Part shown: positions 1-64,000 of the stretch, in pieces
Position numbering within the stretch: the stretch's first letter is position 1
Layout of the letters: each line of letters opens with the position of its first letter
Assembly: GCA_011523055.1 (NCBI GenBank)
Contig: WTHQ01000037.1
Location: 3,210-67,209 of the forward strand
Reading direction: 5' to 3'
Origin: Methanobacteriota archaeon
GTDB taxonomy: Archaea; Thermoplasmatota; Poseidoniia; Poseidoniales; Thalassarchaeaceae
DNA length: 64,000 nt
Made by a program: the position numbers and the translations under genes
Notes under the pieces: model-generated
The model's input: only the letters and a program-made list of their open reading frames with translations
What the model was told of the DNA's origin: nothing
Database searches by the model: none

Positions 1-1597
1 ACCAACCAGGGTCCTCATCTGATCGATGGAATTGGGCACAAGGAACCTTATGTCTGTGAAGTAGACGTATGGCTTGCCATCTTCAGGTGCGAATATGTGC
101 TTGAACGGGGACTGTCCAGGCACCTCACCAAGGTCATCTAGCCTGTAGAGTGTCTTCAGAGCGTTGGTTCCAATTGATTGAATGCATCTTCTGATGATCC
201 TCTCCGGAGCCGCAGAGACGTCATTGAAGGTGTCCATGTACTCGCTCATGGTCATGATGTCGTAACCACGGGCCGCGAGAATGGTGTGGACGTTTGGTCC
301 CTGAACGTTTTCGCCATCAACGGTGGCGGAACTGATCCACTTCGCACCTCTGCTGCTTTCACTCCTTGCAACGAGGTCAGCGTAGGCCGTGAACCTCCGG
401 GAAACCCTGTTCATGAAGTCGGCTTGGTCAAGTTTCGTGAAGAGCGATGCTGTGAAGTTTGTCTTCAATGCGTGGTCTGCGACTTGACTTGCATTTACGC
501 ATGTCAGCAGGTTACCTTGGTCATCAGGATAGACAACGAGTCTCCTACGCTTGCCTCCCCCTCCTAGGGTCCCGGTCTCATTGCTGGTAAGATAGTATCC
601 CAATGCGGCTGTTACTTCGAACAACCTAGCATACTTGTCTTCGTCGCTGGCTCCCCTGATCCACTCGTCGATACCAGGTTCGACCAAGTGGAACTCGAGT
701 GGGACTAGCTCCGACCCGCCTCCGAACATCTGTCTGACGGTTGCGGACCTCATCATTCCCATCATTGTGTAGAGGGAGGTCTTTCCGGTTGTGATGTACA
801 CATCTGTTATTCCGTCCTCTCCGAACGATGTCCTCCTGTCTGGCATGTTGACAAGCAGGTTGAATGCTGTTGCATTCTCCCTGTTGCCATCGACTGCGGG
901 CCAGATCCATGAGTAGGGTCTGGTCATGATGTAGCCACTGGCGTCCTTGCCGAAGCCTGCGGGTGAGTACCTTGTCCAACCTAGTCGGTTGTTGAAGGTG
1001 ACTCCTCTGTGCATCAGAGAGGGGTAGTAGACCTTGTCCTGGGGGTCTGATCCAGGTACGACTCCTCTATGACCAAGGCCCCACAAGACCGGTTCCCACT
1101 CTGCGAAGTCCGCATCCCCTTTACCGAGGAATGGGTGATCGTCCGAGATATTCGCCTTCGGTTTTCCATTGCTGGCAAGCACTGAACCTCCTAGCCTGTC
1201 TTCGTCTCCAGTTGAGCAAAAGAAAAGCGTCTGAGTAGTGGCCACTTGCTTTGGGGTCCACATATTGGCATTGACAACTGTCTTTTGGCGGATGAAGTCT
1301 GCGGGAGTGTCAATCCTCCTTTCGAATTTAAATCTCTGAGTGTCAATCCAAGAAGAACCAAGGAACAGGTTGGTGTTCATGAGTCGTGCTTTACCTGGTC
1401 CGACATAGCGCTCGATCGGGTTGTCTTTTGCCTCATCGTTGCCGTCTAGCCTCTCCCATGGACCTTCCTCTGGGATGTGTTTCAGGAATCTTTGGTAGTC
1501 GAGCTCCTTGCTCTCAGCGTCCTTGATACTGTCCTGAATCGCATCCATCAGCCGGACGTAGGTCTCTGAGGGTGCAATTGTCTTGGTTTTTCTCATT
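1..1597 (-). CDS. Conserved hypothetical soluble protein, C-terminus cut by the window edge (at least 532 aa); family not recognised
   Basis: Uninterrupted minus-strand frame from an ATG (reverse complement of cat at 1595-1597) to position 1. It is absent from the ORF track only because no stop falls in the window. N-terminus MRKTKTIAPSETYVRLMDAIQ. Globular with no TM segment. Contains GKTSLYTMMGMMRSATVRQMFGGG but no motif I can assign. Confidence 0.55.
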
Positions 1598-1639
1598 TCA
1601 GTGTTCGATATGCTTCTATGCTCCCACATTTTTTTCACC

Positions 1640-1879
1640 TCAGAATTTTTGTTCAGGCTCTGGCTCAGGCTCTTCCTTCCTTCTCGATGGCATGGAAGGC
1701 ATGGATAGACCCCCTGAGAAGAGGAGGGATGCTGAAACGGCTATTGAGCCGAAGCCGGCACCTACCTTGACGAGGTCACCAGTGTCACCAGTGAGTACGA
1801 ACGCATCAAGGAGTGTGATCGCTCCTATTGCTCCAGAGAGGATGATGGGCATCATTGGTTTTGCGTCGGCTTCACTCAT
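1640..1879 (-). CDS. Small Gly/Ala-rich hydrophobic protein (79 aa) with an EPEPEPEQ tail, immediately upstream of the 1..1597 gene
   Basis: ORF-track ORF. Glycine-zipper-like hydrophobic core (ILSGAIGAITLL, GAGFGSIAVSASLLFSGG). It sits 43 nt from the downstream gene, suggesting co-transcription. Confidence 0.4.
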   Translation of the reverse strand: MSEADAKPMMPIILSGAIGAITLLDAFVLTGDTGDLVKVGAGFGSIAVSASLLFSGGLSMPSMPSRRKEEPEPEPEQKF

Positions 1880-2006
1880 TGAATCGGGCTTAGATCGTCA
1901 ATGTATATATTTACTCTCACTGAGTATACTTCATGGCGGTGGTAATCATCGATCCAGAGTGGTAATGCGACGACTCGACTTAATTGGAAGGAACATCTAG
2001 AACCTA

Positions 2007-2309
2007 GTGCTACTGCGGTGCCACATGAGTGGGAGATCCAAGATGATCAGGAAGATGGGTTTCACGCTTCGGTCCTCGTTATCTTGGATTCGTCCCGCTG
2101 CAGCAGCCGTCATTGCTTATGCAGTGCTCGATTTAGTTGAATTGTGGCAATGGGGAGGGGTCTTTCTTCTCATTTATCTCATGGAGATTGTCTCCGTTTA
2201 CCTCGCGGTTCCCAGCTCAGACGGGGATGACTACGACAACGAAGGTGGACTCTCGGGGGAAGTGTCCAAAGGAAAGAAGAAGCTCCCCAAGCTAAAGAAG
2301 AAGTTCTAG
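2007..2309 (+). CDS. Small putative two-TM protein with an acidic segment and a Lys-rich C-terminal tail (KGKKKLPKLKKKF)
   Basis: ORF-track ORF. Two hydrophobic helices. No known motif, and the start is uncertain (several in-frame Met). Confidence 0.3.
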   Translation: MLLRCHMSGRSKMIRKMGFTLRSSLSWIRPAAAAVIAYAVLDLVELWQWGGVFLLIYLMEIVSVYLAVPSSDGDDYDNEGGLSGEVSKGKKKLPKLKKKF

Positions 2310-2310
2310 C

Positions 2311-3519
2311 TCAAATTTCACCCAGTGTGATTATGACAGTCTGTTTCCGCGTCCTCCTGACGTTGAATCCTCCATCCACGAGCATTTCCTCGACCAGATC
2401 CAGCACGCGCTGTGTAACGTCCAACTGGACACCCCAGTATGCAACCTCGCCCTCTGAGTTGCCTGAGAACAGATGATCTCCATCTTCGCTGAACCTGACG
2501 TCATTTATGGAGCCCCTGTTCCCCCTCAGAGTCTTTCGCTCCACACATGTCTCGAGATCCCATAGCCTGATTGTGTTGTCCTTGGAGGCGCTAGCCATTA
2601 ACCTGTGATCGGGTGAAATTGAGATAGCGTGGACATCTCCTGAGTGACCGGTGAAGGTGCCAGTCATTTCCCGTTGGTGGGAATTCCATTTCTGAATCTG
2701 CTTGGCACTCCCAGCGATTATCACCGTTCTCTCGTCATCCAGCATTTTCACGGCCTTGATGGGGTTTGAGAATTCACTTGTTCCGGAGAGATGGGTGTGG
2801 TCTTGTGGCCTCCAGACGTTGACCGACCCGTCGTCACTACCACTTACTAGGGTCATACCGCTCGGTGAGAAGGCTAGCGAGGTGACCGTTCCATCGTGAG
2901 CTCGGAATTCGCTCCTTGTCTCGAGTGTGTCCAAATCCGATATCCTCACGTTCCCGTTGTAGAGGCCAGTGGCAATGGTACGTGTGTTGGAATCTACTGC
3001 CAAGCTGAGTACGCCAAAGCCCCCAAGATCGAGGGTGCTTTGATGCACACAATCAGGTAGTGACCAGAAATGGACTGTTTTGTCCAATGACCCACATGCC
3101 AGAATATCACGTTGTTCGGTTGTTTCTAGACGGGCGTTGTAGGCTGTCTTCTCCAGGGTCCTGACCTCGTCCTTCGATAGAGGGTTCCAAAGGTGAATCC
3201 TTTGGTCCATCCCCGCAGAAGCACAAGTAGAGTTTGCCACGAAGGATACCGATGTCACAGGGTCCTTATGCAAGATCCGAGAGTATAGAGGTCCGCCCAA
3301 CATAATCTCAACACTGTCCCTAGGCCCGCTGAGTGAGGAGATTTTCTCTTTGATCCTGAATATCCTGATGAAGTCGAGGGCAGTCTGCCGCTCGCCCTCC
3401 TCAGTGGCGATCCTGTCTTCCTCGATCTTCTCTCTGATGTTTCCACTGAGCCCTGAGAATGGATTCTCGGGCTTGTCTCGATTGGCCTCAGGATCTGTCT
3501 TTTCCACCATTCCAAGCAA
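2311..3519 (-). CDS. WD40-repeat beta-propeller protein
   Basis: Repeated WD-type motifs (HLWNP, VHFWSLPD, VNVWRPQ, IRLWDLET, VAYWGV) with GH..D spacing. No signal peptide. Sits 14 nt downstream of the giant surface-protein gene. Confidence 0.8.
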   Translation of the reverse strand: MLGMVEKTDPEANRDKPENPFSGLSGNIREKIEEDRIATEEGERQTALDFIRIFRIKEKISSLSGPRDSVEIMLGGPLYSRILHKDPVTSVSFVANSTCASAGMDQRIHLWNPLSKDEVRTLEKTAYNARLETTEQRDILACGSLDKTVHFWSLPDCVHQSTLDLGGFGVLSLAVDSNTRTIATGLYNGNVRISDLDTLETRSEFRAHDGTVTSLAFSPSGMTLVSGSDDGSVNVWRPQDHTHLSGTSEFSNPIKAVKMLDDERTVIIAGSAKQIQKWNSHQREMTGTFTGHSGDVHAISISPDHRLMASASKDNTIRLWDLETCVERKTLRGNRGSINDVRFSEDGDHLFSGNSEGEVAYWGVQLDVTQRVLDLVEEMLVDGGFNVRRTRKQTVIITLGEI

Positions 3520-3532
3520 CCCCTAGGACAGG

Positions 3533-6500
3533 TCATTCCTGCTTAGATTCCTCCATCGACCTGATCCGCTTCTTTAGTCGATCTCGAATCAATGGGGCCA
3601 TAAACAGGGCTGCAACAAGCACCAATGCGATAAAAGCTCCGAAAACTGCGAATGTTTCGCTCACTCTGGCGGCGACTGCTTCGCATTCCTTGTTGTTGTC
3701 GACATCGCTGGGGATGCTATTGAAGTCCAGTGGGTCCGATCTGCACCTTATCTCATCAAGGTCTGTCCACCCATCTCCATCATCATCGAGATCGATAATT
3801 AGTGTAGATGGGATGCCTTCAACCAAAAAGTCGGTGAGCCCGTCCCCGTCTGTATCCAGGTAGGCTGCGGGGTCGAGTGGGAAGGCGTCTGGACCCGCCT
3901 CACAAATGCCGTTAGTGGCTAGGCTGCCATCGCAAATCCCGTCATTGTCTGCGTCTGGATCGGCATTGTCTCCCATGCCGTCCCCGTCGACATCAGAATT
4001 CTCAGTTGGGTCTGCAGGGAATGGGTCTTCTAGGTCCGACGTACCATCGAGGTCACAATCTAGCTTGAGTGTGCAGCCCTCATGTTCGTCAACATTGAGC
4101 AGCCCGTCTCCATCTGAGTCTGTGTCCGCATTGTCACCAATTCCGTCGTTATCGAAATCACTCCAATCATTGGGGTCCTCTGGGTATTTGTCCTGGTCGT
4201 TGAAGACTCCGTCCCCATCCATGTCTGGATCCTCATCGTCGCAAATGTAGTCTCCATCGATATCGTCGGGCACGTCATTGGGATTCAGTGATGAGGAGTC
4301 GCATTTGTATTCCATGCTGTCAGAATACCCATCCCCGTCATCATCCGCATCCTCATCTCCGTAGAACGCAATCCATGTTGGATCGACCTGGTCTGCCAAC
4401 TGATCATTGTCTCTGTCCATCGGTACGTCTGGGTCGAAGGGCGCGGGATCCTCCCCCCTTGAGCAGACGTTGGGGACCTCGTTGCTACCATCGCAAAACC
4501 CGTCGCCATCCGAATCAGGGTTGAGGGGGTCGGTGCCGCGGTCCGAGGCCGAGATGTAGACCCCGGTGCCGGTCTCTACCGAGTCGTCCAACCCATCTCC
4601 GTCATCGTCTTGGTCTTCGATGAATATTACTGCGGCGTCTTCGGGCAGGTCGTCCCATAGCCCGTCGCCATCAGAATCTCTCGGTAGAGAAGGGTCAGTC
4701 GGATATGGATCTGGCCCGGCTGTACAGGCTTCTCTCTGATAGGGCCCATCACAGATTCCGTCGCCATCTGAGTCCACAACTGTTGGGTCTGTGCCTGTGG
4801 CTAACTCATCCGAATCAAGCACTCCGTCGTTGTCATCATCAGTATCTGATAGGTCCCCCACCGTATCTCCGTCAGTATCAAGCCAGTCAGACGGGTCTAG
4901 TGGGAAGTCGTCCTCGGTGTCCAGGAAGCCGTCATTGTCATCATCCTCATCAGCGACAGCGGGGCCTTCACCATCAAAGTCATCATCTGCCAACATGTCT
5001 CCATCTGTGTCAACAGGGACCTCTGGGTCCAAGGGGTCAGGATCTGGCCCATGGGAACAGGTCCCCGGCACCGAATTGACGCCGTCGCAGAATCCATCAT
5101 CATCAGTGTCTTCATCCAGAGATGACGAGCCCAAGGTTGCCTCTTGGAGATCGCTCATCCCATCGTTGTCGTCATCCAGATCGGAGGTCATTTCCGTGAA
5201 GGCGGAGATGCTCTCTGGAACCCAGTCTGGAATCCCATCCAAGTCATAGTCAGATAGAACTGCCAACTCGATTTCAATAGTCGCGATGGTTCCGCTTGAG
5301 TTGACCGCTGACACAGTGTACGTACTCAATGGGGTCACCTGTAGGGGAGTGCCAGAGATGGTGCCAGTAACTGGTGAAATCTCCAAGCCAAACGGCAGTT
5401 GTGGGCTTATAGACCATGAGACGGCCGAGTTGTTGGTTGCGTTCTTGATAACCCAGAGATCGCTGCCAGTCCCATCATTCGCGTCAAAGTAGAGGTTCCT
5501 TTCGAGGAAGACATATCCAGTATTTCGCCCTGATTCGCTTGATTGTGACCCTGCCCTAACATCGCTGATCATACTCACCGTAAAATCGGAAAGGTCGAGG
5601 GAATGAGGCTCATACCCATTTCCGTCTGTTGACGCAGTGAAGTAAACTATCCCATCGTCACTAGTTGTAAACCCACTATGTTGACCTGGATATGAGGATA
5701 TTGAGCCGGCTTTTAGGTCAGAGGTTAGCCATGCAGTGGCATTGTCTGGCGAGTATAGCCACAGCTCATTTCCCGATTGGCCGTCGTTCGCTGAGAACCC
5801 AACGACTTGCCCTAGCCTGTGGATGCCAGAGGAAGTGGATCCAGGGTTGCTACCACTGGACCCGGGCCTCAAATCTGTATGACGTTGACAGGAGTTGGAT
5901 GATGAGTCATAGGACCAGAGCTCTGCCCCATGACCCTCGTCTCTTGCCGAGAAGTATGCCTTCGTTCCGAATATCGCGATTTCACCGGAGCTGACACTCG
6001 GTTGGCCACTAGAGCTGCCGGGCCATATGTCACACAGAAGGGTGGCTCCCGATTCGAGGCTGTCTATGTCAATTCCCCAGAGTTCAGTGCCGGAATTACC
6101 GTCATTCGCGTCGAAAATTACAATGCTGCCCACCTGTTGGAAACCCAGTTGGAATCCTGGTAGACTCGGAGAATTACCCCCGTTTAGATCGCCGAGTGAC
6201 GAGAACGAGCCAGTGGTGGCATCTACAACCCACGGCTCGTATCCTGAGGTGCCGTCCTGGGCATCGAACAAGAGCCAGCGATCATTGATTGCATGCAGCC
6301 CTGAGAAGGTTCCCGGGTCAGAGCCTTGCTGGCCGGGATTAAGGTCTGCCACCATTTGAGATATCCCTGTCGCTGGATCGTGGCTCCAGAGCTCATTTCC
6401 GTTAACCCCGTCATCAGCGTTGAACCAAATCTTCCCAGCCAGTGGCACCAGACCTGTGGTGCTGCCTGGATTGCTCCCTGAAATGCCCTGTCGGATGTCC

Positions 6501-7129
6501 ACGACCATCCAGTGGCTGTTGTTGGAGGGGTCATAGGCCCAAACCTCTGGCCCTGAGGATTGATCTGTTGCGTCGAAGTAGAGTACGTGATTGAGGGGGG
6601 CTATCCCCCCGAATTTTCCAATCTGTCCGCCCTGTGATGTTGATTGGGCGATTGATGTCAATTGATTGAGTGAACCCGTTGATGGGTCATACTGTTGGAG
6701 CTGTGAGACTGGATTGTTGGCGTCGAAATACAGCATTCCATCCATCGCAACCATGCCATGATTGGGTCCGAGGATGGATGATCCTCCTTGCAGACTGTAT
6801 TCCTTCGAGGGGGCCTCGGCCTCTGGGCAAACTATCGGCGGGCTGCAATCTCCATTTGCCTCGGCTCCGAAGGCTTGGAAGGCGTCGAAGTGAAGCTGGT
6901 CTATCTCACTTCCAAAAACCATAATGCTGGGGTGGTCGAAATTTGCCTCCAACCCGGAATCGACGTGTGTATCCATTCTCTGTGGGTGGCTGGTATATTC
7001 CGCGGTTTGCCCGTGGGAGAAGAACAATGCAATGATGATCATGATCGCGCCGGATCTTGATCGGCCATGCGAGAAGGTCATCGTTTCCCCCAACCCTCCA
7101 TTATTCAAAAATTCGATCCATTGAAGCAC
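3533..7129 (-). CDS. Giant (about 1200 aa) cell-surface protein: signal peptide, ELW-repeat beta-propeller region, Ig-like (He_PIG-type) domain, long Asp-rich thrombospondin-type-3-like calcium-binding repeat region, C-terminal TM anchor with basic tail
   Basis: Single 1198-codon ORF. N-terminal hydrophobic signal (the more likely start is M17, MTFSHGRSRSGAIMIIIALFF, at 7081). At least six repeats carry G[NT]ELW..D (GNELWSHDP, GTELWGIDID, GAELWSYDS, GNELWLYSP, GSDLWVIK). He_PIG-like stretch ISPVTGTISGTPLQVTPLSTYTVSAVNSSG. About 350 aa of DxDxDG.xDxxD units (DTDGDGLTD, DADNDGICDG, DSDGDGLLNVDE). C-terminus FAVFGAFIALVLVAALFMAPLIRDRLKKRIR. The many alternative-frame ORFs in the track are codon-bias artefacts of the Asp/Ser-rich DNA. 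Confidence 0.85.
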   Translation of the reverse strand: MLQWIEFLNNGGLGETMTFSHGRSRSGAIMIIIALFFSHGQTAEYTSHPQRMDTHVDSGLEANFDHPSIMVFGSEIDQLHFDAFQAFGAEANGDCSPPIVCPEAEAPSKEYSLQGGSSILGPNHGMVAMDGMLYFDANNPVSQLQQYDPSTGSLNQLTSIAQSTSQGGQIGKFGGIAPLNHVLYFDATDQSSGPEVWAYDPSNNSHWMVVDIRQGISGSNPGSTTGLVPLAGKIWFNADDGVNGNELWSHDPATGISQMVADLNPGQQGSDPGTFSGLHAINDRWLLFDAQDGTSGYEPWVVDATTGSFSSLGDLNGGNSPSLPGFQLGFQQVGSIVIFDANDGNSGTELWGIDIDSLESGATLLCDIWPGSSSGQPSVSSGEIAIFGTKAYFSARDEGHGAELWSYDSSSNSCQRHTDLRPGSSGSNPGSTSSGIHRLGQVVGFSANDGQSGNELWLYSPDNATAWLTSDLKAGSISSYPGQHSGFTTSDDGIVYFTASTDGNGYEPHSLDLSDFTVSMISDVRAGSQSSESGRNTGYVFLERNLYFDANDGTGSDLWVIKNATNNSAVSWSISPQLPFGLEISPVTGTISGTPLQVTPLSTYTVSAVNSSGTIATIEIELAVLSDYDLDGIPDWVPESISAFTEMTSDLDDDNDGMSDLQEATLGSSSLDEDTDDDGFCDGVNSVPGTCSHGPDPDPLDPEVPVDTDGDMLADDDFDGEGPAVADEDDDNDGFLDTEDDFPLDPSDWLDTDGDTVGDLSDTDDDNDGVLDSDELATGTDPTVVDSDGDGICDGPYQREACTAGPDPYPTDPSLPRDSDGDGLWDDLPEDAAVIFIEDQDDDGDGLDDSVETGTGVYISASDRGTDPLNPDSDGDGFCDGSNEVPNVCSRGEDPAPFDPDVPMDRDNDQLADQVDPTWIAFYGDEDADDDGDGYSDSMEYKCDSSSLNPNDVPDDIDGDYICDDEDPDMDGDGVFNDQDKYPEDPNDWSDFDNDGIGDNADTDSDGDGLLNVDEHEGCTLKLDCDLDGTSDLEDPFPADPTENSDVDGDGMGDNADPDADNDGICDGSLATNGICEAGPDAFPLDPAAYLDTDGDGLTDFLVEGIPSTLIIDLDDDGDGWTDLDEIRCRSDPLDFNSIPSDVDNNKECEAVAARVSETFAVFGAFIALVLVAALFMAPLIRDRLKKRIRSMEESKQE

Positions 7130-7229
7130 TGATGATTCTCAGTTTTCTTACATTCAAATTGAGGGATATAACACCCATAGGAGCCTGCTCATTACCTGTT
7201 GATGACTATTGAGGGGGTCTTCGCGGGTG

Positions 7230-8315
7230 TCAGATTCCTGGCGCTCTTCCAGACATGATCCGACGCCAAACTGGCGGTATCAGGCAGGGCCACCAGCAGG
7301 CATAGTATCCAGATGGGAGCGTTGGGGCGTCTTGATGCGGTCTCAGCCTCCAAAACGGAACTGCGGCGTGCAGGTGGTGGTCGCTGTGCCTGGTTAATTC
7401 TAGTAGGCTCCATCTAGACCACCTCGCTTCGGTGTTCCAAGCATGTTCGGATTGGAATCTCTTGTCAGAGTCCCCTCTCCTTAGTCCCCAATGCCTGATG
7501 TAATTTACGTATTCGAGGGTAAGTATCGCAATTCCAGAGAGTATGGCCCAACCCAATGCAAAAGATGCAGCCCATTGGTAACCAAGTTGATTGAGTGCCA
7601 GTAGTGCCATGAATGCTGTTGCCTGAAGTATTAGGCCCTGGTACGATGGGTTTGAAAGTCCCTTCCTACCTTTTTTGTTGTGTATCTTCACAGATGATGA
7701 GAACTGCCCCGGTATCGTCCTGAACCAGAACGACCAGATGCCCTCATCGACCCTGGCGCTGGCAGGATCCTCGTCCGTGGCGACGTTTTTGTGGTGGTTG
7801 TGATTGTGTTCCGTTGTGAAGTGAGGGTAATTTATGCTGAACAGTAGCATCCTAGCAAGCCTCCATCCCGGGCTTCTCGGCCTTTGGTGGCCTAGCTCAT
7901 GGGCAGTGACGATGGCAGAGGCTGCGGCAGCCAGACCAGTCGAGAGAGATGCTGCCAATAGCCATGGTGAGAGTCCCTCGGTGAATGCGAAGGCGAAGAA
8001 AGATGCTAGCATAATAAAATGCACAATCCCATGGGCCCAAAGAAGTGCGACGAAGGGTGTCCCGGAAGCACGAGGTGGCCTAGCAACCTTGGATTGCCCC
8101 ATTGCTACGTCGAGGATCGGACCTATGACCCAGATGAAGACGACTCCAAGCAATGTGTAGGCCCCGCCCAAGACGTTACCGGCAATAACCAATGAAGGAC
8201 TGATTAACCCCAGAAGGTGGTATGCCCATGGCTCAGGCGAGAGGGACTCCCCCGTTTCGGTCATGTGTTGTTGTCCCCCCTGACAGACAAAAAGGTGTGC
8301 TTGGGGTTTAGTCAC
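7230..8315 (-). CDS. alkB: AlkB-type integral-membrane non-heme di-iron monooxygenase (alkane 1-monooxygenase / fatty-acid desaturase superfamily)
   Basis: All four AlkB histidine signatures are present in order: HELGHQ (box 1 HELxHK), EHNHNHHK (box 2 EHNxGHH), NYIRHWGL (the NYIEHYGL motif) and LTRHSDHHLHA (box 3 LQRHSDHH). Multiple TM segments. Start overlaps the msrA stop (ATGA, 8312-8315). Confidence 0.8.
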   Translation of the reverse strand: MTKPQAHLFVCQGGQQHMTETGESLSPEPWAYHLLGLISPSLVIAGNVLGGAYTLLGVVFIWVIGPILDVAMGQSKVARPPRASGTPFVALLWAHGIVHFIMLASFFAFAFTEGLSPWLLAASLSTGLAAAASAIVTAHELGHQRPRSPGWRLARMLLFSINYPHFTTEHNHNHHKNVATDEDPASARVDEGIWSFWFRTIPGQFSSSVKIHNKKGRKGLSNPSYQGLILQATAFMALLALNQLGYQWAASFALGWAILSGIAILTLEYVNYIRHWGLRRGDSDKRFQSEHAWNTEARWSRWSLLELTRHSDHHLHAAVPFWRLRPHQDAPTLPSGYYACWWPCLIPPVWRRIMSGRAPGI

Positions 8316-8833
8316 TCATAGAGGTCGCCGAAGAGCTTCACTGCTTTGGAAATTTTCGGTGCCACTACGAGGGAGCAGTATGGCTGATTCGGATTTCTCT
8401 CGAAGTAGTCATGATGATAATCCTCTGCGGGCCAGAATGCTTTGGCAGGCTCGACTTCAGTGGCAATTGGTGAACCATAGGTAGGTTGAATCTGTGAAAT
8501 TACCTGATTTATCGTTGTTTTTTGGCTTTCATCCGAGTAGAAAATACACGTTCTATATTGGGGCCCGACATCATTTCCCTGCCTGTTCACTTGAGTTGGA
8601 TCGTGAAGAGCAAAAAACACACGGAGGATTTTGGTCAGATCAATTACAGAGGGATCGAAAACCACCTTTACAACTTCGGCGTGCCCGGTCCTTTTTCCAC
8701 AGACTTGCTCGTATGTTGGATTTGCAACATCCCCCCCCGAATAGCCAGGAGTCGCTCTTGTAACCCCCCTGAGACCAGACATTCCGCCCTCGATGCACCA
8801 GAAGCAACCGCCCCCCAGAATAATTTCATTCAT
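8312..8833 (-). CDS. msrA: Peptide methionine sulfoxide reductase MsrA
   Basis: GGGCFWCIEG active-site motif and PTYEQVC..TGHAEVV. The ORF-track start at 8911 adds 26 atypical residues and overlaps guaB. The internal Met (MNEIILGGGCFWC) at 8833 gives a canonical N-terminus. Confidence 0.85.
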   Translation of the reverse strand: MNEIILGGGCFWCIEGGMSGLRGVTRATPGYSGGDVANPTYEQVCGKRTGHAEVVKVVFDPSVIDLTKILRVFFALHDPTQVNRQGNDVGPQYRTCIFYSDESQKTTINQVISQIQPTYGSPIATEVEPAKAFWPAEDYHHDYFERNPNQPYCSLVVAPKISKAVKLFGDLYE

Positions 8834-8885
8834 TGACCAGGCCAATTGATGGTGTGGTTTGAATCTACGGACCTGTCTTTGATCA

Positions 8886-10343
8886 CTATCTTCTGTAGTT
8901 CGGAGCTTCACGGGTGATCTCGACGTCGTGTACGTGAGACTCTGATAGACCCGCGTTGGTGATCTTCACAAATGAGCAATTTTCCCTCATGGAGCTGATC
9001 GTCGAGTTCCCTGTGTAGCCCATTGCGGACCTCAATCCTCCTAGAAGCTGGTAGAGAACATCGTCCACAGGCCCCCTTGCTGGAACTCTTCCTTCGATAC
9101 CCTCCGGGACGTACTTTTGGGTGTCCCCCTGCTCGGATTGGAAATATCTGTCATGGGCGCCGTCTGACATGGCACCAACTGACCCCATTCCACGGTAGAC
9201 CTTGTACGACCTGCCTTGGTAGAGAATGGTCTGACCCGGTGCCTCATTTGTCCCTGCAAGAAGCGACCCAATCATGACGCAGTTGGCACCCGCTGCTATT
9301 GCTTTGGCAATGTCCCCACTAAATTTGATCCCACCATCAGCAATGACGGGTATGTCCCGCTCTCTGCATTCCTCAACTGCGTTGATTACCGCAGTCATCT
9401 GAGGGACCCCGACGCCTGACACGATGCGTGTTGTACAGATCGAGCCCGGGCCTATGCCCACCTTTATGCCATCTGCACCAGCGTCAATCAGAGCCTTTGC
9501 AGCGGCTCCTGTCGCCACATTTCCAGCAATGATATCGACATTATTACCCAGTAATTTCTTGATTTTCGCAACGGTTTGTATTACCCCGGACGAGTGCCCG
9601 TGAGCAGTATCGACGACAATGGCATCGGCCCCAGCTTCATGGAGGGACAAGGCTCTTTCTACCCCCTTGGAGCCAGTGCCAGTAGCAGCTGCGACTCGAA
9701 GCCTCCCCCTGTCGTCCTTGCAAGAATCTGGGTGATCGAGATTCCTCTCAATGTCTCTAACGGTCATCAAGCCGACGCATTTCTCACCATCCACAACGAG
9801 GAGTTTCTCTATTCGGTGCTTGTGCATCAGCCTCATGGCCTCATCTGGGTCGACGTCTAATGGCACAGTGACCAGATCCCTTGTCATGAGAGAGCCGACT
9901 TTCTCGGAGTGGTCTTGGACGAATCTGATGTCCCGATTTGTGATAATTCCAACTAACTTATTTTTCTCGAGGACTGGTAAGCCAGAGAATCCATACTCAT
10001 TCTTTAGGTTCAACAGATCTCCGATCGAGGTTTCTGGAGTAGTTGTAACCGGGTCGATTACCATGCCGGCCTCGAACCTCTTCACTCTGGAGACATTCTC
10101 GCATTGCCTTTCAACCGGCATGTTTCGATGAATTACCCCTATTCCACCGGCTTGGGCCAGGGCTATCGCCATCTCTGATTCTGTGACAGTGTCCATCGCT
10201 GCGGAGATGATGGGAATATTCAATCCGATATTCTTGCTGAGGCGTGACGATAATTGGACTTCGGCAGGCAATACTGAGCTACTTGCAGGCAATAGTAGGA
10301 CGTCGTCGAAGGTCAGGGCCTCGGTAATCGTGGGAGCTGCCAT
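8886..10343 (-). CDS. guaB: Inosine-5'-monophosphate dehydrogenase
   Basis: TIM-barrel IMPDH with an inserted CBS pair. Catalytic loop [20 protein letters not shown] and [13 protein letters not shown] motifs. 485 aa. Confidence 0.95.
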
Positions 10344-10450
10344 TGCGGATCTCCAATGCCGGACCTAAATCAACCATTCGTGTAGTTGACATCGATAACT
10401 CACACCACGATAGGCATTCATTAACTTTGAATTCAAGAAACTGGCTGGTT

Positions 10451-11095
10451 ATGACCGTCCAGCCAGCATCGCCCAACTTGTTTTGGCTTAGGGGCACCTC
10501 TATATTCATGTCGTTGATGTTCCTTTTTTCCCTTGCTACAATTGCAAGCTCAGTCGTTACGCCCGTGATCGTGGAAACCTATTGGCCGGGGGAGTGGAGC
10601 GAAATAGCTGGGGATTACCCTGAGAACGGAACTACAAACGAACAGGATGAGTGGGTTGAGGGCAAGCGGTTCTGGAATGAGTCAGTGGATTATTGGGAAG
10701 CCTTGGTTGATTCGGGGCTATTCGAGATCTCTGCAGGATTTGGGTTCATCATGGCCTTGATTTCAGCTGCGTCTGTACCGGTTCTCTGGTCTGGTGATCG
10801 GAATCTCGGGCTCAGATTATGCCTCTCTTGGGTCGTTGTCCTCATGATCAGCCAGATACTGACAACGATGCTCTACTATGAAGTGGGATTCATCCCGGAA
10901 TATTCAGAGTTTGAGCTCAATGGGGAGCTCAAATGGATGAACTATGTTGAGAAGGTTGGGTTGACTTTCTCTATGGCCCAGATATTGATTTGCAATTCTT
11001 GTCTGTTTGCTTGTATTTTTGTTGTTGCAGCGCGCTCAAAGCCCCCGAAGAATGGTTTTGACTTGGAATCGGGATTCCACCGTTCAGAGGGATAA
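10451..11095 (+). CDS. Hypothetical polytopic membrane protein
   Basis: The ORF-track ORF 10343..11095 starts on the same nucleotide as divergent guaB, which leaves no promoter space. An internal Met at 10451 (MTVQPASPNLFW) or 10508 is more plausible. Four or five hydrophobic helices and no known motif. Confidence 0.45.
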   Translation: MTVQPASPNLFWLRGTSIFMSLMFLFSLATIASSVVTPVIVETYWPGEWSEIAGDYPENGTTNEQDEWVEGKRFWNESVDYWEALVDSGLFEISAGFGFIMALISAASVPVLWSGDRNLGLRLCLSWVVVLMISQILTTMLYYEVGFIPEYSEFELNGELKWMNYVEKVGLTFSMAQILICNSCLFACIFVVAARSKPPKNGFDLESGFHRSEG

Positions 11096-11121
11096 AAAGC
11101 CTCCAGTATCTGGTAATCTAC

Positions 11122-11457
11122 ATGCCCTCACTAGTAGATGGAATGCACGTGGTGAACACAGAGACCATTCCTGGATTCGTAATCAAGGACCAATTGGGTG
11201 TTGTGTCAGGATCCACAGTACGAGCAAAAAACGTAGTTCGAGACATCTCCCAGATGCTGAAGAACATAGTTGGCGGGGAACTGCATCAATACACGAATTT
11301 GTTGAATGAGTCTCGTAATGAGGCTTTTTCGAGAATGTTGGAGGATGCGAAGGCACGTGGAGCAAATGGGGTTGTGAATCTCAGGTTTGCCACCTCTGCT
11401 GTATCCCCCGGAGCAGCGGAGCTTTTCTGCTATGGAACAGCAGTCCTCGTAGAGTAG
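11122..11457 (+). CDS. YbjQ/UPF0145 (DUF74) family protein
   Basis: 111 aa. Family pattern ...GFVIKDQLGVVSGSTVRAKNVVRDI....IVGGE...Y..LL.ESR.EA...LEDAKARGANGVVNLRF.T....GAAELFCYGTAV matches the YbjQ fold. Confidence 0.75.
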   Translation: MPSLVDGMHVVNTETIPGFVIKDQLGVVSGSTVRAKNVVRDISQMLKNIVGGELHQYTNLLNESRNEAFSRMLEDAKARGANGVVNLRFATSAVSPGAAELFCYGTAVLVE

Positions 11458-11470
11458 TTGGAGTGTTGGA

Positions 11471-12019
11471 TTGATGGAAGTCAGCCCCTATCTCCTGCTT
11501 CTCATACCCTTGATTCCACTAATCCTATGGGTGGCGTTTTGGACTATTGCCTATCCAGTGATGTTTCTTTATGGTGCGATAACTTCATCCAGCAGCAAGA
11601 GGCGATGGCGAAAAGACGTCCTAAGAAGGGAAAGAGGCACTATGGAGAAGGTAGGGCGGGATACATTGTCAATGGACAAGATCAGGATTCCCTTGGGTGC
11701 TACCGAATCAGAGGTGATCTGGGCTAGCATTGTCATCGGACCAAGCCACTGGCAACAACTAATCGGCTCATTGTACAACATAATAGGAGGCTCAGTCGAC
11801 GTATACAGGGACATCATCGCAATCGGCAGGTCAGAGGTTCTCCAGAGACTGAGGGAAATCGCCGAGGAGAAGGGATTTGACAATGTCGTGGCTGTTAGGC
11901 TGGACACCAGCATGATTGGTACCTTTCGATCTCAGGGCAAGGGATCGAAGGGGATTGAGATCTTTGCCTATGGAACTGGCGTGAAAACTGAGGTTCCAAG
12001 CTCGTTTATTGTACAATAG
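11471..12019 (+). CDS. Membrane-anchored YbjQ/UPF0145 paralog (N-terminal TM helix plus DUF74 domain)
   Basis: N-terminus LLLLIPLIPLILWVAFWTIAYPVMFLYGAI is a TM helix. The C-terminal half repeats YbjQ hallmarks (IIGGSVDVY, GFDNVVAVRLDTS, FAYGTGVK). Starts 13 nt after the first paralog. Confidence 0.7.
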   Translation: MMEVSPYLLLLIPLIPLILWVAFWTIAYPVMFLYGAITSSSSKRRWRKDVLRRERGTMEKVGRDTLSMDKIRIPLGATESEVIWASIVIGPSHWQQLIGSLYNIIGGSVDVYRDIIAIGRSEVLQRLREIAEEKGFDNVVAVRLDTSMIGTFRSQGKGSKGIEIFAYGTGVKTEVPSSFIVQ

Positions 12020-12085
12020 CCGCATTAATGTCCGACTAGGATTAAGGAATGATTCAAGTCAAATGGATTTGAGGGGGCTCCAGAG

Positions 12086-13111
12086 ATGGATACAGGGCCA
12101 GTGACAAAAATTGAGCCAGAGATCGCTGCTAGACTTGCAAAGCAGCGCTATCATCTGGTTGGGGATCATGGTGGTGTGAAGGTGTGCCATTGGACCAAGC
12201 AATCACTGATTGCAGATAGGTCCTGTTACAAGGGTACCTTCTATGGCATCGAGAGTCATGGTTGCATGCAGATGGCGCCCAATGTGGATACCTGCAACCT
12301 AGGTTGCACATACTGCTGGAGAGAGCCCCACTCTGACACACTGAACAAGATAGATGACGACCCCTACGACCTTTACCTTCAAAGCGTCAAAGCACACAGA
12401 AGGTTGTTAACGGGTTATGGGGGAAATCCCAAGGCAGACAGGGAAAAGTGGCTGGAAGCGCAGAATCCGAAGCACGTTGCGATCTCCTTGAACGGAGAGC
12501 CGACCTTGTACTCAAGGCTAGGCGAGTTTCTGGATATTTGTCATCAGCATGGCACTAGCACCTTCTTAGTGACAAATGGCAGCCTCCCGAAGGTCATTGA
12601 AAATCTAGATCCGCTTCCGACCCAGCTGTACGTAAGTGTTGATGCTCCCAACAAGGATGTTTTTGACAGGCTCTGCAAGCCGAAGTTTGACCAAGCTGCA
12701 TTCCACAAACTGGAGGAGACTCTGGAAATTCTTCCGTCATTAGATACGAGGACTGTTTGCAGACATACCCTCATCAAAGGTGAGTCCCTAGGTTATCATC
12801 GTGAATATGCCAGATTGGACAATCTAGCAGATCCTGACTTCATCGAGGCCAAGGGGTATGTCTTCGTTGGGAACAGTAGGAACAACCTCAGTATCGAAAA
12901 CATGCCCAGCCATGAAGATGTGATGAGGTTCTCCGAGGACCTAGCTCCACTCGTGGGGAGGAAAGTCCTCTCCGAACGAAGGGAAAGTAGGGTGGCTCTG
13001 ATCGGAAGAGAGATGATGCCGGTCGAACTGCCTGAGAAAACCCGTGATCTGCCGACTGATCTCGGCATAGCCAAGCCCCAGAGGTTCAATCTTCCAGTGA
13101 CGCTCGATTAG
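12086..13111 (+). CDS. taw1: tRNA 4-demethylwyosine synthase Taw1/TYW1 (radical SAM)
   Basis: N-terminal pattern QRYHLVGDHGGVKVCHW..CYKGTFYGIESHGCMQMAPNVDTCNLGCTYCWR is the Taw1 signature, with the CxxxCxxC radical-SAM cluster and an upstream second Cys cluster. 341 aa. Confidence 0.8.
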   Translation: MDTGPVTKIEPEIAARLAKQRYHLVGDHGGVKVCHWTKQSLIADRSCYKGTFYGIESHGCMQMAPNVDTCNLGCTYCWREPHSDTLNKIDDDPYDLYLQSVKAHRRLLTGYGGNPKADREKWLEAQNPKHVAISLNGEPTLYSRLGEFLDICHQHGTSTFLVTNGSLPKVIENLDPLPTQLYVSVDAPNKDVFDRLCKPKFDQAAFHKLEETLEILPSLDTRTVCRHTLIKGESLGYHREYARLDNLADPDFIEAKGYVFVGNSRNNLSIENMPSHEDVMRFSEDLAPLVGRKVLSERRESRVALIGREMMPVELPEKTRDLPTDLGIAKPQRFNLPVTLD

Positions 13112-14118
13112 GGTTCAGAGTTGATTACCATGGGCCTTGATGAGCCACAAGATGGGCACTCTTGCGAATTATCATCATAGATGTGCTTGCAGGCTGGGCA
13201 CACGCCTGCGAGCACGAGGGACCCCCTCTCCCCGTAATCCTCAAGTTCCCCTCTGTCCGATCTGGTAAGGTTCAGTATCTGCTCCTCGTCATCAACTTCC
13301 ATCTCAAATTTTCCAGGTCCACCTAGCTGAGTTAGGACCTCAGGGGGGAGAGTCATGGTTCCTGTCTCGTCAATTATTAGTTCTCGGGTGCTACTCAGGT
13401 CGGAGATGTCGACATCATTCCCATGTTGCGCAATGAACCTCCCCTCCCTCAACTCAAGTGATCGGTCCGCAAATGATGCTACCTCCCTGCTGTGGGTAAC
13501 AAGGAGGAATGCTACCTCTTCCTCCTGGTGTAACTTGGCGAACAAAGACAGTACCTCGCGGCTTGTTATGGGGTCCAGGGCCCCAGTCGGCTCGTCTGCG
13601 AGTATGAGCTTCGGATTCGTTATCAGTGCCCTTGCTATGGCGACCCTCTGTTGTTCTCCGCCGGATAGTTGAGCAGGCATTCCCCTGGACCTGCCGGCCA
13701 TGCCAAGCCTTTCCAAGAGAGCTTCGGCCTTCTTCCTGGCGTTGGCGGCACTGGTTCCCTGGTGCCTCAATGGCTGGGCTACATTGTCCAGGGCGTTCAT
13801 GTCCGGGAGTAAGTTGGCGTCTTGAAAGATGAATGATACAGTATCCTGACGCAGTTCAACGAGCTCGGCGCCTGTTAGCCTGTTTATCTGCCTACCCTGA
13901 AATGCCACGTTTCCAGCGCTGGGCTTCATTAGGCCACCAAGGCACTTGAGCAACGTGGATTTCCCCGACCCTGATGGGCCAACGACCGCAACGGCCTCGC
14001 CTGGCCGGACTTTCACATGCAGCCCTCGCAGCGCCACAACGTTCCCATCCAATGCGGATGATTCGTATACGTGGTACAACCCCTCTGCTTCGAGAATAAG
14101 ATTCTGGTTCATTTTCAC
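13108..14118 (-). CDS. ABC transporter ATP-binding protein (MacB/LolD-like) with a C-terminal about 100 aa extension ending in a CxxC...CxxC zinc ribbon
   Basis: Walker A GPSGSGKST. ABC signature LSGGEQQRVAIARAL. Walker B LILADEPTGALD. C-terminus CPACKHIYDDNSQECPSCGS. Start ATGA overlaps the permease stop. Confidence 0.9.
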   Translation of the reverse strand: MKMNQNLILEAEGLYHVYESSALDGNVVALRGLHVKVRPGEAVAVVGPSGSGKSTLLKCLGGLMKPSAGNVAFQGRQINRLTGAELVELRQDTVSFIFQDANLLPDMNALDNVAQPLRHQGTSAANARKKAEALLERLGMAGRSRGMPAQLSGGEQQRVAIARALITNPKLILADEPTGALDPITSREVLSLFAKLHQEEEVAFLLVTHSREVASFADRSLELREGRFIAQHGNDVDISDLSSTRELIIDETGTMTLPPEVLTQLGGPGKFEMEVDDEEQILNLTRSDRGELEDYGERGSLVLAGVCPACKHIYDDNSQECPSCGSSRPMVINSEP

Positions 14119-17100
14119 TCACCCTTCAACACTACTGCAAGATCCGAATTTAAAGCACGCCTGGTGACGAGTAGCAGCGCCGCAATCACGCTTACCAAGA
14201 CGATGGCATTCACGACAGCCAGCTCCATCCATGGCCAGACCAATGTCCGATCGACGACAGCCTGGGACCCCAGGAAGATCTGGAAGAGGAAGCCGAAGAT
14301 AGCGAAGAAACCATTGAACGACTGGGCGATTCCGAGGCCCAACAGAATCCCCAGACCCATGCTCATTCCGACGATGGCTAGAATCTCGAAGAGGACCAAC
14401 CTGATTATCTGCGAGGGGCTCGCGCCGATGGCCTGGAGAATTGCTAGCTCTTTCTTTCTCTGGGTCAACACGAGGGAAAGAAATACGAATGCAGAAGCTA
14501 CGGACGCCATCGAGGCTACTACGAACTGGAGGCTGAGTAGGCCTTGGGTGCCGAAGATCAGGCCACCATTCCTCTCGACGTCGGAGTGTGCGGTGTTCCA
14601 ATCCAGTGCGAGGCTCACACCCTCTACGTTCAGGAGCTCAGCACTCAGCCTTTCTAAGCCTAGTTTACAATCGTCGTCGGTTTGATCGCACACCTCAAAG
14701 AACCATCTTGGAGACGTGTATGCGTCCACGGTCGAATTGCCCGCGAGCTCCCTGTATGTCGACTCCCCGATCAATACAGCTTGGGTGGACTCAGATCCGG
14801 TCATCCCCGGGATCCACTCGTGCCTGCCTTCGTAGTCGAGGTTCGTCGAGGTGTACGTCGTGGATATCTCAAAGCCCGTCTCTGTGATGATCGGAGTGAA
14901 GGTTGGTAGGAAAATTTCTACAGTGCCATCCTCGATGTTGAAGAAGTCTGCAGCATTCTCGCCGATAGTGACCTTGGATGTCTGGAAATCTCTGATTGGA
15001 GAGGCTTGGTTATCCCAGATTAGCGTGTCTTCATGGCCCTTGAACAGGACCAGAGCAGGCACGAGCCCCCCGCCTTCTTGGGCCGTGACGAATGTCGACC
15101 CCACAGATGTCATCGAGCGTATCGCATCTACTGCGCTGTTGTCCAGCGAGGTCATGGCCGAATTTACCCTCTGTCGCGCGACATCCTCCGAGACAGGGGC
15201 CTCGAATTGGACCTGCAAATCGGCCCCGACCTGCGCTGAGGCTGTTCTCTCATCGACCAGGGTGCCTGTGTACCCTTGGACAGCGGCCAGCGTTACGATT
15301 GAGAGTGTCAAAAGCAGGATGACTGCCAGTCTGTTGACTGATTCGTTGGATCCGGATGACCTCAATCCTCTCCTGATGTCCGACATGGCTGGTGTCCACC
15401 CGACGATTTTCAGAACTATGCGCGGAGCAGCGCCTCCTATTCTACCCAAAACCAAAGCCCCACCGATCCACAGGGCAAAGGGCCCGAATAATGCAAGAAG
15501 TGAGTCCACGAAGAATCCAGAAATTATCCCTGAGGCGCCCCATGGCCCCCAACCTCCAGCAGTTTCTATGTAGCTTTCAATCGCCGCGAGGAGCCCTACT
15601 CCGAATGCGAGGAGTTGGAGCCATGTCCTTGGCTTCCTCGAGGTTCTGACCTTCCTTACGCCTTCGTCGATTTCCATTTCTAGGAAATCCTTCGTTCTAC
15701 CTCTTGCGACTAGGTATGCAATTCCGACGGTAAGGAAGAAGACGGATATGGTGTATCCAAGGCCCAAGGTTGGATCTACGTCCAGATCCCCTTTCTCAAA
15801 TGACATGAATCCAACTGCATCAAGAATCAGTGGGACTGAAAGTAGTGCTGCGACGTATCCAAGTATCCAACCTGCTATGGAGATAGCAGCTAGTTCCCTT
15901 AGCACCATGCCTCGCAAGCCTCGCTCCGTTCCGCCTATCACTCTGTGAATGGAAATCTCGCGCTTCCTCTGCTCGAGTGATAATATCAGACCATAAATGA
16001 GTACTGCGAACGATAGTATTACGATTGGAATCATGAGTATGTAGTCGAAGACTTGCACTAGGCCAAGGAATATCCTCAGAAAGACGATGGTGCCGGAAAT
16101 CAGGTCATTGTACTCGATTTTAATCTCGTTGTCTGGACCATAGCCCTCTGCCTCCAACGACTTCCTGTTTGCGTCAAGCCAATCGGCTGCGTCGTCTGTT
16201 GATGAAGTGGGAAGGAGGTTCCTGTCAATGGCGATTCCCAAGTATGCATGGTCGTTGACCACGAGGGTCGTTTTGTTTGATTCAGACAGGGCTGAATCCC
16301 CAACAATGACGGGATTGAACAGAAGGGTAGGGTTAGTGAAAGGCCACTCCTCGTAAACTGCTACGATTGTCAGGTCCCTCAGAGTCATAGTCACCGTGCA
16401 AAATTGGTAAACTCCAGCATCGAGGTCCCTCGTGATAATTTGCCCATCACACTCCTTGATTTCGCTACCAATTACCTGTGCGTCTGTGACATAGGTGAAG
16501 TTCAGTGAGTCTATGGTATCATTGACCCTTACCCCCGCCTGACTTGCAATCTTGCTGGGGAGTATTACCGGATTGATACCAGGCTGGTCGCTACTTGGCC
16601 AGGATCCGTAGACAACGCGTTTGGAATATCTCTCTGCCAGTTCGCCATCGTAGTGCGATGGGTCGACGATCCTCATGATTCTGTCACCATTGATGGACGG
16701 ACCGTTTTCCAGTGCCTCAGGATAGTCCCAAGAAACATTGTCCCAGTTTCCGGTCGGTCCGGAGACCTCAACCACATTGAGCGGTTGTGGTAGGGCAAAA
16801 CCCTCGTCGAAGAACCCCGAGAGTCGAAGGCCTTGTCTTCCGTAGACAAGCCCGCAATCGATTATCTCGGCACGGTCAAGGAGTTCATCACATACTGATC
16901 CCCATGTGACTGAGTCGTTCGTCCGAGTCGTCCAGTCTGTTTGGCTCGAGAAATCGACCTTCGCATCGTAGACCTCATCATTCAGAGAGTCTTGGAGCGC
17001 CCCTTGCGACAACCCAACGCCATATGCGAACACTGTGGTTATGACGAGCGAGGCAAGGAATACTCCAGCGAATATCGCCAGCCCCCTCTCCCTTCCCAAC

Positions 17101-17183
17101 CAAGCGCTCCTTACGGCGGAAGTGAAGTTAGGAGGTATGTCTGAAATCTGATCAGTTAGAGACCTCTTGCCTTTTGATTTCAT
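14115..17183 (-). CDS. Large ABC permease with two FtsX/MacB-type four-helix modules and two large extracytoplasmic domains (1022 aa)
   Basis: N-terminal TM helix, an about 330 aa external domain, FtsX-like TM bundle 1 (residues about 380-500), a second about 250 aa external domain, and a C-terminal FtsX-like bundle (LAILQAIGASPSQIIRLVLFE...). Overlaps both ATPase genes by 4 nt. Confidence 0.85.
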   Translation of the reverse strand: MKSKGKRSLTDQISDIPPNFTSAVRSAWLGRERGLAIFAGVFLASLVITTVFAYGVGLSQGALQDSLNDEVYDAKVDFSSQTDWTTRTNDSVTWGSVCDELLDRAEIIDCGLVYGRQGLRLSGFFDEGFALPQPLNVVEVSGPTGNWDNVSWDYPEALENGPSINGDRIMRIVDPSHYDGELAERYSKRVVYGSWPSSDQPGINPVILPSKIASQAGVRVNDTIDSLNFTYVTDAQVIGSEIKECDGQIITRDLDAGVYQFCTVTMTLRDLTIVAVYEEWPFTNPTLLFNPVIVGDSALSESNKTTLVVNDHAYLGIAIDRNLLPTSSTDDAADWLDANRKSLEAEGYGPDNEIKIEYNDLISGTIVFLRIFLGLVQVFDYILMIPIVILSFAVLIYGLILSLEQRKREISIHRVIGGTERGLRGMVLRELAAISIAGWILGYVAALLSVPLILDAVGFMSFEKGDLDVDPTLGLGYTISVFFLTVGIAYLVARGRTKDFLEMEIDEGVRKVRTSRKPRTWLQLLAFGVGLLAAIESYIETAGGWGPWGASGIISGFFVDSLLALFGPFALWIGGALVLGRIGGAAPRIVLKIVGWTPAMSDIRRGLRSSGSNESVNRLAVILLLTLSIVTLAAVQGYTGTLVDERTASAQVGADLQVQFEAPVSEDVARQRVNSAMTSLDNSAVDAIRSMTSVGSTFVTAQEGGGLVPALVLFKGHEDTLIWDNQASPIRDFQTSKVTIGENAADFFNIEDGTVEIFLPTFTPIITETGFEISTTYTSTNLDYEGRHEWIPGMTGSESTQAVLIGESTYRELAGNSTVDAYTSPRWFFEVCDQTDDDCKLGLERLSAELLNVEGVSLALDWNTAHSDVERNGGLIFGTQGLLSLQFVVASMASVASAFVFLSLVLTQRKKELAILQAIGASPSQIIRLVLFEILAIVGMSMGLGILLGLGIAQSFNGFFAIFGFLFQIFLGSQAVVDRTLVWPWMELAVVNAIVLVSVIAALLLVTRRALNSDLAVVLKGE

Positions 17184-17911
17184 TCCGCATCCCCCGTAGT
17201 TTCTCCCCAGGCTGATCGAATATCCGAAGCTGCAGTCTTTCCGTCCCTCATCAAGAGCATTCGGTCAGCCTTCGATGCCAAAATTGGATCATGAGTAACC
17301 ATCAGTACGGAAATTGGATCGTTTGGATCTGCGCAGAGTTCCTTGAATAGCGAGATTATTGATTCACCCGCCTTGACGTCGAGATTGCCAGTTGGCTCAT
17401 CTGCCAGCAGGAGTGGCCTTGATCCAGCAATGGCTCTGGCGACTGCGACCCTTTGCTGCTGGCCGCCCGATAGCTCATTGGGCATGAAATTCATCCTATC
17501 GGCAAGTTCGACTCTCTCCATTGCGGACTTGGCTCTTGTTTCTGCCTCCCGTGCTTCGACTCCTGCCAGTTCGAGGGATAGAATCACATTCTCTACGGAT
17601 GAAATGTGATTCAATAGGTGGAAATCCTGGAATATCCATCCGACTCCTTTTCTCCTGACGTCAATCACTTGGTTAGGGGCCTTTGTCCCATACGCCATAG
17701 GTGGCTTTGATTCAATTTTTATGGATCCTTGGTCCGCTCTCAATAGGCCTCCAATGATGTTGAGCAGCGTTGATTTCCCACAACCTGAGGGGCCCATTAG
17801 TGCGACAAGTTCCCCTTTCCTTAACGAAAGATCCACTCCCTTTAGGACCTCGAGCCTGTTTGACCCGGAACCAAAGCCCTTCTTCAGACCAGATACCTCA
17901 AGCATAGACAA
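17180..17911 (-). CDS. ABC transporter ATP-binding protein (MacB/LolD-like), the second ATPase of the operon
   Basis: GPSGCGKSTLL Walker A. LSGGQQQRVAVARAI signature. LLLADEPTGNLD Walker B. 243 aa. Confidence 0.9.
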   Translation of the reverse strand: MSMLEVSGLKKGFGSGSNRLEVLKGVDLSLRKGELVALMGPSGCGKSTLLNIIGGLLRADQGSIKIESKPPMAYGTKAPNQVIDVRRKGVGWIFQDFHLLNHISSVENVILSLELAGVEAREAETRAKSAMERVELADRMNFMPNELSGGQQQRVAVARAIAGSRPLLLADEPTGNLDVKAGESIISLFKELCADPNDPISVLMVTHDPILASKADRMLLMRDGKTAASDIRSAWGETTGDAE

Positions 17912-18043
17912 CCGGTCATTCCATTATCTTATCATGTTTCGTTTGGGGGGGGTGTTCATTCCCATTTGTGACGCTGAAGGTGAGTACGAAACTAGAGATT
18001 CTTGAAGTCCTGACCCCTCCTCCGCATACTCGGAGAGGGTTGA

Positions 18044-19174
18044 TTGAAAGTCCTACTGGTTCATGTTTGGTTTTGGCCTCATATAGGGGGTGGTGACCGA
18101 CACGTGGAGTTGTTGGGCAGGGAGTTAGTTTCGAAAGGACATGAAGTGACGGTGTGGTGCGCGGATGTCCCTGAACATCCTGAAAAGTCATTCAGCAGGT
18201 TTGGGATTAACGTCGTTAGGATCCCACCCAGTTTCATTATTTCCGGAGTGGACCCAGTAGTCAGCCTGAGAGGCCTCGACCCCGGGGAGTTCGATGTTAT
18301 CCACCTCCACGACACATTGCCCGTTTTGATTAGGAAGGTGGTGAAGAAGGCCACTAAATTGGGAGTTCCTATTGTGACCACTTATCACAACGATTACGTC
18401 AAAGCTACCTATGCTGGGAGGGCCCTCAAATGGATTAGGTGGAGGCTGCAGGGAAAAAACACACTTGATCTATCAACAACGACGATTGCTCTCAGGCCCT
18501 ACTTCAAGCAATTACTTAGGGAAAAGGGGGCTAATGGACGGATTGAGGTCGTTCCCACGGGGTTTGAGCCACCTGTTGAGGTTGAGGTATCCCCAAGAGG
18601 AGTACCGAATGGCCCTTTCGTGTTGTATCTTTCTAGGCTTACAAAGCAGAAGGGCCTGGACATCCTTCTAGAAGCTTGGACCCTAATGGATGATACTAGG
18701 AAGTTGGGGCATCAACTTGTGATTGCGGGGGATGGGCCTCTTAGGACAGAGGTTCTGAAAACCATACAATCAGGCACCACAGACCTACACTACGTTGGCC
18801 TGGTGGAAGATGAGGAGAAATCATGGCTCCTCAGGAACGCCTCCGCGCTTGTTCTGCCATCGAGGTTTGAGGGGTTGCCCGCCGTACTACTGGAAGCCGC
18901 ATGGGAAGGGTTGCCAGTGGCGATGTCAGATGTGAATGGACTTGGTAAGTTCACTGCGAATGGGGGCTTTGGACTCTCCATGCAGCCGAACGATGTCAAG
19001 TCGTGCATTGATGCTATATCCCAACTTACCGGTGCGGACGAATCAACGAGGGAATCTTGGTCTGACGCTGGTAGAGCACTCGCGAGAGACTATCTATGGC
19101 CCAACGTCGCAAACGAGATATTGGGGGTATACGAGAACGCGATTAAGCAAAAATTTCATTCTGGGGTAAGGTGA
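18044..19174 (+). CDS. Glycosyltransferase family 4 (GT-B fold)
   Basis: N-terminal MKVLLVHVWFWPHIGGGDRHV (GT4 N-domain). C-terminal EGLPAVLLEAAWEGLPVAMSDVNG (the E-x7-E-type motif). Confidence 0.85.
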   Translation: MKVLLVHVWFWPHIGGGDRHVELLGRELVSKGHEVTVWCADVPEHPEKSFSRFGINVVRIPPSFIISGVDPVVSLRGLDPGEFDVIHLHDTLPVLIRKVVKKATKLGVPIVTTYHNDYVKATYAGRALKWIRWRLQGKNTLDLSTTTIALRPYFKQLLREKGANGRIEVVPTGFEPPVEVEVSPRGVPNGPFVLYLSRLTKQKGLDILLEAWTLMDDTRKLGHQLVIAGDGPLRTEVLKTIQSGTTDLHYVGLVEDEEKSWLLRNASALVLPSRFEGLPAVLLEAAWEGLPVAMSDVNGLGKFTANGGFGLSMQPNDVKSCIDAISQLTGADESTRESWSDAGRALARDYLWPNVANEILGVYENAIKQKFHSGVR

Positions 19175-19218
19175 TTTGATTCGGAAGCCACAAAAAGTCC
19201 GCACTATCGCCAAGCGAC

Positions 19219-20490
19219 ATGCAGGCTCGCCTGAAGGTCGGGTCTGATAGCAAGCCCAGGCTACTCGTGGCAAAGGGCTGTTTTGATCCGATGGGAGGTG
19301 CCGAGAGAGACATAATCAGGGTGATTCCTTCCTTGATGGAGCGCTTTGAAGTGTCCGTTGCGACACTAAGGCCATCAAAGGAGGTTCAGAGCCTATGCTC
19401 CGACCTGGGATTGAGGCTTCTTTCCCCAGCTGAGCCGTGGGCATTGCCCACAGGGATCATCAACGAAGTTCTTCATAACAAACAAAGAAGATCCTTCCAA
19501 GCTTGGGCGTCCGTTCAGGGGATAATGGAAGAAATATCCTCCGTAGACGGTATCCACTTGGTGAGCGGGGATGGCTCAATTGGAATTCTGCAATTGGTTG
19601 ATCCGGGCACCAGAGTACATGTGCATTACCTCGAGCCGGACAGGGGCTTGCATGAGGTGGTTTTGCACCTAGACGTACAGGGGAGGCCCAAAAGACCGTT
19701 ATTCGTTACTCGCCTTGCATTGTCATTCGCAAGGTTCTCGGATCGTCGCCTGGTTAGAAAGTACATCAATAGGGATAATGTCAGGGTTTCAGCAAACTCA
19801 TCTTACAGCTCTTCCATGTTCAGGTCAGTCTACGGATTCGAAGCTGGTATAATCAGGCCTACGGTGTCTTCATCGGAGTTCACGGAAAGACAGACTGATG
19901 AGGAAGAGGGTGCATGGAAGGACGTAGAGGATCTGCCAGAGCCCCCTTGGGTTGTCACAGTAGGTGGATTCAATTGGGTAAAGGGCATCTGGGAGTGTAT
20001 CTCAATGCTAGAGGGTTCTGGTGTCGGGCTGGTCGTCATAGGCAGGGGGTCTGACGAAGACCTACACTCCCTCAGGGAGCATGCAAAGGCCTCGGATGTA
20101 GATATGTGGGTATACAGTGACTTAGACCTGAGTCAACTCATTGCAACGATGAGGAGATCCAGGGCAGTAATTTCCATGGCTCATGGAGAGCCATTTGGCC
20201 TCACAGCCATAGAGGCTTTGTCAGTGGGGGTCCCGGCCCTATTCGTCGATGATGGAGGGTTCAGAGACTCGATCATCGATGGAATCTGTGGGCGCCTACT
20301 TCCCCGAGATGATTACGCCGCATGGCACAGAGCGATTGAGGTAGCGGGAGATCCGGAAGTTATCGACAAGTGGGAAACTACTGGGAGAAACAGGATAAGG
20401 GAACTTAGTCTAGACCCAAAATCCCAGTCAGATTTCATCTATGATGCCCTTTTCCCAGACCACTCTCCGATCGAAATTGAGGAAGAGTGA
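19219..20490 (+). CDS. Glycosyltransferase family 4 (second of two, GT-B fold)
   Basis: GEPFGLTAIEALSVGVPALFVDDGGFRDSI C-terminal nucleotide-sugar binding motif. 423 aa. Immediately follows the first GT. Confidence 0.8.
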   Translation: MQARLKVGSDSKPRLLVAKGCFDPMGGAERDIIRVIPSLMERFEVSVATLRPSKEVQSLCSDLGLRLLSPAEPWALPTGIINEVLHNKQRRSFQAWASVQGIMEEISSVDGIHLVSGDGSIGILQLVDPGTRVHVHYLEPDRGLHEVVLHLDVQGRPKRPLFVTRLALSFARFSDRRLVRKYINRDNVRVSANSSYSSSMFRSVYGFEAGIIRPTVSSSEFTERQTDEEEGAWKDVEDLPEPPWVVTVGGFNWVKGIWECISMLEGSGVGLVVIGRGSDEDLHSLREHAKASDVDMWVYSDLDLSQLIATMRRSRAVISMAHGEPFGLTAIEALSVGVPALFVDDGGFRDSIIDGICGRLLPRDDYAAWHRAIEVAGDPEVIDKWETTGRNRIRELSLDPKSQSDFIYDALFPDHSPIEIEEE

Positions 20491-20497
20491 GACATTG

Positions 20498-20971
20498 TCA
20501 GGACAAAACCTGAAGCAAGCGAAGGAATCCTAGGAAAACGATCATCACCAGAAGCCACATCATCGCCCCCCCAAACTTCGAGTGAGTGTTTTTTTGTTGC
20601 TTTGTTGATGTGTGTTCTTCATACCCGTTTACGATCTTTCTTCCAGTTCTTCTCATCACCATCGCACCACAGAATAGCAATATCCCAAGCCACCCATGCA
20701 GGCTAATCAAGCCGGAGAGAGGTACCCCCAGAACCCATCCCCTGTAGCCTTCAACGATGATTGCAAGGAGGATCGTAACACCCAACAGGAGCCCGATTCT
20801 CTCCCCCTGTTCTTGGTGATTGAGTTTGATCTCGGTCATCCCTTCACTGATACGACTTGTATTCTTCAACGATCTGAGTGAAGTCCATTGCCTGTAGAGC
20901 ACATATGCAGCAAAGGTTCCTACAACAGGATGGGACAGCAATACGATGACATCGACTGGACCTAATCCCAT
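20498..20971 (-). CDS. Hypothetical four-TM membrane protein
   Basis: ORF-track ORF 20498..21139. Its 5' 170 nt overlap the start of the convergent-promoter gene at 21067, so the internal Met (MGLGPVDVIVLL) at 20971 is the likelier start. Four hydrophobic helices. Confidence 0.45.
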   Translation of the reverse strand: MGLGPVDVIVLLSHPVVGTFAAYVLYRQWTSLRSLKNTSRISEGMTEIKLNHQEQGERIGLLLGVTILLAIIVEGYRGWVLGVPLSGLISLHGWLGILLFCGAMVMRRTGRKIVNGYEEHTSTKQQKNTHSKFGGAMMWLLVMIVFLGFLRLLQVLS

Positions 20972-21066
20972 GACACCCGGGGTGGAGGGAGTAGTGTAAG
21001 ACTTATCCAGATTGAAGCAAACAGAAACTCCGACTATTTCATGAGCCGAATGCAGGACCGGATGGC

Positions 21067-23127
21067 ATGGAGCCGATAAGGCGCGTTGCGATAGTTGGGG
21101 CTGGAAATATGGGATCTGGGATCGCCCAGAAATCCGCACAAGAAGGTTTCTCGGTGCAAATGATCGATAGAGAAGAGGGCTACGTCGAGCGAGGAATTAA
21201 TACAATCAAGGAATTCCTGCAAGAGGCCATACAGAGGAGGATTTTCTCTGAAAGCCAAGTTGAGGCGATCATGGCAAACATCACTGGAGTAGTAGGTGCG
21301 GATTCCATACATTTAGACACGGACCTGGTGATTGAAGCTGTATTCGAGGATATTGAAGTGAAATCTAGTGTACTGAATGTTCTCTCATCCTCCTGCGACG
21401 AAAAGACGATCATTGCGACTAACACCTCTTCCTTGTCGGTTCAAGAGTTGTCATCTCTGTCAGACCGTCCCGACCGATTTATTGGGTTGCATTTCTTCTA
21501 CCATCCCGCGAAAAACAGACTTGTCGAAATAATTCCTTCGTCTTCGACATCGGAAGAGACCATTCAGTCAGTCACCCAATATTGCCGGGCAATGGGCAAG
21601 GTTGTCATCCTCTGCAAAGATAGGCCTGGTTTTGTCGTTAATCGTTTCTTCGTTCCATGGCTCAATGAGGCATGCAGATTACTTGACGAGGGGCTTGGGA
21701 CACCTGCCCAGATCGACTCCACGGCCAGGGAATGTTTCGGTATTGGGATGGGTCCCTTCGAATTGATGAATCTAACAGGGCCCTCGATCGCTCTTCACTC
21801 GTCCGATTACCTCTCCTCGCAGCTGGAGACGGATCGGTTTAGAGGTGCAGACTGCTTAAGGAAACTCGTCGAGGATGGAGGTCAATGGGACCTCTCGGAA
21901 GCAAGTGATACGACCACCTCTGAGTGTTATGAGAAGATCAAGAATCGGTTGCTCGGCGTTATCTTCTGTGTATCCTCCCAAATCGTTGAGGAGGAGATTT
22001 GTAGCTTGGAAGATGTGGATAGGGGTGCTAAAGTGGGTTTGAGATGGCCAATCGGCCCATTTGAAATAGCAAACAGGATGGGAGTTGGAACCGCGTCTAG
22101 AATTGCTTCTGAATATGCAACCACAGCGGGATTGGAAGTCCCTCGAATTCTATCAGATAGAGGGTCCAAGCCGTTCGATTTCAACCTGATAGACATAGAG
22201 GTCGAAAACGGCGTGGCGGACATAACGTTCAATCGGCCAGAGGCGATGAATGCTCTGAATGAGCAAGTGGTTTCTCAGCTTCGAGACATCTGGGATGGAC
22301 TAGAAGCGGACCAAAACGTCCACTCTGCCATCTTCAGGGGAGCAGGTAAAGCATTTGTCGCAGGTGCTGACATCAAGTTCTTTGTCGACAAGATTGAGGG
22401 TGGCAGGATTGATCAGATCAGGGACTTTACCGAGATGGGGCACGCCATACTGAATAGGATCGAGTCATCGAGGATCAACACGATTGCGGTAGTCTCTGGG
22501 CTTGCATTGGGAGGAGGCCTAGAACTGGCCATGTGCTGCAAACATAGAATCGGCGTTAGGGGGAAGACAATGCTAAGATTCCCTGAAACTGGAATCGGGA
22601 TCTACCCTGGGCTTGGGGGCACACAAAGATCCGTTATGATTGCAGGGGTCGAATGCGCCAGATACAGCATAATCGGAGGGAACTGGATGGATTCGACCCT
22701 ATCACACTCCATCGGATACCTCACAAATATCGTGGAATTTGGAGAATTGGAAGAAGAAATAGAAAAGATCGTGAAGGGGGAGGTTGGAGCCCCTGGATAC
22801 TGTTATGAGCCAAGAGACCCAGATAATCCGCTTGTGAGCCAGATCCTGGAAACCTATGGAGAAGGGTGGCATGACGACCTAGTGGTATCGCCTTCATCTA
22901 CTGGCCCATTCCAGGAAAGACAAGTGAAGTTAATTTCGAGGAACGCGCCCATTTCGATAGAGATGGCCTCTGAACTGATCGAAATCGCCAGTAATTCCCG
23001 CGACGAACCGACAGTAGGATTGAAATCAGAATTGGATGGCTTGGAGAGAATTTTCTCCACCAAAGATGCCCTGATCGGACTCAAGGGTGTCCTAAATGGT
23101 GATAGGGTTCGATTCTTTGGCGAATGA
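21067..23127 (+). CDS. Fused 3-hydroxyacyl-CoA dehydrogenase (N-terminal) / enoyl-CoA hydratase (crotonase, C-terminal) beta-oxidation enzyme
   Basis: N-terminal Rossmann VAIVGAGNMGSGIA and 3HCDH middle region. C-terminal crotonase-fold motifs (AFVAGADIKFF, ALGGGLELAMCC). 686 aa. Confidence 0.9.
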   Translation: MEPIRRVAIVGAGNMGSGIAQKSAQEGFSVQMIDREEGYVERGINTIKEFLQEAIQRRIFSESQVEAIMANITGVVGADSIHLDTDLVIEAVFEDIEVKSSVLNVLSSSCDEKTIIATNTSSLSVQELSSLSDRPDRFIGLHFFYHPAKNRLVEIIPSSSTSEETIQSVTQYCRAMGKVVILCKDRPGFVVNRFFVPWLNEACRLLDEGLGTPAQIDSTARECFGIGMGPFELMNLTGPSIALHSSDYLSSQLETDRFRGADCLRKLVEDGGQWDLSEASDTTTSECYEKIKNRLLGVIFCVSSQIVEEEICSLEDVDRGAKVGLRWPIGPFEIANRMGVGTASRIASEYATTAGLEVPRILSDRGSKPFDFNLIDIEVENGVADITFNRPEAMNALNEQVVSQLRDIWDGLEADQNVHSAIFRGAGKAFVAGADIKFFVDKIEGGRIDQIRDFTEMGHAILNRIESSRINTIAVVSGLALGGGLELAMCCKHRIGVRGKTMLRFPETGIGIYPGLGGTQRSVMIAGVECARYSIIGGNWMDSTLSHSIGYLTNIVEFGELEEEIEKIVKGEVGAPGYCYEPRDPDNPLVSQILETYGEGWHDDLVVSPSSTGPFQERQVKLISRNAPISIEMASELIEIASNSRDEPTVGLKSELDGLERIFSTKDALIGLKGVLNGDRVRFFGE

Positions 23128-23176
23128 CCCTATTTCCTTGGACTTTGTATCCATGCTGGTGCACGATACTCAGCTA

Positions 23177-23197
23177 TTGACCTGACGATCAGGTCAA
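23177..23197 (+). terminator. Hairpin (9 bp stem TTGACCTGA / TCAGGTCAA, 3 nt loop) followed by an A/T-rich tract, 50 nt after the fusion-enzyme stop
   Basis: Perfect inverted repeat read directly from the sequence, followed by AAAAGTTCACTTTT. A second 8 bp inverted repeat CCTTGCCA/TGGCAAGG lies at 23227..23251. Confidence 0.4.
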
Positions 23198-23406
23198 AAA
23201 GTTCACTTTTGGACAATTCAACCCCTCCTTGCCAATATGGATGTGGCAAGGAAAAGTAAAGGAGACTTAGCTTTCTTTTCCTCTTCCAGTTCAATTGCCT
23301 CTTGTGCCCATTCTTCCAACCATCTGTCCATTCTTAGTTCCTCCATGCTACTTGGTTTACTTTCAACACCTCCTATATTCACCAATATATGAATATCTAA
23401 GGTTCC

Positions 23407-23436
23407 GTGTCCACACCGAGGTGTATTTTATACACC
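23407..23436 (+). promoter_or_regulatory. Candidate promoter/operator: TTTTATA box about 27 nt upstream of the HxlR ATG, embedded in a perfect 17 bp palindrome GGTGTATTTTATACACC, with an upstream GTGTCCACAC repeat of the same half-site
   Basis: Palindrome at 23420..23436 is read directly. Half-site GGTGT/ACACC occurs four times within 30 nt. TATA-to-ATG spacing is typical of an archaeal leaderless transcript. Confidence 0.45.
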
Positions 23437-23455
23437 AAATGCTATCTGACGCACC

Positions 23456-23914
23456 ATGGAAAAGAGCCATTCATCGGTCAACATACCAAAAAGTGACATC
23501 ATGAAAGTGCAATCTGCTATTGAGGAAGTAAAGACAAATGGGAGTCTGATCCGAAGCATCTTCGAGAGTCATGCGGACCCGATAAACGCCGTGGAGTGGG
23601 AGGTGGATGCGGCAGTGGAATGTTTCCAGATCTTTAGTTCAAGGTGGACGATTGAGATATTGGCAGCACTTTACATTGCAGGTGACAGGAGGTTCAACGA
23701 GATGAGGACGTTGCTGAGAGGGATAAGCAGCAGAACTCTGTCGGATAAGCTAAGTGCGTGTCAGAGGAATGGGCTGGTTGAAAGAGTAGTTGAGGATGGT
23801 CCGCCTGTTAGGGTCTCATACAAGCTTACTGATCATGGAAAATCTTGCGGTAGGCTTCTAGGCCCGCTAATCGGTTACATGAAAATCGAGAAAGGCCTGG
23901 TCAAAGGGATTTGA
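23456..23914 (+). CDS. HxlR-family winged-helix transcriptional regulator
   Basis: CFQIFSSRWTIEILAALYIAGDRRFNEMRTLLRGISSRTLSDKLSACQRNGLVERVV..PPVRVSYKLTDHG matches the HxlR (DUF24) wHTH. The alternative start M16 (23501) would give 137 aa. Confidence 0.75.
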   Translation: MEKSHSSVNIPKSDIMKVQSAIEEVKTNGSLIRSIFESHADPINAVEWEVDAAVECFQIFSSRWTIEILAALYIAGDRRFNEMRTLLRGISSRTLSDKLSACQRNGLVERVVEDGPPVRVSYKLTDHGKSCGRLLGPLIGYMKIEKGLVKGI

Positions 23915-23966
23915 GCCAGATGCATCAGCCCGATTTATTCATACACTCAATTTAGAACGGGTACCC

Positions 23967-24599
23967 GTGGCGTTAGTGCACAGACTGGTATCACCGGATC
24001 TTAAGGTGGGTTTCTATCAATCGATTCTGGGATTCCTCGGTATTCCTTTGATTGGAATTCAAGGGATTATCAAAGGAATGAACAAAGATGCATGGGCTCC
24101 CTCCCTTGCTGAACGAATAATTTCGATACTGTCATTATCTCCCGGACTTCATTTTAGAGAACTACAAAGGAGATTGGGTGCAGCGAACGGCACACTCAGA
24201 CATAGATTAAGGAAAATGGAAAGAAGCGGGGAGGTGTTCGTTGAAAGGACGAACGGCCGTGTCTGCTATTTCTCGGGGCCTCCGACCCAGCTAGAGATTC
24301 TTGAGGGGGTCGAAGTCATAGACAACGCACGTGCATCATCCTTGTTGCCAGTTGGGCTCTCAAAACTTCAGAGGAAGATCGTATGTGAGCTAGTAGATGG
24401 CCAGATCCACTCAACACAAGCAGATTTGGCGAGATCACTCGGCCGCTCCAGGTCTGCAGTAAACAGTGCTGTCATGGTACTCCGGGAGCGGGGAATTCTG
24501 CAGATTGATGAGCTGAAACTTGAGAGTCACCTTTCATGCCTCTCTAATACCATGCCCACATATGACTGGGTGGAATACAGATCGAATGTATCAGTTTGA
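23967..24599 (+). CDS. Putative membrane-associated transcription regulator with two winged-helix (ArsR/MarR-like) domains
   Basis: N-terminal hydrophobic stretch VGFYQSILGFLGIPLIGIQGII. wHTH 1 is ERIISILSLSPGLHFRELQRRLGAANGTLRHRLRKMERSGEV. wHTH 2 is LSKLQRKIVCELVDGQIHSTQADLARSLGRSRSAVNSAVMVLRERGIL. Confidence 0.6.
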   Translation: MALVHRLVSPDLKVGFYQSILGFLGIPLIGIQGIIKGMNKDAWAPSLAERIISILSLSPGLHFRELQRRLGAANGTLRHRLRKMERSGEVFVERTNGRVCYFSGPPTQLEILEGVEVIDNARASSLLPVGLSKLQRKIVCELVDGQIHSTQADLARSLGRSRSAVNSAVMVLRERGILQIDELKLESHLSCLSNTMPTYDWVEYRSNVSV

Positions 24600-24629
24600 C
24601 TTTGCCATGGCTTTCTTTCGGCAATACTG

Positions 24630-25745
24630 ATGAGCCCTCAAGTTAACCACCATCCAGTGCTTCGAGTCAGATTAGTTGAGATTCCCCTTCCCGCGGGCAG
24701 CAGGGACCCAGAGGTCTTGATTGATTGGATGTTGAACAGCCTGGGGCTGATCAGGTCGAAGGGAGCCAACAAATCGACTCTTGATAGAATGGGGGGAATA
24801 AACAAAATCATGTCCCAATGTTTCCTAAAGTCTACAAGTTCTGGATGGACAGCAGCCGAGATCTCTGATTTGACGGGGATTTCCTCAACTGGCGTGCACA
24901 ATCAACTCGTGAAATTGACTGAATCTGGGTTGCTGTCAGGGATAAACGTAGATGGGAAAAGGACCTACATGGTAAATGGAGGTAGCTTCCAAAATTCTGC
25001 AGAACTTATCGGAATTAACACCCTAACCATAGCAAAACAAAGGCTTAGGATCCTCAGTGGGCACATCGCTGAAAGCCAAGATCGTATGGAGGTTCCAGCT
25101 GAGAATGAGGCCGTCCCATTTAGGATGAATGTCGTGAGTTTAATGCCAACCTCGAAAGAGATTGGTATCGCTCAGTTGTCCAGGGATCTAGGCTTCGATG
25201 GTGATCGAATAAGATTTGATGATGATCTGCACATTGATCTGATGAACATATTGGCCTCAGCCCACAAACCACTGGGAATAACTCGCTTGATGGAAGAAAC
25301 CGGTGGGACTCGGGCTAGAATTGGTCGTATCCTGGGCCGAATGAGAAGTGCAGGATTTTTGGAAAGGGCCGTCGTCGCCTCGAGGTTGGACGTAGATATC
25401 TTTACTGGGCTCCTCAGACAGTACAATGCTAGGGGATCAGATTGGATAATGAGCAGAGGTGGACTCTCCAGATTTCCTAAGGATGTTCAAAAATCGCTGA
25501 CTGACAGCTTGGAGAGTGGGGAACATTCCTTGGAAGGGGTGGAAGAGTCCTTGGAAAAACTCACTATTGATGAGAAGGGCCTTTTCCTGAATATGCTCGG
25601 AGGGCGAGTTCCGCTAGGCTATCGAGTGAAAGGCGCAACAGGGGATGAGGTTTTGAGATCCATTTTGTCTGGCTTAGAAAGAGTCGTCTCAAGGATCTCG
25701 ACTATCTCCGGTCGATTGGATGAAGTGATTCTGAAGTCAGATTAG
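24630..25745 (+). CDS. Multi-winged-helix (at least 3 wHTH) putative transcription regulator
   Basis: Repeated HTH-like segments (TAAEISDLTGISSTGVHNQLVKLTESGLL, IGIAQLSRDLGFDGDRIRFD, LGITRLMEETGGTRARIGRILGRMRSAGFLER). 371 aa. Follows 23967..24599 by 30 nt. Confidence 0.6.
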   Translation: MSPQVNHHPVLRVRLVEIPLPAGSRDPEVLIDWMLNSLGLIRSKGANKSTLDRMGGINKIMSQCFLKSTSSGWTAAEISDLTGISSTGVHNQLVKLTESGLLSGINVDGKRTYMVNGGSFQNSAELIGINTLTIAKQRLRILSGHIAESQDRMEVPAENEAVPFRMNVVSLMPTSKEIGIAQLSRDLGFDGDRIRFDDDLHIDLMNILASAHKPLGITRLMEETGGTRARIGRILGRMRSAGFLERAVVASRLDVDIFTGLLRQYNARGSDWIMSRGGLSRFPKDVQKSLTDSLESGEHSLEGVEESLEKLTIDEKGLFLNMLGGRVPLGYRVKGATGDEVLRSILSGLERVVSRISTISGRLDEVILKSD

Positions 25746-26716
25746 TGGATCATTGCTTTACTCTCGAGGCTACTCAGGTAGGAGGAGACCATTCGACCTA
25801 GCTCTTCGTGGCTCTGAGCCCTGTGGAGGGAAACCCGCATCGAGGATGCTCCTGGTAGGCCCTTTGTAAAAGAGATGGCGTGCCTCTTAGAATTCTTGCT
25901 GCCTGCCGTTCCATATACCTCCTCGCACAAAGCCAGGTATCGCTCCCAACACCATTTCCTCGCGATGATGGGGTCGTCGACCCTCCAAGGTGGCTCCTCC
26001 ATTGTCCAACCTAGGTCTTTCTTTATGTCGTGAAAGATCATAGGTCTGCCGATCGCAGCCCTCCCGATCATCAAACCATCCGCATCAGTGGCAGCCAGGC
26101 AGGAGTCAGCTGATTTTGCGTCGATCACGTCTCCATTTGCGATTACAGGTATCGATACGGCTTTGACGATCTGATGTATCGACTCCCAGTCTGCAACACC
26201 GGAGTATCGCTGCCTAAGCGTTCTCCCATGCACACAAACGCGAATGACCCCTTCTGACTCTAATCTCTTGGTTATCTCAAGTGCAGTATCAGGCATCCCA
26301 CCGGTGCCCAATCTCATCTTTACTGAGATTGGAACCCCAGAGGCTTCGACACAGGAACGGACCAAACTGACGACTTGATCTGGATCCCTCAACAGCGCGG
26401 CCCCAGCATTGTTCCTACATACCTTTGGTGCTGGGCATCCGAAGTTGATGTCGATTATGTCTGCTTTGCCTTGCAGCATCCTCACAGTAGTTACCATCTC
26501 TTCCTTGTCCCCCCCGAAGATTTGTGGGATGAATGTCTTCTCCCTTGGGTGACTTTCCAGCTTGAGCCAGGATTTCTTTTCCTTCCTGGATAACCCCGAG
26601 GCCGCAGTAAACTCTGTGAGGGTGAAATCAGCCCCGCATTCACTGGCAAGTAAGCGGTAAGCAAGGTCCGTCACACCCGCCATCGGGGCGAGGAACAACG
26701 GAACCTGTGTAGGCAT
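25742..26716 (-). CDS. dus: tRNA-dihydrouridine synthase (Dus family)
   Basis: LAPMAGVTDLAYRLL N-terminal FMN-barrel motif. DINFGCP and catalytic-Cys region. 324 aa. Confidence 0.85.
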   Translation of the reverse strand: MPTQVPLFLAPMAGVTDLAYRLLASECGADFTLTEFTAASGLSRKEKKSWLKLESHPREKTFIPQIFGGDKEEMVTTVRMLQGKADIIDINFGCPAPKVCRNNAGAALLRDPDQVVSLVRSCVEASGVPISVKMRLGTGGMPDTALEITKRLESEGVIRVCVHGRTLRQRYSGVADWESIHQIVKAVSIPVIANGDVIDAKSADSCLAATDADGLMIGRAAIGRPMIFHDIKKDLGWTMEEPPWRVDDPIIARKWCWERYLALCEEVYGTAGSKNSKRHAISFTKGLPGASSMRVSLHRAQSHEELGRMVSSYLSSLESKAMIH

Positions 26717-26760
26717 GGTTTTTCTGAAATTTGGCTATTATTTGACGGTGACTGGGGCTT

Positions 26761-27120
26761 TTACTCTAGCCTGCTTGAAATCAGGGAAAATAGACCATCG
26801 ACAGATCCTTGGCATTTCTGAAGTTCTTTGTCAGTTGCAAGGGTGATGAAACCAGCCTCGGTCTTGCCAACGACGATCGGAGTAATGCCCTTTGTGTAAT
26901 CCCGTAGTTCACTGGGTTGTTCATTTAGGTGGACCAGGTTGAATGGGATGCTAAAACTCTCTCTCTTTGACTTCATTTCTTTCTTCTCCCACGCCAAACT
27001 GTGCGTGATGTCGCACAAAGAACAGTGGTTGCCGCGGAACAGGACGCCTGCTACGTACCTTAATTCACCGACTATGCCACCATCTGCGTGGTAAACCCCC
27101 CATACGGATTCAATGGTCAT
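26761..27120 (-). CDS. Hypothetical protein (119 aa), downstream of rps2
   Basis: ORF-track ORF. Has a GNHCSLCDITH Cys/His cluster. No family recognised. Confidence 0.5.
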   Translation of the reverse strand: MTIESVWGVYHADGGIVGELRYVAGVLFRGNHCSLCDITHSLAWEKKEMKSKRESFSIPFNLVHLNEQPSELRDYTKGITPIVVGKTEAGFITLATDKELQKCQGSVDGLFSLISSRLE

Positions 27121-27169
27121 CGGGGGAGGACGGGTGTTTGTCCCTTATGGATCGGTGTTTCGATCTTGG

Positions 27170-27784
27170 TCAGAATGTGGATTCCCAGTCGTCGACATCC
27201 TGTGATCTTTCCCAGTCAGCATAGGTAGCCTCTCCACGTTGAACTAGCATTTCTCTTGCTAGTAGCCAGTAAACGAGGGAAAGGGATCTCCTCCCCTTAT
27301 TGTTCGCGGGGAGAGCAAGATCCACATTTCTCAATGTGTTGTTTGCATCACAAATACCAACCACAGGAATTCCGGAACTGATAGCCTCGTTCAGGGCCTG
27401 GGAGTCAGCTGATGGATCCGTGACCATGAGGACCTCTGGTTCGATGTAGGAGCTTAACCGGGGATTAGTCAGGGTACCTGGAATGAATCGGCCTACGATC
27501 CTCTTAGCCCCTATGGCCTGTGCAAATTTCCTCGCTGGGCGTTGCCCGTATTGTCGGGCGCTGACGACGAGTACTCTCGTTGGGTCGTATCTGTTGAGGA
27601 ACGCAGCGACTGTTCTGATTCTATCATCTGTCTTTTCGATGTCGATCAGGTGTAGGCCACTACCGTCCCTTGCTCCGGTGTCTAGGAAGCGTTGCATATC
27701 AGCTGATTTTTGGTTCGTACCTATGTGTACCGCATGGGTCCTGTACATGTCATAGGGTACTAGCGGGGTCGCTTGTTCACTCAT
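27170..27784 (-). CDS. rps2: 30S ribosomal protein S2 (uS2)
   Basis: LVPYDMYRTHAVHIGTNQKSADMQRF and LHLIDIEKTDDRIRTVAAFLNRY..VLVVSARQY match archaeal uS2. The start is taken at the internal Met (MSEQATPLVP), which fits archaeal S2 N-termini. The ORF-track start is 27820. Confidence 0.9.
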   Translation of the reverse strand: MSEQATPLVPYDMYRTHAVHIGTNQKSADMQRFLDTGARDGSGLHLIDIEKTDDRIRTVAAFLNRYDPTRVLVVSARQYGQRPARKFAQAIGAKRIVGRFIPGTLTNPRLSSYIEPEVLMVTDPSADSQALNEAISSGIPVVGICDANNTLRNVDLALPANNKGRRSLSLVYWLLAREMLVQRGEATYADWERSQDVDDWESTF

Positions 27785-27862
27785 CGCAATGCCTCGGCAA
27801 CGCGGCCACCTAACGGGCATTGATAAGCGCTGCGCAACAATGAAGTGACCATTCTTGTCAAT

Positions 27863-28471
27863 TTAATCCAACTCAGATTGGAAAACACAGTCATCCGAGT
27901 CGTGTATCTCTGCGAACCTGATACACGGCTTTGTGATTGTAACGAAAACGTCAAAATGGTCCTTGGCGGTTAGCTGCTCGATACCAGGTTCCCAACCGTA
28001 GCCTCTAGCATCAACCTCCAAAACCCAAATTCCCTCTTGGAAATTCATCCCTGTGTAGTCCCACCTCTCCAGTGAGTGGTCTTGAGTTACGCGTATTTCC
28101 CAGTAAGGCTCGCTACCCGCTGATTTTGATCCGGGGGACCACAACTTCGCATCTACATACCTAATGAGGTTGGTCTCATTGCCAATCAGGCTCTCAAAGG
28201 TCTCGGAAAGGGGCATCTGAGCTCGAAACGATATGGACATGCTTTGCACGCTCGAGTCTATCTGTATGCTACTCTCGTTGTAATAATCGGTGGAGTCTAG
28301 ACCTGTGGATGTAAACGTATGGTCGAAGCCAATCGATTGTTCCCTGAGAATGGTTTCCGGCGGTTCTCTGATGTCCTCCATAATTTCCCGCTGAAGTACG
28401 AGACCAAGGCAGCCGGAAGACAGGATGGCCACGGAGATCAACACGCCCAAGGACGTTGCCATGGATCTCAT
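27863..28471 (-). CDS. Secreted protein / putative lipoprotein (signal peptide with an LSSGC lipobox-like motif)
   Basis: N-terminus MRSMATSLGVLISVAILSSGCLGLV. The remainder is hydrophilic and beta-rich with no known motif. Confidence 0.55.
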   Translation of the reverse strand: MRSMATSLGVLISVAILSSGCLGLVLQREIMEDIREPPETILREQSIGFDHTFTSTGLDSTDYYNESSIQIDSSVQSMSISFRAQMPLSETFESLIGNETNLIRYVDAKLWSPGSKSAGSEPYWEIRVTQDHSLERWDYTGMNFQEGIWVLEVDARGYGWEPGIEQLTAKDHFDVFVTITKPCIRFAEIHDSDDCVFQSELD

Positions 28472-28639
28472 GGGATGCCCGTTTGCATCGCTTCATTTCA
28501 AGAAGTCGGTCTCAGGATTGCATGGACCTTATTCCAAGCGTTGATTTGTAATGACCATCTGGGTCTCATGCCTCGATGACGACAAGAGGGTCAACTGAGC
28601 CAAGGCTTTGACGTGCCCTGTGAGTACCGAGAGGCATCA

Positions 28640-29203
28640 CTACTCATCACTTTCGCCCTTGACGAACAGTGGGGTGCCACGTTCCCTGGCCTTCCCAATC
28701 TGGTAGACCAAAAACGCGATGAAGGACAGGATGATCAATTCCAAACCGAAGAAGGTCAGGCGAAACCTTTCATCATCCGATGCAGAGGCTTGCGTATTGG
28801 GTGGCTCTGCATCTGGTAGGACCTCTTCGCCTGGTAGAACAGTTATTGTCCCGACCATTCCAAGTTGTTCATGGGGTTCGCAGACGAAATCGTAGGTCCC
28901 ATTGGTCCCCAATTCGAAGACGAATCGGTAGTCGACATCTCGAGATGGTTCCCCACTGTCAAAGATCCCATCGAGGGCCACTGCATTGTGCGCTAATAGC
29001 TCACCTGACCAGAAAAATCTGACTGCCTGACCCTCTTTTATGGTCACGTCAGAGGGGCTGAACTGGAGATTTGTGCTATCCACGCCAATGATAACATCGT
29101 CATCCTCTTGTGCGGCAGCGGGCCCCGATGAGAGTAGGACCATGACGATGAAACACAAACCCGCGGAGTGAACTCTCACATCAAACCCTCGTGGGCTTGA
29201 CAC
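28640..29203 (-). CDS. Blue (type 1) copper protein, halocyanin/plastocyanin-like, with signal peptide and C-terminal TM anchor
   Basis: Cu ligand set H...C-x2-H-x4-M in YDFVCEPHEQLGMVGTITV, with the upstream His in ELLAHNAVAL. N-terminal signal. C-terminal helix FFGLELIILSFIAFLVYQI. Confidence 0.8.
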   Translation of the reverse strand: MSSPRGFDVRVHSAGLCFIVMVLLSSGPAAAQEDDDVIIGVDSTNLQFSPSDVTIKEGQAVRFFWSGELLAHNAVALDGIFDSGEPSRDVDYRFVFELGTNGTYDFVCEPHEQLGMVGTITVLPGEEVLPDAEPPNTQASASDDERFRLTFFGLELIILSFIAFLVYQIGKARERGTPLFVKGESDE

Positions 29204-29214
29204 TTAGAATGGTG

Positions 29215-29910
29215 TCATTCTTCCTCTTCGACCTTTCGTGGCTCATGAACCTCTCTGAATACCACAGTAGCGACATCAAGGTGCTCTCTGAGTGTTCTCA
29301 CGAGGCTGAATTTTGCATAGGGCCAGTTCTGGTCATATGCAATCGATTCAGGCAGGGTTATGGTGACGTCGTCCTTTTCGAATTTAACTTCGAAGTCATC
29401 TCTTCCAGTGTTCATCTCAAGTAGGGTTTGGACTCTAGCCTTCTTTTGCTTCACGACCTTGACTATTGTGTAGGTGTATCGTAGTCTTACTCCTGCCAAG
29501 GGGTGGTTGTAGTCTATCCTGGCCCTTCCGGCCCTAGCCATCTGAAGTGTCCCTGTGCGACCATTAATTTCCACCTGAGACCCTATGGCAAGTGTGTCAG
29601 GATCTCTAACGCTCCTCATCAACACATTCATGCCCACAGTCTCGACGAGGTTTCCATCTCGATCGCCGTAGGCATCTTCTGGATCGATGTCGAATGTGTA
29701 TTCCTCGTTCTCCTTCGCCCCATCGAGGTGTTCTTCGAAGCCTTTGATTAGCCGGCCATCGCCGATCACCGTGATCATGGGCTTGTAAGTTCGCCTCTCG
29801 TCGTGAATGTCATGTTCCTTGGCGACCTCCTCGCGAGTGGTTTCAAGCAGCAAATCCGTGTCTGCATTGTATAAGTCATAGTCGATGTGGACGATCGTTC
29901 CCTTCTTCAT
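29215..29910 (-). CDS. FKBP-type peptidyl-prolyl cis-trans isomerase (long archaeal SlyD-like type with IF insertion)
   Basis: Start taken at the internal Met MKKGTIVHIDYDLYNADTDLL. GFEEHLDGAKENEEYTFDIDPEDAYGDRD and a C-terminal chaperone domain. The ORF-track start 29955 adds 15 atypical residues. Confidence 0.85.
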   Translation of the reverse strand: MKKGTIVHIDYDLYNADTDLLLETTREEVAKEHDIHDERRTYKPMITVIGDGRLIKGFEEHLDGAKENEEYTFDIDPEDAYGDRDGNLVETVGMNVLMRSVRDPDTLAIGSQVEINGRTGTLQMARAGRARIDYNHPLAGVRLRYTYTIVKVVKQKKARVQTLLEMNTGRDDFEVKFEKDDVTITLPESIAYDQNWPYAKFSLVRTLREHLDVATVVFREVHEPRKVEEEE

Positions 29911-29955
29911 GTTGGAGCCTCCAGTAGGCCGGGCGACCTGCTTGCCCTTTTTCAT

Positions 29956-32343
29956 TCAGTCGGTTGGTCCAATAAACAATTTACGCTTGCTGAGCATCGG
30001 GAGCGAACCCCCGATCAGGAGTAGAATCCAACCGAACCAGACCATATGGCTTCCCTTGAGGTCGTAAACGGTTACTCCAACTCTATCCACTTCGTCAATT
30101 TCACCCATCATCATGTTGGTGATGACCCTGTTGGCTTGCTGAATGTCCAAGATGAACATCAAGTCGCCGTCCAACTGAGTAACTCTGTCTACCTCTGACC
30201 TAGGAATTATGGCTCCAGAAGGAGTATCAAACCGAAGTATGGAGGGACTGACTTCATTGATGAATTCCCCCTCCAAATCAGCTACATCTATGTGGAATCT
30301 CACAAGGCCGTCGGCTATCGAGTACCCATAGCCCGGGTCGCTGGAATCTAGGATCTCCAACCCAGTGAAAGTCAGGATGTAGCCTTCGTGTTCCACCGGC
30401 TGGTCCTTGACCAAGGTCACCAAGTGGGAGGGATCCGTCCGATCGACCAATGTAGTAGTCAATACGTGTCCAAAAAGAAGGAGCAGGATGCCGACATGTG
30501 CGATGCTAGAGCCCACCGATCTTAGACCCCGATTCGACCGATTGAATTGAGGGGCGCTGGCACTAGCTGTTTTCGATTTCCTTAGCGCTCTAATCATCTC
30601 GCCGATGGACGAGGGTATTGAGAAGATAACCAGGGTTAGCAGGAATGCACTAACCTGTCCCCTAGTCAGTTCCTCTGTAAGATACCTGTCAGCATCCCCG
30701 GGCAAGGCTATTTTGTCCGACATGAGTCCTGATGTTATTGACAGCAAGAGGATTCCGAGGACAACGAAGAGCCCGGTTTTACCGTTTGATCTGATCCCCC
30801 ATGAATGAAAAATCAGACCGATGGCGAGTGCTGCGACGAAGGGAGCGCCGAAGACCTCATGAGCCTCTAGACTGGTTCCGTCTATCTCCGCCGTCAAGAG
30901 CATCCATGTCAATGCTAGATACCCCATGGCTCCAAACCATGGGGTGGATCTCGCGAAGGCATTCTGGCTCCTGGCGTTCACTAGCCTCTCGATGGGGATT
31001 CCTTCAGCATCCTTTGGCGACGAAAGCACCCATGGCAAGAGGAACACTGCCATCCCCATGATAGATAGGGAAAGGGGCGCCATCCAAGACCAGCTGGCAA
31101 AAAGGTACAGTGCGACACCTGAAAAAATCCAAACAGGGTCAGCATCATCTCCATCGCCCTCTATGACCAGAACCATCAAGCCCATGCTCAGCGACAACAA
31201 GAGAACGGAGCCGCTGAGTACACCGATGATTATCACGGCAGTCACAAGGAAAATGGAAAGTGTTGGAGTGGTTTTTCTCATTGAAGACCTACCCTGAATA
31301 CTGAGTGCAGCAGATTGATTTTTCATCAGGTTCCTCAAGATTGCTAGCCCGAAAAGGACTGTTATAATCAAGTAGGTCATTACCTCGACTCCAGCCGCAC
31401 CTTCGCCGAACAAGGAGACTATTCGCAGGTATGGATCTGATGACTCAGACCCAACACCGTCCGCCGCGAAGGAATGCACCGATGCCCACACGCCATTGGC
31501 CCTGGTCACCAATGTCGCATGCATGGCCAATGCACCCACTGCAATCACGATTGATGGGCTGGAGGCCAGGGCCCTCTTGTCAGACTGGCTTCTCGCATGC
31601 AGGACTGCCACTAAGCCGATCCATGGCAAGAATGAGGCTGTTTCAACCGGATCCCACGCCCAATACCCCCCCCAATCGAGTACGGTGTAAGCCCACAAAC
31701 CCCCTAGTCCAATCCCTGCGGTTCCAACCACAAATGCAGCTCTCGACCAAGGAAGGGTTCGCTGGTGGATCGTGGCCTGATCGAGCCCCAAAATCGACCC
31801 CGCCACAGATATCAGTGCAGGTATGATGCATAGTGAATAGAAAGCGAAAATCACGGGCGGGTGGATGACCATTAGGTCTGTTTGTAGGAGTGGATTCAGT
31901 TGGCCGCTGAAGCCAGAACTTGGTGCAAATGGGTCCAGTAGGATCGAAATGGACAGTAGCGTCCCCGTGAAACCAACACACAGCCTCAATGAGAGGTTCT
32001 GAGCGTCTTTCGTTTTTGTGAGTAAGAACGTACCGAGTGCCATCCAACCACACCACATCAGTAGTGGGCCTGCTCTACCACCCCATACTGCTGATATTCT
32101 GTAAAATAGGGGGAGATCCGAACCTCCAAGAGTCGCTACCATCTCCAGCGAATCCCAATCCAGAAGAAAAGCAAGGAGGAGCAGTGCGAATGGGCTGGAT
32201 TGGAGAATTAACAGATACCTGAGTTGCGATGTCTTTGAGGATTTTTTGTTAGAGGCCCAATACAGAGATACTGCTGCCGCAGTGAAGAGGACCAATCGGC
32301 CAGTGAGTGACAACAAGTGACTACCATCCGTAATATTTCGCAC
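29956..32343 (-). CDS. ccmF: Cytochrome c-type biogenesis heme lyase CcmF-like (WWD-domain polytopic membrane protein with C-terminal periplasmic domain)
   Basis: Tryptophan-rich WWD signature DWGGYWAWDPVETASFLPWI (compare the CcmF consensus [20 protein letters not shown]). At least 12 TM helices. An about 200 aa C-terminal soluble domain. 795 aa. Confidence 0.8.
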   Translation of the reverse strand: MRNITDGSHLLSLTGRLVLFTAAAVSLYWASNKKSSKTSQLRYLLILQSSPFALLLLAFLLDWDSLEMVATLGGSDLPLFYRISAVWGGRAGPLLMWCGWMALGTFLLTKTKDAQNLSLRLCVGFTGTLLSISILLDPFAPSSGFSGQLNPLLQTDLMVIHPPVIFAFYSLCIIPALISVAGSILGLDQATIHQRTLPWSRAAFVVGTAGIGLGGLWAYTVLDWGGYWAWDPVETASFLPWIGLVAVLHARSQSDKRALASSPSIVIAVGALAMHATLVTRANGVWASVHSFAADGVGSESSDPYLRIVSLFGEGAAGVEVMTYLIITVLFGLAILRNLMKNQSAALSIQGRSSMRKTTPTLSIFLVTAVIIIGVLSGSVLLLSLSMGLMVLVIEGDGDDADPVWIFSGVALYLFASWSWMAPLSLSIMGMAVFLLPWVLSSPKDAEGIPIERLVNARSQNAFARSTPWFGAMGYLALTWMLLTAEIDGTSLEAHEVFGAPFVAALAIGLIFHSWGIRSNGKTGLFVVLGILLLSITSGLMSDKIALPGDADRYLTEELTRGQVSAFLLTLVIFSIPSSIGEMIRALRKSKTASASAPQFNRSNRGLRSVGSSIAHVGILLLLFGHVLTTTLVDRTDPSHLVTLVKDQPVEHEGYILTFTGLEILDSSDPGYGYSIADGLVRFHIDVADLEGEFINEVSPSILRFDTPSGAIIPRSEVDRVTQLDGDLMFILDIQQANRVITNMMMGEIDEVDRVGVTVYDLKGSHMVWFGWILLLIGGSLPMLSKRKLFIGPTD

Positions 32344-33616
32344 GGCTGTAGCCGAAAGCCAGCATCGCAGGAACGATGTTCTTGAGGTAGAGGCTTGGGC
32401 GCCTGAATAGCAACCTGAGGCCTACCATTGCCTTCCCGGAGAGTCCCATTTCCCCCATCTCATTGGGGAAACAAGATCCCATCAGGGACATTTCTTGGTC
32501 TGAGAGGTCAAAGAGAGCGTTCTTCCCTCTCAGGATCTTCTCGTACGGGGGGAACTCAGCCTTCCAAAGATTCGTGTACTGCTCAAGGGACTTTGAGAGT
32601 ACGTCTCCGTTCGAGATGGCATTGGCGGCTGTCTCAGCGGCAAATACTGCTGATTTCAGAGCGAGGTGGGATCCTCCTTCGAACAATGGTGATGTGAAAC
32701 CCGCTGCATCACCGATTAGCATCAATCCGTCGTGGTGCGTGTTTTCGAATGGTCCGGAAATTGGGATTGTGCCTCCGAAGGCCGGATTGCCCTTGGCCTT
32801 CCAAGGTGGGAGTTGTTGGTTCAGGTCCTTGAAGTGAGTATCCTCGATAAATTGGTCAAGCGCCTTTTTCGCCCTAGGGCGGTCTTCGGTCACTAATCCG
32901 ACATTCGCTCTTCCGTCACACTTTGGAATCATCCAGAGGTAGCCCTTCTCCGCGTATTTTGGCCATATGTAGAAATCGAGATAGCCGTCTGTAGGAACCT
33001 CTGCTAGCTCGTACTGCATGCCAGCAACGACCTTGCCCTTCTCATTCAGGGGTTTCACTCCATCTGGGGTTACTAACTTCGAGCAGACTGCCGCAACTCC
33101 GGACGCATCAATCACTATCCTTGCTCTGATGGGGAACCTCTCGCCTTTCCCATGGCATTCCCATCCAACAAACGTGCCGTTTTCCTCTACCCTCTCCATG
33201 GAAGTGAGCTTGTGCTTCAGCGCCAACTCAGCCCCCTCTTTAATTGCTGAATCGGATATCCATTGCTCGAATAGGTGCTTCTCAAGGACATAACCAGTTT
33301 CTGTCAATTGCTTTGCTGTGCCATCTGGGAATATGACCCTGATACCATTAACCCTCTTGCTGATTACATCTTGTGGTAGATCCAGTTCCAGGTTAGCGAT
33401 TGCCTCGTCAGAGATGCACTCGCCACAATGAACAGGCGTCCCAATCTCATCGTGATCCTCGATAATCATAGTTCTAAGGCCCCTCCTAGCGCATTGGAGG
33501 GCTGCATTTCCACCTCCGGGACCAGCCCCGACGACCAGTACATCCGTGTCCCAAACCCCGTCCACGACCGTCGAGGTACACGATGTGAAAAGAATCCAAC
33601 GGTTGCCTCGGGGCAA
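32321..33616 (-). CDS. Geranylgeranyl reductase family flavoprotein (digeranylgeranylglycerophospholipid reductase-like)
   Basis: FAD-binding DVLVVGAGPGGGNAALQCARRGLRTMIIED. GGR-family C-terminal half. The true start is possibly a GTG near VVDGVWDTD, and the ATG at 33616 is the upper bound. Confidence 0.85.
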   Translation of the reverse strand: MPRGNRWILFTSCTSTVVDGVWDTDVLVVGAGPGGGNAALQCARRGLRTMIIEDHDEIGTPVHCGECISDEAIANLELDLPQDVISKRVNGIRVIFPDGTAKQLTETGYVLEKHLFEQWISDSAIKEGAELALKHKLTSMERVEENGTFVGWECHGKGERFPIRARIVIDASGVAAVCSKLVTPDGVKPLNEKGKVVAGMQYELAEVPTDGYLDFYIWPKYAEKGYLWMIPKCDGRANVGLVTEDRPRAKKALDQFIEDTHFKDLNQQLPPWKAKGNPAFGGTIPISGPFENTHHDGLMLIGDAAGFTSPLFEGGSHLALKSAVFAAETAANAISNGDVLSKSLEQYTNLWKAEFPPYEKILRGKNALFDLSDQEMSLMGSCFPNEMGEMGLSGKAMVGLRLLFRRPSLYLKNIVPAMLAFGYSRAKYYGW

Positions 33617-33654
33617 AAGCGAACCTTCTCAATGGGGGGGCGTGAGGAAGTGTT

Positions 33655-35616
33655 GTGGCCTGGACCAATCTAGAACGTTATCTCAACTCCTTGGAACGGG
33701 AGGGGGATCTTCTCAGGATTACCAGACCCGTGGACGTAGAACTAGAGGCAGGAGGCATTGCAGACCTTTTGGTCAAGACAGGAGGTCCCGCAGTTATCTT
33801 TGAGCAACCCAGACTACCTTGTGGAGAGATATCAGATGTCCCTCTGGCAATGAATATCTTCGGGAGCAAGAAGCGTACAATGAAGGCTCTTGGTGCCAAA
33901 GCAGAAACAGAAATCGGGGATCGTTTAGTGTCGCTGATGAAGCCAGACATAGGTGCCTACATCAAAGCCCCCTGGAAGGGTATTCCCCTATTGAGGGATG
34001 CACTGGCACTTCCACCGAGGATTGTTCGAAGGGCACCCTGCCATCAGATCGTTGACCTTGATCCGGACGTCACAAAGCTGCCGATTCCCAAATGCTGGCC
34101 AAAGGACGGAGGTCGGTACATCACCCTTCCACTCGTTGTCACTCGTGATCCCGTCAGTCGAGAACACAACATGGGAATGTACAGGGGGCAAGTACACTCG
34201 GAGAAGGAGATTGGCCTTCATTGGCAGATACACAAACACGGAGCGGATCACGCCTCCATGCATCCCAATGGAATGATGCCCGTCGCGATTTGCATTGGTG
34301 GCCCCCCTGAGTTGATTTTCTCAGCAATATCCCCTCTACCGGACAACCTCGAGGAGTACATGTTTGCTGGATTCCTCGGTCGGAAGCGCCTGAAACTCAC
34401 GCGTGCGCGGACGCAAGACCTGTTGGTGCCTGCAGAGGCTGATATCGTGATAGAGGGGTGGACAGATCCAAACGAAACGAAGATAGAGGGGCCCTTCGGG
34501 GACCATTATGGATTCTATTCCCTTCCCGGGAACTATCCTGTACTCCATGTAACGGCAGTCACTCGTCGAAGAAACGCAGTCCTCCCTGCCACGATAGTCG
34601 GACTTCCTCCAATGGAAGACGGTTTTCTCGGTGAGGCCATCGGTTCTCAATTCACGCCAGTCCTGAGGTTCCAGCACAGAGATGTTCGTTCGGTCTTCCT
34701 CCCTTTAGAAACTGGCTTCCACAATCTGGCAATACTCTCATCTCGGCAAAGATACCCCAGACAGGCAAGAAAAACCGCATTAGGACTGCTGGGGGCAGGT
34801 CAGATGATGCTCCTGAAAACTGTAATGCTGATCGATGAGCGTGAGAACCCACACGATCTGGAGGTTTTTCTTGATGCGCTGAATGACAGAGTTGAGCCCT
34901 CGCAGGACATCATCGTGATTCATGGCCTCCCAGGTGACTCTCTCGATCCGGCAAATCCGTTTGAGAACGTCCAATCCAAATTGATAATCGATGCCACTTC
35001 GCTACCCGACAGTGATCCTCGGCATGGTGGAAACCTACCACTCGGAACGACTGAGATTGACGCCCCAGAATGGAGGAAGGGAGCGGATGCACCGCCCAGT
35101 GTACCCCCAGGTTTCGACCTGCGGGTATTGGAACTAGACGGCATATTGCAAGCGAGGCTGCTCAGGGGTTCCATGCTAGTCGTTACTGTCAAGATTGAGG
35201 GGGGGCCTTCGCCACGGAACGGGATGCAAGAGCCCAACGAGAAGTTAGCCGCGGAGCAGAGGGGTAAAATCCACAAAGTAACGGAGGCAATCTGGAAATT
35301 GGAGGGCTCGGAGAATCTACGATGGCTGTTCATAACTGATGATGATTTGGAGTTGAATTCGAAGGGAGCAAACAGACGATTACTCTGGCAGCTTTTTGCT
35401 CGATTCGACGTCGAAAGGGGGCTCAAGTGGGATGAGGGCAAGAAGAGAATTGCATGGGATGCGACTGCTCCAATTCCGACTAATGCGGGGGGATTGCCAG
35501 CTCGACGGTGGCCAGCTGTTACGCTCCATGATCAAAAAATTCTGAAAAAAATTCATCAGCACAGGGACGAGGATGGCCTCTCAGGAAGAGAATGGCCCCA
35601 GAATCTATTGATGTAG
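33655..35616 (+). CDS. UbiD-family (prFMN-dependent) decarboxylase with about 170 aa C-terminal extension
   Basis: N-terminal LRITRPVDVELEAGGIADLLVKTGGPAVIFEQP and core GPFGDHYGFYS are UbiD hallmarks. 653 aa against about 480 typical. Confidence 0.85.
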   Translation: MAWTNLERYLNSLEREGDLLRITRPVDVELEAGGIADLLVKTGGPAVIFEQPRLPCGEISDVPLAMNIFGSKKRTMKALGAKAETEIGDRLVSLMKPDIGAYIKAPWKGIPLLRDALALPPRIVRRAPCHQIVDLDPDVTKLPIPKCWPKDGGRYITLPLVVTRDPVSREHNMGMYRGQVHSEKEIGLHWQIHKHGADHASMHPNGMMPVAICIGGPPELIFSAISPLPDNLEEYMFAGFLGRKRLKLTRARTQDLLVPAEADIVIEGWTDPNETKIEGPFGDHYGFYSLPGNYPVLHVTAVTRRRNAVLPATIVGLPPMEDGFLGEAIGSQFTPVLRFQHRDVRSVFLPLETGFHNLAILSSRQRYPRQARKTALGLLGAGQMMLLKTVMLIDERENPHDLEVFLDALNDRVEPSQDIIVIHGLPGDSLDPANPFENVQSKLIIDATSLPDSDPRHGGNLPLGTTEIDAPEWRKGADAPPSVPPGFDLRVLELDGILQARLLRGSMLVVTVKIEGGPSPRNGMQEPNEKLAAEQRGKIHKVTEAIWKLEGSENLRWLFITDDDLELNSKGANRRLLWQLFARFDVERGLKWDEGKKRIAWDATAPIPTNAGGLPARRWPAVTLHDQKILKKIHQHRDEDGLSGREWPQNLLM

Positions 35617-35628
35617 GAGGCCTGTACA

Positions 35629-36603
35629 ATGAAAGGAAAAGATGTCCTTGATTTTGTTAAAGTTGAGCATACCTTGTTCTCATTGCCGTTTGTGCTGATA
35701 GGCTTCATTCTTGCCCGGAAGGAATTCGAAGAGGATGTTTTCCAGCTCAGCCCTTCGAACTTGGACCTTATTTGGATTATTATCGCAGCGATTGGGGCCC
35801 GAGGGCTGGCCATGGCATTGAACAGAATCATTGACAAGGACATAGACGCTTTGAATCCTCGAACGGCCTCAAGGCATCTTCCCTCTGGAAGGATGAATGA
35901 CCTTGAGGCTTGGTCCTTATCGCTTGTATTCCTCGCTGCGCTTCTGGGCGCTTCTTGGAGGTTGAACATGGTTGCTCTCCAGATGGCATGGTTGCCAGTC
36001 GTGGCATTCATTGTCTACCCGTACATGAAACGGATCTCCTGGATATGCCACTTTTGGATAGGTCTTTGCCTTGCTATGGCCCCAGCAGGAGCTTGGGTCG
36101 CAGTATCTGCTGACACGTTAGGATGGGGGTCAATCATGGGAGTTGGAGGTGGCAATTGGACAAATAGGGACTTCGAATGGTTTCCTGAGTTGCTCTTCAT
36201 TTCGATAGGTGTGGCGCTATGGATAACTGCGTTCGACGTGAACTATGCACGGATGGATGTCGAAGTCGACCGGAACCAGGGGATTCGATCGTTCCCGGCG
36301 AAATTTGGACTCAAGTCGACCATGATACTAAGCATCGCCCTGACGATTGGATGGCTTTTTTGCTTCTTAACTGCTGGATTGGGCCAATTTACAGACAATC
36401 GCGACTACAGGTTTCCATATTGGATTCCCTGTGTTATATTGATGTGCGTTGTCAATTTGTATGTAATGACTTTCTTGGCAGCGAAATCCGATTCCTCTGA
36501 GATGGAGATGGAACGGTTCCAGAAAATCCTGTTCAATGCCTCAATGCTGACCGGTTGGGTATTGCTAGCGAGTCTTTCATTCACCGAGGCCACAATTCGT
36601 TGA
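35629..36603 (+). CDS. UbiA-family aromatic prenyltransferase
   Basis: First Asp-rich motif NRIIDKDIDALNPRT (NxxxDxxxD). Second motif in DVNYARMDVEVDRNQG. Eight or nine TM helices. Starts 13 nt after the UbiD homolog. Confidence 0.85.
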   Translation: MKGKDVLDFVKVEHTLFSLPFVLIGFILARKEFEEDVFQLSPSNLDLIWIIIAAIGARGLAMALNRIIDKDIDALNPRTASRHLPSGRMNDLEAWSLSLVFLAALLGASWRLNMVALQMAWLPVVAFIVYPYMKRISWICHFWIGLCLAMAPAGAWVAVSADTLGWGSIMGVGGGNWTNRDFEWFPELLFISIGVALWITAFDVNYARMDVEVDRNQGIRSFPAKFGLKSTMILSIALTIGWLFCFLTAGLGQFTDNRDYRFPYWIPCVILMCVVNLYVMTFLAAKSDSSEMEMERFQKILFNASMLTGWVLLASLSFTEATIR

Positions 36604-36613
36604 GGAGTCATGC

Positions 36614-38893
36614 ATGTTTCGTTTGAGCTCAGAATATGGCACGGCTGGGGACCAGCAACAAGCCATCGACATTTTGGTGGACCAAATAAGATCGGGTCAA
36701 GAGAGGTGCGTGTTGTTGGGAGTTACTGGCTCAGGCAAGACTTTCGCCATGGCTAACATAATTCAAACCCTCCAGATGCCAACATTGATTCTCTCCCATA
36801 ACAAAACACTGGCAAGGCAACTTTGGCAAGAAATGAGCGAGTTGTTTCCTGAAAACGCCGTTGAGTACTTCGTGAGTTACTACGACTACTATCAGCCAGA
36901 GGCCTATCTGCCAAATCGCGACCTGTATATCGATAAAGAGCTGCAGATGAATGAGAGGATTGAGCAGGAAAGGTTCTCCACGGTGGCCTCTCTGGTGTCT
37001 AGGCCTGACGTCATCGCAGTTGGTACCGTCTCAACAATTTACGGCCTCAATCCTCCCGAGGTTTTCCAAGATAGGCACCTCCAACTGCACGTTGGCCAAA
37101 AAATGGAGCCTAGAGAGGTCGTAAGTGAGTTGGTTGCACTCCAATACAGGAGAGTGAGCGGGGATCTGTCTAGAGGGGACATCAGACTTCGTGGGGAGGT
37201 CTTGGACATCTGGATGCCCAGCAGGGATGACCCGATTCGGGTTAGATTTGGCTGGGACGGAGTTGAGCGCCTTCAAGTGTGCGATGCGGTGAGTTGGGAG
37301 CCATTGGATGACATCGAAGAGGCATGGATACATCCTAGAGAGTTCTACATGACGGATGAAGACAGATTCGCCATCGCGCTGGAAAACATAGAATCTGAAC
37401 TTGAAGAACGTGCAACTTGGTTCGAGTCAAAAGGGATGGACCTCGAGGCACATAGAATCGAACAGAGAACAAGATTCGACCTTGAGATGCTCAGAGAGCT
37501 TGGATCTTGCAAGGGTGTAGAAAACTATTCGAGGCACTTCGATGGGAGAGATGTAGGAGATCGACCATATTGTCTATTGGACTTTTTTTCAACGAATGCT
37601 GAAAGTTTCCAAGGTGACAAGAACCGATACTTGGTAATCATGGACGAGAGCCACGTCACACTACCTCAAGTTGGAGGGATGTACGCGGGGGACCTGGCCC
37701 GGAAAAGGAATCTTGTTGATCATGGCTTCAGACTGCCCTGTGCATACGACAACAGACCGCTGAGGATAGATGAGTTTCAGGATTTGATACCCCAAATGCT
37801 CTATGTTAGCGCAACTCCGGGCGAGAGAGAATTTCGACATCTGGCCGAGGTAACTGGACAGGAAGTGCCACGAGAACTGATGCATGTCGCTTCAAAGGGA
37901 GGTGCTGGTCCAAGTGACATAGAAAAAAGGGAAGGAGGCGGCTCAATCGAGAGGCTGATTCGATCGATCGACGGAATTGCGCAGATGGAGATAAGGCCCA
38001 CAGGACTATTGGACCCGAATATCGAAGTCAGGCCAACCGAGGGTCAAGTCCAGGATCTGCTCAGTGAAATTAACAAAAGGGTTGAGCGTGATGAAAGAGT
38101 TCTCGTGACAGTCCTTACCATAAAGTTCGCAGAGGAGGTTTCAGAATACCTACTGGGTATGGGTATCAAGGCCCATTACCTCCACTCCGAAATCGATACT
38201 TTGGAGAGATCTGAGATCATCAAGGCCCTCAGGCTAGGGCACATTGATGTCATTGTCGGAATCAATCTCCTCAGAGAGGGATTGGACATACCAGAGGTGT
38301 CTCTGGTCGCGATTTTTGATGCCGGGGCGCAAGGGTTCCTGAGGAACGAACGAAGCTTGCTTCAAACCATTGGGCGTGCGGCAAGGAACTCCAACGGGAT
38401 TGTAATTCTCTATTCTGACAATATTTCACCCGCCATGGAGGGCGCCATAACACAGACCTTGGAGAGGAGGAAAAGGCAGCAAAATTACAACCATAAACAT
38501 GGCATTACCCCAACCACAATACGGAAGTCATTGCCAACTCTTGGAGAGGAATCCTCTGACCTGATAGCCGGAGTTGCTGGTCGCGGTGTGAATGGGGGAA
38601 AAAGGCTCGTTGCTAAGAAACAAGGCAGTAAGGACATCAGTTCTTTTGTCAGAAAATTCGATCTTGGGACGGGGTCTTGGTCCTCTTCTGATTCAGTGCT
38701 TGATCTGATCTCCCAACCAGAGTATGATGTGTTTGACTCGATGGATGACAGTCAGGACAGTGGTCATTCGGATAGCGACCGAATAATCAGTCGACTGGAG
38801 AGTGAGATGAGGGCTGCCGCCTCCAGGTTGGACTTTGAAAGGGCCGCTGTAATCAGGGACAGGATAACGGAGTTAAGAGAAGCGACCAATTGA
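36614..38893 (+). CDS. uvrB: Excinuclease ABC subunit B (UvrB)
   Basis: GVTGSGKTF Walker A. UvrB beta-hairpin region. Helicase motifs. C-terminal UVR domain (RLESEMRAAASRLDFERAAVIRDRITELRE) preceded by a Ser/Asp-rich low-complexity insert. 759 aa. Confidence 0.95.
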   Translation: MFRLSSEYGTAGDQQQAIDILVDQIRSGQERCVLLGVTGSGKTFAMANIIQTLQMPTLILSHNKTLARQLWQEMSELFPENAVEYFVSYYDYYQPEAYLPNRDLYIDKELQMNERIEQERFSTVASLVSRPDVIAVGTVSTIYGLNPPEVFQDRHLQLHVGQKMEPREVVSELVALQYRRVSGDLSRGDIRLRGEVLDIWMPSRDDPIRVRFGWDGVERLQVCDAVSWEPLDDIEEAWIHPREFYMTDEDRFAIALENIESELEERATWFESKGMDLEAHRIEQRTRFDLEMLRELGSCKGVENYSRHFDGRDVGDRPYCLLDFFSTNAESFQGDKNRYLVIMDESHVTLPQVGGMYAGDLARKRNLVDHGFRLPCAYDNRPLRIDEFQDLIPQMLYVSATPGEREFRHLAEVTGQEVPRELMHVASKGGAGPSDIEKREGGGSIERLIRSIDGIAQMEIRPTGLLDPNIEVRPTEGQVQDLLSEINKRVERDERVLVTVLTIKFAEEVSEYLLGMGIKAHYLHSEIDTLERSEIIKALRLGHIDVIVGINLLREGLDIPEVSLVAIFDAGAQGFLRNERSLLQTIGRAARNSNGIVILYSDNISPAMEGAITQTLERRKRQQNYNHKHGITPTTIRKSLPTLGEESSDLIAGVAGRGVNGGKRLVAKKQGSKDISSFVRKFDLGTGSWSSSDSVLDLISQPEYDVFDSMDDSQDSGHSDSDRIISRLESEMRAAASRLDFERAAVIRDRITELREATN

Positions 38894-38917
38894 AATCTTG
38901 ACCTTCGATCGAATGCC

Positions 38918-39895
38918 ATGGTGAAGTATGACCCTGAATCGTTCAACCGCCCGGTTCGTGACTATTCCTTCCAAGACATTCGGAGTCCTGACCAACTGTT
39001 CGAACAGATGTCCGAGGCAGGAGGATTCACTGCAACAAAACTGGCGAAGGCGAGGGATATCCTAGCCAAAATGTTTGAGGATTCAGAAACAGAGGGTTGT
39101 GTAAATTGGCTATCTTTTCCCGCGGCCCTTTGTGCCACAGGCACACGGGGTTTCTTCTTAGAGCTGGTTAAGAGGAAGTTGGTCCATGTTGTCATCACGA
39201 CTTGTGGGACACTGGACCATGATCTTGCGAGAACTTTCAAGGAATATTATCACGGGGACTTCAACCTCAACGACATTGCATTGGGCGAAGTCGGATTGAA
39301 TCGATTAGGAAATGTAGTGATACCAAACGAGTGTTATGGCGAAATTCTCGAACATAAGGTGCTGCCATGGTTGGAGGAAATCAGTCAAGAGCGCTCATCC
39401 AGAGGAGACTCGGCCTGGAATGGATTTGGAACTGTGGAGCTCTGTTGGGCGATCGGTGACCGTATCGAAGATGACAGTAGCATACTTCATTGGGCTGCGA
39501 AAAATAGGATACCTGTCGTTATCCCTGGAATTACAGACGGATCAATTGGTGCTCAGCTGTTCATCCACAGACAAAGGAACCCATCTTTCATGATTGATGT
39601 CCTCGCGGACGAGCAGATTTGCTCAGACATGTCTTGGACCGCATCCAAGTCTAATGGGCTGATGGTTGGTGGAGGAATCAGCAAGCATCACGTGATATGG
39701 TGGAACCAGTATAGAGGAGGATTGGATTCTGCAGTAGGGATCTCTACCGCTCCAGAATACGATGGGTCCCTTTCTGGCGCAAGACTTCGGGAAGCGATAT
39801 CTTGGGGAAAGATTCGACCTGAGGCGCCCCATGTTCTCGTCGAGGGGGAGGCTAGCCTCCTCCTGCCCCTTCTGGGATCGGCTTTGTTTCAGTGA
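38918..39895 (+). CDS. dys: Deoxyhypusine synthase
   Basis: DHS-family pattern throughout (GGFTATKLAKARDIL, VVITTCGTLDHD, MVGGGISKHHVIWWN containing the catalytic Lys region). 325 aa. Confidence 0.85.
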   Translation: MVKYDPESFNRPVRDYSFQDIRSPDQLFEQMSEAGGFTATKLAKARDILAKMFEDSETEGCVNWLSFPAALCATGTRGFFLELVKRKLVHVVITTCGTLDHDLARTFKEYYHGDFNLNDIALGEVGLNRLGNVVIPNECYGEILEHKVLPWLEEISQERSSRGDSAWNGFGTVELCWAIGDRIEDDSSILHWAAKNRIPVVIPGITDGSIGAQLFIHRQRNPSFMIDVLADEQICSDMSWTASKSNGLMVGGGISKHHVIWWNQYRGGLDSAVGISTAPEYDGSLSGARLREAISWGKIRPEAPHVLVEGEASLLLPLLGSALFQ

Positions 39896-39940
39896 GCGCC
39901 AGAGAGAACGTTCAAAGGGTGATCTACACTCCGGTGTGAT

Positions 39941-40120
39941 ATGTCTATTGCAGATATGGTACAGAAGATGATTGACGATTTGAACGAGACCATGGCAGAT
40001 GCTGTGAAGTCAGACAAGGGCAACAACGCAGCAATGACTCGCGTCAGAAAGGCTATGCAGGCCGCAAAGGGCGCAGCCCAAGATGTGCGAATGCAAATCA
40101 GCAGCATCAGAAATGGATGA
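39941..40120 (+). CDS. Possible small (59 aa) alpha-helical Lys/Ala-rich protein
   Basis: Intergenic ATG..TGA ORF below the ORF-track length cut-off. MSIADMVQKMIDDLNETMADAVKSDKGNNAAMTRVRKAMQAAKGAAQDVRMQISSIRNG. No homology claim possible. Confidence 0.25.
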   Translation: MSIADMVQKMIDDLNETMADAVKSDKGNNAAMTRVRKAMQAAKGAAQDVRMQISSIRNG

Positions 40121-40128
40121 TCAAACCA

Positions 40129-40794
40129 TCACGTAAGTGTCGCTAGGACTCTCATTATTGACAGTCTGAGTGATCCTGACGGTCTCCAGCCGTTAGGCTC
40201 CTCGCAGGCAATCATGAGATCGTTCAATCCAGATAAATCAGGTCGCTCCGTCACCGCTGGCTGAGTTGAGATGTGAATCGGAGGCTCGGAAAGGGTCTCT
40301 GGGGTATGGATTCCCATGGTAGAGGCTCTGAACCTCTTCCAGAGGTGCAGTGCCTCAGAATGCAATGCTCCGTTTTCCCATGGCCTTCTACCAGCCATCT
40401 GGATAGGATCATCGGAGCAGGGGAACAAATTACGAACAACCATGGCCCTGATAGCGTTGGCTACGTCCTGAACAGGTAGCCAGTACCTAGGTTCTGGGGG
40501 ATATACTGGAATTGGTTTGCCTGATATTGCATCTCTGATGATAGAGTGAAATAGCCCATCGCTCCAAAACACATCTTCGATATCTGTAACTACATCCCTT
40601 ACGAAAATACAGGGGCTTGAGGTTCTTTGCTGTTGGCCGTTCCTCAAAATTGAAAGGTCCCGTGCCTCGACACCGATGCCGATCTCAAGCGGATTATTGC
40701 TGCCCTCTTCTATTCTTGAGATTGAAGTCAACCTGTCTTGAATAGCTTTTTTCATCGGCCCATTTGGGCCTTTGACAATTACAGAGTATTCCAC
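40129..40794 (-). CDS. Hypothetical protein (221 aa)
   Basis: ORF-track ORF, 10 nt downstream of the aminotransferase gene. No motif recognised. Confidence 0.5.
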   Translation of the reverse strand: MEYSVIVKGPNGPMKKAIQDRLTSISRIEEGSNNPLEIGIGVEARDLSILRNGQQQRTSSPCIFVRDVVTDIEDVFWSDGLFHSIIRDAISGKPIPVYPPEPRYWLPVQDVANAIRAMVVRNLFPCSDDPIQMAGRRPWENGALHSEALHLWKRFRASTMGIHTPETLSEPPIHISTQPAVTERPDLSGLNDLMIACEEPNGWRPSGSLRLSIMRVLATLT

Positions 40795-40804
40795 CGGACC
40801 CTCC

Positions 40805-42355
40805 TCATATGTTTGCTGCTAGGATCTCCGGCTCTGATGATTCTGCCCCGAAGGACGTCAAGCATGATTCCACTATCGATACGATCATGTCAATTTCTTT
40901 GGATGTCAAGTAGAAGTGTGGGGTGAATCTTAATGCATTGCTTCCTCCATGTATGACTCCTAAACCGTGTTTTCGACACCACTGTTCTACGCCATGGGTC
41001 CCGATTACTGGAAATCGCATGGGATCTAGTTCTGCTGAGACGAGCAGGCCTGTTCCTTGTACTTGAGTTATGCAACCAGGCAGTCTACCAGAGAGGGCAA
41101 CGAGTTTGTCAACGAACTCCTTGCCACGGTTTCTGATATTCGATCTGAGGTTTGAGTCCATTCGATTCAGTACTGATATGGCTGTCTCGAGTGCCCGGGG
41201 GTTGGTTGTCATAGTATTGCCATAAACCCCAACAGCGTAGAGTTCTGATGCTCTAGCACTCATCCCGAGCACAGAGAGTGGATACTGGCCGGCATTGAGT
41301 GCCTTCGACCATGTCTCGAAGTCTGGGACCTGGCAGTCCTCAAACCCAGGATAGTCTACTATGCTCAAGCAACCCTGGCCACGGATGCCTGCTTGTATTG
41401 AATCGATGAGGATTAGCGATCCGTGTTTGTTGGCAAGAGTAATGGCATGGTCATAGAAATCCCTATCGAGCATGAGGCCGGGATTGCCCTCCCCCATCAC
41501 AGGCTCCATAGCGATTAGCTCTATGAAAGCACCTTCATTATCGGCATCTGAAAAAACATCTTTCAGGGCTTCAATATCATTTGGTGGGACGAACCTGACA
41601 TTTGATTTTCCTCTGAAAGAGGCGAGTTTCTTTTGGTATTTCGGGAGACAGGAGCTTGATATGGAAGCAGGGCGATCAGTTCGGCCGTGGAATCCGCTAT
41701 CCAACGCAACAGTCCAGATCTCCTTTCCTTCGTGCCGTCCTGATTTGTCGGTCATCAATCTGGCGTTTATGTCGGCGATCCGCATAGCAACAGTGACAGA
41801 TTCGGATCCGCTGTTCATGCAGATGAACCGATCGAATGGGCAGTCGCCTCTTGTGTGTCCAACTTCGCGCTTCAATGAGTCTGCAAATCGCTTGTGGGTC
41901 AATGATGGGGTCATGACGTTGGCCATGACATGTGATCCGGACATTGACTCCATCACCTCAGTTGGATCGTGGCCCATTCCAAGCATACCATAACCCCCAT
42001 TGTCATGAATTACAGCACCGTGGGTTGTGACTATCCATGGGCCTTTGGCCGCCAATGGGATGTATGGATTGACTGTGGATGGCTCGTAGAAATTAACGAA
42101 GTCTTTTTGCAATTCCATTGAAAATTGGGCTTCATCAAGCTCTAGCAGGAGTGTCTCCAAATCGTTGGACATTGCGTCCCTGGCGACAATTGCTTGATTC
42201 AACGCGATGTCGAGGTTGGGGTCAGAATGCAAAAAAGATTCGATCAACTCAGCGCTCAAACCACGCGTGTTTGCCATTCCTGAAGAGTTTCTCAACCGTG
42301 CGATCCTGGGGTCCATCGGACTTGGCTTAAGGGAGCGCCAAATGAAGATTCGCAA
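40805..42355 (-). CDS. PLP-dependent aminotransferase, class III (omega-aminotransferase fold) with about 95 aa N-terminal extension
   Basis: AAKGPWIVTTHGAVIHDNGGYGMLGMGHDP (glycine-rich substrate loop). SGFHGRT. DSIQAGIRGQG (the DEVQTG equivalent). WSKALNAGQYP (the PLP-Lys region). Confidence 0.8.
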   Translation of the reverse strand: MRIFIWRSLKPSPMDPRIARLRNSSGMANTRGLSAELIESFLHSDPNLDIALNQAIVARDAMSNDLETLLLELDEAQFSMELQKDFVNFYEPSTVNPYIPLAAKGPWIVTTHGAVIHDNGGYGMLGMGHDPTEVMESMSGSHVMANVMTPSLTHKRFADSLKREVGHTRGDCPFDRFICMNSGSESVTVAMRIADINARLMTDKSGRHEGKEIWTVALDSGFHGRTDRPASISSSCLPKYQKKLASFRGKSNVRFVPPNDIEALKDVFSDADNEGAFIELIAMEPVMGEGNPGLMLDRDFYDHAITLANKHGSLILIDSIQAGIRGQGCLSIVDYPGFEDCQVPDFETWSKALNAGQYPLSVLGMSARASELYAVGVYGNTMTTNPRALETAISVLNRMDSNLRSNIRNRGKEFVDKLVALSGRLPGCITQVQGTGLLVSAELDPMRFPVIGTHGVEQWCRKHGLGVIHGGSNALRFTPHFYLTSKEIDMIVSIVESCLTSFGAESSEPEILAANI

Positions 42356-42379
42356 TTCACGTTCGGAATAGTGAACATT

Positions 42380-42516
42380 TTGGAAATAAATTCAATTATA
42401 CATGTATTGAGCATTTTCCATATATTTATTTTCTTTTTTTCAATTGTAAAATTAATACAGAATACAAATTTACAATTGAAAAATTGAAATTACTTTGGAA
42501 TTGATTATATGCCGGT
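42380..42516. promoter_or_regulatory. Very AT-rich (about 20% GC) divergent intergenic region carrying a 10 bp inverted repeat CAATTGTAAA-N18-TTTACAATTG (42441..42478) and a TACATGTA palindrome. Presumed bidirectional promoter/operator for the aminotransferase and PRC-barrel genes
   Basis: Base composition and the repeats are read directly from the sequence. Genes diverge from here on both strands. Confidence 0.4.
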
Positions 42517-42573
42517 TTGTTACTCCCCAACTGTAGATCGAGGCAAGTGGGGTGTATGATCGGAGGCGAGGAC

Positions 42574-43143
42574 ATGAGCGAAAAATTGGAAATTCAAGAA
42601 TTACTGCAGAAAGAAGTTTACGTTGGAGAGACCCTTGTAGGTGTGATTGTTGGGGAAAGATTCCATCCAAGAGATGAATTCGTCAAATCAATGAGAATAC
42701 AGGTACTCGACGGGGTAGCGGAAGAATACATGCGCAAACCCGCTGACCAAGCGCCTTTACACAAGGAACTGGTTCACAGCATCAGACCAGACGGGTCCGT
42801 TAAGCTGTCAAAATCGATGAGAGAGTTGCAGAGAAGATGGAGGAACACGGTGAGGATCAACGAGCAACTCTGGGCTCCAGATGAGCTAATGGACAGGGCA
42901 GTTATGGACAATGATGGAGTCGACATAGGAAATGTGACCGACCTGATCAAGGTCAAAAGGACTTACAGAGGGGTCGTTGTAAACGTACACGGCGCATTGC
43001 AAAGGAGGATGAATTTACCTGATCAGATTGTAATTCCCGTTTCGCAATTGGGCAGAACAACTGCTTACCTTGATGAAATAATTCTCAGATGTTCAGTGAG
43101 TCGTCTGGTGACTCTCCCTAGCTACCTTCAAATGAATGACTAG
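42574..43143 (+). CDS. PRC-barrel domain protein
   Basis: ELMDRAVMDNDGVDIGNVTDLI fits the PRC-barrel core. The start is chosen at MSEKLEIQELL. The ORF-track ORF begins at 42517. Confidence 0.6.
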   Translation: MSEKLEIQELLQKEVYVGETLVGVIVGERFHPRDEFVKSMRIQVLDGVAEEYMRKPADQAPLHKELVHSIRPDGSVKLSKSMRELQRRWRNTVRINEQLWAPDELMDRAVMDNDGVDIGNVTDLIKVKRTYRGVVVNVHGALQRRMNLPDQIVIPVSQLGRTTAYLDEIILRCSVSRLVTLPSYLQMND

Positions 43144-43144
43144 A

Positions 43145-43222
43145 TGGTGGGCATGGCAGGATTTGAACCTGCGGCCTCCCGGTTATCAGCCGGGTGCTCC
43201 AGCCAAGCTAAGCTACACGCCC
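43145..43222 (-). tRNA. tRNA-Ile (anticodon GAU), CCA encoded
   Basis: Minus-strand sequence GGGCGTGTAGCTTAGCTTGGCTGGAGCACCCGGCTGATAACCGGGAGGCCGCAGGTTCAAATCCTGCCATGCCCACCA folds as a cloverleaf. 7 bp acceptor stem, D-stem GCTT/GAGC, anticodon stem CCCGG/CCGGG with loop CUGAUAA, T-arm GCAGG-TTCAAAT-CCTGC. Confidence 0.9.
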
Positions 43223-43327
43223 TGAGCGGGTGTGCGTCTGGAGGGCCTGATTTGAAGGTGCCCATCGGAGAGAGCCTCACAAGGCATCCGGCAAGGTCTT
43301 GAGTGATGGGTTGCTGGAGCGATTCAG

Positions 43328-44263
43328 ATGCCAGTCATCAGCGGCTCTTCTTGCCGCAATATCGCACTTTCTCTAGCAACGGAGCTAGGGATGCATTTCA
43401 TTCCAGCCGAGACTCGTCGCTTCCCCGACGGGGAAGGTTACCTGAAAACCCCTATCGGTGAATTTGAATCGATAAGATCTGAGCCAGTTGTGGTTGTGTC
43501 CTCAACCTTTCCAGACAATGGAATAGTTCAGACAATTATGATGCTAGCAAATGTTGGGGACATACAGCGGGGGGACTTGACCAATCTCAAAAGAGAAGGC
43601 ATTCAGAATTTGGAGGATGTTGGTAGAAGGGTGATTTTAGCAATCCCATATTACGGATATGCACGCCAAGACAAGAGGTTCTCCGCAGGCGAGGTTATCG
43701 CAGCCGGAGTGATAGCATCACACCTTTCTAATTCCTGTGACGGCATTGTTATCCTAGACATTCACGAGCCCAGAGTTCTCGAAAGTCAAGAACATCCCAT
43801 AAAGTGCGTCACAGCGGTTCCTGAAATCGCAAGCTGGCTAAAAAAAGAGGTTAATCCTGACTTCATCCTCTCTCCCGACAAAGGCGCCGTGGAACGTGCC
43901 AGCAGAGTGGCGGGATTGATCAATGTCCCTTTCAGCTATCTCGAGAAAAGGAGGATAGATGCTCACACGATAGAACACACTCCCAAGGACCTGGATGTGT
44001 CTGGAAAGGTCGTTGCAATCGTGGATGACATGATCAGCACCGGAGGCACAATCTGTAGGGCAAGTGATGCATTGAGGAGGCAAGGGGCTCGGGAAGTCCA
44101 TGCTGCATGTACTCATGGCCTGTTCACCTCGGGGGCTCTGACAAGATTGGCACAGCATGTTGATGGTGTCCACAGCACTGATTCTCTGGCGAATCCAAGA
44201 GCAGTTATCTCCGGTGCTCCAGCATTGGCCCGAGGAGTCAGGGACCTCCTGGCCATTCTGTGA
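43328..44263 (+). CDS. prs: Ribose-phosphate pyrophosphokinase (PRPP synthetase)
   Basis: PRPP-binding loop VAIVDDMISTGGTICRA. N-terminal and flexible-loop regions typical of Prs. 311 aa. Confidence 0.9.
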   Translation: MPVISGSSCRNIALSLATELGMHFIPAETRRFPDGEGYLKTPIGEFESIRSEPVVVVSSTFPDNGIVQTIMMLANVGDIQRGDLTNLKREGIQNLEDVGRRVILAIPYYGYARQDKRFSAGEVIAAGVIASHLSNSCDGIVILDIHEPRVLESQEHPIKCVTAVPEIASWLKKEVNPDFILSPDKGAVERASRVAGLINVPFSYLEKRRIDAHTIEHTPKDLDVSGKVVAIVDDMISTGGTICRASDALRRQGAREVHAACTHGLFTSGALTRLAQHVDGVHSTDSLANPRAVISGAPALARGVRDLLAIL

Positions 44264-44335
44264 AATTGTACATAGCCTGCGGTGTATTTATACAGGCCCT
44301 GTTCGGCGCAAGGCCATCGCAAGAGGAATGATCCG

Positions 44336-44716
44336 ATGACTGTACACGTAGCCTTTGAGACCCCACAAGACGTTCATGAGATAGTTTACGAAATGGTGAA
44401 AGCCCTAGGTAAGGACGGACGAGGATCGCTGAAGAAGGGTGCAAATGAAGTCACAAAAGCCGCAGAAAGGGGGACTGCAGTAATGGTCGTAATGGCTGAG
44501 GATGTAAATCCCAGTGAACTACTTGCCCACATACCCATGATATGCAGAGAGAAGTCAATCCCGTTCATGTACGTACCAGACCAAGGATACCTTGCAGAGG
44601 CGGCAGGCATGTCAGAGGGAACGAAGACTGCGGCCATCGCAGTTGTAGATGTAAAGAAGGACGGTGAAGACCGTTTCAACGAAGTCAAGGGCCACTACGA
44701 GACTCTTTCAGCGTGA
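44336..44716 (+). CDS. rpl7ae: 50S ribosomal protein L7Ae (eL8 / K-turn binding protein)
   Basis: KKGANEVTKAAERGTAVMVVMAEDVNPSELLAHIPMICREKSIPFMYV matches L7Ae. The start is set at MTVHVAFETPQD. The ORF-track start is 44282. Confidence 0.9.
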   Translation: MTVHVAFETPQDVHEIVYEMVKALGKDGRGSLKKGANEVTKAAERGTAVMVVMAEDVNPSELLAHIPMICREKSIPFMYVPDQGYLAEAAGMSEGTKTAAIAVVDVKKDGEDRFNEVKGHYETLSA

Positions 44717-44726
44717 GGTGTGAGAC

Positions 44727-44945
44727 ATGTCACAAGAATCATGGCCGGCTGAGGTTGTCGAGGTTGTTGGTAGAACTGGAATGACCGGAGAAGCAACTCA
44801 AGTTAAGGTACGAGTTAACGATGCCCCCAACCCTAGAGACATTGGAAGAATCATCACTAGGAATGTCGTTGGTCCGGTTAGGATAGGTGACGTACTAATG
44901 TTGAAGGACACAGGTCGAGAAGCCCGAAAGTTGGGCGCACGGTAA
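44727..44945 (+). CDS. rps28e: 30S ribosomal protein S28e
   Basis: [23 protein letters not shown]...[30 protein letters not shown] is the S28e signature. 72 aa. Confidence 0.9.
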
Positions 44946-44961
44946 CGAGAAGGTGTGTGCT

Positions 44962-45153
44962 ATGCCGGAAACGAGAATTTGCAGTTTCACGAAAGAAGAA
45001 ATTGAGCCGGGGACAGGGATCATGTTTGTTCGAAAAGATGGAACAGTGCTATGGTTCAGAGACTCAAAGGCAAGAAAGAATCACATCAATCTCGGACGAA
45101 ATCCTAGAAGGCTCAAGTGGACCCGAAGATACGAGAAGGGTGGAATAAAGTAA
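44962..45153 (+). CDS. rpl24e: 50S ribosomal protein L24e (zinc-ribbon cysteines largely replaced)
   Basis: [29 protein letters not shown]...[17 protein letters not shown] matches the L24e scaffold. Of the usual CxxC...CxxxC only the first Cys remains. Confidence 0.8.
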
Positions 45154-45241
45154 GGCCGTCCGATTTGATCTTGCTTAATTCATAATTTGGCATGGTCCTT
45201 TGATCGATGTCATCAAATACCGTGTTTTCTGATACCAGCCA

Positions 45242-47251
45242 ATGAATAGCCTGTTGGGAATTCCCGGGGTTGGAGAGACTCTTGGAAGAAAACTAGCTGA
45301 TGGTCTCGGTGGAGAGGCGGGGGCACTGAAAGCGATCCAAGAAAGGGATATTGCTTCCATCTCGTCGATAGAGGGCATCTCGGTTGATAGGGCGATCAAG
45401 ATAGTCTCGGTTTTCTCAGGCGAAGGTGAAAGTGCCGCAAAAAATCAGTATGCCCAGCACCTTCACAATTCTACATTACAGGACATTGCAACCCATATCT
45501 CATCGTCTGCTGCGAGAAAGAAGCTTGGTATCCTTCAACCATTATCAGTGAATTCCCAAGAGGATATACTTGATAGAAGGAGAAGGGTCGAAGAGGCGAT
45601 ATCCTTCGTGGCAAGTTATCCTAGTGCAACAAGAGATTGGGTCAGGATCGCGAAGTCGGTAAAACCCTTGAGTAGATCAAAGAAAAAGGTGGACAGACTA
45701 ATTGTGGTGCAGAACCCTGAGGAGTTAGAAAATCTCGGTTCCGCTGAGGATTTCGCCAGAATAGTGGTAAGGGGATCTGGAGAGACATGGAAGGACTACG
45801 AGGGCCTCCCCAGAGTTACGTGGATTGGGTCTAATCAACCAACAGAACTTCCCCCGGGTTGGAGAATATGTGACGTAGACGACAATCTATGGGAATTAAT
45901 ACCCGAGTTAGCATTGAGATTCGTTGATGAGAATGTCAATACAATAAACGCACTGATTGAAATTAGTAATTTAGACATTGGGAGAGACGTACTTAGTGAG
46001 AAAATAAGGGACGCACTCGATGGGCTAGAGGCTCTGGGAACTGTGCTTATCCAGGGCAATGAAGTCGACAAACTAGAGGAAATAAAAGATGGCCTTTGGA
46101 ATGAAACTAGTAGGATTCAAGATAGTGTAGATGACATGATAGTAGCAGCTACCCAAGGAAGCAAATTATCACTCGATGGATCCGAGATGCTATCATATTA
46201 TTCAGATAGTTCTGGCTTGCAAAATCGATTGAAATATGAGGTTTCTGAATCTATAGAATATGCCCTTGAAGAAGGGAAAAACAAACTTAGGGAGTACCTT
46301 GACTCAGTGGATATCAAAATACCAAGTGATTGTTTCCAGAGCGACTATCCGTGTTTGTTCAACAAGGAAACCATAGCGAGGATAGAAGAGGGGATTGATT
46401 TCCTGATATCCAAGGGTGAAGACGAATCAGTCAAAAAGAGGGTTTTGTTGATACTAAGTCATTCAGAAAGGATATCCAAGGCAGTCTCAGAGGTTATAGA
46501 TTTAGATCTCTGGATTGGTATCGCCAGGTGGTGCGAATACCGGAGATGCACTCTCCCAGTTCTGGCAACTAGTTCTCGACCAAGTTGCAAAGTGAAAGGG
46601 CTACGCCACCCCCTATTAGGTGTTGATCCTGTGCCAATCGACTATGGATTTGGTAGTATGCCAGGTGATTCGTTTGATGGATCGATTGTTCTGCTGACTG
46701 GGGCCAACTCTGGAGGAAAGACCTCCTTGATCGAGGGGATTGGTATTGTTGTACTACTCGCGCATGCTGGATTGCCGGTCCCCTGTGATGAGGCTGTAAT
46801 TTCACTGGCAGAAGAGATTCACATTATGTCAAAGGTCACCGGGACACAAAGTGCCGGCGCCCTAGAGAGGACGTTGATAAAACTCGCAACAATAGTCGGC
46901 TCCAGTTCAAGTAAATTCGTTCTTGCAGACGAGTTGGAAGCGATCACTGAGCCAGAAGCTGCTTCAGCGATCCTCGCTGGACTTCTTGATGTAGCAGCCA
47001 AAGATGCTGTGAATTCTATATTGATGGTGACTCACATAGGATCCTCAATCTGCGGGAAAATGGATTCAGATGCCAGAGTCGATGGCATCGAGGCAAAGGG
47101 TTTGGACGAAGAATTAGAATTGGTTGTCGATAGAGTACCACGAATAGGGATTCCCGCAAGGTCAACTCCCGAGTTAATTCTGAAAAGGTTGGAAGCCAGA
47201 TCAAACGGATCCAAATCAGACATTTTCAAGTCCATACTTCAAAAAATCTGA
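45242..47251 (+). CDS. mutS2: MutS2-family ATPase (MutS domain V; N-terminal helix-hairpin-helix)
   Basis: Walker A LLTGANSGGKTSLIEGIG. MutS signature context (LADELEAITEPEAASAIL, MVTHIG). N-terminal HhH LGIPGVGETLGRKLADGLG. 669 aa. Confidence 0.8.
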   Translation: MNSLLGIPGVGETLGRKLADGLGGEAGALKAIQERDIASISSIEGISVDRAIKIVSVFSGEGESAAKNQYAQHLHNSTLQDIATHISSSAARKKLGILQPLSVNSQEDILDRRRRVEEAISFVASYPSATRDWVRIAKSVKPLSRSKKKVDRLIVVQNPEELENLGSAEDFARIVVRGSGETWKDYEGLPRVTWIGSNQPTELPPGWRICDVDDNLWELIPELALRFVDENVNTINALIEISNLDIGRDVLSEKIRDALDGLEALGTVLIQGNEVDKLEEIKDGLWNETSRIQDSVDDMIVAATQGSKLSLDGSEMLSYYSDSSGLQNRLKYEVSESIEYALEEGKNKLREYLDSVDIKIPSDCFQSDYPCLFNKETIARIEEGIDFLISKGEDESVKKRVLLILSHSERISKAVSEVIDLDLWIGIARWCEYRRCTLPVLATSSRPSCKVKGLRHPLLGVDPVPIDYGFGSMPGDSFDGSIVLLTGANSGGKTSLIEGIGIVVLLAHAGLPVPCDEAVISLAEEIHIMSKVTGTQSAGALERTLIKLATIVGSSSSKFVLADELEAITEPEAASAILAGLLDVAAKDAVNSILMVTHIGSSICGKMDSDARVDGIEAKGLDEELELVVDRVPRIGIPARSTPELILKRLEARSNGSKSDIFKSILQKI

Positions 47252-47269
47252 GAATATTTACCTTCAAAA

Positions 47270-48028
47270 TCATTTTTCTTTGAATAGCCTGTTCATTAAC
47301 TCTTGATCATGTTTAATCGCGGTGAGTGGTACTTCCTCAAGAGTTCCCCTTTTGTTTCCGAGAAAAAGAAGGACTGCCCTAACAAACCTTCCCTTCTTTA
47401 TCATGTTCACCATCTTCCATAATCGATCTTCTCCCTGGGTGCTGTGGGACTTAACGTCAAAGCAATCCCACCCTAGATGGTTCGATAACAACGTGTCGGA
47501 CTCCGGATGTCCTAATTCGATGCACAAATCAAATCTTTGTAACAATTCCACTGCCTTTTCAATTGATTCTTCGCTAGAAAAATTGTACTCTTCCCCATGG
47601 AGTATCGACTTCATAAATGGGTTCGAATATCCTCTATTCTCAATGTAAGTGGAAAGTTTCCTCTCGTGGGTCTCAGCTAGATAGAAATCATAATTGTAAT
47701 TTGATAGACAGGTTTCCGTAGGATCTCTAAGTGAACATATTGTCCTGACTTGTGGGTGGCTCAGAGCTGCCTCCAAGATGGAATAGCCCCCTGCTACCGA
47801 TACAAAGGATATTTCTGTAGCGATTGCATCCTCGAAGAATTGTAAAGATTCTTCTTTGGAAAAACTAGGTAGATCAATCGTTGATCCAAATGGCGTACAT
47901 GGCTTGCCATTGTCATGTTTTCTCCATAGCTTCTCGCCATTTTCGATGGCAAGATTGACCATCCTAGTGCCACCAGCTTTCCTAAAATGAAGAAAGACAT
48001 TCAGTTTTTTTTCTGGCACATCGATCAT
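47270..48028 (-). CDS. Sulfotransferase-family protein (PAPS-dependent, Sulfotransfer_2/3-like)
   Basis: 5'-PSB-like LHFRKAGGT (compare hIPKtGGT) and 3'-PB-like LRDPTETCLSNYNY (RDPxxRxxS). About 250 aa, the size of the family. Confidence 0.6.
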   Translation of the reverse strand: MIDVPEKKLNVFLHFRKAGGTRMVNLAIENGEKLWRKHDNGKPCTPFGSTIDLPSFSKEESLQFFEDAIATEISFVSVAGGYSILEAALSHPQVRTICSLRDPTETCLSNYNYDFYLAETHERKLSTYIENRGYSNPFMKSILHGEEYNFSSEESIEKAVELLQRFDLCIELGHPESDTLLSNHLGWDCFDVKSHSTQGEDRLWKMVNMIKKGRFVRAVLLFLGNKRGTLEEVPLTAIKHDQELMNRLFKEK

Positions 48029-48107
48029 CCAAAGTTTTTCGCGTGATGGTGGTTCATGTTACTCCGATCTATTTGATTGCAATATTTTTCGTCGACTACA
48101 ATTTCAT

Positions 48108-48566
48108 TTAGACTAACGATTCTACTATCTCGTCAACCGATTGGGACATCCCGCAATACGCGCATCGAATCTCTATGGGCTCGGATGAGATTACCTTGAG
48201 CCTGTGTGGAAGGGGTTCATTTCTGTTTTGAGTTATACAGTTGAAAAATGAGCACCTGGCTATGTCTATGAGCTCCGAGCCAAGCTCAATTTGACGTTTC
48301 TCTGCTACCCTGTAATTTCTGATGATTGCGATCGAGGCAGAGGGTGCAACGAGAGCCAATCTGTCAAGCTCTCCTTGGCTGAGTTCTCTGTCTTCGATCT
48401 TCAGGACGTCTTTTCGGCCTACCTTGCTGCTTGGAACGTTCATCACAAGGGAGATTGGGTTGGAATGAGTGCCATCGATGTGCAGCATCCGCATTACATG
48501 AACAGCACGTCCCTCTGGAATATGATCAATCACTGTTCCGTTGCAAATCGCAGAAACCCGCCTCAT
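48108..48566 (-). CDS. pyrI: Aspartate carbamoyltransferase regulatory subunit
   Basis: VSAICNGTVIDHIPEG N-terminal motif. C-terminal zinc domain ...CAYCG. The start is set at MRRVSAI, 6 nt after the pyrB stop. The ORF-track start 48614 would overlap pyrB by 43 nt. Confidence 0.9.
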   Translation of the reverse strand: MRRVSAICNGTVIDHIPEGRAVHVMRMLHIDGTHSNPISLVMNVPSSKVGRKDVLKIEDRELSQGELDRLALVAPSASIAIIRNYRVAEKRQIELGSELIDIARCSFFNCITQNRNEPLPHRLKVISSEPIEIRCAYCGMSQSVDEIVESLV

Positions 48567-48571
48567 TTCAC

Positions 48572-49516
48572 TCAATTTATCACCTCCGGGATTTGAACTC
48601 CAAGACTTCGGCACAGGAGGGCCATTCTCGTTGGTACGCCGTTGAATGCTTGTTTAAAGTACCAAGCATGACTAGTAGAATCTATGCTTGCGTGAATTTC
48701 ATTCACTCGTGGAAGGGGGTGCATGATCATCATGTTTGAGTGGGAACTCGTTAGATCCTGTGAATTTAGGGTGTATATGCCTGCAACTTTCTCATACTCT
48801 GCTTCGTCGGGGAATCTCTCCCTCTGAATCCTGGTCATGTAGACTACGTCTGCGCTTGGAAGGGTGGATATCAAGTCCGATGTTTCAGACACATCGCAAC
48901 CATCAGATTTCAGGTCCCTGACGATTTCCTGCGGCATCATGAGGCTTTCTGGGGAGACTAGAGTTAACGAGGCTCCAAACCGACTCAGCGCGCGGCTGAG
49001 GCTGTGGACGGTTCTTCCATATCTTAGATCCCCCACAAGTACTACCCGTAGGCCTTCAATGGTTCCATGCCCTTGTCTGATTGTGAATAAGTCGAGAAGG
49101 GTTTGAGTGGGATGGTTTCCAGCACCGTCTCCGGCATTTAGGATTGGTATCTCTACAGCATCTGCCGCATATTGCGCGGCTCCTTGTCTAGGGTGCCGGA
49201 TAACCGCTATGTCCGCATATCCTTCTATCATTTGCATGGTGTCATAGAGAGTCTCGCCCTTCTTGACAGAGGAGCCAACTTCGCTAAGGTTTAGTACCTC
49301 CCCACCAAGCCTCTTCATTGCGGTTTCAAATGATAGCCTTGTCCTAGTTGAGTTTTCGAAGAATAAGTTCCCAAGGACCTTTCCTTCCAAGAGGGGGAGG
49401 TGTGTCAAACCCCTCGCAACCGGCATTAGTTTCATGGCGTCCTCCAAGAGTGATATCGATTCATCATTGGTCAAATCATCCATTGTAATGAGGTCCATGT
49501 TGTATCCCGCTTGCAA
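48572..49516 (-). CDS. pyrB: Aspartate carbamoyltransferase catalytic subunit
   Basis: [11 protein letters not shown] (STRTR carbamoyl-phosphate motif), HPTQ and HPLP motifs. 314 aa. Confidence 0.95.
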
Positions 49517-49615
49517 TACGGGAGCGGTCCCTCCATATGCCTTGTGATAATTCTAGGTTCCAATGCCCTGTCATTTTTCAATAAAACTTGAGTATGGGCC
49601 TCTACTGGTCTTGTC

Positions 49616-50698
49616 ATGGCTGAGGACATGTATTATCGAATGATGGGAAGTACAGGGTTACAGGTTTCGGTGCTATCCTATGGATTCTGGGCTACCTATG
49701 GTGTAAAGGAGAGCCTCTCCGGAGAAGCTGGCGTGGAAAGAGCAAAGGAACTGCTTAGGATTGCTCGTGAAGCGGGTGTAAATTGTTTCGATCATGCCGA
49801 AGCATACGGGACTCCTACGGGGGAGGCAGAGCGGATCTTTGGAATAGCGCTGTCCGAATTAGTCGAGGAAGACCCCATCCTTTGGCGGCGTTCGGACCTG
49901 GTGATAACAACAAAAATTTTCTGGGGAGGGAGCGGTGTCAACGAACGGGGCCTCTCCAGGAAGCACATAATGGAGGGTATGGACTCCTCCTTGGAGCGTC
50001 TGGGGTTGGAATACGTCGACATGGTATTCTGTCACAGACCTGATCCTCACACTCCAACCGCCACCGTGGTCAGAGCCATGACGGACATTGTAAGGTCCGG
50101 AGCATCCACATCATGGGGAACAAGTGAGTGGTCCGCACAACAAATCACCGAGGCCTTCTGGATCGCTAGGACCGAGGGGCTGGAGCCGCCCTCTTACGAA
50201 CAACCACAATATAACATGCTTCACAGATTTCGTTTCGAATCTGAGTATTTTCCATTGTTTAGGCCGCCATATTCCATAGGCACTACAATTTGGTCCCCAC
50301 TCCGATCTGGGTTCCTGACAGGCAAATACAACAACGGTATTCCAGAGGGGTCCAGAGCAACTGTTGAAATCTACAGCTGGTTGAAGGATGAGCTGAAGGA
50401 TAGAGAAGAGAGGGGGGAGATAGATATCCTCAGAAAACTGGCTTCACTCGCCGAAAATGAGTTGGGATGCAGTATGGCTCAACTCGCTTTGGCATGGTGT
50501 TTGAAAAATAAGAACGTCTCAACCATCCTATTGGGCGCCACGAATGCTGATCAACTGAAGGAAAACTTAGGTTGCATAGATGTTGTTAAGAGGCTCGATG
50601 ACGACCATATGGAAACGATAGATAAGATTCTTGGAAACAGGCCTGACTCATGGATAGGACCTGGCGGGGATGGAAATAGGGAACTCAAGACAATTTGA
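49616..50698 (+). CDS. Aldo/keto reductase, Kv-beta-subunit-like (AKR6/Tas-like) oxidoreductase
   Basis: YRMMGSTGLQVSVLSYGFWATYG N-terminus. AKR catalytic tetrad context. C-terminal NADPH-binding region. 360 aa. Confidence 0.85.
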   Translation: MAEDMYYRMMGSTGLQVSVLSYGFWATYGVKESLSGEAGVERAKELLRIAREAGVNCFDHAEAYGTPTGEAERIFGIALSELVEEDPILWRRSDLVITTKIFWGGSGVNERGLSRKHIMEGMDSSLERLGLEYVDMVFCHRPDPHTPTATVVRAMTDIVRSGASTSWGTSEWSAQQITEAFWIARTEGLEPPSYEQPQYNMLHRFRFESEYFPLFRPPYSIGTTIWSPLRSGFLTGKYNNGIPEGSRATVEIYSWLKDELKDREERGEIDILRKLASLAENELGCSMAQLALAWCLKNKNVSTILLGATNADQLKENLGCIDVVKRLDDDHMETIDKILGNRPDSWIGPGGDGNRELKTI

Positions 50699-50719
50699 AG
50701 TCATTAGGTAAGAGTCCAA

Positions 50720-51046
50720 TCAGAGAGAGAGGACCACCAGTGCCAATGCACATACGACAACGCCGATTAAGACCATGCTCTGGAGTGTTATCTCTGATTC
50801 TTGATTCAAATCTCTTCCCTCTATCATGTGCGAGACGACGGATTCAATCTCTTCATGAGCTGTCTCTCGATTTTCCCCTCCATCAATCTCAGAAGAAGAC
50901 GGATCTTCTTCGACGATCTTTGGATCTTGGTTCTGGAGAATTCTATCGATAAGATCGGCTTTCTTTCCAGAGACTGGAAGCGCGAGATTCGAAAGTAAAA
51001 TCTTCAACTCAGCCACAGTCATGGCCTCAAGGTCTTCTCTTCGCAT
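50720..51046 (-). CDS. SAP-domain protein with C-terminal TM anchor
   Basis: MTVAELKILLSNLALPVSGKKADLIDRIL fits the SAP helix-extended-helix consensus (L..L.V.EL...L....L...G.K..LI.RL). An acidic linker follows, then the C-terminal helix LIGVVVCALALVVLSL. Confidence 0.6.
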   Translation of the reverse strand: MRREDLEAMTVAELKILLSNLALPVSGKKADLIDRILQNQDPKIVEEDPSSSEIDGGENRETAHEEIESVVSHMIEGRDLNQESEITLQSMVLIGVVVCALALVVLSL

Positions 51047-51063
51047 CAGAATTTAGTTGAAGA

Positions 51064-51082
51064 GGCGGTATATATACAAAAA
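51064..51082 (-). promoter_or_regulatory. Strong TATA box (TTTGTATATATACC on the minus strand), about 27 nt upstream of the SAP-protein ATG
   Basis: Read directly from the sequence. The spacing is typical of archaeal TATA-to-TSS distance with a leaderless start. Confidence 0.4.
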
Positions 51083-51095
51083 GGGACCAAATTAC

Positions 51096-52091
51096 TCAAA
51101 TTTGCTCATTTAACCAGGACCTCATCGTGCAGGACTGGCAAATGTCCCTGCTTGTAACTCCTCCACAAGTAGTGCATAATTTGACATCCTGGTTGGCCGT
51201 TCCATGTCTACTGTATATCTCTCGAATGCTCTCCAGGCTATGCAACAGACCGTGTCTTGCGCCAGGGGTATTGGTCTCTAGTGCCGCGACAATGTTTCTG
51301 CTGGTTTGGCGCTGGGCCCCCAAAGCATGTGGGCATTCTCCATGGAAGAATGGGAGTTCCAGAACCATAGCGAGTGCGTGAATTTCCTGCTCTGGAATCC
51401 ATCGGAGTGGTACGATCCTTGGCGGCAGTCCCTCAATTGGATTGTTTGTATGGGGAGCGAGCCTTACTGACCTCTCAACCTCTCCTTTCTGCAGGTTCAT
51501 CAAGATCGATTGTGCCATGTCGTCGAGATTATGCCCCAATGACATGACCTTTGCATTGGTTTTTTCAGCAAGAGCGTTCAAACTCTGCCTCCTGAATACG
51601 CCGCAAAATGAGCATGGCATCATTCCCTTTGCCTCTGGATTCTTGTCTGCGATTTCCGGCATCAAACGGACAACTTCATCCATTCGCTGGTATCCAATAT
51701 CCTCGTAACCTACTCTGACCAGTTCTATATCAAGATTTGAACACAGTTCCGTGACGCAGTCTATCGAGGGGGATCGATAGCCGTCTATTCCTTCGTCCAC
51801 GACCCCAGCAACTATCTCGATGTCTCTCCGCTTTCCGAGGATGTCATCCAGCATAAACAGCATGACTGCGGAGTCCTTGCCCCCGCTTACCGCAGCGAGT
51901 ATTCGGAAAGGTGTTCCGTCTGGGCCTCTCGCATCTCTAGGAAGGGACAATTGGTTTCTCAGGTCCTTCGACACTCTTTTTCTTATGGAAGCTCGAAGAT
52001 GTCTGCCACATAGCCTCTGACCACTATATGGTTGATGTATCACGCTGGGATTTTCACAACGGCTACAAGGCTCTACTTGCAGTCCGCACAT
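51096..52091 (-). CDS. ncsA: tRNA 2-thiolation PP-loop ATPase, NcsA/TtuA/Ctu1 family, with N- and C-terminal zinc fingers
   Basis: PP-loop AAVSGGKDSAVMLFML. N-terminal CGLQVEPCSRC...C and C-terminal CTTCGG..CQSC zinc fingers. The start is set at MCGLQVEPCSRC. The ORF-track start is 52160. Confidence 0.8.
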   Translation of the reverse strand: MCGLQVEPCSRCENPSVIHQPYSGQRLCGRHLRASIRKRVSKDLRNQLSLPRDARGPDGTPFRILAAVSGGKDSAVMLFMLDDILGKRRDIEIVAGVVDEGIDGYRSPSIDCVTELCSNLDIELVRVGYEDIGYQRMDEVVRLMPEIADKNPEAKGMMPCSFCGVFRRQSLNALAEKTNAKVMSLGHNLDDMAQSILMNLQKGEVERSVRLAPHTNNPIEGLPPRIVPLRWIPEQEIHALAMVLELPFFHGECPHALGAQRQTSRNIVAALETNTPGARHGLLHSLESIREIYSRHGTANQDVKLCTTCGGVTSRDICQSCTMRSWLNEQI

Positions 52092-52420
52092 GATTCTCCG
52101 CACCTGTAATTGTGTTTGAACGCAATGGAAGGAGGAGGGTTCTTGCACCCCACTCGCCAAGGATCGCCCATGAGTTCATCGCAGCCTCTACCAAAACCAA
52201 AATTGCGTGGTGGAAAGAGGTCGAGCCCCTGGTTGGAGAGGGTTGTGCTTTCCACGTACCTGGTTGGTTTCGTCATAATGGGCACCCGGCTACAGGAATG
52301 GCTTCCGTCAAATCTCGATAGTTACTCCTGTCTGATCTACCCTGTATTGGCGGTGATCTCCCTGTTCGCTGCGGAGTTTACGGTGCGTTGGGCTGAGAGG
52401 ATTTTAGGAATACGATAGCC

Positions 52421-53662
52421 CTAACCCTCATTGTCAGAGGCAATATTCTTCTGGACTCCTCTGAATAACGACTCGAACCAGCCCAATACGAATTGCCATG
52501 GCACTAGGTACCTGGCCATGCTGAAGAAGAGAAGAAACAGGCCGGCAGAAATCACTTTTCCATAGGTCATCTGTAATTCCAATGAGTCATTTACCTGCTG
52601 ACTCCATTGATTTGGTTGGAACTCGGAAATGACCGTAATCAAAATCTCATCGAAGTCCAATGCGACTGCAGTTAGTAAGGTTGCGAGTGAAACAACGCCG
52701 AATAGTTGGAACAGGTGAGTGTTCAATACTGTCTGAAACATCCTGATGTGTTCAGGGTCTGTGCGGGCGCTCTCCGGCAACATGGCCACATACTCAAACA
52801 AGCGTATGCACATGTGAGAGGATTCAAAGAATAGGAAAAGTACTACTGAGATTGTAATCAATTCAAATGCGAGGGGAGAAACCAGCCCCCCGAACATGGT
52901 GGATTCTCCGATTTGGGCTGGTAGTGGATTCAGCCCGATGCCTTGCACAGAGTCAAGAACAGCCTCGAATGTTAGAAGAGCATGGAATATTAGGAACATA
53001 ACGATGTAACTCATTGTTGCCACAATCGCCCTCATTGATAGGTTCCAAATTCCAATCAGGCCGAACAATACGGGGGCGAAAACAACTCCCATGACGATGA
53101 ATTCCGAAATCATCTGCATTGGAAGCAGGAGTCTGTCACCGTGGTTGAATATCTCTAGATCCTGGCCAAAGGGGACGTAGACTTGGCGGTAGGTGACCAT
53201 CCCAGTTATCCATTCAAACAAGAATGGCCCTAGACCAAAAATTAGGGCAGTAGAGTAAATTCCAATTCTCAACCTTCGACGGAGTTTTGAGTCCCGAGTG
53301 GAAGCGATAGCATGAGCCCCTGTCAAAAGCAAGCAGAATACAGAAGGGAAGAGCAAGGAGGTGCTTCCGACTTGGCCGACTCCGGTAATGACATCTGGCA
53401 GTATGGCGTCCCTTTGGAATGACTGTTCGACATACGCGATACCGCGTGTGTGCTCAAATGCTGGACACCAATAGCTCTCGCCGTCAGCCTCATCAATGAA
53501 GTCTTGGTCACACTCCCCATACTTCGAGGTCATGGTCAAAATCAACATGGCCAAGGAGGCAGTTGCAACGACTTGCAACGCTAGAATCTGCCATCGTGTC
53601 CTGAGGGACCTCAACCGAAGGGTTTTGCCGTTGTTGTGCCCCTCTTCGCTCATTTTCGACAC
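52421..53662 (-). CDS. Hypothetical polytopic membrane protein (about 10 TM), last gene of the cdc48/DUF58 operon
   Basis: ORF-track ORF directly abutting the DUF58 stop (53662/53663). Multiple hydrophobic helices. No motif recognised. Confidence 0.6.
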   Translation of the reverse strand: MSKMSEEGHNNGKTLRLRSLRTRWQILALQVVATASLAMLILTMTSKYGECDQDFIDEADGESYWCPAFEHTRGIAYVEQSFQRDAILPDVITGVGQVGSTSLLFPSVFCLLLTGAHAIASTRDSKLRRRLRIGIYSTALIFGLGPFLFEWITGMVTYRQVYVPFGQDLEIFNHGDRLLLPMQMISEFIVMGVVFAPVLFGLIGIWNLSMRAIVATMSYIVMFLIFHALLTFEAVLDSVQGIGLNPLPAQIGESTMFGGLVSPLAFELITISVVLFLFFESSHMCIRLFEYVAMLPESARTDPEHIRMFQTVLNTHLFQLFGVVSLATLLTAVALDFDEILITVISEFQPNQWSQQVNDSLELQMTYGKVISAGLFLLFFSMARYLVPWQFVLGWFESLFRGVQKNIASDNEG

Positions 53663-54925
53663 CTACCCCTTTTTGACCTGTAATAACGCCTGAGCAAGAT
53701 CAATGTCTGGAACCCAATCTATAACATTGGCACCATAGCCGTTCAACGACATGAGCCTATTTTGCCGCTCCATCTTGAGGACCTCGTAGGCCATCCTTGG
53801 GATTCGACTCACAAGTCTCTCCAAATCGACTGAATTCGGAGAGAGCACGTAAACCGTGTGGCCGTGGCTCGACAGCGCTCTTATCGCAGGCAATGCGGTA
53901 CCATCGCCTTCAAGGCTACTAACGACGAAAACAGGGGATCCTCTGTTCATCCTGGGTATGAGCGCATTAGTAACTGCCTGAATAGGCATCGAGCCCCCGG
54001 CTGACACGCCGGCTAGCAAACTGAGAATCTTGTATTGCTGTTTGTCACCGGCCTCTGCAGGGAGGTGGTCCATTCTCCTACCATAGGTTGTGAGAGAGAC
54101 CGCATCCCGCCTTCTGATGAAGTGATTGGAAATTGATGCCGTTGCAACAGCCCCCATCTCGAGAGGGTTCTTCAGCACGGTACCGATCCTTGATATGTCC
54201 CTCGTGTCGAATAGGATGTGCACGTCTGTGACTGCATCCCTGACCTTCTCATTGACCATCAGATCTCCTGTTCTCGCAAATGCTTTCCAATTTATTGACC
54301 TGAATGAGTCTCCGGGCATGTACTCTCTCAATGAGTAAAACTCTGTTCCTTGGCCGGGGGTCCTCAGTGTAGTTGCTCCTGTGTACATCTTTGGGACATT
54401 GGAGCGGAGCAAAGCATCCTCGATGTCCCTGACTTGGGGGAATACAATTACGTCACTTCTCTTGTCCTCTACCCCTTCGTCGGTGAAGAGCCCGAAAACG
54501 TCCCTGTATCTCAGCGAAGTGGGTCCGATAGAGAAATGGCCTCGCAATGGGCATCTCACGGTGTATCTCAACACAGTTGATTGTCCAGGGCCCAAGTTGG
54601 CCCTGATCATGTTTATCCCTCTTCGGATTTTCATTTCATGGGGTACGTTGTCATAAATGTCCAATGTCTGTGTTCTTCTCCTTGACCGGTTGCTTATCGT
54701 GAGAGTGACAGTTATGTCGTCGCCCTTGTAGACATTCTCTTCGGACAACTCCCTCTCAACTGCCAGATTTGGATAGCCGCTCACCCAACTTGCCATGACG
54801 AGCAAGGAAACCATCAGCATTCCGAGAATCATCAGGTGGAAATGACTTACCATCATTCCAATCAGGATAAGCGAGATGCCCCCGACAAGCGTCATTGTTG
54901 CCTTCCTTGTCCACATTGTATTCAC
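53663..54925 (-). CDS. DUF58-family protein (vWA-like module that normally partners MoxR AAA ATPases), N-terminal double TM
   Basis: Core EFYSLREYMPGDSFRSINWKAFARTGDLMVNEKVRD matches the DUF58 signature (Y.pGD..R.IdWk..AR). Two N-terminal TM helices. Overlaps the upstream gene by 4 nt. Confidence 0.75.
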   Translation of the reverse strand: MNTMWTRKATMTLVGGISLILIGMMVSHFHLMILGMLMVSLLVMASWVSGYPNLAVERELSEENVYKGDDITVTLTISNRSRRRTQTLDIYDNVPHEMKIRRGINMIRANLGPGQSTVLRYTVRCPLRGHFSIGPTSLRYRDVFGLFTDEGVEDKRSDVIVFPQVRDIEDALLRSNVPKMYTGATTLRTPGQGTEFYSLREYMPGDSFRSINWKAFARTGDLMVNEKVRDAVTDVHILFDTRDISRIGTVLKNPLEMGAVATASISNHFIRRRDAVSLTTYGRRMDHLPAEAGDKQQYKILSLLAGVSAGGSMPIQAVTNALIPRMNRGSPVFVVSSLEGDGTALPAIRALSSHGHTVYVLSPNSVDLERLVSRIPRMAYEVLKMERQNRLMSLNGYGANVIDWVPDIDLAQALLQVKKG

Positions 54926-56586
54926 AGGTCCATCAAATCTTCATCAGGCTCATCTTCGTCTGGGCCCCACTCTCGCATTCTTTTGACAACTCCAACCAAC
55001 TCTTGTGTTTTGTACCTTCTATTGTCGTATATGAAGCGAAGTAGAACTTGATCATCAACGAGGTCCTTGAGCTCCTCCGAGGACAGGGAGTCGAATTCCT
55101 CCCTAGTCATCGTGTTTTTGCTCCTTACCCTAGAAAGGAAGACCTGTCGAATTTTGTCTGGGTGTTGGTAGAACTCATACCTCTTTGCGTCACCAAAACC
55201 ATAGTAGATTATCCTGAAGACGTGTCGCCAATCCTCGGGATCCTCCTTTCTGATCAGTACCACCTCCAACATCATGAAGAGCGCCAGAAAGAGGATGAGC
55301 ATTGCCATCCAATCATTGGTGAAATACACTAGGAAGTAGTATGCTAGATTGTAGGTATCCGAAAGGGGATTGGTTTGTTGGTGTCGACTTTCATCAAAGA
55401 TGACTATTGCATTCTCGCTCGGATTCAATGAGTCATTACCAACCAACAGGGCATCGGCAATGATATCCAGTGCCCAAAACCTATTGTCATTCTCAGGAAC
55501 ATTAGATCCGTCGATCTTCGAGGATGAGTAAATGGCATTGATCAGGAGTGATCCATCTGATGCGATGTGCACTTGACCAGAGGATGGCTCAGCGCATAAT
55601 CTGGACGAGCATATTCTGGCATAGACGGCGAATGGCCCCTGCTCGTCTCCTTGGATCCCTGCCGCCTCGAATGCGGGCGTGAGGTCGCCATCGTCGTTTG
55701 AATCCAAGTAGGAGTCTAGTGTGGATGTAATGACAGGGTATCGATTTTCAGCGGGGGAAAACAAAGACTCCTTGTCGAAAGCAGATGGTTTGCTCGTGAG
55801 GAGGTCATAGCTTTCGGAGAAGTCATATGTTTTCTGCTCAGAGTCCCACCGATGTCCACACAAGCCAAATGAGTCATCAATTGGCGTGAAGCCTACGTTC
55901 TTTTGATCTGGGTCTGGGTCGATCAGATCGAGTATCAGATCACCGTCTCTATCTGCGAGGCATGGGTGGTAAATCGAGGTTGATCCTGAAGTTTGAGTTA
56001 GGTTGTAGGCATTGGTAACGTTCGTCCAGACATAGTTGTAATCCAGCTCCCTAGCCCACGCCTCCCCGTCATACAATTGATGATTGGAGAAGAGAATGTT
56101 GTATTCTTGGGCGAGGGCGGATGAGTATCCGAAGTCATCCATCAACAGCAGAGTACCTCCTGCTTGGACGTACTCAACGATTGCTTCAATCTCCGAGCCA
56201 GTGTATCCATCAGTGTCAGACAGTTCGACAATGGAGTCATCATCTGTAAATCGAGGCAATGAGATTGTATCACGTTCAACGCCAGATACCACAAATATTG
56301 TTTCCTCTGGGTTGTCGATCTCTGATAGGAGTAGCGGGCTCGATACCATTGCCGTGGTCTCAACCCCCATTGAGTTAATTTCCGATCTGAAATCGCCGAG
56401 GTCGTCCCAGTCGTCCCCATAGGCAGATTGTTGCGTTTTTCCATCGACTATGTATGTTGATGCAATGAAGGCAACCAAGAGGGTCAGAACAGACCAAAAA
56501 GAGAATTTGAGGAGTCTCTGTCGATTGGCTTGGTTGAAGATCTTTGATGTCCGTCTCGGCCCACTCATCATCGGTCCACCCCCCAC
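54922..56586 (-). CDS. Membrane protein with large extracytoplasmic domain flanked by N- and C-terminal TM helices plus an about 110 aa cytoplasmic tail (DUF4350-like architecture)
   Basis: N-terminal helix FSFWSVLTLLVAFIASTYIV. GTLLLMDDFG motif. C-terminal helix WMAMLILFLALFMMLEVVLI. This placement beside DUF58 is typical of DUF4350 proteins in Bat/MoxR-type operons. Confidence 0.55.
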   Translation of the reverse strand: MGGGPMMSGPRRTSKIFNQANRQRLLKFSFWSVLTLLVAFIASTYIVDGKTQQSAYGDDWDDLGDFRSEINSMGVETTAMVSSPLLLSEIDNPEETIFVVSGVERDTISLPRFTDDDSIVELSDTDGYTGSEIEAIVEYVQAGGTLLLMDDFGYSSALAQEYNILFSNHQLYDGEAWARELDYNYVWTNVTNAYNLTQTSGSTSIYHPCLADRDGDLILDLIDPDPDQKNVGFTPIDDSFGLCGHRWDSEQKTYDFSESYDLLTSKPSAFDKESLFSPAENRYPVITSTLDSYLDSNDDGDLTPAFEAAGIQGDEQGPFAVYARICSSRLCAEPSSGQVHIASDGSLLINAIYSSSKIDGSNVPENDNRFWALDIIADALLVGNDSLNPSENAIVIFDESRHQQTNPLSDTYNLAYYFLVYFTNDWMAMLILFLALFMMLEVVLIRKEDPEDWRHVFRIIYYGFGDAKRYEFYQHPDKIRQVFLSRVRSKNTMTREEFDSLSSEELKDLVDDQVLLRFIYDNRRYKTQELVGVVKRMREWGPDEDEPDEDLMDL

Positions 56587-56644
56587 GACAGGCGGAAGCT
56601 AAATCCGACTCTATAAGACGGTTATCCGACTTTGTTAGCCTGGT

Positions 56645-56893
56645 CTATCTCAAACGGATTACGTTTGAGAGTTCAAAAACCTCATTCTTTGGCACCTGCA
56701 AAAGTCCATCCACTGATGGCCAAGGAAGCAACGCGGGGTCGAGTTCCTCACTGATCATTACCAGTAGTGACTCCACCTCTCCCGTCCTTGTGTTGATCAG
56801 AAGGTCGGCAACGTGCCCTAGTGTGTCCCCTGCACTGTCCAGGATTGGCCGGTTTAGGATTTCGCGGCCAAAACCAGAAGCCATGATAATCAC
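56645..56893 (-). CDS. PRC-barrel domain protein (82 aa)
   Basis: [29 protein letters not shown] fits the PRC-barrel core. Overlaps the cdc48 stop by 4 nt. Confidence 0.6.
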
Positions 56894-59112
56894 ACTGACT
56901 CGATTCCCTGAAGGGAGTTGTTGCTCCTCTTGACTGATTCAAGGCCGCTGACGAGAGTCTCTTCCATCTTGGAGTAGTACTCTAGCATGTCTTTATTCAC
57001 TGTGGGCCTCACTCTGTTCACTGCTTCTTCGAAATGGCTCTTTGACACTGTCTTCTTCCCTGCCCTCATTGCGATCAATGCTGCTTCTCTGCAGATTGCC
57101 TCGATGTCTGCTCCGGTGTAATTCTCGAGATCATCTGCGATGTCATCAAGCTTGAAGCGTCCCAGCGGCATTTCTGAGGAGTGGATTTTCAGGATCTCCA
57201 ACCTAGACTGTCTGTCGGGGGGCGGAACATGAAGAACTCTCTCAAATCTCCCGCTCCTAAGCAGGGCTGGGTCGATCATCTCAGGCCTGTTTGTCGCTGC
57301 GACGACGATGACACCCTCCATGGACTCGACTCCATCCATGCTGGATAGGATTTGGTTGACCACCCTGTTCATAACGTCCGACCCTTCTCCAGTCATCGAT
57401 CTCCGAACCCCGGCAATCGACTCAAACTCATCAAGGAAAATAATCGATGGGGCTGCTTGCTTGGCCTTTTTGAAGACCTCTCGTACAGCCCTCTCTGACT
57501 CCCCCACCCACTTCGAAATCATCTCGGGCCCTTTAATCGATATGAAGTTCGCTTTGGCTTCATTGGCGATCGCCTTTGCGATCAGTGTTTTCCCAGTGCC
57601 CGGGGCCCCGAACAACACGATTCCACGTGGGGGTTTTATTCCGAAGTGATCGAAAGTCTCGGGTTGGTTCAGGGGCCACTCAATGCTCTCTTTCAGGCGC
57701 TCCTTGATTTCATTCAAGCCACCTACGTCATCCCAAGAGGCTGTTGGAACTTCGACATATATCTCTCTTAGAGCGCTTGGCTCGATCTCCTTTATGGCCT
57801 CTCGAAAATCTGCCATCTTGACCTCCATCTTCTCCAACACCTCGGCTGGTATCTCGTCCTGATCCAGATCAATCTCGGGCAGATATCTTCTGAGTGCCTT
57901 CATCGCCGATTCCCTCACTAGCGCTGAGATGTCAGCGCCCACGAATCCATATGAGTTTTCCAAAAGCCATTCCATCTCGAAATCATCGCTTATCGGCATA
58001 CCTCGGGTGTGTATGTCGATGATCTCCGATCGACCGTTCTTGTCAGGGACTCCTATCTCGAGCTCCCTGTCGAATCGGCCGGGCCTTCTCAGCGCTGGAT
58101 CGATGGCGTCCCTTCTGTTGGTTGCGCCGATCACCACGACATTGTCCCTGCCCTGCATCCCATCCAACAAGGTAAGAAGTTGGGCTACGACCCGTCTTTC
58201 GACTTCTCCGCTAACGTCTTCTCTCTTTGGAGCGATGGAGTCCAGCTCATCGATGAAGATTATCGCTGGGGCGTTGGATGTGGCCTCATCGAAGATCTCG
58301 CGGAGTTGCTTCTCACTCTCTCCATAGTACTTGGAGATGATCTCGGGGCCGTTTATTGACGTGAAGTGTGCCTGGGTCTCAGCGGCAACAGCCTTGGCAA
58401 TCAGGGTCTTCCCGGTTCCAGGTGGTCCGTGGAGAAGAACCCCTCTGGGTGGATCGATGCCCAGTCTTCGGAAGAGGATAGGGTGCTTGAGAGGGAGTTC
58501 GATCATCTCACGAACTTTCTGGAGTTGATCACCGAGTCCACCAATATCCTCATAGGAAATTGATTGAATGATACTCTCGTCCTCTTCATCAACGGGGTCC
58601 TCTTTGATCACGATCTCTGTTGAGGGCAATACCTGTACGATTCCCTTTGGCTTCGTGCTGACTATCTGGAATGGCAGTGCCTCGGCAAATAGAGTCATCC
58701 CGGGTATGAAGATTCTATCTCCTGACACCACTGGCCTCTTGTTGAGGCCTCTCCTAGCAAAGCCCTCGATTCCGGGGCCGAATCTAACCTTCTGTTGTTT
58801 TGCCATGACCGGTGATAGGACTAATTTCTCGCACTCCGTCACCTCGACCTTCCTGATGCTAACTCTGTCTCCTAACGATACTGATGCATTTTTCCTGATG
58901 ATCCCGTCGATTCGGATTACCCCTAAATTAGCGTCCTCCGGCCTGCATCGCCAAACAATCGCGGCTGTTGACTTCTCCCCGTTTATCTCGATCACATCGC
59001 CTGGCTTGAGATTGAGTTCATTATCGAACGGCACCCTCGCCCTGCCATGTCCGACGTCACTCGGTATGGCTTTGGCTACACGTAGTGTGAGTTCTCCTTC
59101 CCCGTCTGTCAT
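56890..59112 (-). CDS. cdc48: Cdc48/VCP-like AAA+ ATPase (N domain plus D1 and D2 AAA modules)
   Basis: Two AAA cassettes, [15 protein letters not shown]...IIFIDELD and [15 protein letters not shown]...IIFLDEFE. Cdc48 N-domain LTLRVAKA...GDVIEI. The start is set at MTDGEGELT. The ORF-track start is 59160. Confidence 0.95.
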
Positions 59113-59227
59113 GGCCGTTCCTCGGAGTATCTGTTGGACTCCGCCTCCCTTAAACCCCAATACATTAAGTTCGGGAATCCAACGTTATTGTGTGTGAAAT
59201 CTAATCTTCGATCTTAGCAGCATTCAT

Positions 59228-60880
59228 TTGAGGGTTCAATCTGGGACAGGCATGACACATGTCCTGGCCGCAGACTTTGAGCAGATTCAGAACACCAATC
59301 CAAACGGCTCGCCCATGATCCGTGGATACAACATTATCAATGGTAAATTGGAGAGTGCTTCTGACGGGTCCACTTTCTCTTCTGTAAATCCTGCACTGCT
59401 TTCTGATACCCTCGGCGAGTTCCCTCTGTCCACGCGAGATGACGTTCACAGCGCGTTGAAGGCCGCGAGGTCTGCATTCCCATCATGGGCTGGGACGCCT
59501 GCTCCGACTAGGGGCCAGATAATCGGAAATATGGGCCGCTTGCTCATGGACAGGAAGGACGCACTCGTGAGGTTGGAGACAAGAGAAATCGGAAAGACAC
59601 TGAAAGAAAGTGCGGGCGAGATTCAAGAGGCCATTGACACATGCCTGTTTTTCCAGTCAGAAGGGAGGAGGCTCTATGGCCAAACTGTGAACAGCGAGCT
59701 TCCTGACAAGGAGCTCTTCACCTACAGGAGGCCGCTTGGCGTCTGTGGAATAATTAACTCATGCAATTTTCCATCTGCTGTACCTTTCTGGAAGATGATT
59801 CCAGCTATCATGTGCGGCAACACTTGTGTTTGGAAGTCTCCACAAGACTCCCCTTTGCTCTCCTTCGCACTTGCAAGGATAATGCATGAGGCTGGGCTGC
59901 CTGACGGCGTGGTAAATCTCATCCATGGCAAAGGAAGCGGCGCGGGCCAAGATCTCGTTAACGCTGTGGACGAAGGGCTGGTCAACAAGATTTCATTCAC
60001 AGGGTCAACGGAAGTCGGAAAGATGATTGGGGAGATTTGCGGTCGGAACCTAGTCTCTTGCTCCCTTGAACTCGGAGGCAAGAATCCATTGGTTGTAATG
60101 CCCTCTGCCAACCTCGAAAATGCAGTCGAGGGGGCCTACTGGGCAGGCTTTGGGACCGCCGGTCAAAGATGCACGAGCCTTGGAAACCTGATACTCCACG
60201 AGGGCATCTACGATGAGTTCATGGCCTTGTTCATGGAGAAGGTGAAGCAAACAAAAATAGGCGATTCTATGAAGAATCAGGACGTATTGTACGGCCCGAT
60301 GCTCTCCCCGAAATACGCTGAGGAGTTTCTTCAAAGCCTGGAGGTGTGTGATTCAAGTGGTGCCGAACTCATCTTCGGTAAGGGTCGAATCACCAAAGAG
60401 TCAGCGCCAGTCGGCTTCGTCGCTGATGCCAATGAGGGCGTCTACATGTGGCCTCACGTCTACACTGGCGTCACGGAGGACATGGATTGCTTCCATGATG
60501 AGATATTTGGTCCTGCTGTCACAGTTGTCAAAGCTAGGGATTTCGATCACGCCCTACACCTGGCAAATGCGTCCCCTTATGGGCTGTCAAGCGCGATATA
60601 CACTAATGACAGGTTGGAGGCCTACAGGTTCAAATCTGGCATAAAGGCAGGTATGACCGGCATAAACAACTCCACCACTGGAGCAGAGGCCCATCTGCCG
60701 TTCGGTGGTGTCAAGGGGTCAGGAAACGGCACACGCGAATCTGGGATCTGGGTAATTGAGTCCTACTCCTATTGGCACGCGGTCAACGATGAGCTTTCAG
60801 GGAAGCTTCAACTTGCCCAGATGGACGTAGATGAGGTCCACATCGAGGAAGCAGAAGTGAACTACGATTCCCTGGCTTGA
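59228..60880 (+). CDS. NAD(P)-dependent aldehyde dehydrogenase
   Basis: ALDH motifs ELGGKNP and EIFGPAV. Catalytic Cys in GQRCTS. The alternative start M30 (59315) gives 521 aa. Confidence 0.9.
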   Translation: MRVQSGTGMTHVLAADFEQIQNTNPNGSPMIRGYNIINGKLESASDGSTFSSVNPALLSDTLGEFPLSTRDDVHSALKAARSAFPSWAGTPAPTRGQIIGNMGRLLMDRKDALVRLETREIGKTLKESAGEIQEAIDTCLFFQSEGRRLYGQTVNSELPDKELFTYRRPLGVCGIINSCNFPSAVPFWKMIPAIMCGNTCVWKSPQDSPLLSFALARIMHEAGLPDGVVNLIHGKGSGAGQDLVNAVDEGLVNKISFTGSTEVGKMIGEICGRNLVSCSLELGGKNPLVVMPSANLENAVEGAYWAGFGTAGQRCTSLGNLILHEGIYDEFMALFMEKVKQTKIGDSMKNQDVLYGPMLSPKYAEEFLQSLEVCDSSGAELIFGKGRITKESAPVGFVADANEGVYMWPHVYTGVTEDMDCFHDEIFGPAVTVVKARDFDHALHLANASPYGLSSAIYTNDRLEAYRFKSGIKAGMTGINNSTTGAEAHLPFGGVKGSGNGTRESGIWVIESYSYWHAVNDELSGKLQLAQMDVDEVHIEEAEVNYDSLA

Positions 60881-60949
60881 GTGGTTCAAAGAACATTTCC
60901 AATTGGAATAAGTGAAAAGTTCTATTTTCCTCCAGCCACAAAGCCCCCC

Positions 60950-63900
60950 ATGGTAAAGAGACTTGTGACGGCAGTTTTTCTAGGAGCGTTGATGATACTA
61001 CTGTCTACTAATTCGTTGTTGGTGGACCAGGGAACACAAACAGAAGTAGAGATCCTCTCTGATGAAATCCGCTTGGAATCCATCTCCAGCAACTCTCCGG
61101 GCCAAGTTCTGGGCCACATTGACACCCATGACACACTCTCGATCGGAAGGCAGTTCGCCTGCGCCGTCACTGAGAACTCCAGCGTGGTGTGCTGGGGCAG
61201 GACAGATTACGGTCAAACCGGAATCGGGACCTCGGGATCCCAAGCGTACCACAACATGACCTATGTGGATGCGCTGAATGGGATGGGGATCGTGGAGGTC
61301 TCGGCACACCTCGACCACGCATGCGGACTTACCTCCCAGGGGGTAGTCTATTGCTGGGGAAGCAACCAAAATGGCCAGATCGGCAACGGGCAAGTCGGAG
61401 GGAACGTACTCGTCCCAACTCAGGCCCTGTTGCCACAGGGCGTCGTCGCAAAGTCACTCTCGCAGGGACCGAGTGCCCACACCTGCATAATCAGCACCGA
61501 TGGCGACCTGTATTGCTGGGGCAATAACAACAGGGGGCAAGTTGGCAATGGTCAGATCTGCTTTGATTGGAATGGGGCTGTATTGTACACAAACCCATGC
61601 TACAATGGCCAATCTGGGATATTGACCCCTGAATTGATCGCCATGCCATCTGGTGTCGCTGTGACTTCTGTCAGCGTTGGAGGCGAGCACACGTGTGCCA
61701 CAGGCACTGATGGTGGGGTGTATTGCTGGGGATCAGACATGAATTGCAGGGTCACTGGCGGAGACACCGTTTCTGCTGACCCGATAACCGAAGCTCCTGG
61801 ATGCGGTTATTGGTGGTTATCAGATACACCACGCAAGCTTGCAATGTCAAACCCAGAAGTAACAATCCAGGATGTAGGGAACTTATCCTTCGTTCAGGCG
61901 GTCAACGGTTGGGTTTTCTCCTGTGCGATGACCGACACTGGTTCCGGGATTTGCTGGGGGGCAAACACCGAGAGCCAACAAGGGATCGGCAACAACAGCA
62001 ACGAGCCCTTTGCCGTGGTGCCGACGATGATTCAAGGCCCCCCGGGGGAAAGCATGACGAGCATGTCCGCCACTACGGCCCAAGCATGCGCCCTGTATGA
62101 CCAAACCGGAGCCCATTGCTGGGGTGACAACTGGGCTGGCAACACGGGGGACTACAATGGCTCGAACGACGTGATATGCAACTACCAATATGGAGCAGGG
62201 GGCGGTGGCAACATAAATTGTCAAGACCGTTCTGCACCCCATCAGGTCCACACAGGTGGGAATTACATGGCAGTGGTCATGGGTGCTGCGAACGCATGTG
62301 GCTTAGACTCATCAAACGACATCCACTGCTGGGGGGCCTATGCTTGGAACAATGTGAACCAGTCCTATCACCAGATCTGGTGGGGCACTCGTGTCCCGGA
62401 ACTCATGCAGCTCCCCGGTACCGCGAAGATTGCATTAGACGACCTCGATTCAGATGGCGACGGGCTGAACTCCCCATTCGACCTCTGGCCCGAGGGTTGC
62501 CCGTCCGGATGGTACCAAGACGCTCCAAACTCGTGTGCCGAGGCTCCTGCGGGATACTATGCCGAGGAGGGGCTGCCGTGGAACCTCGTCATTTGCCCGA
62601 GCGGAACCTTCCAACCTGATGGTGGACAGCCATCTTGCATCGATTCATCCCCTGGCTACCACGTTCCTGATGAGGGTGCATACTCTCAGACCATATGTCC
62701 CGCTGGATCATACCAACCCAACTCTGGATCCTCGAACTGCATCCTCGCTGACCCCGGTCATATGGTTGAGACTCCTGGCAAGACCTTCCAATCCCCATGT
62801 ACAATGGGCAGATACTCCTCAACGCCAGGGGCAACCTCATGCATGAGGGCGAGTCCTGGCTTCTACGTCGATAGCGCATCCGCTACCGAGCAAACACCCT
62901 GTCCACCAGGAAGCTACAGCTCCATGGAGGGCTCGGTCTCATGCTCCTCGACTTCGCCAGGGCAATACACCTCAGCCAATGCATCGACACAGCCTGAGTT
63001 ATGCTCACAGGGGTCCTACCAGCCAGACGCGGCCAGTTCGAGCTGCATTCTTGCTCCTGCGGGACACTACGTCTCCTCAGTCGGAGCCACATCGTTCCAG
63101 CCATGCCTGTCAGGTGAATATCAGCCCCTCGAAGGTTCAACGGACTGCGAGGTAACGTTGCCGGGGTACTACACATCCGGTGCTGGATCCGTCGAGTCTG
63201 TTCCGTGCCAACCAGGCTCGTACCAAGCCAATAGCCGGGCTGACATGTGTGTTTTTGCTATCCCTGGGTCATATGTCAGCACTGAGGCCGCTGTAGAATA
63301 CACGATCTGCTCTGTCGGAACCTTCCAGCCTAATCAGGGCTCATCTGGGTGTATGGTCGTAGAAGCAGGCCACTATGCTATCGGGGAGGGTGCTCAGAAC
63401 CAGATTGCTTGTCCCGTTACGACCTACCAACCCATGACCGGTCAGACTAGTTGTATCGACGTTGAAGCAGGCCACTACACGAATCAGATGGGGTCCTCAG
63501 AGCAAGTCCCTTGTGAGCCAGGCACATACCAGCCGATGGTGAAAACGACCAGTTGTCGTGATTCTCCAGCGGGGCATTTCGTCCCAGGAAGCGGTGCTAC
63601 TGAATTCATGGCATGCGTTGTCGGGACCTACCAACCAATCTCCGCCTCATCATCTTGCATCGAGGCAGATGAGGGTCACTTCGTGGATTCCACGTCCCAG
63701 CTAAGCCAGAAGCCATGTGAGAAAGGTGCCTATCAACCCAGTCAAGGCTCATCTGAGTGTCTTTCTGCAGACGAAGGGCACTTCGTCGATGCGATTGCTG
63801 CTACCGAGCAGACACCCTGTCCACCAGGAACTTACCAAGCTCTACAGGGACAGTCCTCGTGCACATTCACATCCACGAACTTCTTCACATCCGAGTCGGG

Positions 63901-64000
63901 ATCTGTAGATCAGACCCCCTGTCCACCAGGACAACATCAACCGTTGACATCCCAAACGGAATGCGTCGAGAAGCCCGATGAGGGCGGCCTGTTGCCAGCA
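60950..64000 (+). CDS. Giant secreted protein, 3'-truncated by the window (more than 1017 aa): signal peptide, RCC1-like beta-propeller repeats, then at least 25 tandem Cys-rich ephrin-receptor-like (GCC2/GCC3-type) repeats
   Basis: ATG at 60950, in frame without a stop to position 64000. N-terminus MVKRLVTAVFLGALMILLSTNS. About 7 repeats of ..C[WY]G.N..GQ.G.G (VVCWGRTDYGQTGIG, VYCWGSNQNGQIGNG, LYCWGNNNRGQVGNG, ICWGANTESQQGIG, AHCWGDNWAGNTGD). From about residue 510 the unit C.PG.YQP..G...C....PG.Y......... recurs every about 20 residues (CPSGTFQPDGGQPSCIDSSPGYHV, CPPGSYSSMEGSVSC, CQPGSYQANSRADMC). The minus-strand ORFs the track lists here are artefacts. Confidence 0.85.
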   Translation, partial: MVKRLVTAVFLGALMILLSTNSLLVDQGTQTEVEILSDEIRLESISSNSPGQVLGHIDTHDTLSIGRQFACAVTENSSVVCWGRTDYGQTGIGTSGSQAYHNMTYVDALNGMGIVEVSAHLDHACGLTSQGVVYCWGSNQNGQIGNGQVGGNVLVPTQALLPQGVVAKSLSQGPSAHTCIISTDGDLYCWGNNNRGQVGNGQICFDWNGAVLYTNPCYNGQSGILTPELIAMPSGVAVTSVSVGGEHTCATGTDGGVYCWGSDMNCRVTGGDTVSADPITEAPGCGYWWLSDTPRKLAMSNPEVTIQDVGNLSFVQAVNGWVFSCAMTDTGSGICWGANTESQQGIGNNSNEPFAVVPTMIQGPPGESMTSMSATTAQACALYDQTGAHCWGDNWAGNTGDYNGSNDVICNYQYGAGGGGNINCQDRSAPHQVHTGGNYMAVVMGAANACGLDSSNDIHCWGAYAWNNVNQSYHQIWWGTRVPELMQLPGTAKIALDDLDSDGDGLNSPFDLWPEGCPSGWYQDAPNSCAEAPAGYYAEEGLPWNLVICPSGTFQPDGGQPSCIDSSPGYHVPDEGAYSQTICPAGSYQPNSGSSNCILADPGHMVETPGKTFQSPCTMGRYSSTPGATSCMRASPGFYVDSASATEQTPCPPGSYSSMEGSVSCSSTSPGQYTSANASTQPELCSQGSYQPDAASSSCILAPAGHYVSSVGATSFQPCLSGEYQPLEGSTDCEVTLPGYYTSGAGSVESVPCQPGSYQANSRADMCVFAIPGSYVSTEAAVEYTICSVGTFQPNQGSSGCMVVEAGHYAIGEGAQNQIACPVTTYQPMTGQTSCIDVEAGHYTNQMGSSEQVPCEPGTYQPMVKTTSCRDSPAGHFVPGSGATEFMACVVGTYQPISASSSCIEADEGHFVDSTSQLSQKPCEKGAYQPSQGSSECLSADEGHFVDAIAATEQTPCPPGTYQALQGQSSCTFTSTNFFTSESGSVDQTPCPPGQHQPLTSQTECVEKPDEGGLLPA

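Follow-up and report, generated by a model that had tools for sequence, protein, structure and literature searches.

Does the Cdc48 ATPase encoded beside a DUF58 membrane module in an archaeon of Marine Group IIb (Thalassarchaeaceae) work with that module, or do two separate units simply lie next to each other? The question goes back to an earlier note on the window, the whole 64-kb stretch of DNA analysed here, which proposed that Cdc48 had been recruited to the DUF58 assembly. All five minus-strand ORFs on which the proposal was built were found in place (Table 1), and the domains assigned to them proved correct. Their order is Cdc48, PRC-barrel protein (79 aa), bitopic protein of the DUF4350 family, DUF58, and polytopic membrane protein. 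The packing by 4-nt overlaps or zero spacing described for them holds for the longest possible ORFs but not with the ATG starts used in relatives, which give gaps of 5 nt (Cdc48–PRC), 5 nt (DUF4350–DUF58), and 9 nt (DUF58–polytopic protein). The fourth junction, between the PRC-barrel and DUF4350 genes, had been omitted and measures 58 nt (GTG start) or 73 nt (ATG start). Across 76 species this spacer has a median of 89 nt (range 53–209 nt), compared with medians of 9 nt for Cdc48–PRC and of −1 and 11 nt for the other two junctions, and because it is wide relative to the other junctions, the five genes are not uniformly packed. We read the locus, with a probability of roughly 0.65, as two adjacent co-directional units, the position of cdc48 being most likely a lineage-specific juxtaposition.

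Table 1. Genes and sequence elements of the locus, with positions in the window
Feature	Position	Strand	Basis
TATA-like box GGGGTTTAAG upstream of cdc48	59149..59158	-	Window sequence and recurrence in the family
cdc48, double-ring AAA+ ATPase, 740 aa from ATG	56890..59112	-	Longest ORF to 59160
PRC-barrel gene, 79 aa from ATG (82 aa from GTG at 56893)	56645..56884	-	5 nt past cdc48 stop
73-nt spacer, PRC to DUF4350	56572..56644	-	Conserved TATA-like box and Shine-Dalgarno-like run
TATA-like box GTCTTAT in spacer	56613-56619	-	Motif kept across the family
Shine-Dalgarno-like run GGGGGGTGG in spacer	56576-56584	-	Sequence inspection
DUF4350-family bitopic membrane protein, 549 aa	54922..56571	-	Homology and TM segments
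DUF58 protein, 417 aa: TM hairpin, Ig-like beta-sandwich, vWA-like alpha/beta domain	53663..54916	-	PF01882 and AlphaFold2 model
Polytopic membrane protein, 410 aa from ATG	52421..53653	-	Conserved last gene of DUF58 operon

The ATPase is a canonical Cdc48, matching TIGR01243 with 983 bits (cut-off 803) and containing the Pfam domains CDC48_N and CDC48_2, two AAA and two AAA_lid_3 domains, and the P-loops GPPGTGKT and GAPGTGKT. It is 83–98% identical across the Thalassarchaeaceae and ends in ...GIESV, with no HbYX motif at this C terminus. The ATG at 59112 is favored as its true start because the upstream TATA-like box falls inside the longest ORF, which begins with the TTG at 59160. A GAGG Shine-Dalgarno-like run lies between the box and this ATG, and GGGTTTAA(C/G) occurs at the same site in most of the Thalassarchaeaceae loci displayed.

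The small protein encoded directly downstream matches PF05239 (32.9 bits against a cut-off of 21.2), and the PRC family profile matches PDB entries 8qzo and 8onw ("PRC-barrel domain-containing protein") and 1pm3 (MTH1895). Its pairing with cdc48 is already described in archaea and is not new: according to the available text of Zhao et al. (bioRxiv 10.1101/2023.03.28.534520), many archaeal PRC-barrel genes adjoin Cdc48 genes. The window resembles the neighborhoods of that text in having a small stand-alone PRC-barrel gene directly beside a gene for a Cdc48-family ATPase; it differs in its DUF58 and DUF4350 neighbors, which the same text does not mention. Three cdc48 loci on haloarchaeal plasmids did not show the pairing. 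The small PRC-barrel protein probably associates with Cdc48.

Downstream of this pair, the spacer carries a motif resembling the box upstream of cdc48. Of the 76 loci (69 distinct spacers), 73 have GTC[TA]TA[AT] 22–47 nt past the PRC stop codon, against a background of 2.5% of 120-nt windows. Judging from these signals, the spacer probably holds an internal promoter as well as a ribosome-binding site, both serving the three membrane genes. Read-through from cdc48 into them, or co-transcription, may occur, as all the genes are on one strand and no oligo-T terminator was seen in the spacer.

As for the membrane genes themselves, profile searches placed the DUF58 protein well above the PF01882 cut-off (62.5 vs. 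23.4 bits). Its AlphaFold2 model (pLDDT 90.3) gave Foldseek matches to TRAP-beta and complement MG domains for the beta-sandwich and to the Rpn10 vWA, MDN1 MIDAS, and CLCA1 VWA domains for the alpha/beta domain, and prediction places its soluble domains in the cytoplasm. The MIDAS motif DxSxS is replaced by D-x-R throughout this DUF58 subfamily, and the protein retains all the subfamily-invariant residues. The DUF4350 protein scored 22.2 bits with PF14258, under the Pfam gathering score of 30.4, with IFT52_GIFT as a weak match; the assignment is backed by full-length homology to the Pfam-matched DUF4350 protein of locus L087 (tblastn E 1.6e-29), and a 541-aa protein of L091 is also homologous (E 2e-33). 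Its layout comprises an N-terminal TM segment, an acidic outside domain of ∼370 aa (GldG/GIFT-like), a second TM segment, and a cytoplasmic tail of ∼118 aa. In relatives, DUF4350::DUF58 fusion proteins link the two.

The polytopic protein had no Pfam or NCBIfam match. Its C-terminal S-L-E-L-Q-M-T-Y-G is an instance of the motif S-x-E-[LVI]-x-[SM]-x-x-G common to it and loci L085–L092, and hhalign aligned its last 116 columns with the ∼310–323-aa trailing proteins of MoxR-type operons (probability 89%, E 2e-6). The topology first proposed for the three proteins was roughly borne out for the double N-terminal hydrophobic helices of DUF58 and for the bitopic protein; for the last protein, Kyte-Doolittle analysis gave seven strong hydrophobic segments (seven or more overall), where 10 TM segments had been proposed.

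These homologies lead to an operon whose usual form in Thermoplasmatota is (TGase/giant DUF4129 surface protein)–DUF4350–MoxR–DUF58–polytopic TM protein. In L085–L088 and L090, MoxR (AAA_3) sits between DUF4350 and DUF58, directly upstream of the latter; it was directly upstream of DUF58 in four of the 10 sampled contexts and in 63 of the 72 related metagenome loci that could be assessed. The DUF4350, DUF58, and polytopic proteins of the window are homologous to those of this operon and share their order, tight spacing, and predicted topology. However, the window module lacks MoxR and the upstream DUF4129/TGase (or 320-aa) genes, its DUF58 is only 36–40% identical, and its polytopic protein is ∼90 aa longer. 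Also, the MoxR-type operon of Marine Group II follows CoxS/L/M-like genes, while the module of the window follows cdc48–PRC. From this comparison of genes and their order, DUF4350–DUF58–polytopic TM is a MoxR-less derivative of the Thermoplasmatota MoxR operon.

More distant systems share parts of this gene set. The Bat/BatI aerotolerance-type operons (MoxR, DUF58, vWA BatA/B, TPR; PMC5700661) also include a DUF58 with a vWA-like fold, classically beside MoxR, but the window module has no MoxR, BatA/B vWA, or TPR genes, and its DUF58 belongs to another subfamily with a degenerate MIDAS. The bifidobacterial PFNA cluster (pkb2, fn3, aaa-atp = MoxR, duf58, tgm; PMC8430577) resembles the full-length Thermoplasmatota operon behind the window module in combining DUF58, a large surface protein, transglutaminase, and MoxR; it differs in being bacterial and in having a Ser/Thr kinase, MoxR, and no described DUF4350 or polytopic partner.

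That Cdc48 is the only ATPase accompanying the module was confirmed, as tblastn with three MoxR queries gave no match in the operon or anywhere in the 64-kb window. The module may still need MoxR, with moxR having moved outside the window to act in trans. Such a supply would easily explain why MoxR-less operon variants are common, and the retention of every invariant residue by DUF58 is in line with it. On the other hand, five module-bearing contigs of 1.0–1.54 Mb were missing both from an apparently exhaustive list of MoxR-type DUF58 operons and from the best 120 MoxR clusters, although these clusters were filled with near relatives of the query and a moxR elsewhere in the genome may have escaped them. 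Together with the lack of a MoxR match in the 64 kb, the findings on these contigs make MoxR acting in trans an unlikely explanation.

With MoxR and the surface-protein genes upstream both lost, the three membrane genes could also be the decaying remains of the MoxR operon, with no function left. The selection data in effect refute this: 76 species keep the ORFs intact, and, with synonymous sites saturated, pN/pS values of 0.012–0.14 show purifying selection on all five genes, strong on the three membrane genes. Under that same limit, the values are 0.012 for cdc48, the most conserved gene in the region, 0.023 for DUF58, 0.05 for DUF4350, and 0.12 for the polytopic protein. Those of DUF58 and DUF4350 lie below both neighboring genes, aldehyde dehydrogenase (0.07) and TtuA (0.13), and that of the polytopic protein lies between the two.

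A further explanation is that Cdc48, using the PRC-barrel protein as its adaptor, displaced MoxR and now remodels or extracts the DUF58/DUF4350 assembly, the five genes forming one operon. MoxR is indeed gone from the position upstream of DUF58 where relatives have it, all 76 species have Cdc48–PRC immediately before the module on the same strand, large contigs of the lineage lack a MoxR-type DUF58 operon, the spacer has no terminator-like T-run, and the predicted cytoplasmic location of the DUF58 soluble domains would bring them within reach of Cdc48. Yet MoxR-less versions of the module occur in other lineages (L089, L091, L092, L163, L177, L178, and nine of the 72 metagenome loci), and in none of these at least six sampled contexts and nine loci was Cdc48 or PRC present within 10 kb. 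Neither gave a tblastn match in the 88 loci L085–L172 (1.04 Mb), and the gene calls for L177 and L178 include neither (0/90 loci overall). Like the window module, these variants have the polytopic TM gene after DUF58, either as three-gene DUF4350–DUF58–TM operons (L091, L163) or as DUF4350::DUF58 fusion operons (L089, L177, L178), the latter keeping giant DUF4129/CARDB/Ig surface proteins that the window module lacks. In a rough NJ tree of DUF58, the MoxR-less lineages stand apart from each other and from that of the window, amid MoxR-containing clades; on this basis, MoxR has been lost between DUF4350 and DUF58 in other lineages too.

The gene arrangement is kept in 76 of the 76 complete Thalassarchaeaceae loci, but the adjacency of Cdc48 and module was seen in this family only, and the unrelated flanking genes aldehyde dehydrogenase and TtuA are just as collinear there, so the conserved order adds no independent support. 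The pN/pS of cdc48 is as expected of a general housekeeping unfoldase. With the Cdc48–PRC pair described independently of DUF58, and with the conserved TATA-like box and Shine-Dalgarno-like run in the spacer, the recruitment originally proposed is not supported, and displacement of MoxR by Cdc48 is improbable.

Some observations sit less easily with a division into two units. The adjacency is invariant within the family, and Cdc48–PRC fills the slot taken upstream of DUF4350 in relatives by the DUF4129/TGase or 320-aa genes. The five module-bearing contigs above 1 Mb have no MoxR-type DUF58 operon, and the search brought up no obvious MoxR partner in trans, so another ATPase may be involved. 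The shared strand and the spacer free of an oligo-T terminator count in the same direction.

In the two-unit reading, the first unit would consist of cdc48 and its tightly coupled PRC-barrel gene, and the second of the DUF4350, DUF58, and polytopic TM genes, probably with their own promoter in the 73-nt spacer. The three membrane proteins would form one complex, with the GldG/GIFT-like ectodomain of DUF4350 facing the cell surface and its cytoplasmic tail contacting the Ig-like and vWA-like domains that DUF58, held by its TM hairpin, would expose to the cytoplasm. The polytopic protein would be the core within the membrane. In operons of the usual form, MoxR would remodel its vWA-like partner using ATP; in the lineage of the window and in the other MoxR-less lineages, the core would run without a dedicated ATPase gene. 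The MoxR-less variant at this locus is genuine and conserved; the operon it derives from is poorly understood, and the gene pair beside it is already known. Because the full-length and fusion-type operons place this machinery beside giant Ig/CARDB/DUF4129 surface proteins and transglutaminase, it likely has a role in the assembly, anchoring, or maintenance of cell-envelope proteins.

Five minus-strand open reading frames occupy positions 52421-59160 of the window and encode, in transcriptional order, Cdc48, a PRC-barrel protein, a DUF4350-like protein, a DUF58 protein and a polytopic transmembrane (TM) protein. The earlier note had described all five as tightly packed. With the ATG starts used by relatives, this holds for three junctions (5 nt for cdc48-PRC, 5 nt for DUF4350-DUF58 and 9 nt for DUF58-TM), but not for the PRC-DUF4350 junction, a gap of 73 nt that the note had omitted. 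Across 76 Thalassarchaeaceae species, the median gaps at the three close junctions are 9, -1 and 11 nt, respectively, and that between PRC and DUF4350 is 89 nt (range 53–209). Two small genes were also seen nearby. One, convergent with the end of the polytopic gene, encodes two hydrophobic segments and is weakly conserved among relatives (27–50%), being called as a 93-aa gene in family loci L001-L004. The other was found only in genus-level relatives of the window (L005-L015) and combines a SAP DNA-binding domain at its N-terminus (PF02037, E 5e-12) with a hydrophobic anchor at its C-terminus, to our knowledge an unusual pairing for an archaeon.

Features of the gene cluster and its surroundings, in window positions. 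The five genes of the cluster start at the ATG used by relatives; pN/pS is against the nearest species (locus L005) and gives upper bounds, as synonymous sites are saturated (pS ~0.75) and dN/dS proper is not computable.
Feature	Position	Strand	Length (aa)	pN/pS
cdc48	56890-59112	minus	740	0.012
Cdc48 tail with repeated motif	56890-56990	minus		
PRC-barrel	56645-56884	minus	79	0.14
DUF4350	54922-56571	minus	549	0.05
DUF58	53663-54916	minus	417	0.023
Polytopic TM	52421-53653	minus	410	0.12
ORF with two hydrophobic segments	52110-52418	plus	102	
SAP-domain protein	50720-51046	minus	108	
Aldehyde dehydrogenase (neighbour)				0.07
TtuA (neighbour)				0.13

The DUF58 assignment was upheld by profile search (PF01882, 62.5 bits against a cut-off of 23.4), and the AlphaFold2 model (pLDDT 90.3) contains both a vWA-like alpha/beta fold and the predicted double N-terminal TM, as a hairpin at residues 7–48. 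An Ig-like beta-sandwich (54–162) and a disordered linker (177–195) precede the alpha/beta domain (198–420). By Foldseek, the sandwich resembles TRAP-beta and complement MG domains, and the alpha/beta domain the Rpn10 vWA, the MDN1 MIDAS domain and the CLCA1 VWA. The canonical DxSxS MIDAS motif is absent from the window DUF58, which has D240-T-R242-D-I-S instead, with D240 and R242 kept at ≥90% among 50 members of the subfamily, whether or not they are linked to MoxR. Of 166 positions conserved in MoxR-linked DUF58 proteins, 75 differ in that of the window, from which no conclusion is drawn because the comparison is confounded by phylogeny, the MoxR-containing set being dominated by one clade. 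A basic N-terminus followed by two TM helices predicts a cytoplasmic location for the soluble domains, on the side of the membrane where the MoxR of the usual operon acts. In two MoxR-linked relatives (L159 and L161, locus coordinates 10001-11506), a gap of ~265 nt divides the DUF58 match (10001-10288 and 10553-11506); it corresponds to an insertion of ~90 aa around the beta-sandwich, in a DUF58 that is typical in other respects.

The DUF4350 protein scored below the family cut-off (PF14258, 22.2 bits against 30.4), but full-length homology argues for the assignment: it aligns from end to end (E 1.6e-29) with the DUF4350 protein of locus L087, which carries an unmarked PF14258 match, and also with its counterpart in L091 (E 2e-33). 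The relative occupying the same position in L163 passes the cut-off (42.1 bits), as do DUF4350::DUF58 fusion proteins, of which the 50%-identity library holds about fifteen. As described in the earlier note, the protein has a large outside domain; this is acidic, flanked by one TM segment at either end, and gives weak GIFT/GldG-type matches, while conservation with MoxR-type relatives is highest in the predicted cytoplasmic tail. The polytopic protein has no match in Pfam or NCBIfam. Its C-terminal SLELQMTYG fits the pattern S-x-E-[LVI]-x-[SM]-x-x-G common to the trailing polytopic proteins of the operon type, and hhalign aligns the window protein to these across the final 116 columns with 89% probability (E 2e-6). 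Its single-sequence structure model was unusable (pLDDT 48).

Operons of MoxR with DUF58/vWA proteins are widespread in bacteria and archaea. Searching 50%-identity representatives for DUF58 gave 17,131 relatives, and the closest clades other than that of the window show 30–40% identity. In records named Thalassarchaeaceae, loci L085 and L086 (DUF58 40% identical to that of the window) encode a 320-aa exported protein, DUF4350, MoxR (AAA_3), DUF58 and a 313-aa polytopic protein; the same order occurs on a 1.19-Mb contig (L090), whose DUF58 is 76% identical to that of L085. Locus L087 (36%) contains transglutaminase (TGase), DUF4129, DUF4350, MoxR, DUF58 and a 321-aa polytopic protein, and L088, from Thermoplasmata (38%), has DUF4129, DUF4350, MoxR, DUF58 and two polytopic proteins. 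A metagenome scan yielded 80 further loci, 72 with enough upstream sequence; MoxR lies directly upstream of DUF58 in 63, usually preceded by homologues of DUF4350, DUF4129 and TGase, and in nine DUF4350 is directly upstream, with no MoxR. Three MoxR queries found nothing in the 64-kb window, so that the module is indeed MoxR-less, as first read, while its relatives carry MoxR. Queries for DUF4129 and TGase also found nothing there, and the gene for the 320-aa exported protein is absent from the window. Since its members are homologous, the module corresponds to the MoxR-type operon stripped of MoxR and of the surface-protein genes upstream. It is thus a variant of an already known, poorly understood operon type, and it is conserved across the whole, ecologically abundant family.

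MoxR-less versions arose in several other places within the DUF58 subfamily: in L091 (541-aa DUF4350-like protein, DUF58 and 566-aa TM protein), L092 (DUF58 and 477-aa TM protein), L163 (DUF4350, DUF58 and 325-aa protein, adjoining Hdr-like genes) and the fusion-type operons L089, L177 and L178. These lineages are scattered among MoxR-containing clades in a rough NJ tree, which carries no support values. The fusion proteins (700–758 aa; P0173, P0192, P0200, P0222, P0230, P0236 and others, besides those of the three loci) form a clade found in other Thermoplasmatota. Upstream, the operons encode an HTH regulator and a 2100–2200-aa DUF4129 protein, and downstream 900–3600-aa CARDB/Ig/fn3 proteins; MoxR is absent within 10 kb.

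A stand-alone moxR elsewhere in the genome could act on the module in trans. The MoxR homologues among the matches listed belong to other Marine Group II lineages, in clusters that share 86–94% identity with the query. The DUF58 of MoxR-type Marine Group II operons (~95 clusters at ≥71% identity, apparently exhaustive) lies on contigs of 3.00, 1.93 and 0.48 Mb and smaller, and none of the five 1.01–1.54-Mb contigs with a window-type DUF58 is among them. One 148,909-bp contig present in both the MoxR and the MoxR-type DUF58 lists validated the comparison. As the contig sets do not overlap, a given genome appears to carry only one of the two operon types. We consider a separate moxR acting in trans unlikely. 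The Marine Group II MoxR itself (L085, L086 and L090; L085:8792-9961) is 86–94% identical across Poseidoniaceae- and Thalassarchaeaceae-named records, much more conserved than its operon partners, and its operon invariably comes after genes for CoxS/L/M-like molybdenum hydroxylases. Two typical Marine Group II archaeal loci were deposited as Planctomycetaceae (L065, PBOU01000193.1) and Acidiferrobacter (L068, NZKZ01000065.1), and two MoxR proteins likewise bear bacterial names, P0309 that of Gammaproteobacteria and P0408 that of Pseudomonadales; all are probably mis-binned contigs in public MAGs.

Upstream of the module, Cdc48 proved to be the canonical double-cassette enzyme, with a full-length match to TIGR01243 (982.8 bits, cut-off 802.65), the domains CDC48_N (PF02359), CDC48_2 (PF02933) and two AAA (PF00004), and both P-loops visible in the translation. 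The HbYX proteasome-docking motif is absent from its C-terminus, which ends in QGIESV, with no penultimate Tyr. Orthologues keep GIES[VA] at this end, and all 76 (L001-L084) keep the repeated motif SGLESV[KR]R-x(6-8)-GIES[VA] in the tail; such conservation of the extreme C-terminus suggests a different docking partner. The PRC-barrel assignment was likewise confirmed, as a single domain of ~80 aa (PF05239, 32.9 bits, cut-off 21.2). The family profile matches the PRC-barrel proteins of PDB entries 8qzo and 8onw (E 9e-6 and 3e-5), and also 1pm3, matches that place the protein among the stand-alone archaeal PRC-barrel proteins. CdpB cell-division proteins of this kind bind SepF and localise to the division site; neither sepF nor ftsZ was seen adjoining the PRC gene. 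No PRC gene adjoined any of three haloarchaeal plasmid cdc48 paralogues, nor did cdc48 adjoin the one PRC match, and this collection is uninformative on pairing. According to one preprint, many archaeal PRC-barrel genes adjoin Cdc48 genes (Zhao et al., bioRxiv 10.1101/2023.03.28.534520), and Cdc48-PRC is thus a unit in its own right.

The spacer after PRC, predicted to bear a promoter, contrasts with the 5–9-nt coupling of cdc48 and PRC. A GTC[TA]TA[AT] box is found 22–47 nt past the PRC stop codon in 73 of the 76 loci (69 distinct spacers), against a background of 2.5% of 120-nt windows, and is followed by a GGTGG/GGAGG run just ahead of the DUF4350 ATG. A similar GGGTTTAA(C/G) box, then GAGG, lies upstream of cdc48. 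Box and run probably serve as an archaeal TATA box and a Shine-Dalgarno sequence, i.e., an internal promoter. No oligo-T terminator is present in the spacer, so read-through from cdc48-PRC could still occur. Scans for sigma-70 promoters and intrinsic terminators, models not applicable to archaea, gave counts near those of shuffled sequence. In most genera, though not in that of the window, a conserved perfect hairpin, GTTCCGTAGGAAC, also lies in the spacer, directly before the GGTGG/GGAGG run (L017, L026-L064 and others; ~8330-8365 in locus coordinates), which may be a 5'-UTR regulatory element.

The earlier note held that Cdc48 had been recruited to the DUF58 assembly, an argument from adjacency for which we obtained no independent support and which several observations oppose. 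Its stronger form, in which Cdc48 has functionally displaced MoxR for the module, draws on the common strand of the cdc48-PRC and module genes, the missing MoxR and an adjacency invariant in 76 of 76 complete loci among the matches listed. However, a profile search of genome contigs with the DUF58 alignment returned, among the matches listed, close relatives only (67–97% identity), all collinear, and the flanking aldehyde dehydrogenase (upstream) and TtuA (downstream) are just as invariant; the synteny is therefore mere family-wide collinearity. At more distant loci the co-occurrence did not hold: tblastn found neither Cdc48 nor PRC in the 88 loci L085-L172 (1.04 Mb), no such gene was called in L177 or L178, and all six MoxR-less relatives named above lack both. 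The pairing reported in archaea as such, with its close spacing ahead of the promoter-like spacer, also speaks against displacement, as does the position of Cdc48 as the most constrained gene of the region, which, with its full-length family-model match, is expected of a general-purpose copy. We therefore favour, with a probability of about 65%, two adjacent units, Cdc48-PRC beside a MoxR-less module. Displacement of MoxR by Cdc48 seems improbable, and its most specific version, in which Cdc48 with PRC as adaptor took over the MoxR role for the DUF58/DUF4350 complex in crown Thalassarchaeaceae, as an AAA+ class displacement in situ, is slightly more doubtful still. Judged from substitution patterns, the MoxR-less module is clearly functional.

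No experimental study of the DUF58 subfamily was found in the literature searched. Of the systems described, those closest to the module are the bifidobacterial PFNA cluster (pkb2, fn3, MoxR, duf58, tgm; PMC8430577) and Bat-type operons (MoxR, DUF58, vWA proteins, TPR; PMC5700661), but the window module lacks the MoxR adjacency that defines both. A known anti-phage defence system was rejected, as no PADLOC model matched the non-ATPase proteins and Cdc48 alone gave generic AAA matches. Given the transglutaminase and giant DUF4129/Ig/CARDB surface proteins of the full-length and fusion-type operons, the core complex would most likely serve in the assembly, anchoring or upkeep of cell-envelope proteins.

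These results define a Thermoplasmatota operon subfamily in which DUF58 and a polytopic membrane protein form the constant core, joined in most cases by DUF4350, and identify Marine Group IIb, abundant in the ocean, as a lineage where a core lacking MoxR stands behind cdc48-PRC. Repeated loss of MoxR from a core that remains under strong selection shows that the ATPase is dispensable or replaceable. If Cdc48 does serve the module, this would be the first link of archaeal Cdc48 to a vWA-type membrane client, a new client class for the enzyme and a clue to the role of its PRC-barrel partners. If not, as seems more likely, these are ordinary neighbouring units, and the case is a caution against inferring function from family-level synteny.

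Follow-up and report, generated by a model that had tools for sequence, protein, structure and literature searches.

Probable cell-surface protein encoded at the window end

What kind of protein is encoded by the long reading frame that runs off the end of the window (the whole 64,000-nucleotide stretch of DNA analyzed here), and what might its archaeal host use it for? Marine Group II (MGII) archaea are among the most abundant archaea of the surface ocean and are uncultured; to our knowledge, neither their cell envelope nor the machinery by which they attach has been characterized to any real extent. MGII cells are thought to attach to particles, and published inferences about their adhesion rest on genes for flagella, "thrombospondin" and flotillin (PMC6461757). 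Our analyses favor, with a probability of roughly 0.6, an uncharacterized cell-surface protein built from a propeller head, a Cys-rich stalk and a membrane anchor. The original prediction had placed the gene in an archaeon, and this holds, the host being an MGII archaeon of the Thalassarchaeaceae type.

Gene limits, upstream element and N-terminus

A single frame is open from the stop codon at 60878-60880 to base 64000. Its start codon, ATG 60950, does not vary among 12 aligned orthologous loci and leaves 1017 codons up to the window end; the open reading frame is real. Three orthologs measure 1040, 1044, and 1044 aa at 96%, 85%, and 78% identity, respectively, and full-length orthologs range from 1040 to 1079 aa. 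By this comparison, the protein probably ends about 23 residues past base 64000. With only these ~23 codons left, it totals about 1040 aa and hence is not "giant," as it had been called; it does continue beyond the window as predicted, but only by the short stretch that would form the membrane anchor. A stop just past the window, which had been put forward as a sign of a pseudogene, is the natural terminus and is kept in more than 20 species. A full-length ortholog contains only two hydrophobic segments, one at each extreme end. The protein is acidic (pI 4.2), with seven N-x-S/T sequons and 50 Cys residues, of which the propeller has 20 and the stalk 30, and the portion encoded in the window matched no NCBIfam family.

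Upstream of the gene, a BRE/TATA-like element, GAAAAGTTCTATTTT (60914..60928, plus strand), sits 22-36 nt before the start codon. When 12 orthologous upstream regions are aligned, this block and the ATG are kept while the remaining spacer has diverged. Conservation of such an archaeal element suggests that the gene has its own putative promoter and a short-leader or leaderless mRNA.

The encoded protein opens with MVKR followed by ~18 hydrophobic residues, in agreement with the N-terminal signal proposed earlier. This signal peptide or signal anchor, MVKRLVTAVFLGALMILLSTNSLLV (aa 1-25; 60950..61024 including the start codon, plus strand), was assigned by eye from hydrophobicity, and AF2 predicts a helix at aa 3-20. 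If the signal is left uncleaved, both ends of the protein would be membrane-embedded. An acidic linker follows (aa 26-58; 61025..61123, plus strand), marked by low model confidence (pLDDT <50 over aa 1-60) and poor conservation (25-66% identity).

RCC1-like propeller head

Pfam, motif, and Foldseek analyses delimit a seven-bladed RCC1-like beta-propeller at aa 59-490 (61124..62419, plus strand). Its C-x9-CWG blades number exactly seven (starting from aa 71, they lie at aa 71, 125, 179, 249, 325, 380, and 450), and three RCC1 families score above their Pfam cut-offs: PF25390 (WD40_RLD; 157.9 bits, cut-off 150, E 5.8e-46), PF13540 (RCC1_2; 119.1 bits, cut-off 22, E 4.2e-35), and PF00415 (RCC1; 72 bits, cut-off 21.7, E 5.9e-20). 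The approximately seven RCC1 blades of the original prediction are thus borne out. The 20 Cys residues of the head comprise the seven C-x9-C pairs of the blades and three loop pairs. Foldseek matched the head, modeled at a pLDDT of only 65-83, to the propellers of UVR8, RCC1, RPGR, and HERC2, with target TM-scores of up to 0.84 (0.80-0.84 for UVR8 and 0.70-0.74 for RCC1).

In eukaryotes, RCC1 functions in guanine-nucleotide exchange on Ran-type GTPases. Such activity is not expected in an extracellular archaeal protein, and membership in the fold does not imply it. Among the secreted proteins of bacteria, RCC1 propellers are abundant, so the description of the protein as eukaryote-type and unusual was overstated. 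Bacterial secreted and surface propellers (COG5184, labeled "alpha-tubulin suppressor-like RCC1 family") share with the archaeal head both the seven blades and the bacterial-type blade H.C....G..YCWG.N..GQLG. Bacterial homologs, found in the hundreds, are 25-33% identical to it, but in a scan of species-representative genomes the matches span the propeller only and lack an Ephrin-like stalk. A secreted seven-bladed RCC1-like binder is represented by BLIP-II of Streptomyces; we know of no bacterial or archaeal RCC1-propeller member whose ligand is defined and could be carried over to the archaeal protein.

The head is joined to the stalk by a junction (aa 491-516; 62420..62497, plus strand) carrying the motif D-x-D-x-D-G...D...GC, in which D500, D502, D504, G505, D511, and G516 are invariant among nine sequences of 31-96% identity. 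Modeled at a pLDDT below 50, the junction may serve as a Ca2+-binding hinge resembling that of thrombospondin type 3, a putative role read from the motif. A thrombospondin type 3 repeat as such was rejected: Pfam TSP_3 gave no match at E<=1, and the junction holds only a single invariant DxDxDG...D motif.

Cys-rich stalk

A regular Cys-rich array extends from C517 to the window end, and the stalk proper covers aa 517-1009 (62498..63976, plus strand), with an Ephrin_rec_like / growth-factor-receptor Cys-rich fold. From C549 on, the spacing between Cys residues alternates strictly between 14 and 20, so that the true period is 34 aa rather than ~20. The original count of at least 25 copies of a ~20-residue unit therefore has to be replaced: the motif C.PG.YQP..G...C occurs 15 times, in 13 canonical 34-aa units, which are preceded by a variant unit and followed by a half unit; together these contain the 30 stalk Cys. 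Viewed as hairpins of ~17 aa each, the stalk consists of 29, of which 15 are bounded by Cys and alternate with 14 "PG.Y" hairpins that lack Cys. The ephrin-receptor-like assignment stands, since PF07699 (Ephrin_rec_like) scores 132.2 bits against a cut-off of 23.1 (E 5.5e-39; 11 stretches), and by Pfam the repeats do not move to a different Cys-rich family.

The AF2 model of the stalk (pLDDT 87.6) shows regular beta-hairpins of the two-residue type, a fold in agreement with the Cys-rich domains (CRDs) of EphA2/EphB2, Elapor1, and TNFRs. Ephrin receptor CRDs and other members of PF07699 (formerly GCC2_GCC3), including Elapor1, have the same family and fold as the archaeal stalk. Characterized members, however, are metazoan receptors with one or few units, whereas the archaeal protein is prokaryotic, strings together 29 consecutive hairpins with half the canonical Cys, and uses them as a stalk. 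The CRDs of TNFRs (4-1BB, CD40, RANK) and class C GPCRs (CaSR, TAS1R) belong to the same broad fold class, defined by stacked small disulfide-bonded hairpins.

The nearest solved structure is the Cys-rich rod of the Chlamydomonas mastigoneme protein MST1 (PDB 8tx1, 8wa2, 9b4h), which was reached only by a 51-column unit profile; a phmmer search of PDB sequences with the stalk returned nothing. The MST1 rod is a 26-nm growth-factor-receptor Cys-rich domain in which a ladder of 26 disulfides provides robustness (PMC11015965, PMC10602792). MST1, like Elapor1, has a canonical CxxC at each ~17-aa hairpin junction. This is absent from the archaeal stalk, whose unit retains only every other Cys pair: aligned by profile with MST1, it shows a consensus Ala in place of one junction's second Cys and a consensus Gln in place of the following junction's first Cys, leaving two Cys per 34 aa instead of four. 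This half-Cys pattern is a variant inside PF07699 and is not excluded by the HMM. The likeness to MST1 is confined to the rod. MST1 is a eukaryotic, filament-forming protein with nine Ig domains and a glycosylated polyproline helix, and without a propeller or membrane anchor; in the archaeal protein, neither Ig domains (by Pfam) nor a Pro-rich tail was found. Scaled from MST1, in which 678 residues span 26 nm, the archaeal rod would be on the order of 20 nm long. The candidate disulfide would connect C1 to C15 inside a unit or C15 to C1' between units.

The number of units (15) and every Cys are conserved across orthologs of 31-96% identity. The units themselves share on average 36% of their amino acids (maximum 53%) and 44% of their nucleotides (maximum 55%), and TRF found no tandem array, which shows no nucleotide-level homogenization of repeats, a possibility that had been considered; divergence among the units is ancient. 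A fixed repeat number is unusual for adhesins, and a structural spacer fits the data equally well. By suggesting a length constraint, the fixed number also favors a structural envelope component in place of an adhesin: either an S-layer-like canopy, with propellers tiled into a lattice on pillars of fixed length, or mastigoneme-like fibers formed by antiparallel stalk-stalk dimerization. In the same direction point the single conserved locus with its promoter-like element kept in 12 species, and the role of the homologous MST1 rod as the polymerization interface of its filament (PMC11015965). We nevertheless hold an envelope component to be unlikely, for reasons that come from paralogs and recombination (see below).

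Probable C-terminal anchor

The last codons of the window begin a C-terminal sorting or anchor signal (DEGGLLPA...; 63977..64000, plus strand) that is cut off at the window end. Orthologs continue with PGF or PGL, ~18 hydrophobic residues, RSKxx, and a stop. In orthologs P0002-P0006 the tail reads LLPGF, ~18 hydrophobic residues, and RSK or SRK; in P0001, the closest ortholog, it reads LLPGL, with PGL in place of PGF, and the second hydrophobic segment covers aa 1012-1036. This tripartite arrangement of PGF, hydrophobic helix, and basic residues, of which the window shows only GGLLPA, is shared by the archaeal orthologs and the Haloferax S-layer glycoprotein, an archaeosortase A substrate. The PGF_CTERM model TIGR04126 came close to its threshold with the isolated P0002 tail (23.8 bits, E 2.6e-5, cut-off 24.5). 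In contrast to established archaeosortase A substrates, however, the orthologs stay below the cut-off: full-length P0002 scored 16.3 bits, P0001, P0004, P0006, and P0007 gave no match to TIGR04126, and in the more distant relatives P0007 and P0008 a plain TM helix is followed by a long basic tail. We read the C-terminus as a probable PGF-CTERM-like membrane anchor. Anchors of the PGF-CTERM type are typical of archaeal S-layer glycoproteins, and the anchor, a weak match here, thereby adds to the case for an envelope component.

Elsewhere in the window, a hydropathy count gave three multi-TM ORFs (7230-8315, 35629-36603, and 52421-53662), the last of which, the only one searched against Pfam, had no match. 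The PGF motif is absent from the other large window ORFs with C-terminal hydrophobic helices, and a search of the available literature on MGII and archaeosortase found no link to ArtA.

Proposed display at the cell surface

Extracellular, disulfide-stabilized display is the natural reading of this architecture. The Sec-type signal at the N-terminus would direct export, and the 50 Cys would undergo oxidative folding outside the cell. At the other end, the PGF-like motif, hydrophobic helix, and basic tail would hold the protein in the membrane, the anchor being either retained as a transmembrane helix or processed by an archaeosortase to a lipid anchor. The hairpin array would form a stiff rod, with one disulfide per 34 residues, that places the seven-bladed propeller at the membrane-distal tip. 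There the propeller may act as a ligand-binding module, the candidates being particles, the surfaces of algae or cells, or a macromolecular substrate. The role in adhesion or particle attachment suggested in the original prediction is plausible. The stalk would serve as a generic spacer, the same lineage also displaying an endonuclease and other heads on such stalks. With its head, rigid stalk, and anchor, the gene family offers a concrete, conserved, and structurally interpretable MGII surface protein that is amenable to expression, cryo-ET imaging, and metatranscriptome tracking.

Taxonomic range and origin

The full head-stalk-anchor architecture is found in Poseidoniales only (21 species representatives), in strict synteny with CDC48, aldehyde dehydrogenase, and SdhAB. 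The label "Acidimicrobiaceae" of one contig (L008) was rejected, and the contig taken as mis-binned MGII, because its neighboring genes are 92-97% identical to those of the window. The stalk alone is far more widespread: used as a query, it retrieved 6928 cluster representatives at E<=1e-3, with stalk-bearing giants of 4-8 kaa among the matches, and chromosomes of both bacteria and archaea encode homologous stalks. In P0181, which has an archaeal context, a stalk of the same 34-aa two-Cys type with a membrane anchor bears an Endonuclease_1 head, while similar stalks carry a beta-helix head (P0254, from a "Euryarchaeota" MAG and incomplete at the C-terminus), multiple propellers (P0298), or a CAP head (P0194, from a gammaproteobacterium). 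Since many proteins of archaea and bacteria combine the 34-aa two-Cys stalk with other heads, calling it unusual went too far; the modules are known and common in marine prokaryotes, and their combined build is real. A Cys-rich module deemed eukaryotic (ephrin receptor, Elapor1, mastigoneme) is thus a modular stalk in marine archaea and bacteria, topped by propeller, nuclease, CAP, or beta-helix heads and present as a variant with half the canonical disulfides. A search of a 5.8-billion protein set with the unit profile A3 gave no match because the profile is too short. Literature searches on Ephrin_rec_like and archaea and on MGII and RCC1 found nothing relevant, and the papers on the transcriptome and viruses of MGII make no mention of the propeller-stalk protein.

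Because PF07699 is best known from eukaryotic proteins and the GC content of the stalk (0.567) is the highest in the window, we also considered that the gene is a pseudogene fragment, stems from eukaryotic contamination, or was recently transferred from a eukaryote to an archaeon. The GC3 of the gene (0.55-0.64) is essentially in the range of its neighbors (0.43-0.61), the propeller lying marginally above, and the excess GC at codon position 2 reflects amino-acid composition. Together with the strict synteny and the conserved termini (the frame is intact and all 21 Poseidoniales species representatives terminate at the same place), this led us to reject all three readings; the prokaryotic homologs and the old divergence between units likewise speak against an artefact, whose probability we regard as close to nil. 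A bolder proposal, which we consider a long shot, is that the protein is the principal envelope protein of Thalassarchaeaceae, as a canopy on disulfide-laddered pillars of about 20 nm or as fibers, and that marine prokaryotes contain a large, old reservoir of the ephrin-receptor-like repeat in the role of a universal display stalk. If so, this reservoir would bear on the origin of the eukaryotic receptor module.

Rapid and mosaic evolution

The gene evolves fast, its dN being 2-8 times that of its syntenic neighbors. Between two strains that are otherwise ~99% identical, SNP density goes up 5-6 fold precisely where the stalk begins, and the propeller has a dS of 0.40 compared with ~2 in the flanks, which indicates exchange between species. 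Head and stalk recombine separately, making the gene a domain-level mosaic. Fast evolution and separate recombination of head and stalk are typical of exposed surface proteins.

Each of these observations would also suit an arms race with viruses or grazers in which the protein serves chiefly as their target or as a decoy. Against this, dN/dS is ~0.1 throughout and the extra divergence is mostly synonymous, pointing to recombination imports under purifying selection instead of positive selection. Nor did viral contigs contain a homolog or mimic: in two scans, stalk homologs were absent and the RCC1 matches were limited to three weak ones. We judge a predominantly target or decoy role to be rather improbable, though it is compatible with propeller display and does not exclude it.

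The mosaic structure bears on the envelope component as well, because independent swaps of propeller and stalk between lineages would be hard on a co-evolved lattice interface. Moreover, paralogs in the same clade differ greatly in length and heads, which suits modular display better than a lattice. Separate recombination of head and stalk between species further provides a useful population-genetic marker for selection acting on the surface of MGII cells.

Reading frame, promoter and domain architecture

The frame starting at position 60002 has its final stop within the window at 60878-60880; the first ATG after it, at 60950 (+), opens 1017 codons that are stop-free up to base 64000. An upstream alignment of 12 orthologous loci revealed that this ATG is invariant. 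The same loci keep a GAAAAGTTCTATTTT block at 60914-60928, 22-36 nt upstream of the ATG, while the remaining spacer diverges; we infer a BRE/TATA-type promoter of the archaeal kind and an mRNA with little or no leader. The protein begins with MVKR followed by ~18 hydrophobic residues.

The original prediction of about seven RCC1-type blades behind an N-terminal signal proved accurate, as there are exactly seven C-x9-CWG blades, at residues 71, 125, 179, 249, 325, 380 and 450. Residues 59-490 matched RCC1-like families in Pfam, all above curated cut-offs (PF25390, 157.9 vs 150; PF13540, 119.1 vs 22; PF00415, 72 vs 21.7), and the array that follows matched Ephrin_rec_like (PF07699) in 11 stretches with 132.2 bits against a cut-off of 23.1, so that both domain assignments are correct. 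An NCBIfam scan of the protein returned no model matches. The whole-protein AlphaFold2 model was mediocre overall (pLDDT 69) and good in the stalk (80-90). In a structure search, the propeller matched UVR8, RCC1, RPGR and HERC2 with TM-scores of at most 0.84 on the target.

The C-terminus and membrane anchoring

The six closest database proteins, P0001 to P0006, cover 100% of the query at 96, 85, 78, 70, 55 and 54% identity and are 1040, 1044, 1044, 1076, 1079 and 1041 aa long, respectively. Beyond the last residues encoded in the window (…DEGGLLPA), the closest proteins add only ~23: PG(F/L), 18 hydrophobic residues, RSKxx and a stop. Because they run no further, the predicted length of the protein is ~1040 aa. 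It does continue past base 64000 as anticipated, but hardly as a giant, and the stop expected just beyond the window is the natural, conserved terminus of these proteins and not the mark of a pseudogene.

A full-length ortholog has only two hydrophobic segments (residues 1-25 and 1012-1036), a pI of 4.2, seven N-x-S/T sequons and 50 Cys, 20 in the propeller and 30 in the stalk. Scanned alone, the C-terminal tail of P0002 scored 23.8 bits on the PGF-CTERM sorting-signal model TIGR04126 (cut-off 24.5); the whole protein scored 16.3 bits, and neither P0001, which carries PGL, nor P0004, P0006 or P0007 matched this model. At 31-32% identity, the more distant relatives P0007 and P0008 have a plain TM helix and a long basic tail at their C-termini. 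A predicted C-terminal membrane anchor can be stated safely, while archaeosortase processing is a possibility.

A 34-residue repeat with one presumptive disulfide

From C517 to C1005, the stalk contains 30 Cys whose spacing alternates 14/20 without exception from C549 on, which makes the repeat 34 residues long. Its first half is a Cys-bounded hairpin, C-P-x-G-x-Y-Q-P-x-x-G-x-x-x-C (15 copies), and its second a Cys-free hairpin, x-x-x-x-P-G-x-Y-V-x-x-x-G-A-x-x-Q-x-P (14 copies). The regular Cys-rich pattern originally described thus stands, but not its period of roughly 20 residues or its count of at least 25. Nucleotide-level homogenisation, which had been raised for examination, was not found: identity between units averages 36% in protein (maximum 53%) and 44% in DNA (maximum 55%), and Tandem Repeats Finder reported no array over the stalk. 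Such divergence marks the repeats as old, with no homogenisation. Unit number and every Cys are kept in all nine aligned sequences. Where head and stalk join, an invariant DxDxDG…D…GC motif is present; it gave no Pfam TSP_3 match and looks like a candidate single Ca2+-binding loop.

A stalk-only AlphaFold2 model (pLDDT 87.6) placed two-residue strands at regular spacing, indicative of stacked small hairpins. The best Foldseek match was the Chlamydomonas mastigoneme protein MST1 (E 2.4e-25; TM 0.67, normalised on the full 519-residue query), followed by Elapor1 and TNF-receptor CRDs. Likewise, a 51-column double-unit profile matched MST1 in the PDB (E 2.9e-23), with Elapor1 and EphB2 found weakly. 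The homologous region of MST1 (residues 1176-1853) is described as a single 26-nm growth-factor-receptor-type Cys-rich domain whose 26 disulfides form a ladder at ~11 A spacing, a source of mechanical robustness, and which is also the antiparallel dimer interface in the filament (PMC11015965; PMC10602792). In the profile alignment, MST1 has CxxC at every hairpin junction (…C-L-P-C-P-A-G-T-F…A-C-Q-Q-C-K-P-G-T), whereas the archaeal units have a consensus Ala in place of the second Cys of one junction and a consensus Gln in place of the first Cys of the following one. With these replacements, the archaeal stalk is a half-disulfide variant of a known repeat family, in which every 34 residues would hold one presumptive disulfide. 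Scaled from MST1 by residue number, the 493-residue stalk would be ~20 nm long; scaling from TNF receptors would presumably give up to ~30 nm.

Host and distribution

The host is a Marine Group II (MGII) archaeon. Its archaeal nature, as originally assigned, is borne out by the source names of cluster members ("Euryarchaeota archaeon", "Candidatus Thalassarchaeaceae archaeon") and by the 86-kb contig of P0001, which shares the gene order of the window (DUF58, CDC48, aldehyde dehydrogenase, the studied gene, SdhA/SdhB) and in addition has MC1 and Hjc as archaeal markers. In a scan with each GTDB species represented by a single genome, the complete architecture (query residues ~1-1016) occurred at 21 loci, all in Poseidoniales and spanning Thalassarchaeaceae and Poseidoniaceae; the remaining matches covered the propeller alone and came mostly from Gemmatimonadota, Myxococcota, Actinomycetota and similar groups. 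The bacterial label of one ortholog locus, Acidimicrobiaceae bacterium EAC9 (L008, NZNH01000024.1), was not accepted: its CDC48, Aldedh and orf554 are 97, 92 and 93% identical to those of the window, and with full MGII synteny the locus is almost certainly an archaeal contig mis-binned into a bacterial MAG.

At E<=1e-3, the stalk alone retrieved 6928 representatives of clusters built at 50% identity; 493 remained at E<=1e-30. Its matches include an MGII protein in which an Endonuclease_1 head sits on the same 34-aa two-Cys stalk, with the TM/basic tail also seen in P0007 (P0181; 6001-8292 in loci L082/L083, an archaeal context with PTH2), a beta-helix-headed protein from a "Euryarchaeota" MAG (P0254), and a 2726-aa protein from marine metagenomes with several RCC1 propellers, the stalk and, ahead of its TM helix, an extended series of DxDxDG thrombospondin-3-like repeats (P0298). 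Further matches were a gammaproteobacterial CAP-domain protein (P0194), a Terriglobales metalloprotease, a Thermomicrobiales PxKF protein, P0268 on a 3.6-Mb bacterial contig, and eukaryotic proteins of Carpediemonas and Mycena. Because matches to the stalk alone are so widely spread and carry various heads, the stalk is apparently a generic display module among marine prokaryotes. The modules originally called eukaryote-type are indeed present, but as both are widespread in prokaryotes, their oddity in an archaeon is weakened, and the term reflects the state of annotation more than biology.

P0181 would be a nuclease displayed on the cell surface, which suggests extracellular DNA scavenging by MGII. 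Proteins like P0298 may be what earlier MGII surveys counted as "thrombospondin genes". Dozens of proteins of 4000-7900 aa with long stalk-repeat arrays (P0300-P0355) lie on metagenomic contigs only slightly longer than the gene itself; their sources could be protists, giant viruses or bacteria.

Rapid mosaic evolution at a conserved locus

The studied gene occupies the same locus in 11 species, in which its neighbors are 85-98% identical to the window while the gene itself is only 54-84% identical. Its dN (Nei-Gojobori) was 0.089-0.40, compared with 0.011-0.11 for CDC48, aldehyde dehydrogenase, orf554 and SdhA/B; dN/dS was ~0.1 where dS was unsaturated. GC3 is ordinary, and the surplus GC resides in codon position 2.

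Comparison of the two domains shows that the gene is a mosaic. The propeller of P0004 is 82% identical to that of the window, but its stalk is 86% identical to that of P0005 and only 59% to that of the window. Against the ortholog locus L002, propeller dS is 0.40, whereas the stalk and flanking genes are near saturation (~2), indicating recent between-species exchange of the head. Against L001, a near-identical strain whose flanks differ by ~1%, there is a 5-6 fold step up in SNP density precisely at the stalk start (62.5 kb), and the density remains elevated to the window end (62498-64000 vs L001 11549-13047). The differences are mainly synonymous (dS 0.23 vs 0.03), and this jump indicates import of a diverged stalk allele. 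The pattern resembles a recombination tract that ends somewhere past the window. A gene that changes so fast and in such a mosaic fashion is suggestive of pressure acting at the cell surface, with viruses as a possible source; the divergence signal, however, is one of recombination under purifying selection and not of positive selection.

A putative surface binding protein

The best-supported reading of these sequence features is an exported, membrane-anchored, disulfide-stabilized protein in which a rigid Ephrin-like stalk would hold the RCC1-type propeller ~20 nm off the membrane. The propeller would act as the binding module and the stalk as a spacer common to other displayed heads; the ligand might be a particle, the surface of an alga, some other cell or a nutrient macromolecule. 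A putative adhesin role would agree with the ecology that has been proposed for MGII (PMC6461757). A structural role in an S-layer-like canopy or fiber is unlikely, even though stalk length is strictly conserved and the homologous MST1 rod is a polymerization interface. The protein belongs to a family of uncharacterized but interpretable surface proteins of an important uncultured archaeal group.

Other genes in the window

An ORF at 3533-7129 (-) encodes 1198 aa with 18 Cys and a He_PIG putative Ig domain; near its C-terminus, one hydrophobic helix precedes a basic tail. It is probably another surface protein with a C-terminal anchor, although one that lacks a PGF motif. The gene for a 1022-aa protein with ~11 predicted TM segments (14115-17183, -) lies directly downstream of a 243-aa ORF whose N-terminus resembles an ABC ATPase (17180-17911, -), with a 4-nt overlap; the two may form a MacB/FtsX-type exporter pair. 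Upstream of CDC48, a conserved three-gene block (52421-56586, -) comprises genes for a 413-aa protein with 7 TM segments, a DUF58 protein that has two TM segments at its N-terminus, and a 554-aa product that matched nothing in Pfam; the block is syntenic in L001, and orf554 is also found in L002-L012. A 795-aa, ~12-TM protein with a cytochrome c assembly (CcsA/ResB-type) domain (29956-32343, -) is consistent with aerobic respiration in the archaeon. Finally, the region 45242-48000, in which GC falls to the window minimum of 0.435 (46001-48000), includes a 669-aa HHH_5 + MutS_V (MutS2-like) gene with a GC3 of 0.43 compared with 0.54-0.64 elsewhere, and is a possible island or differently evolving region.
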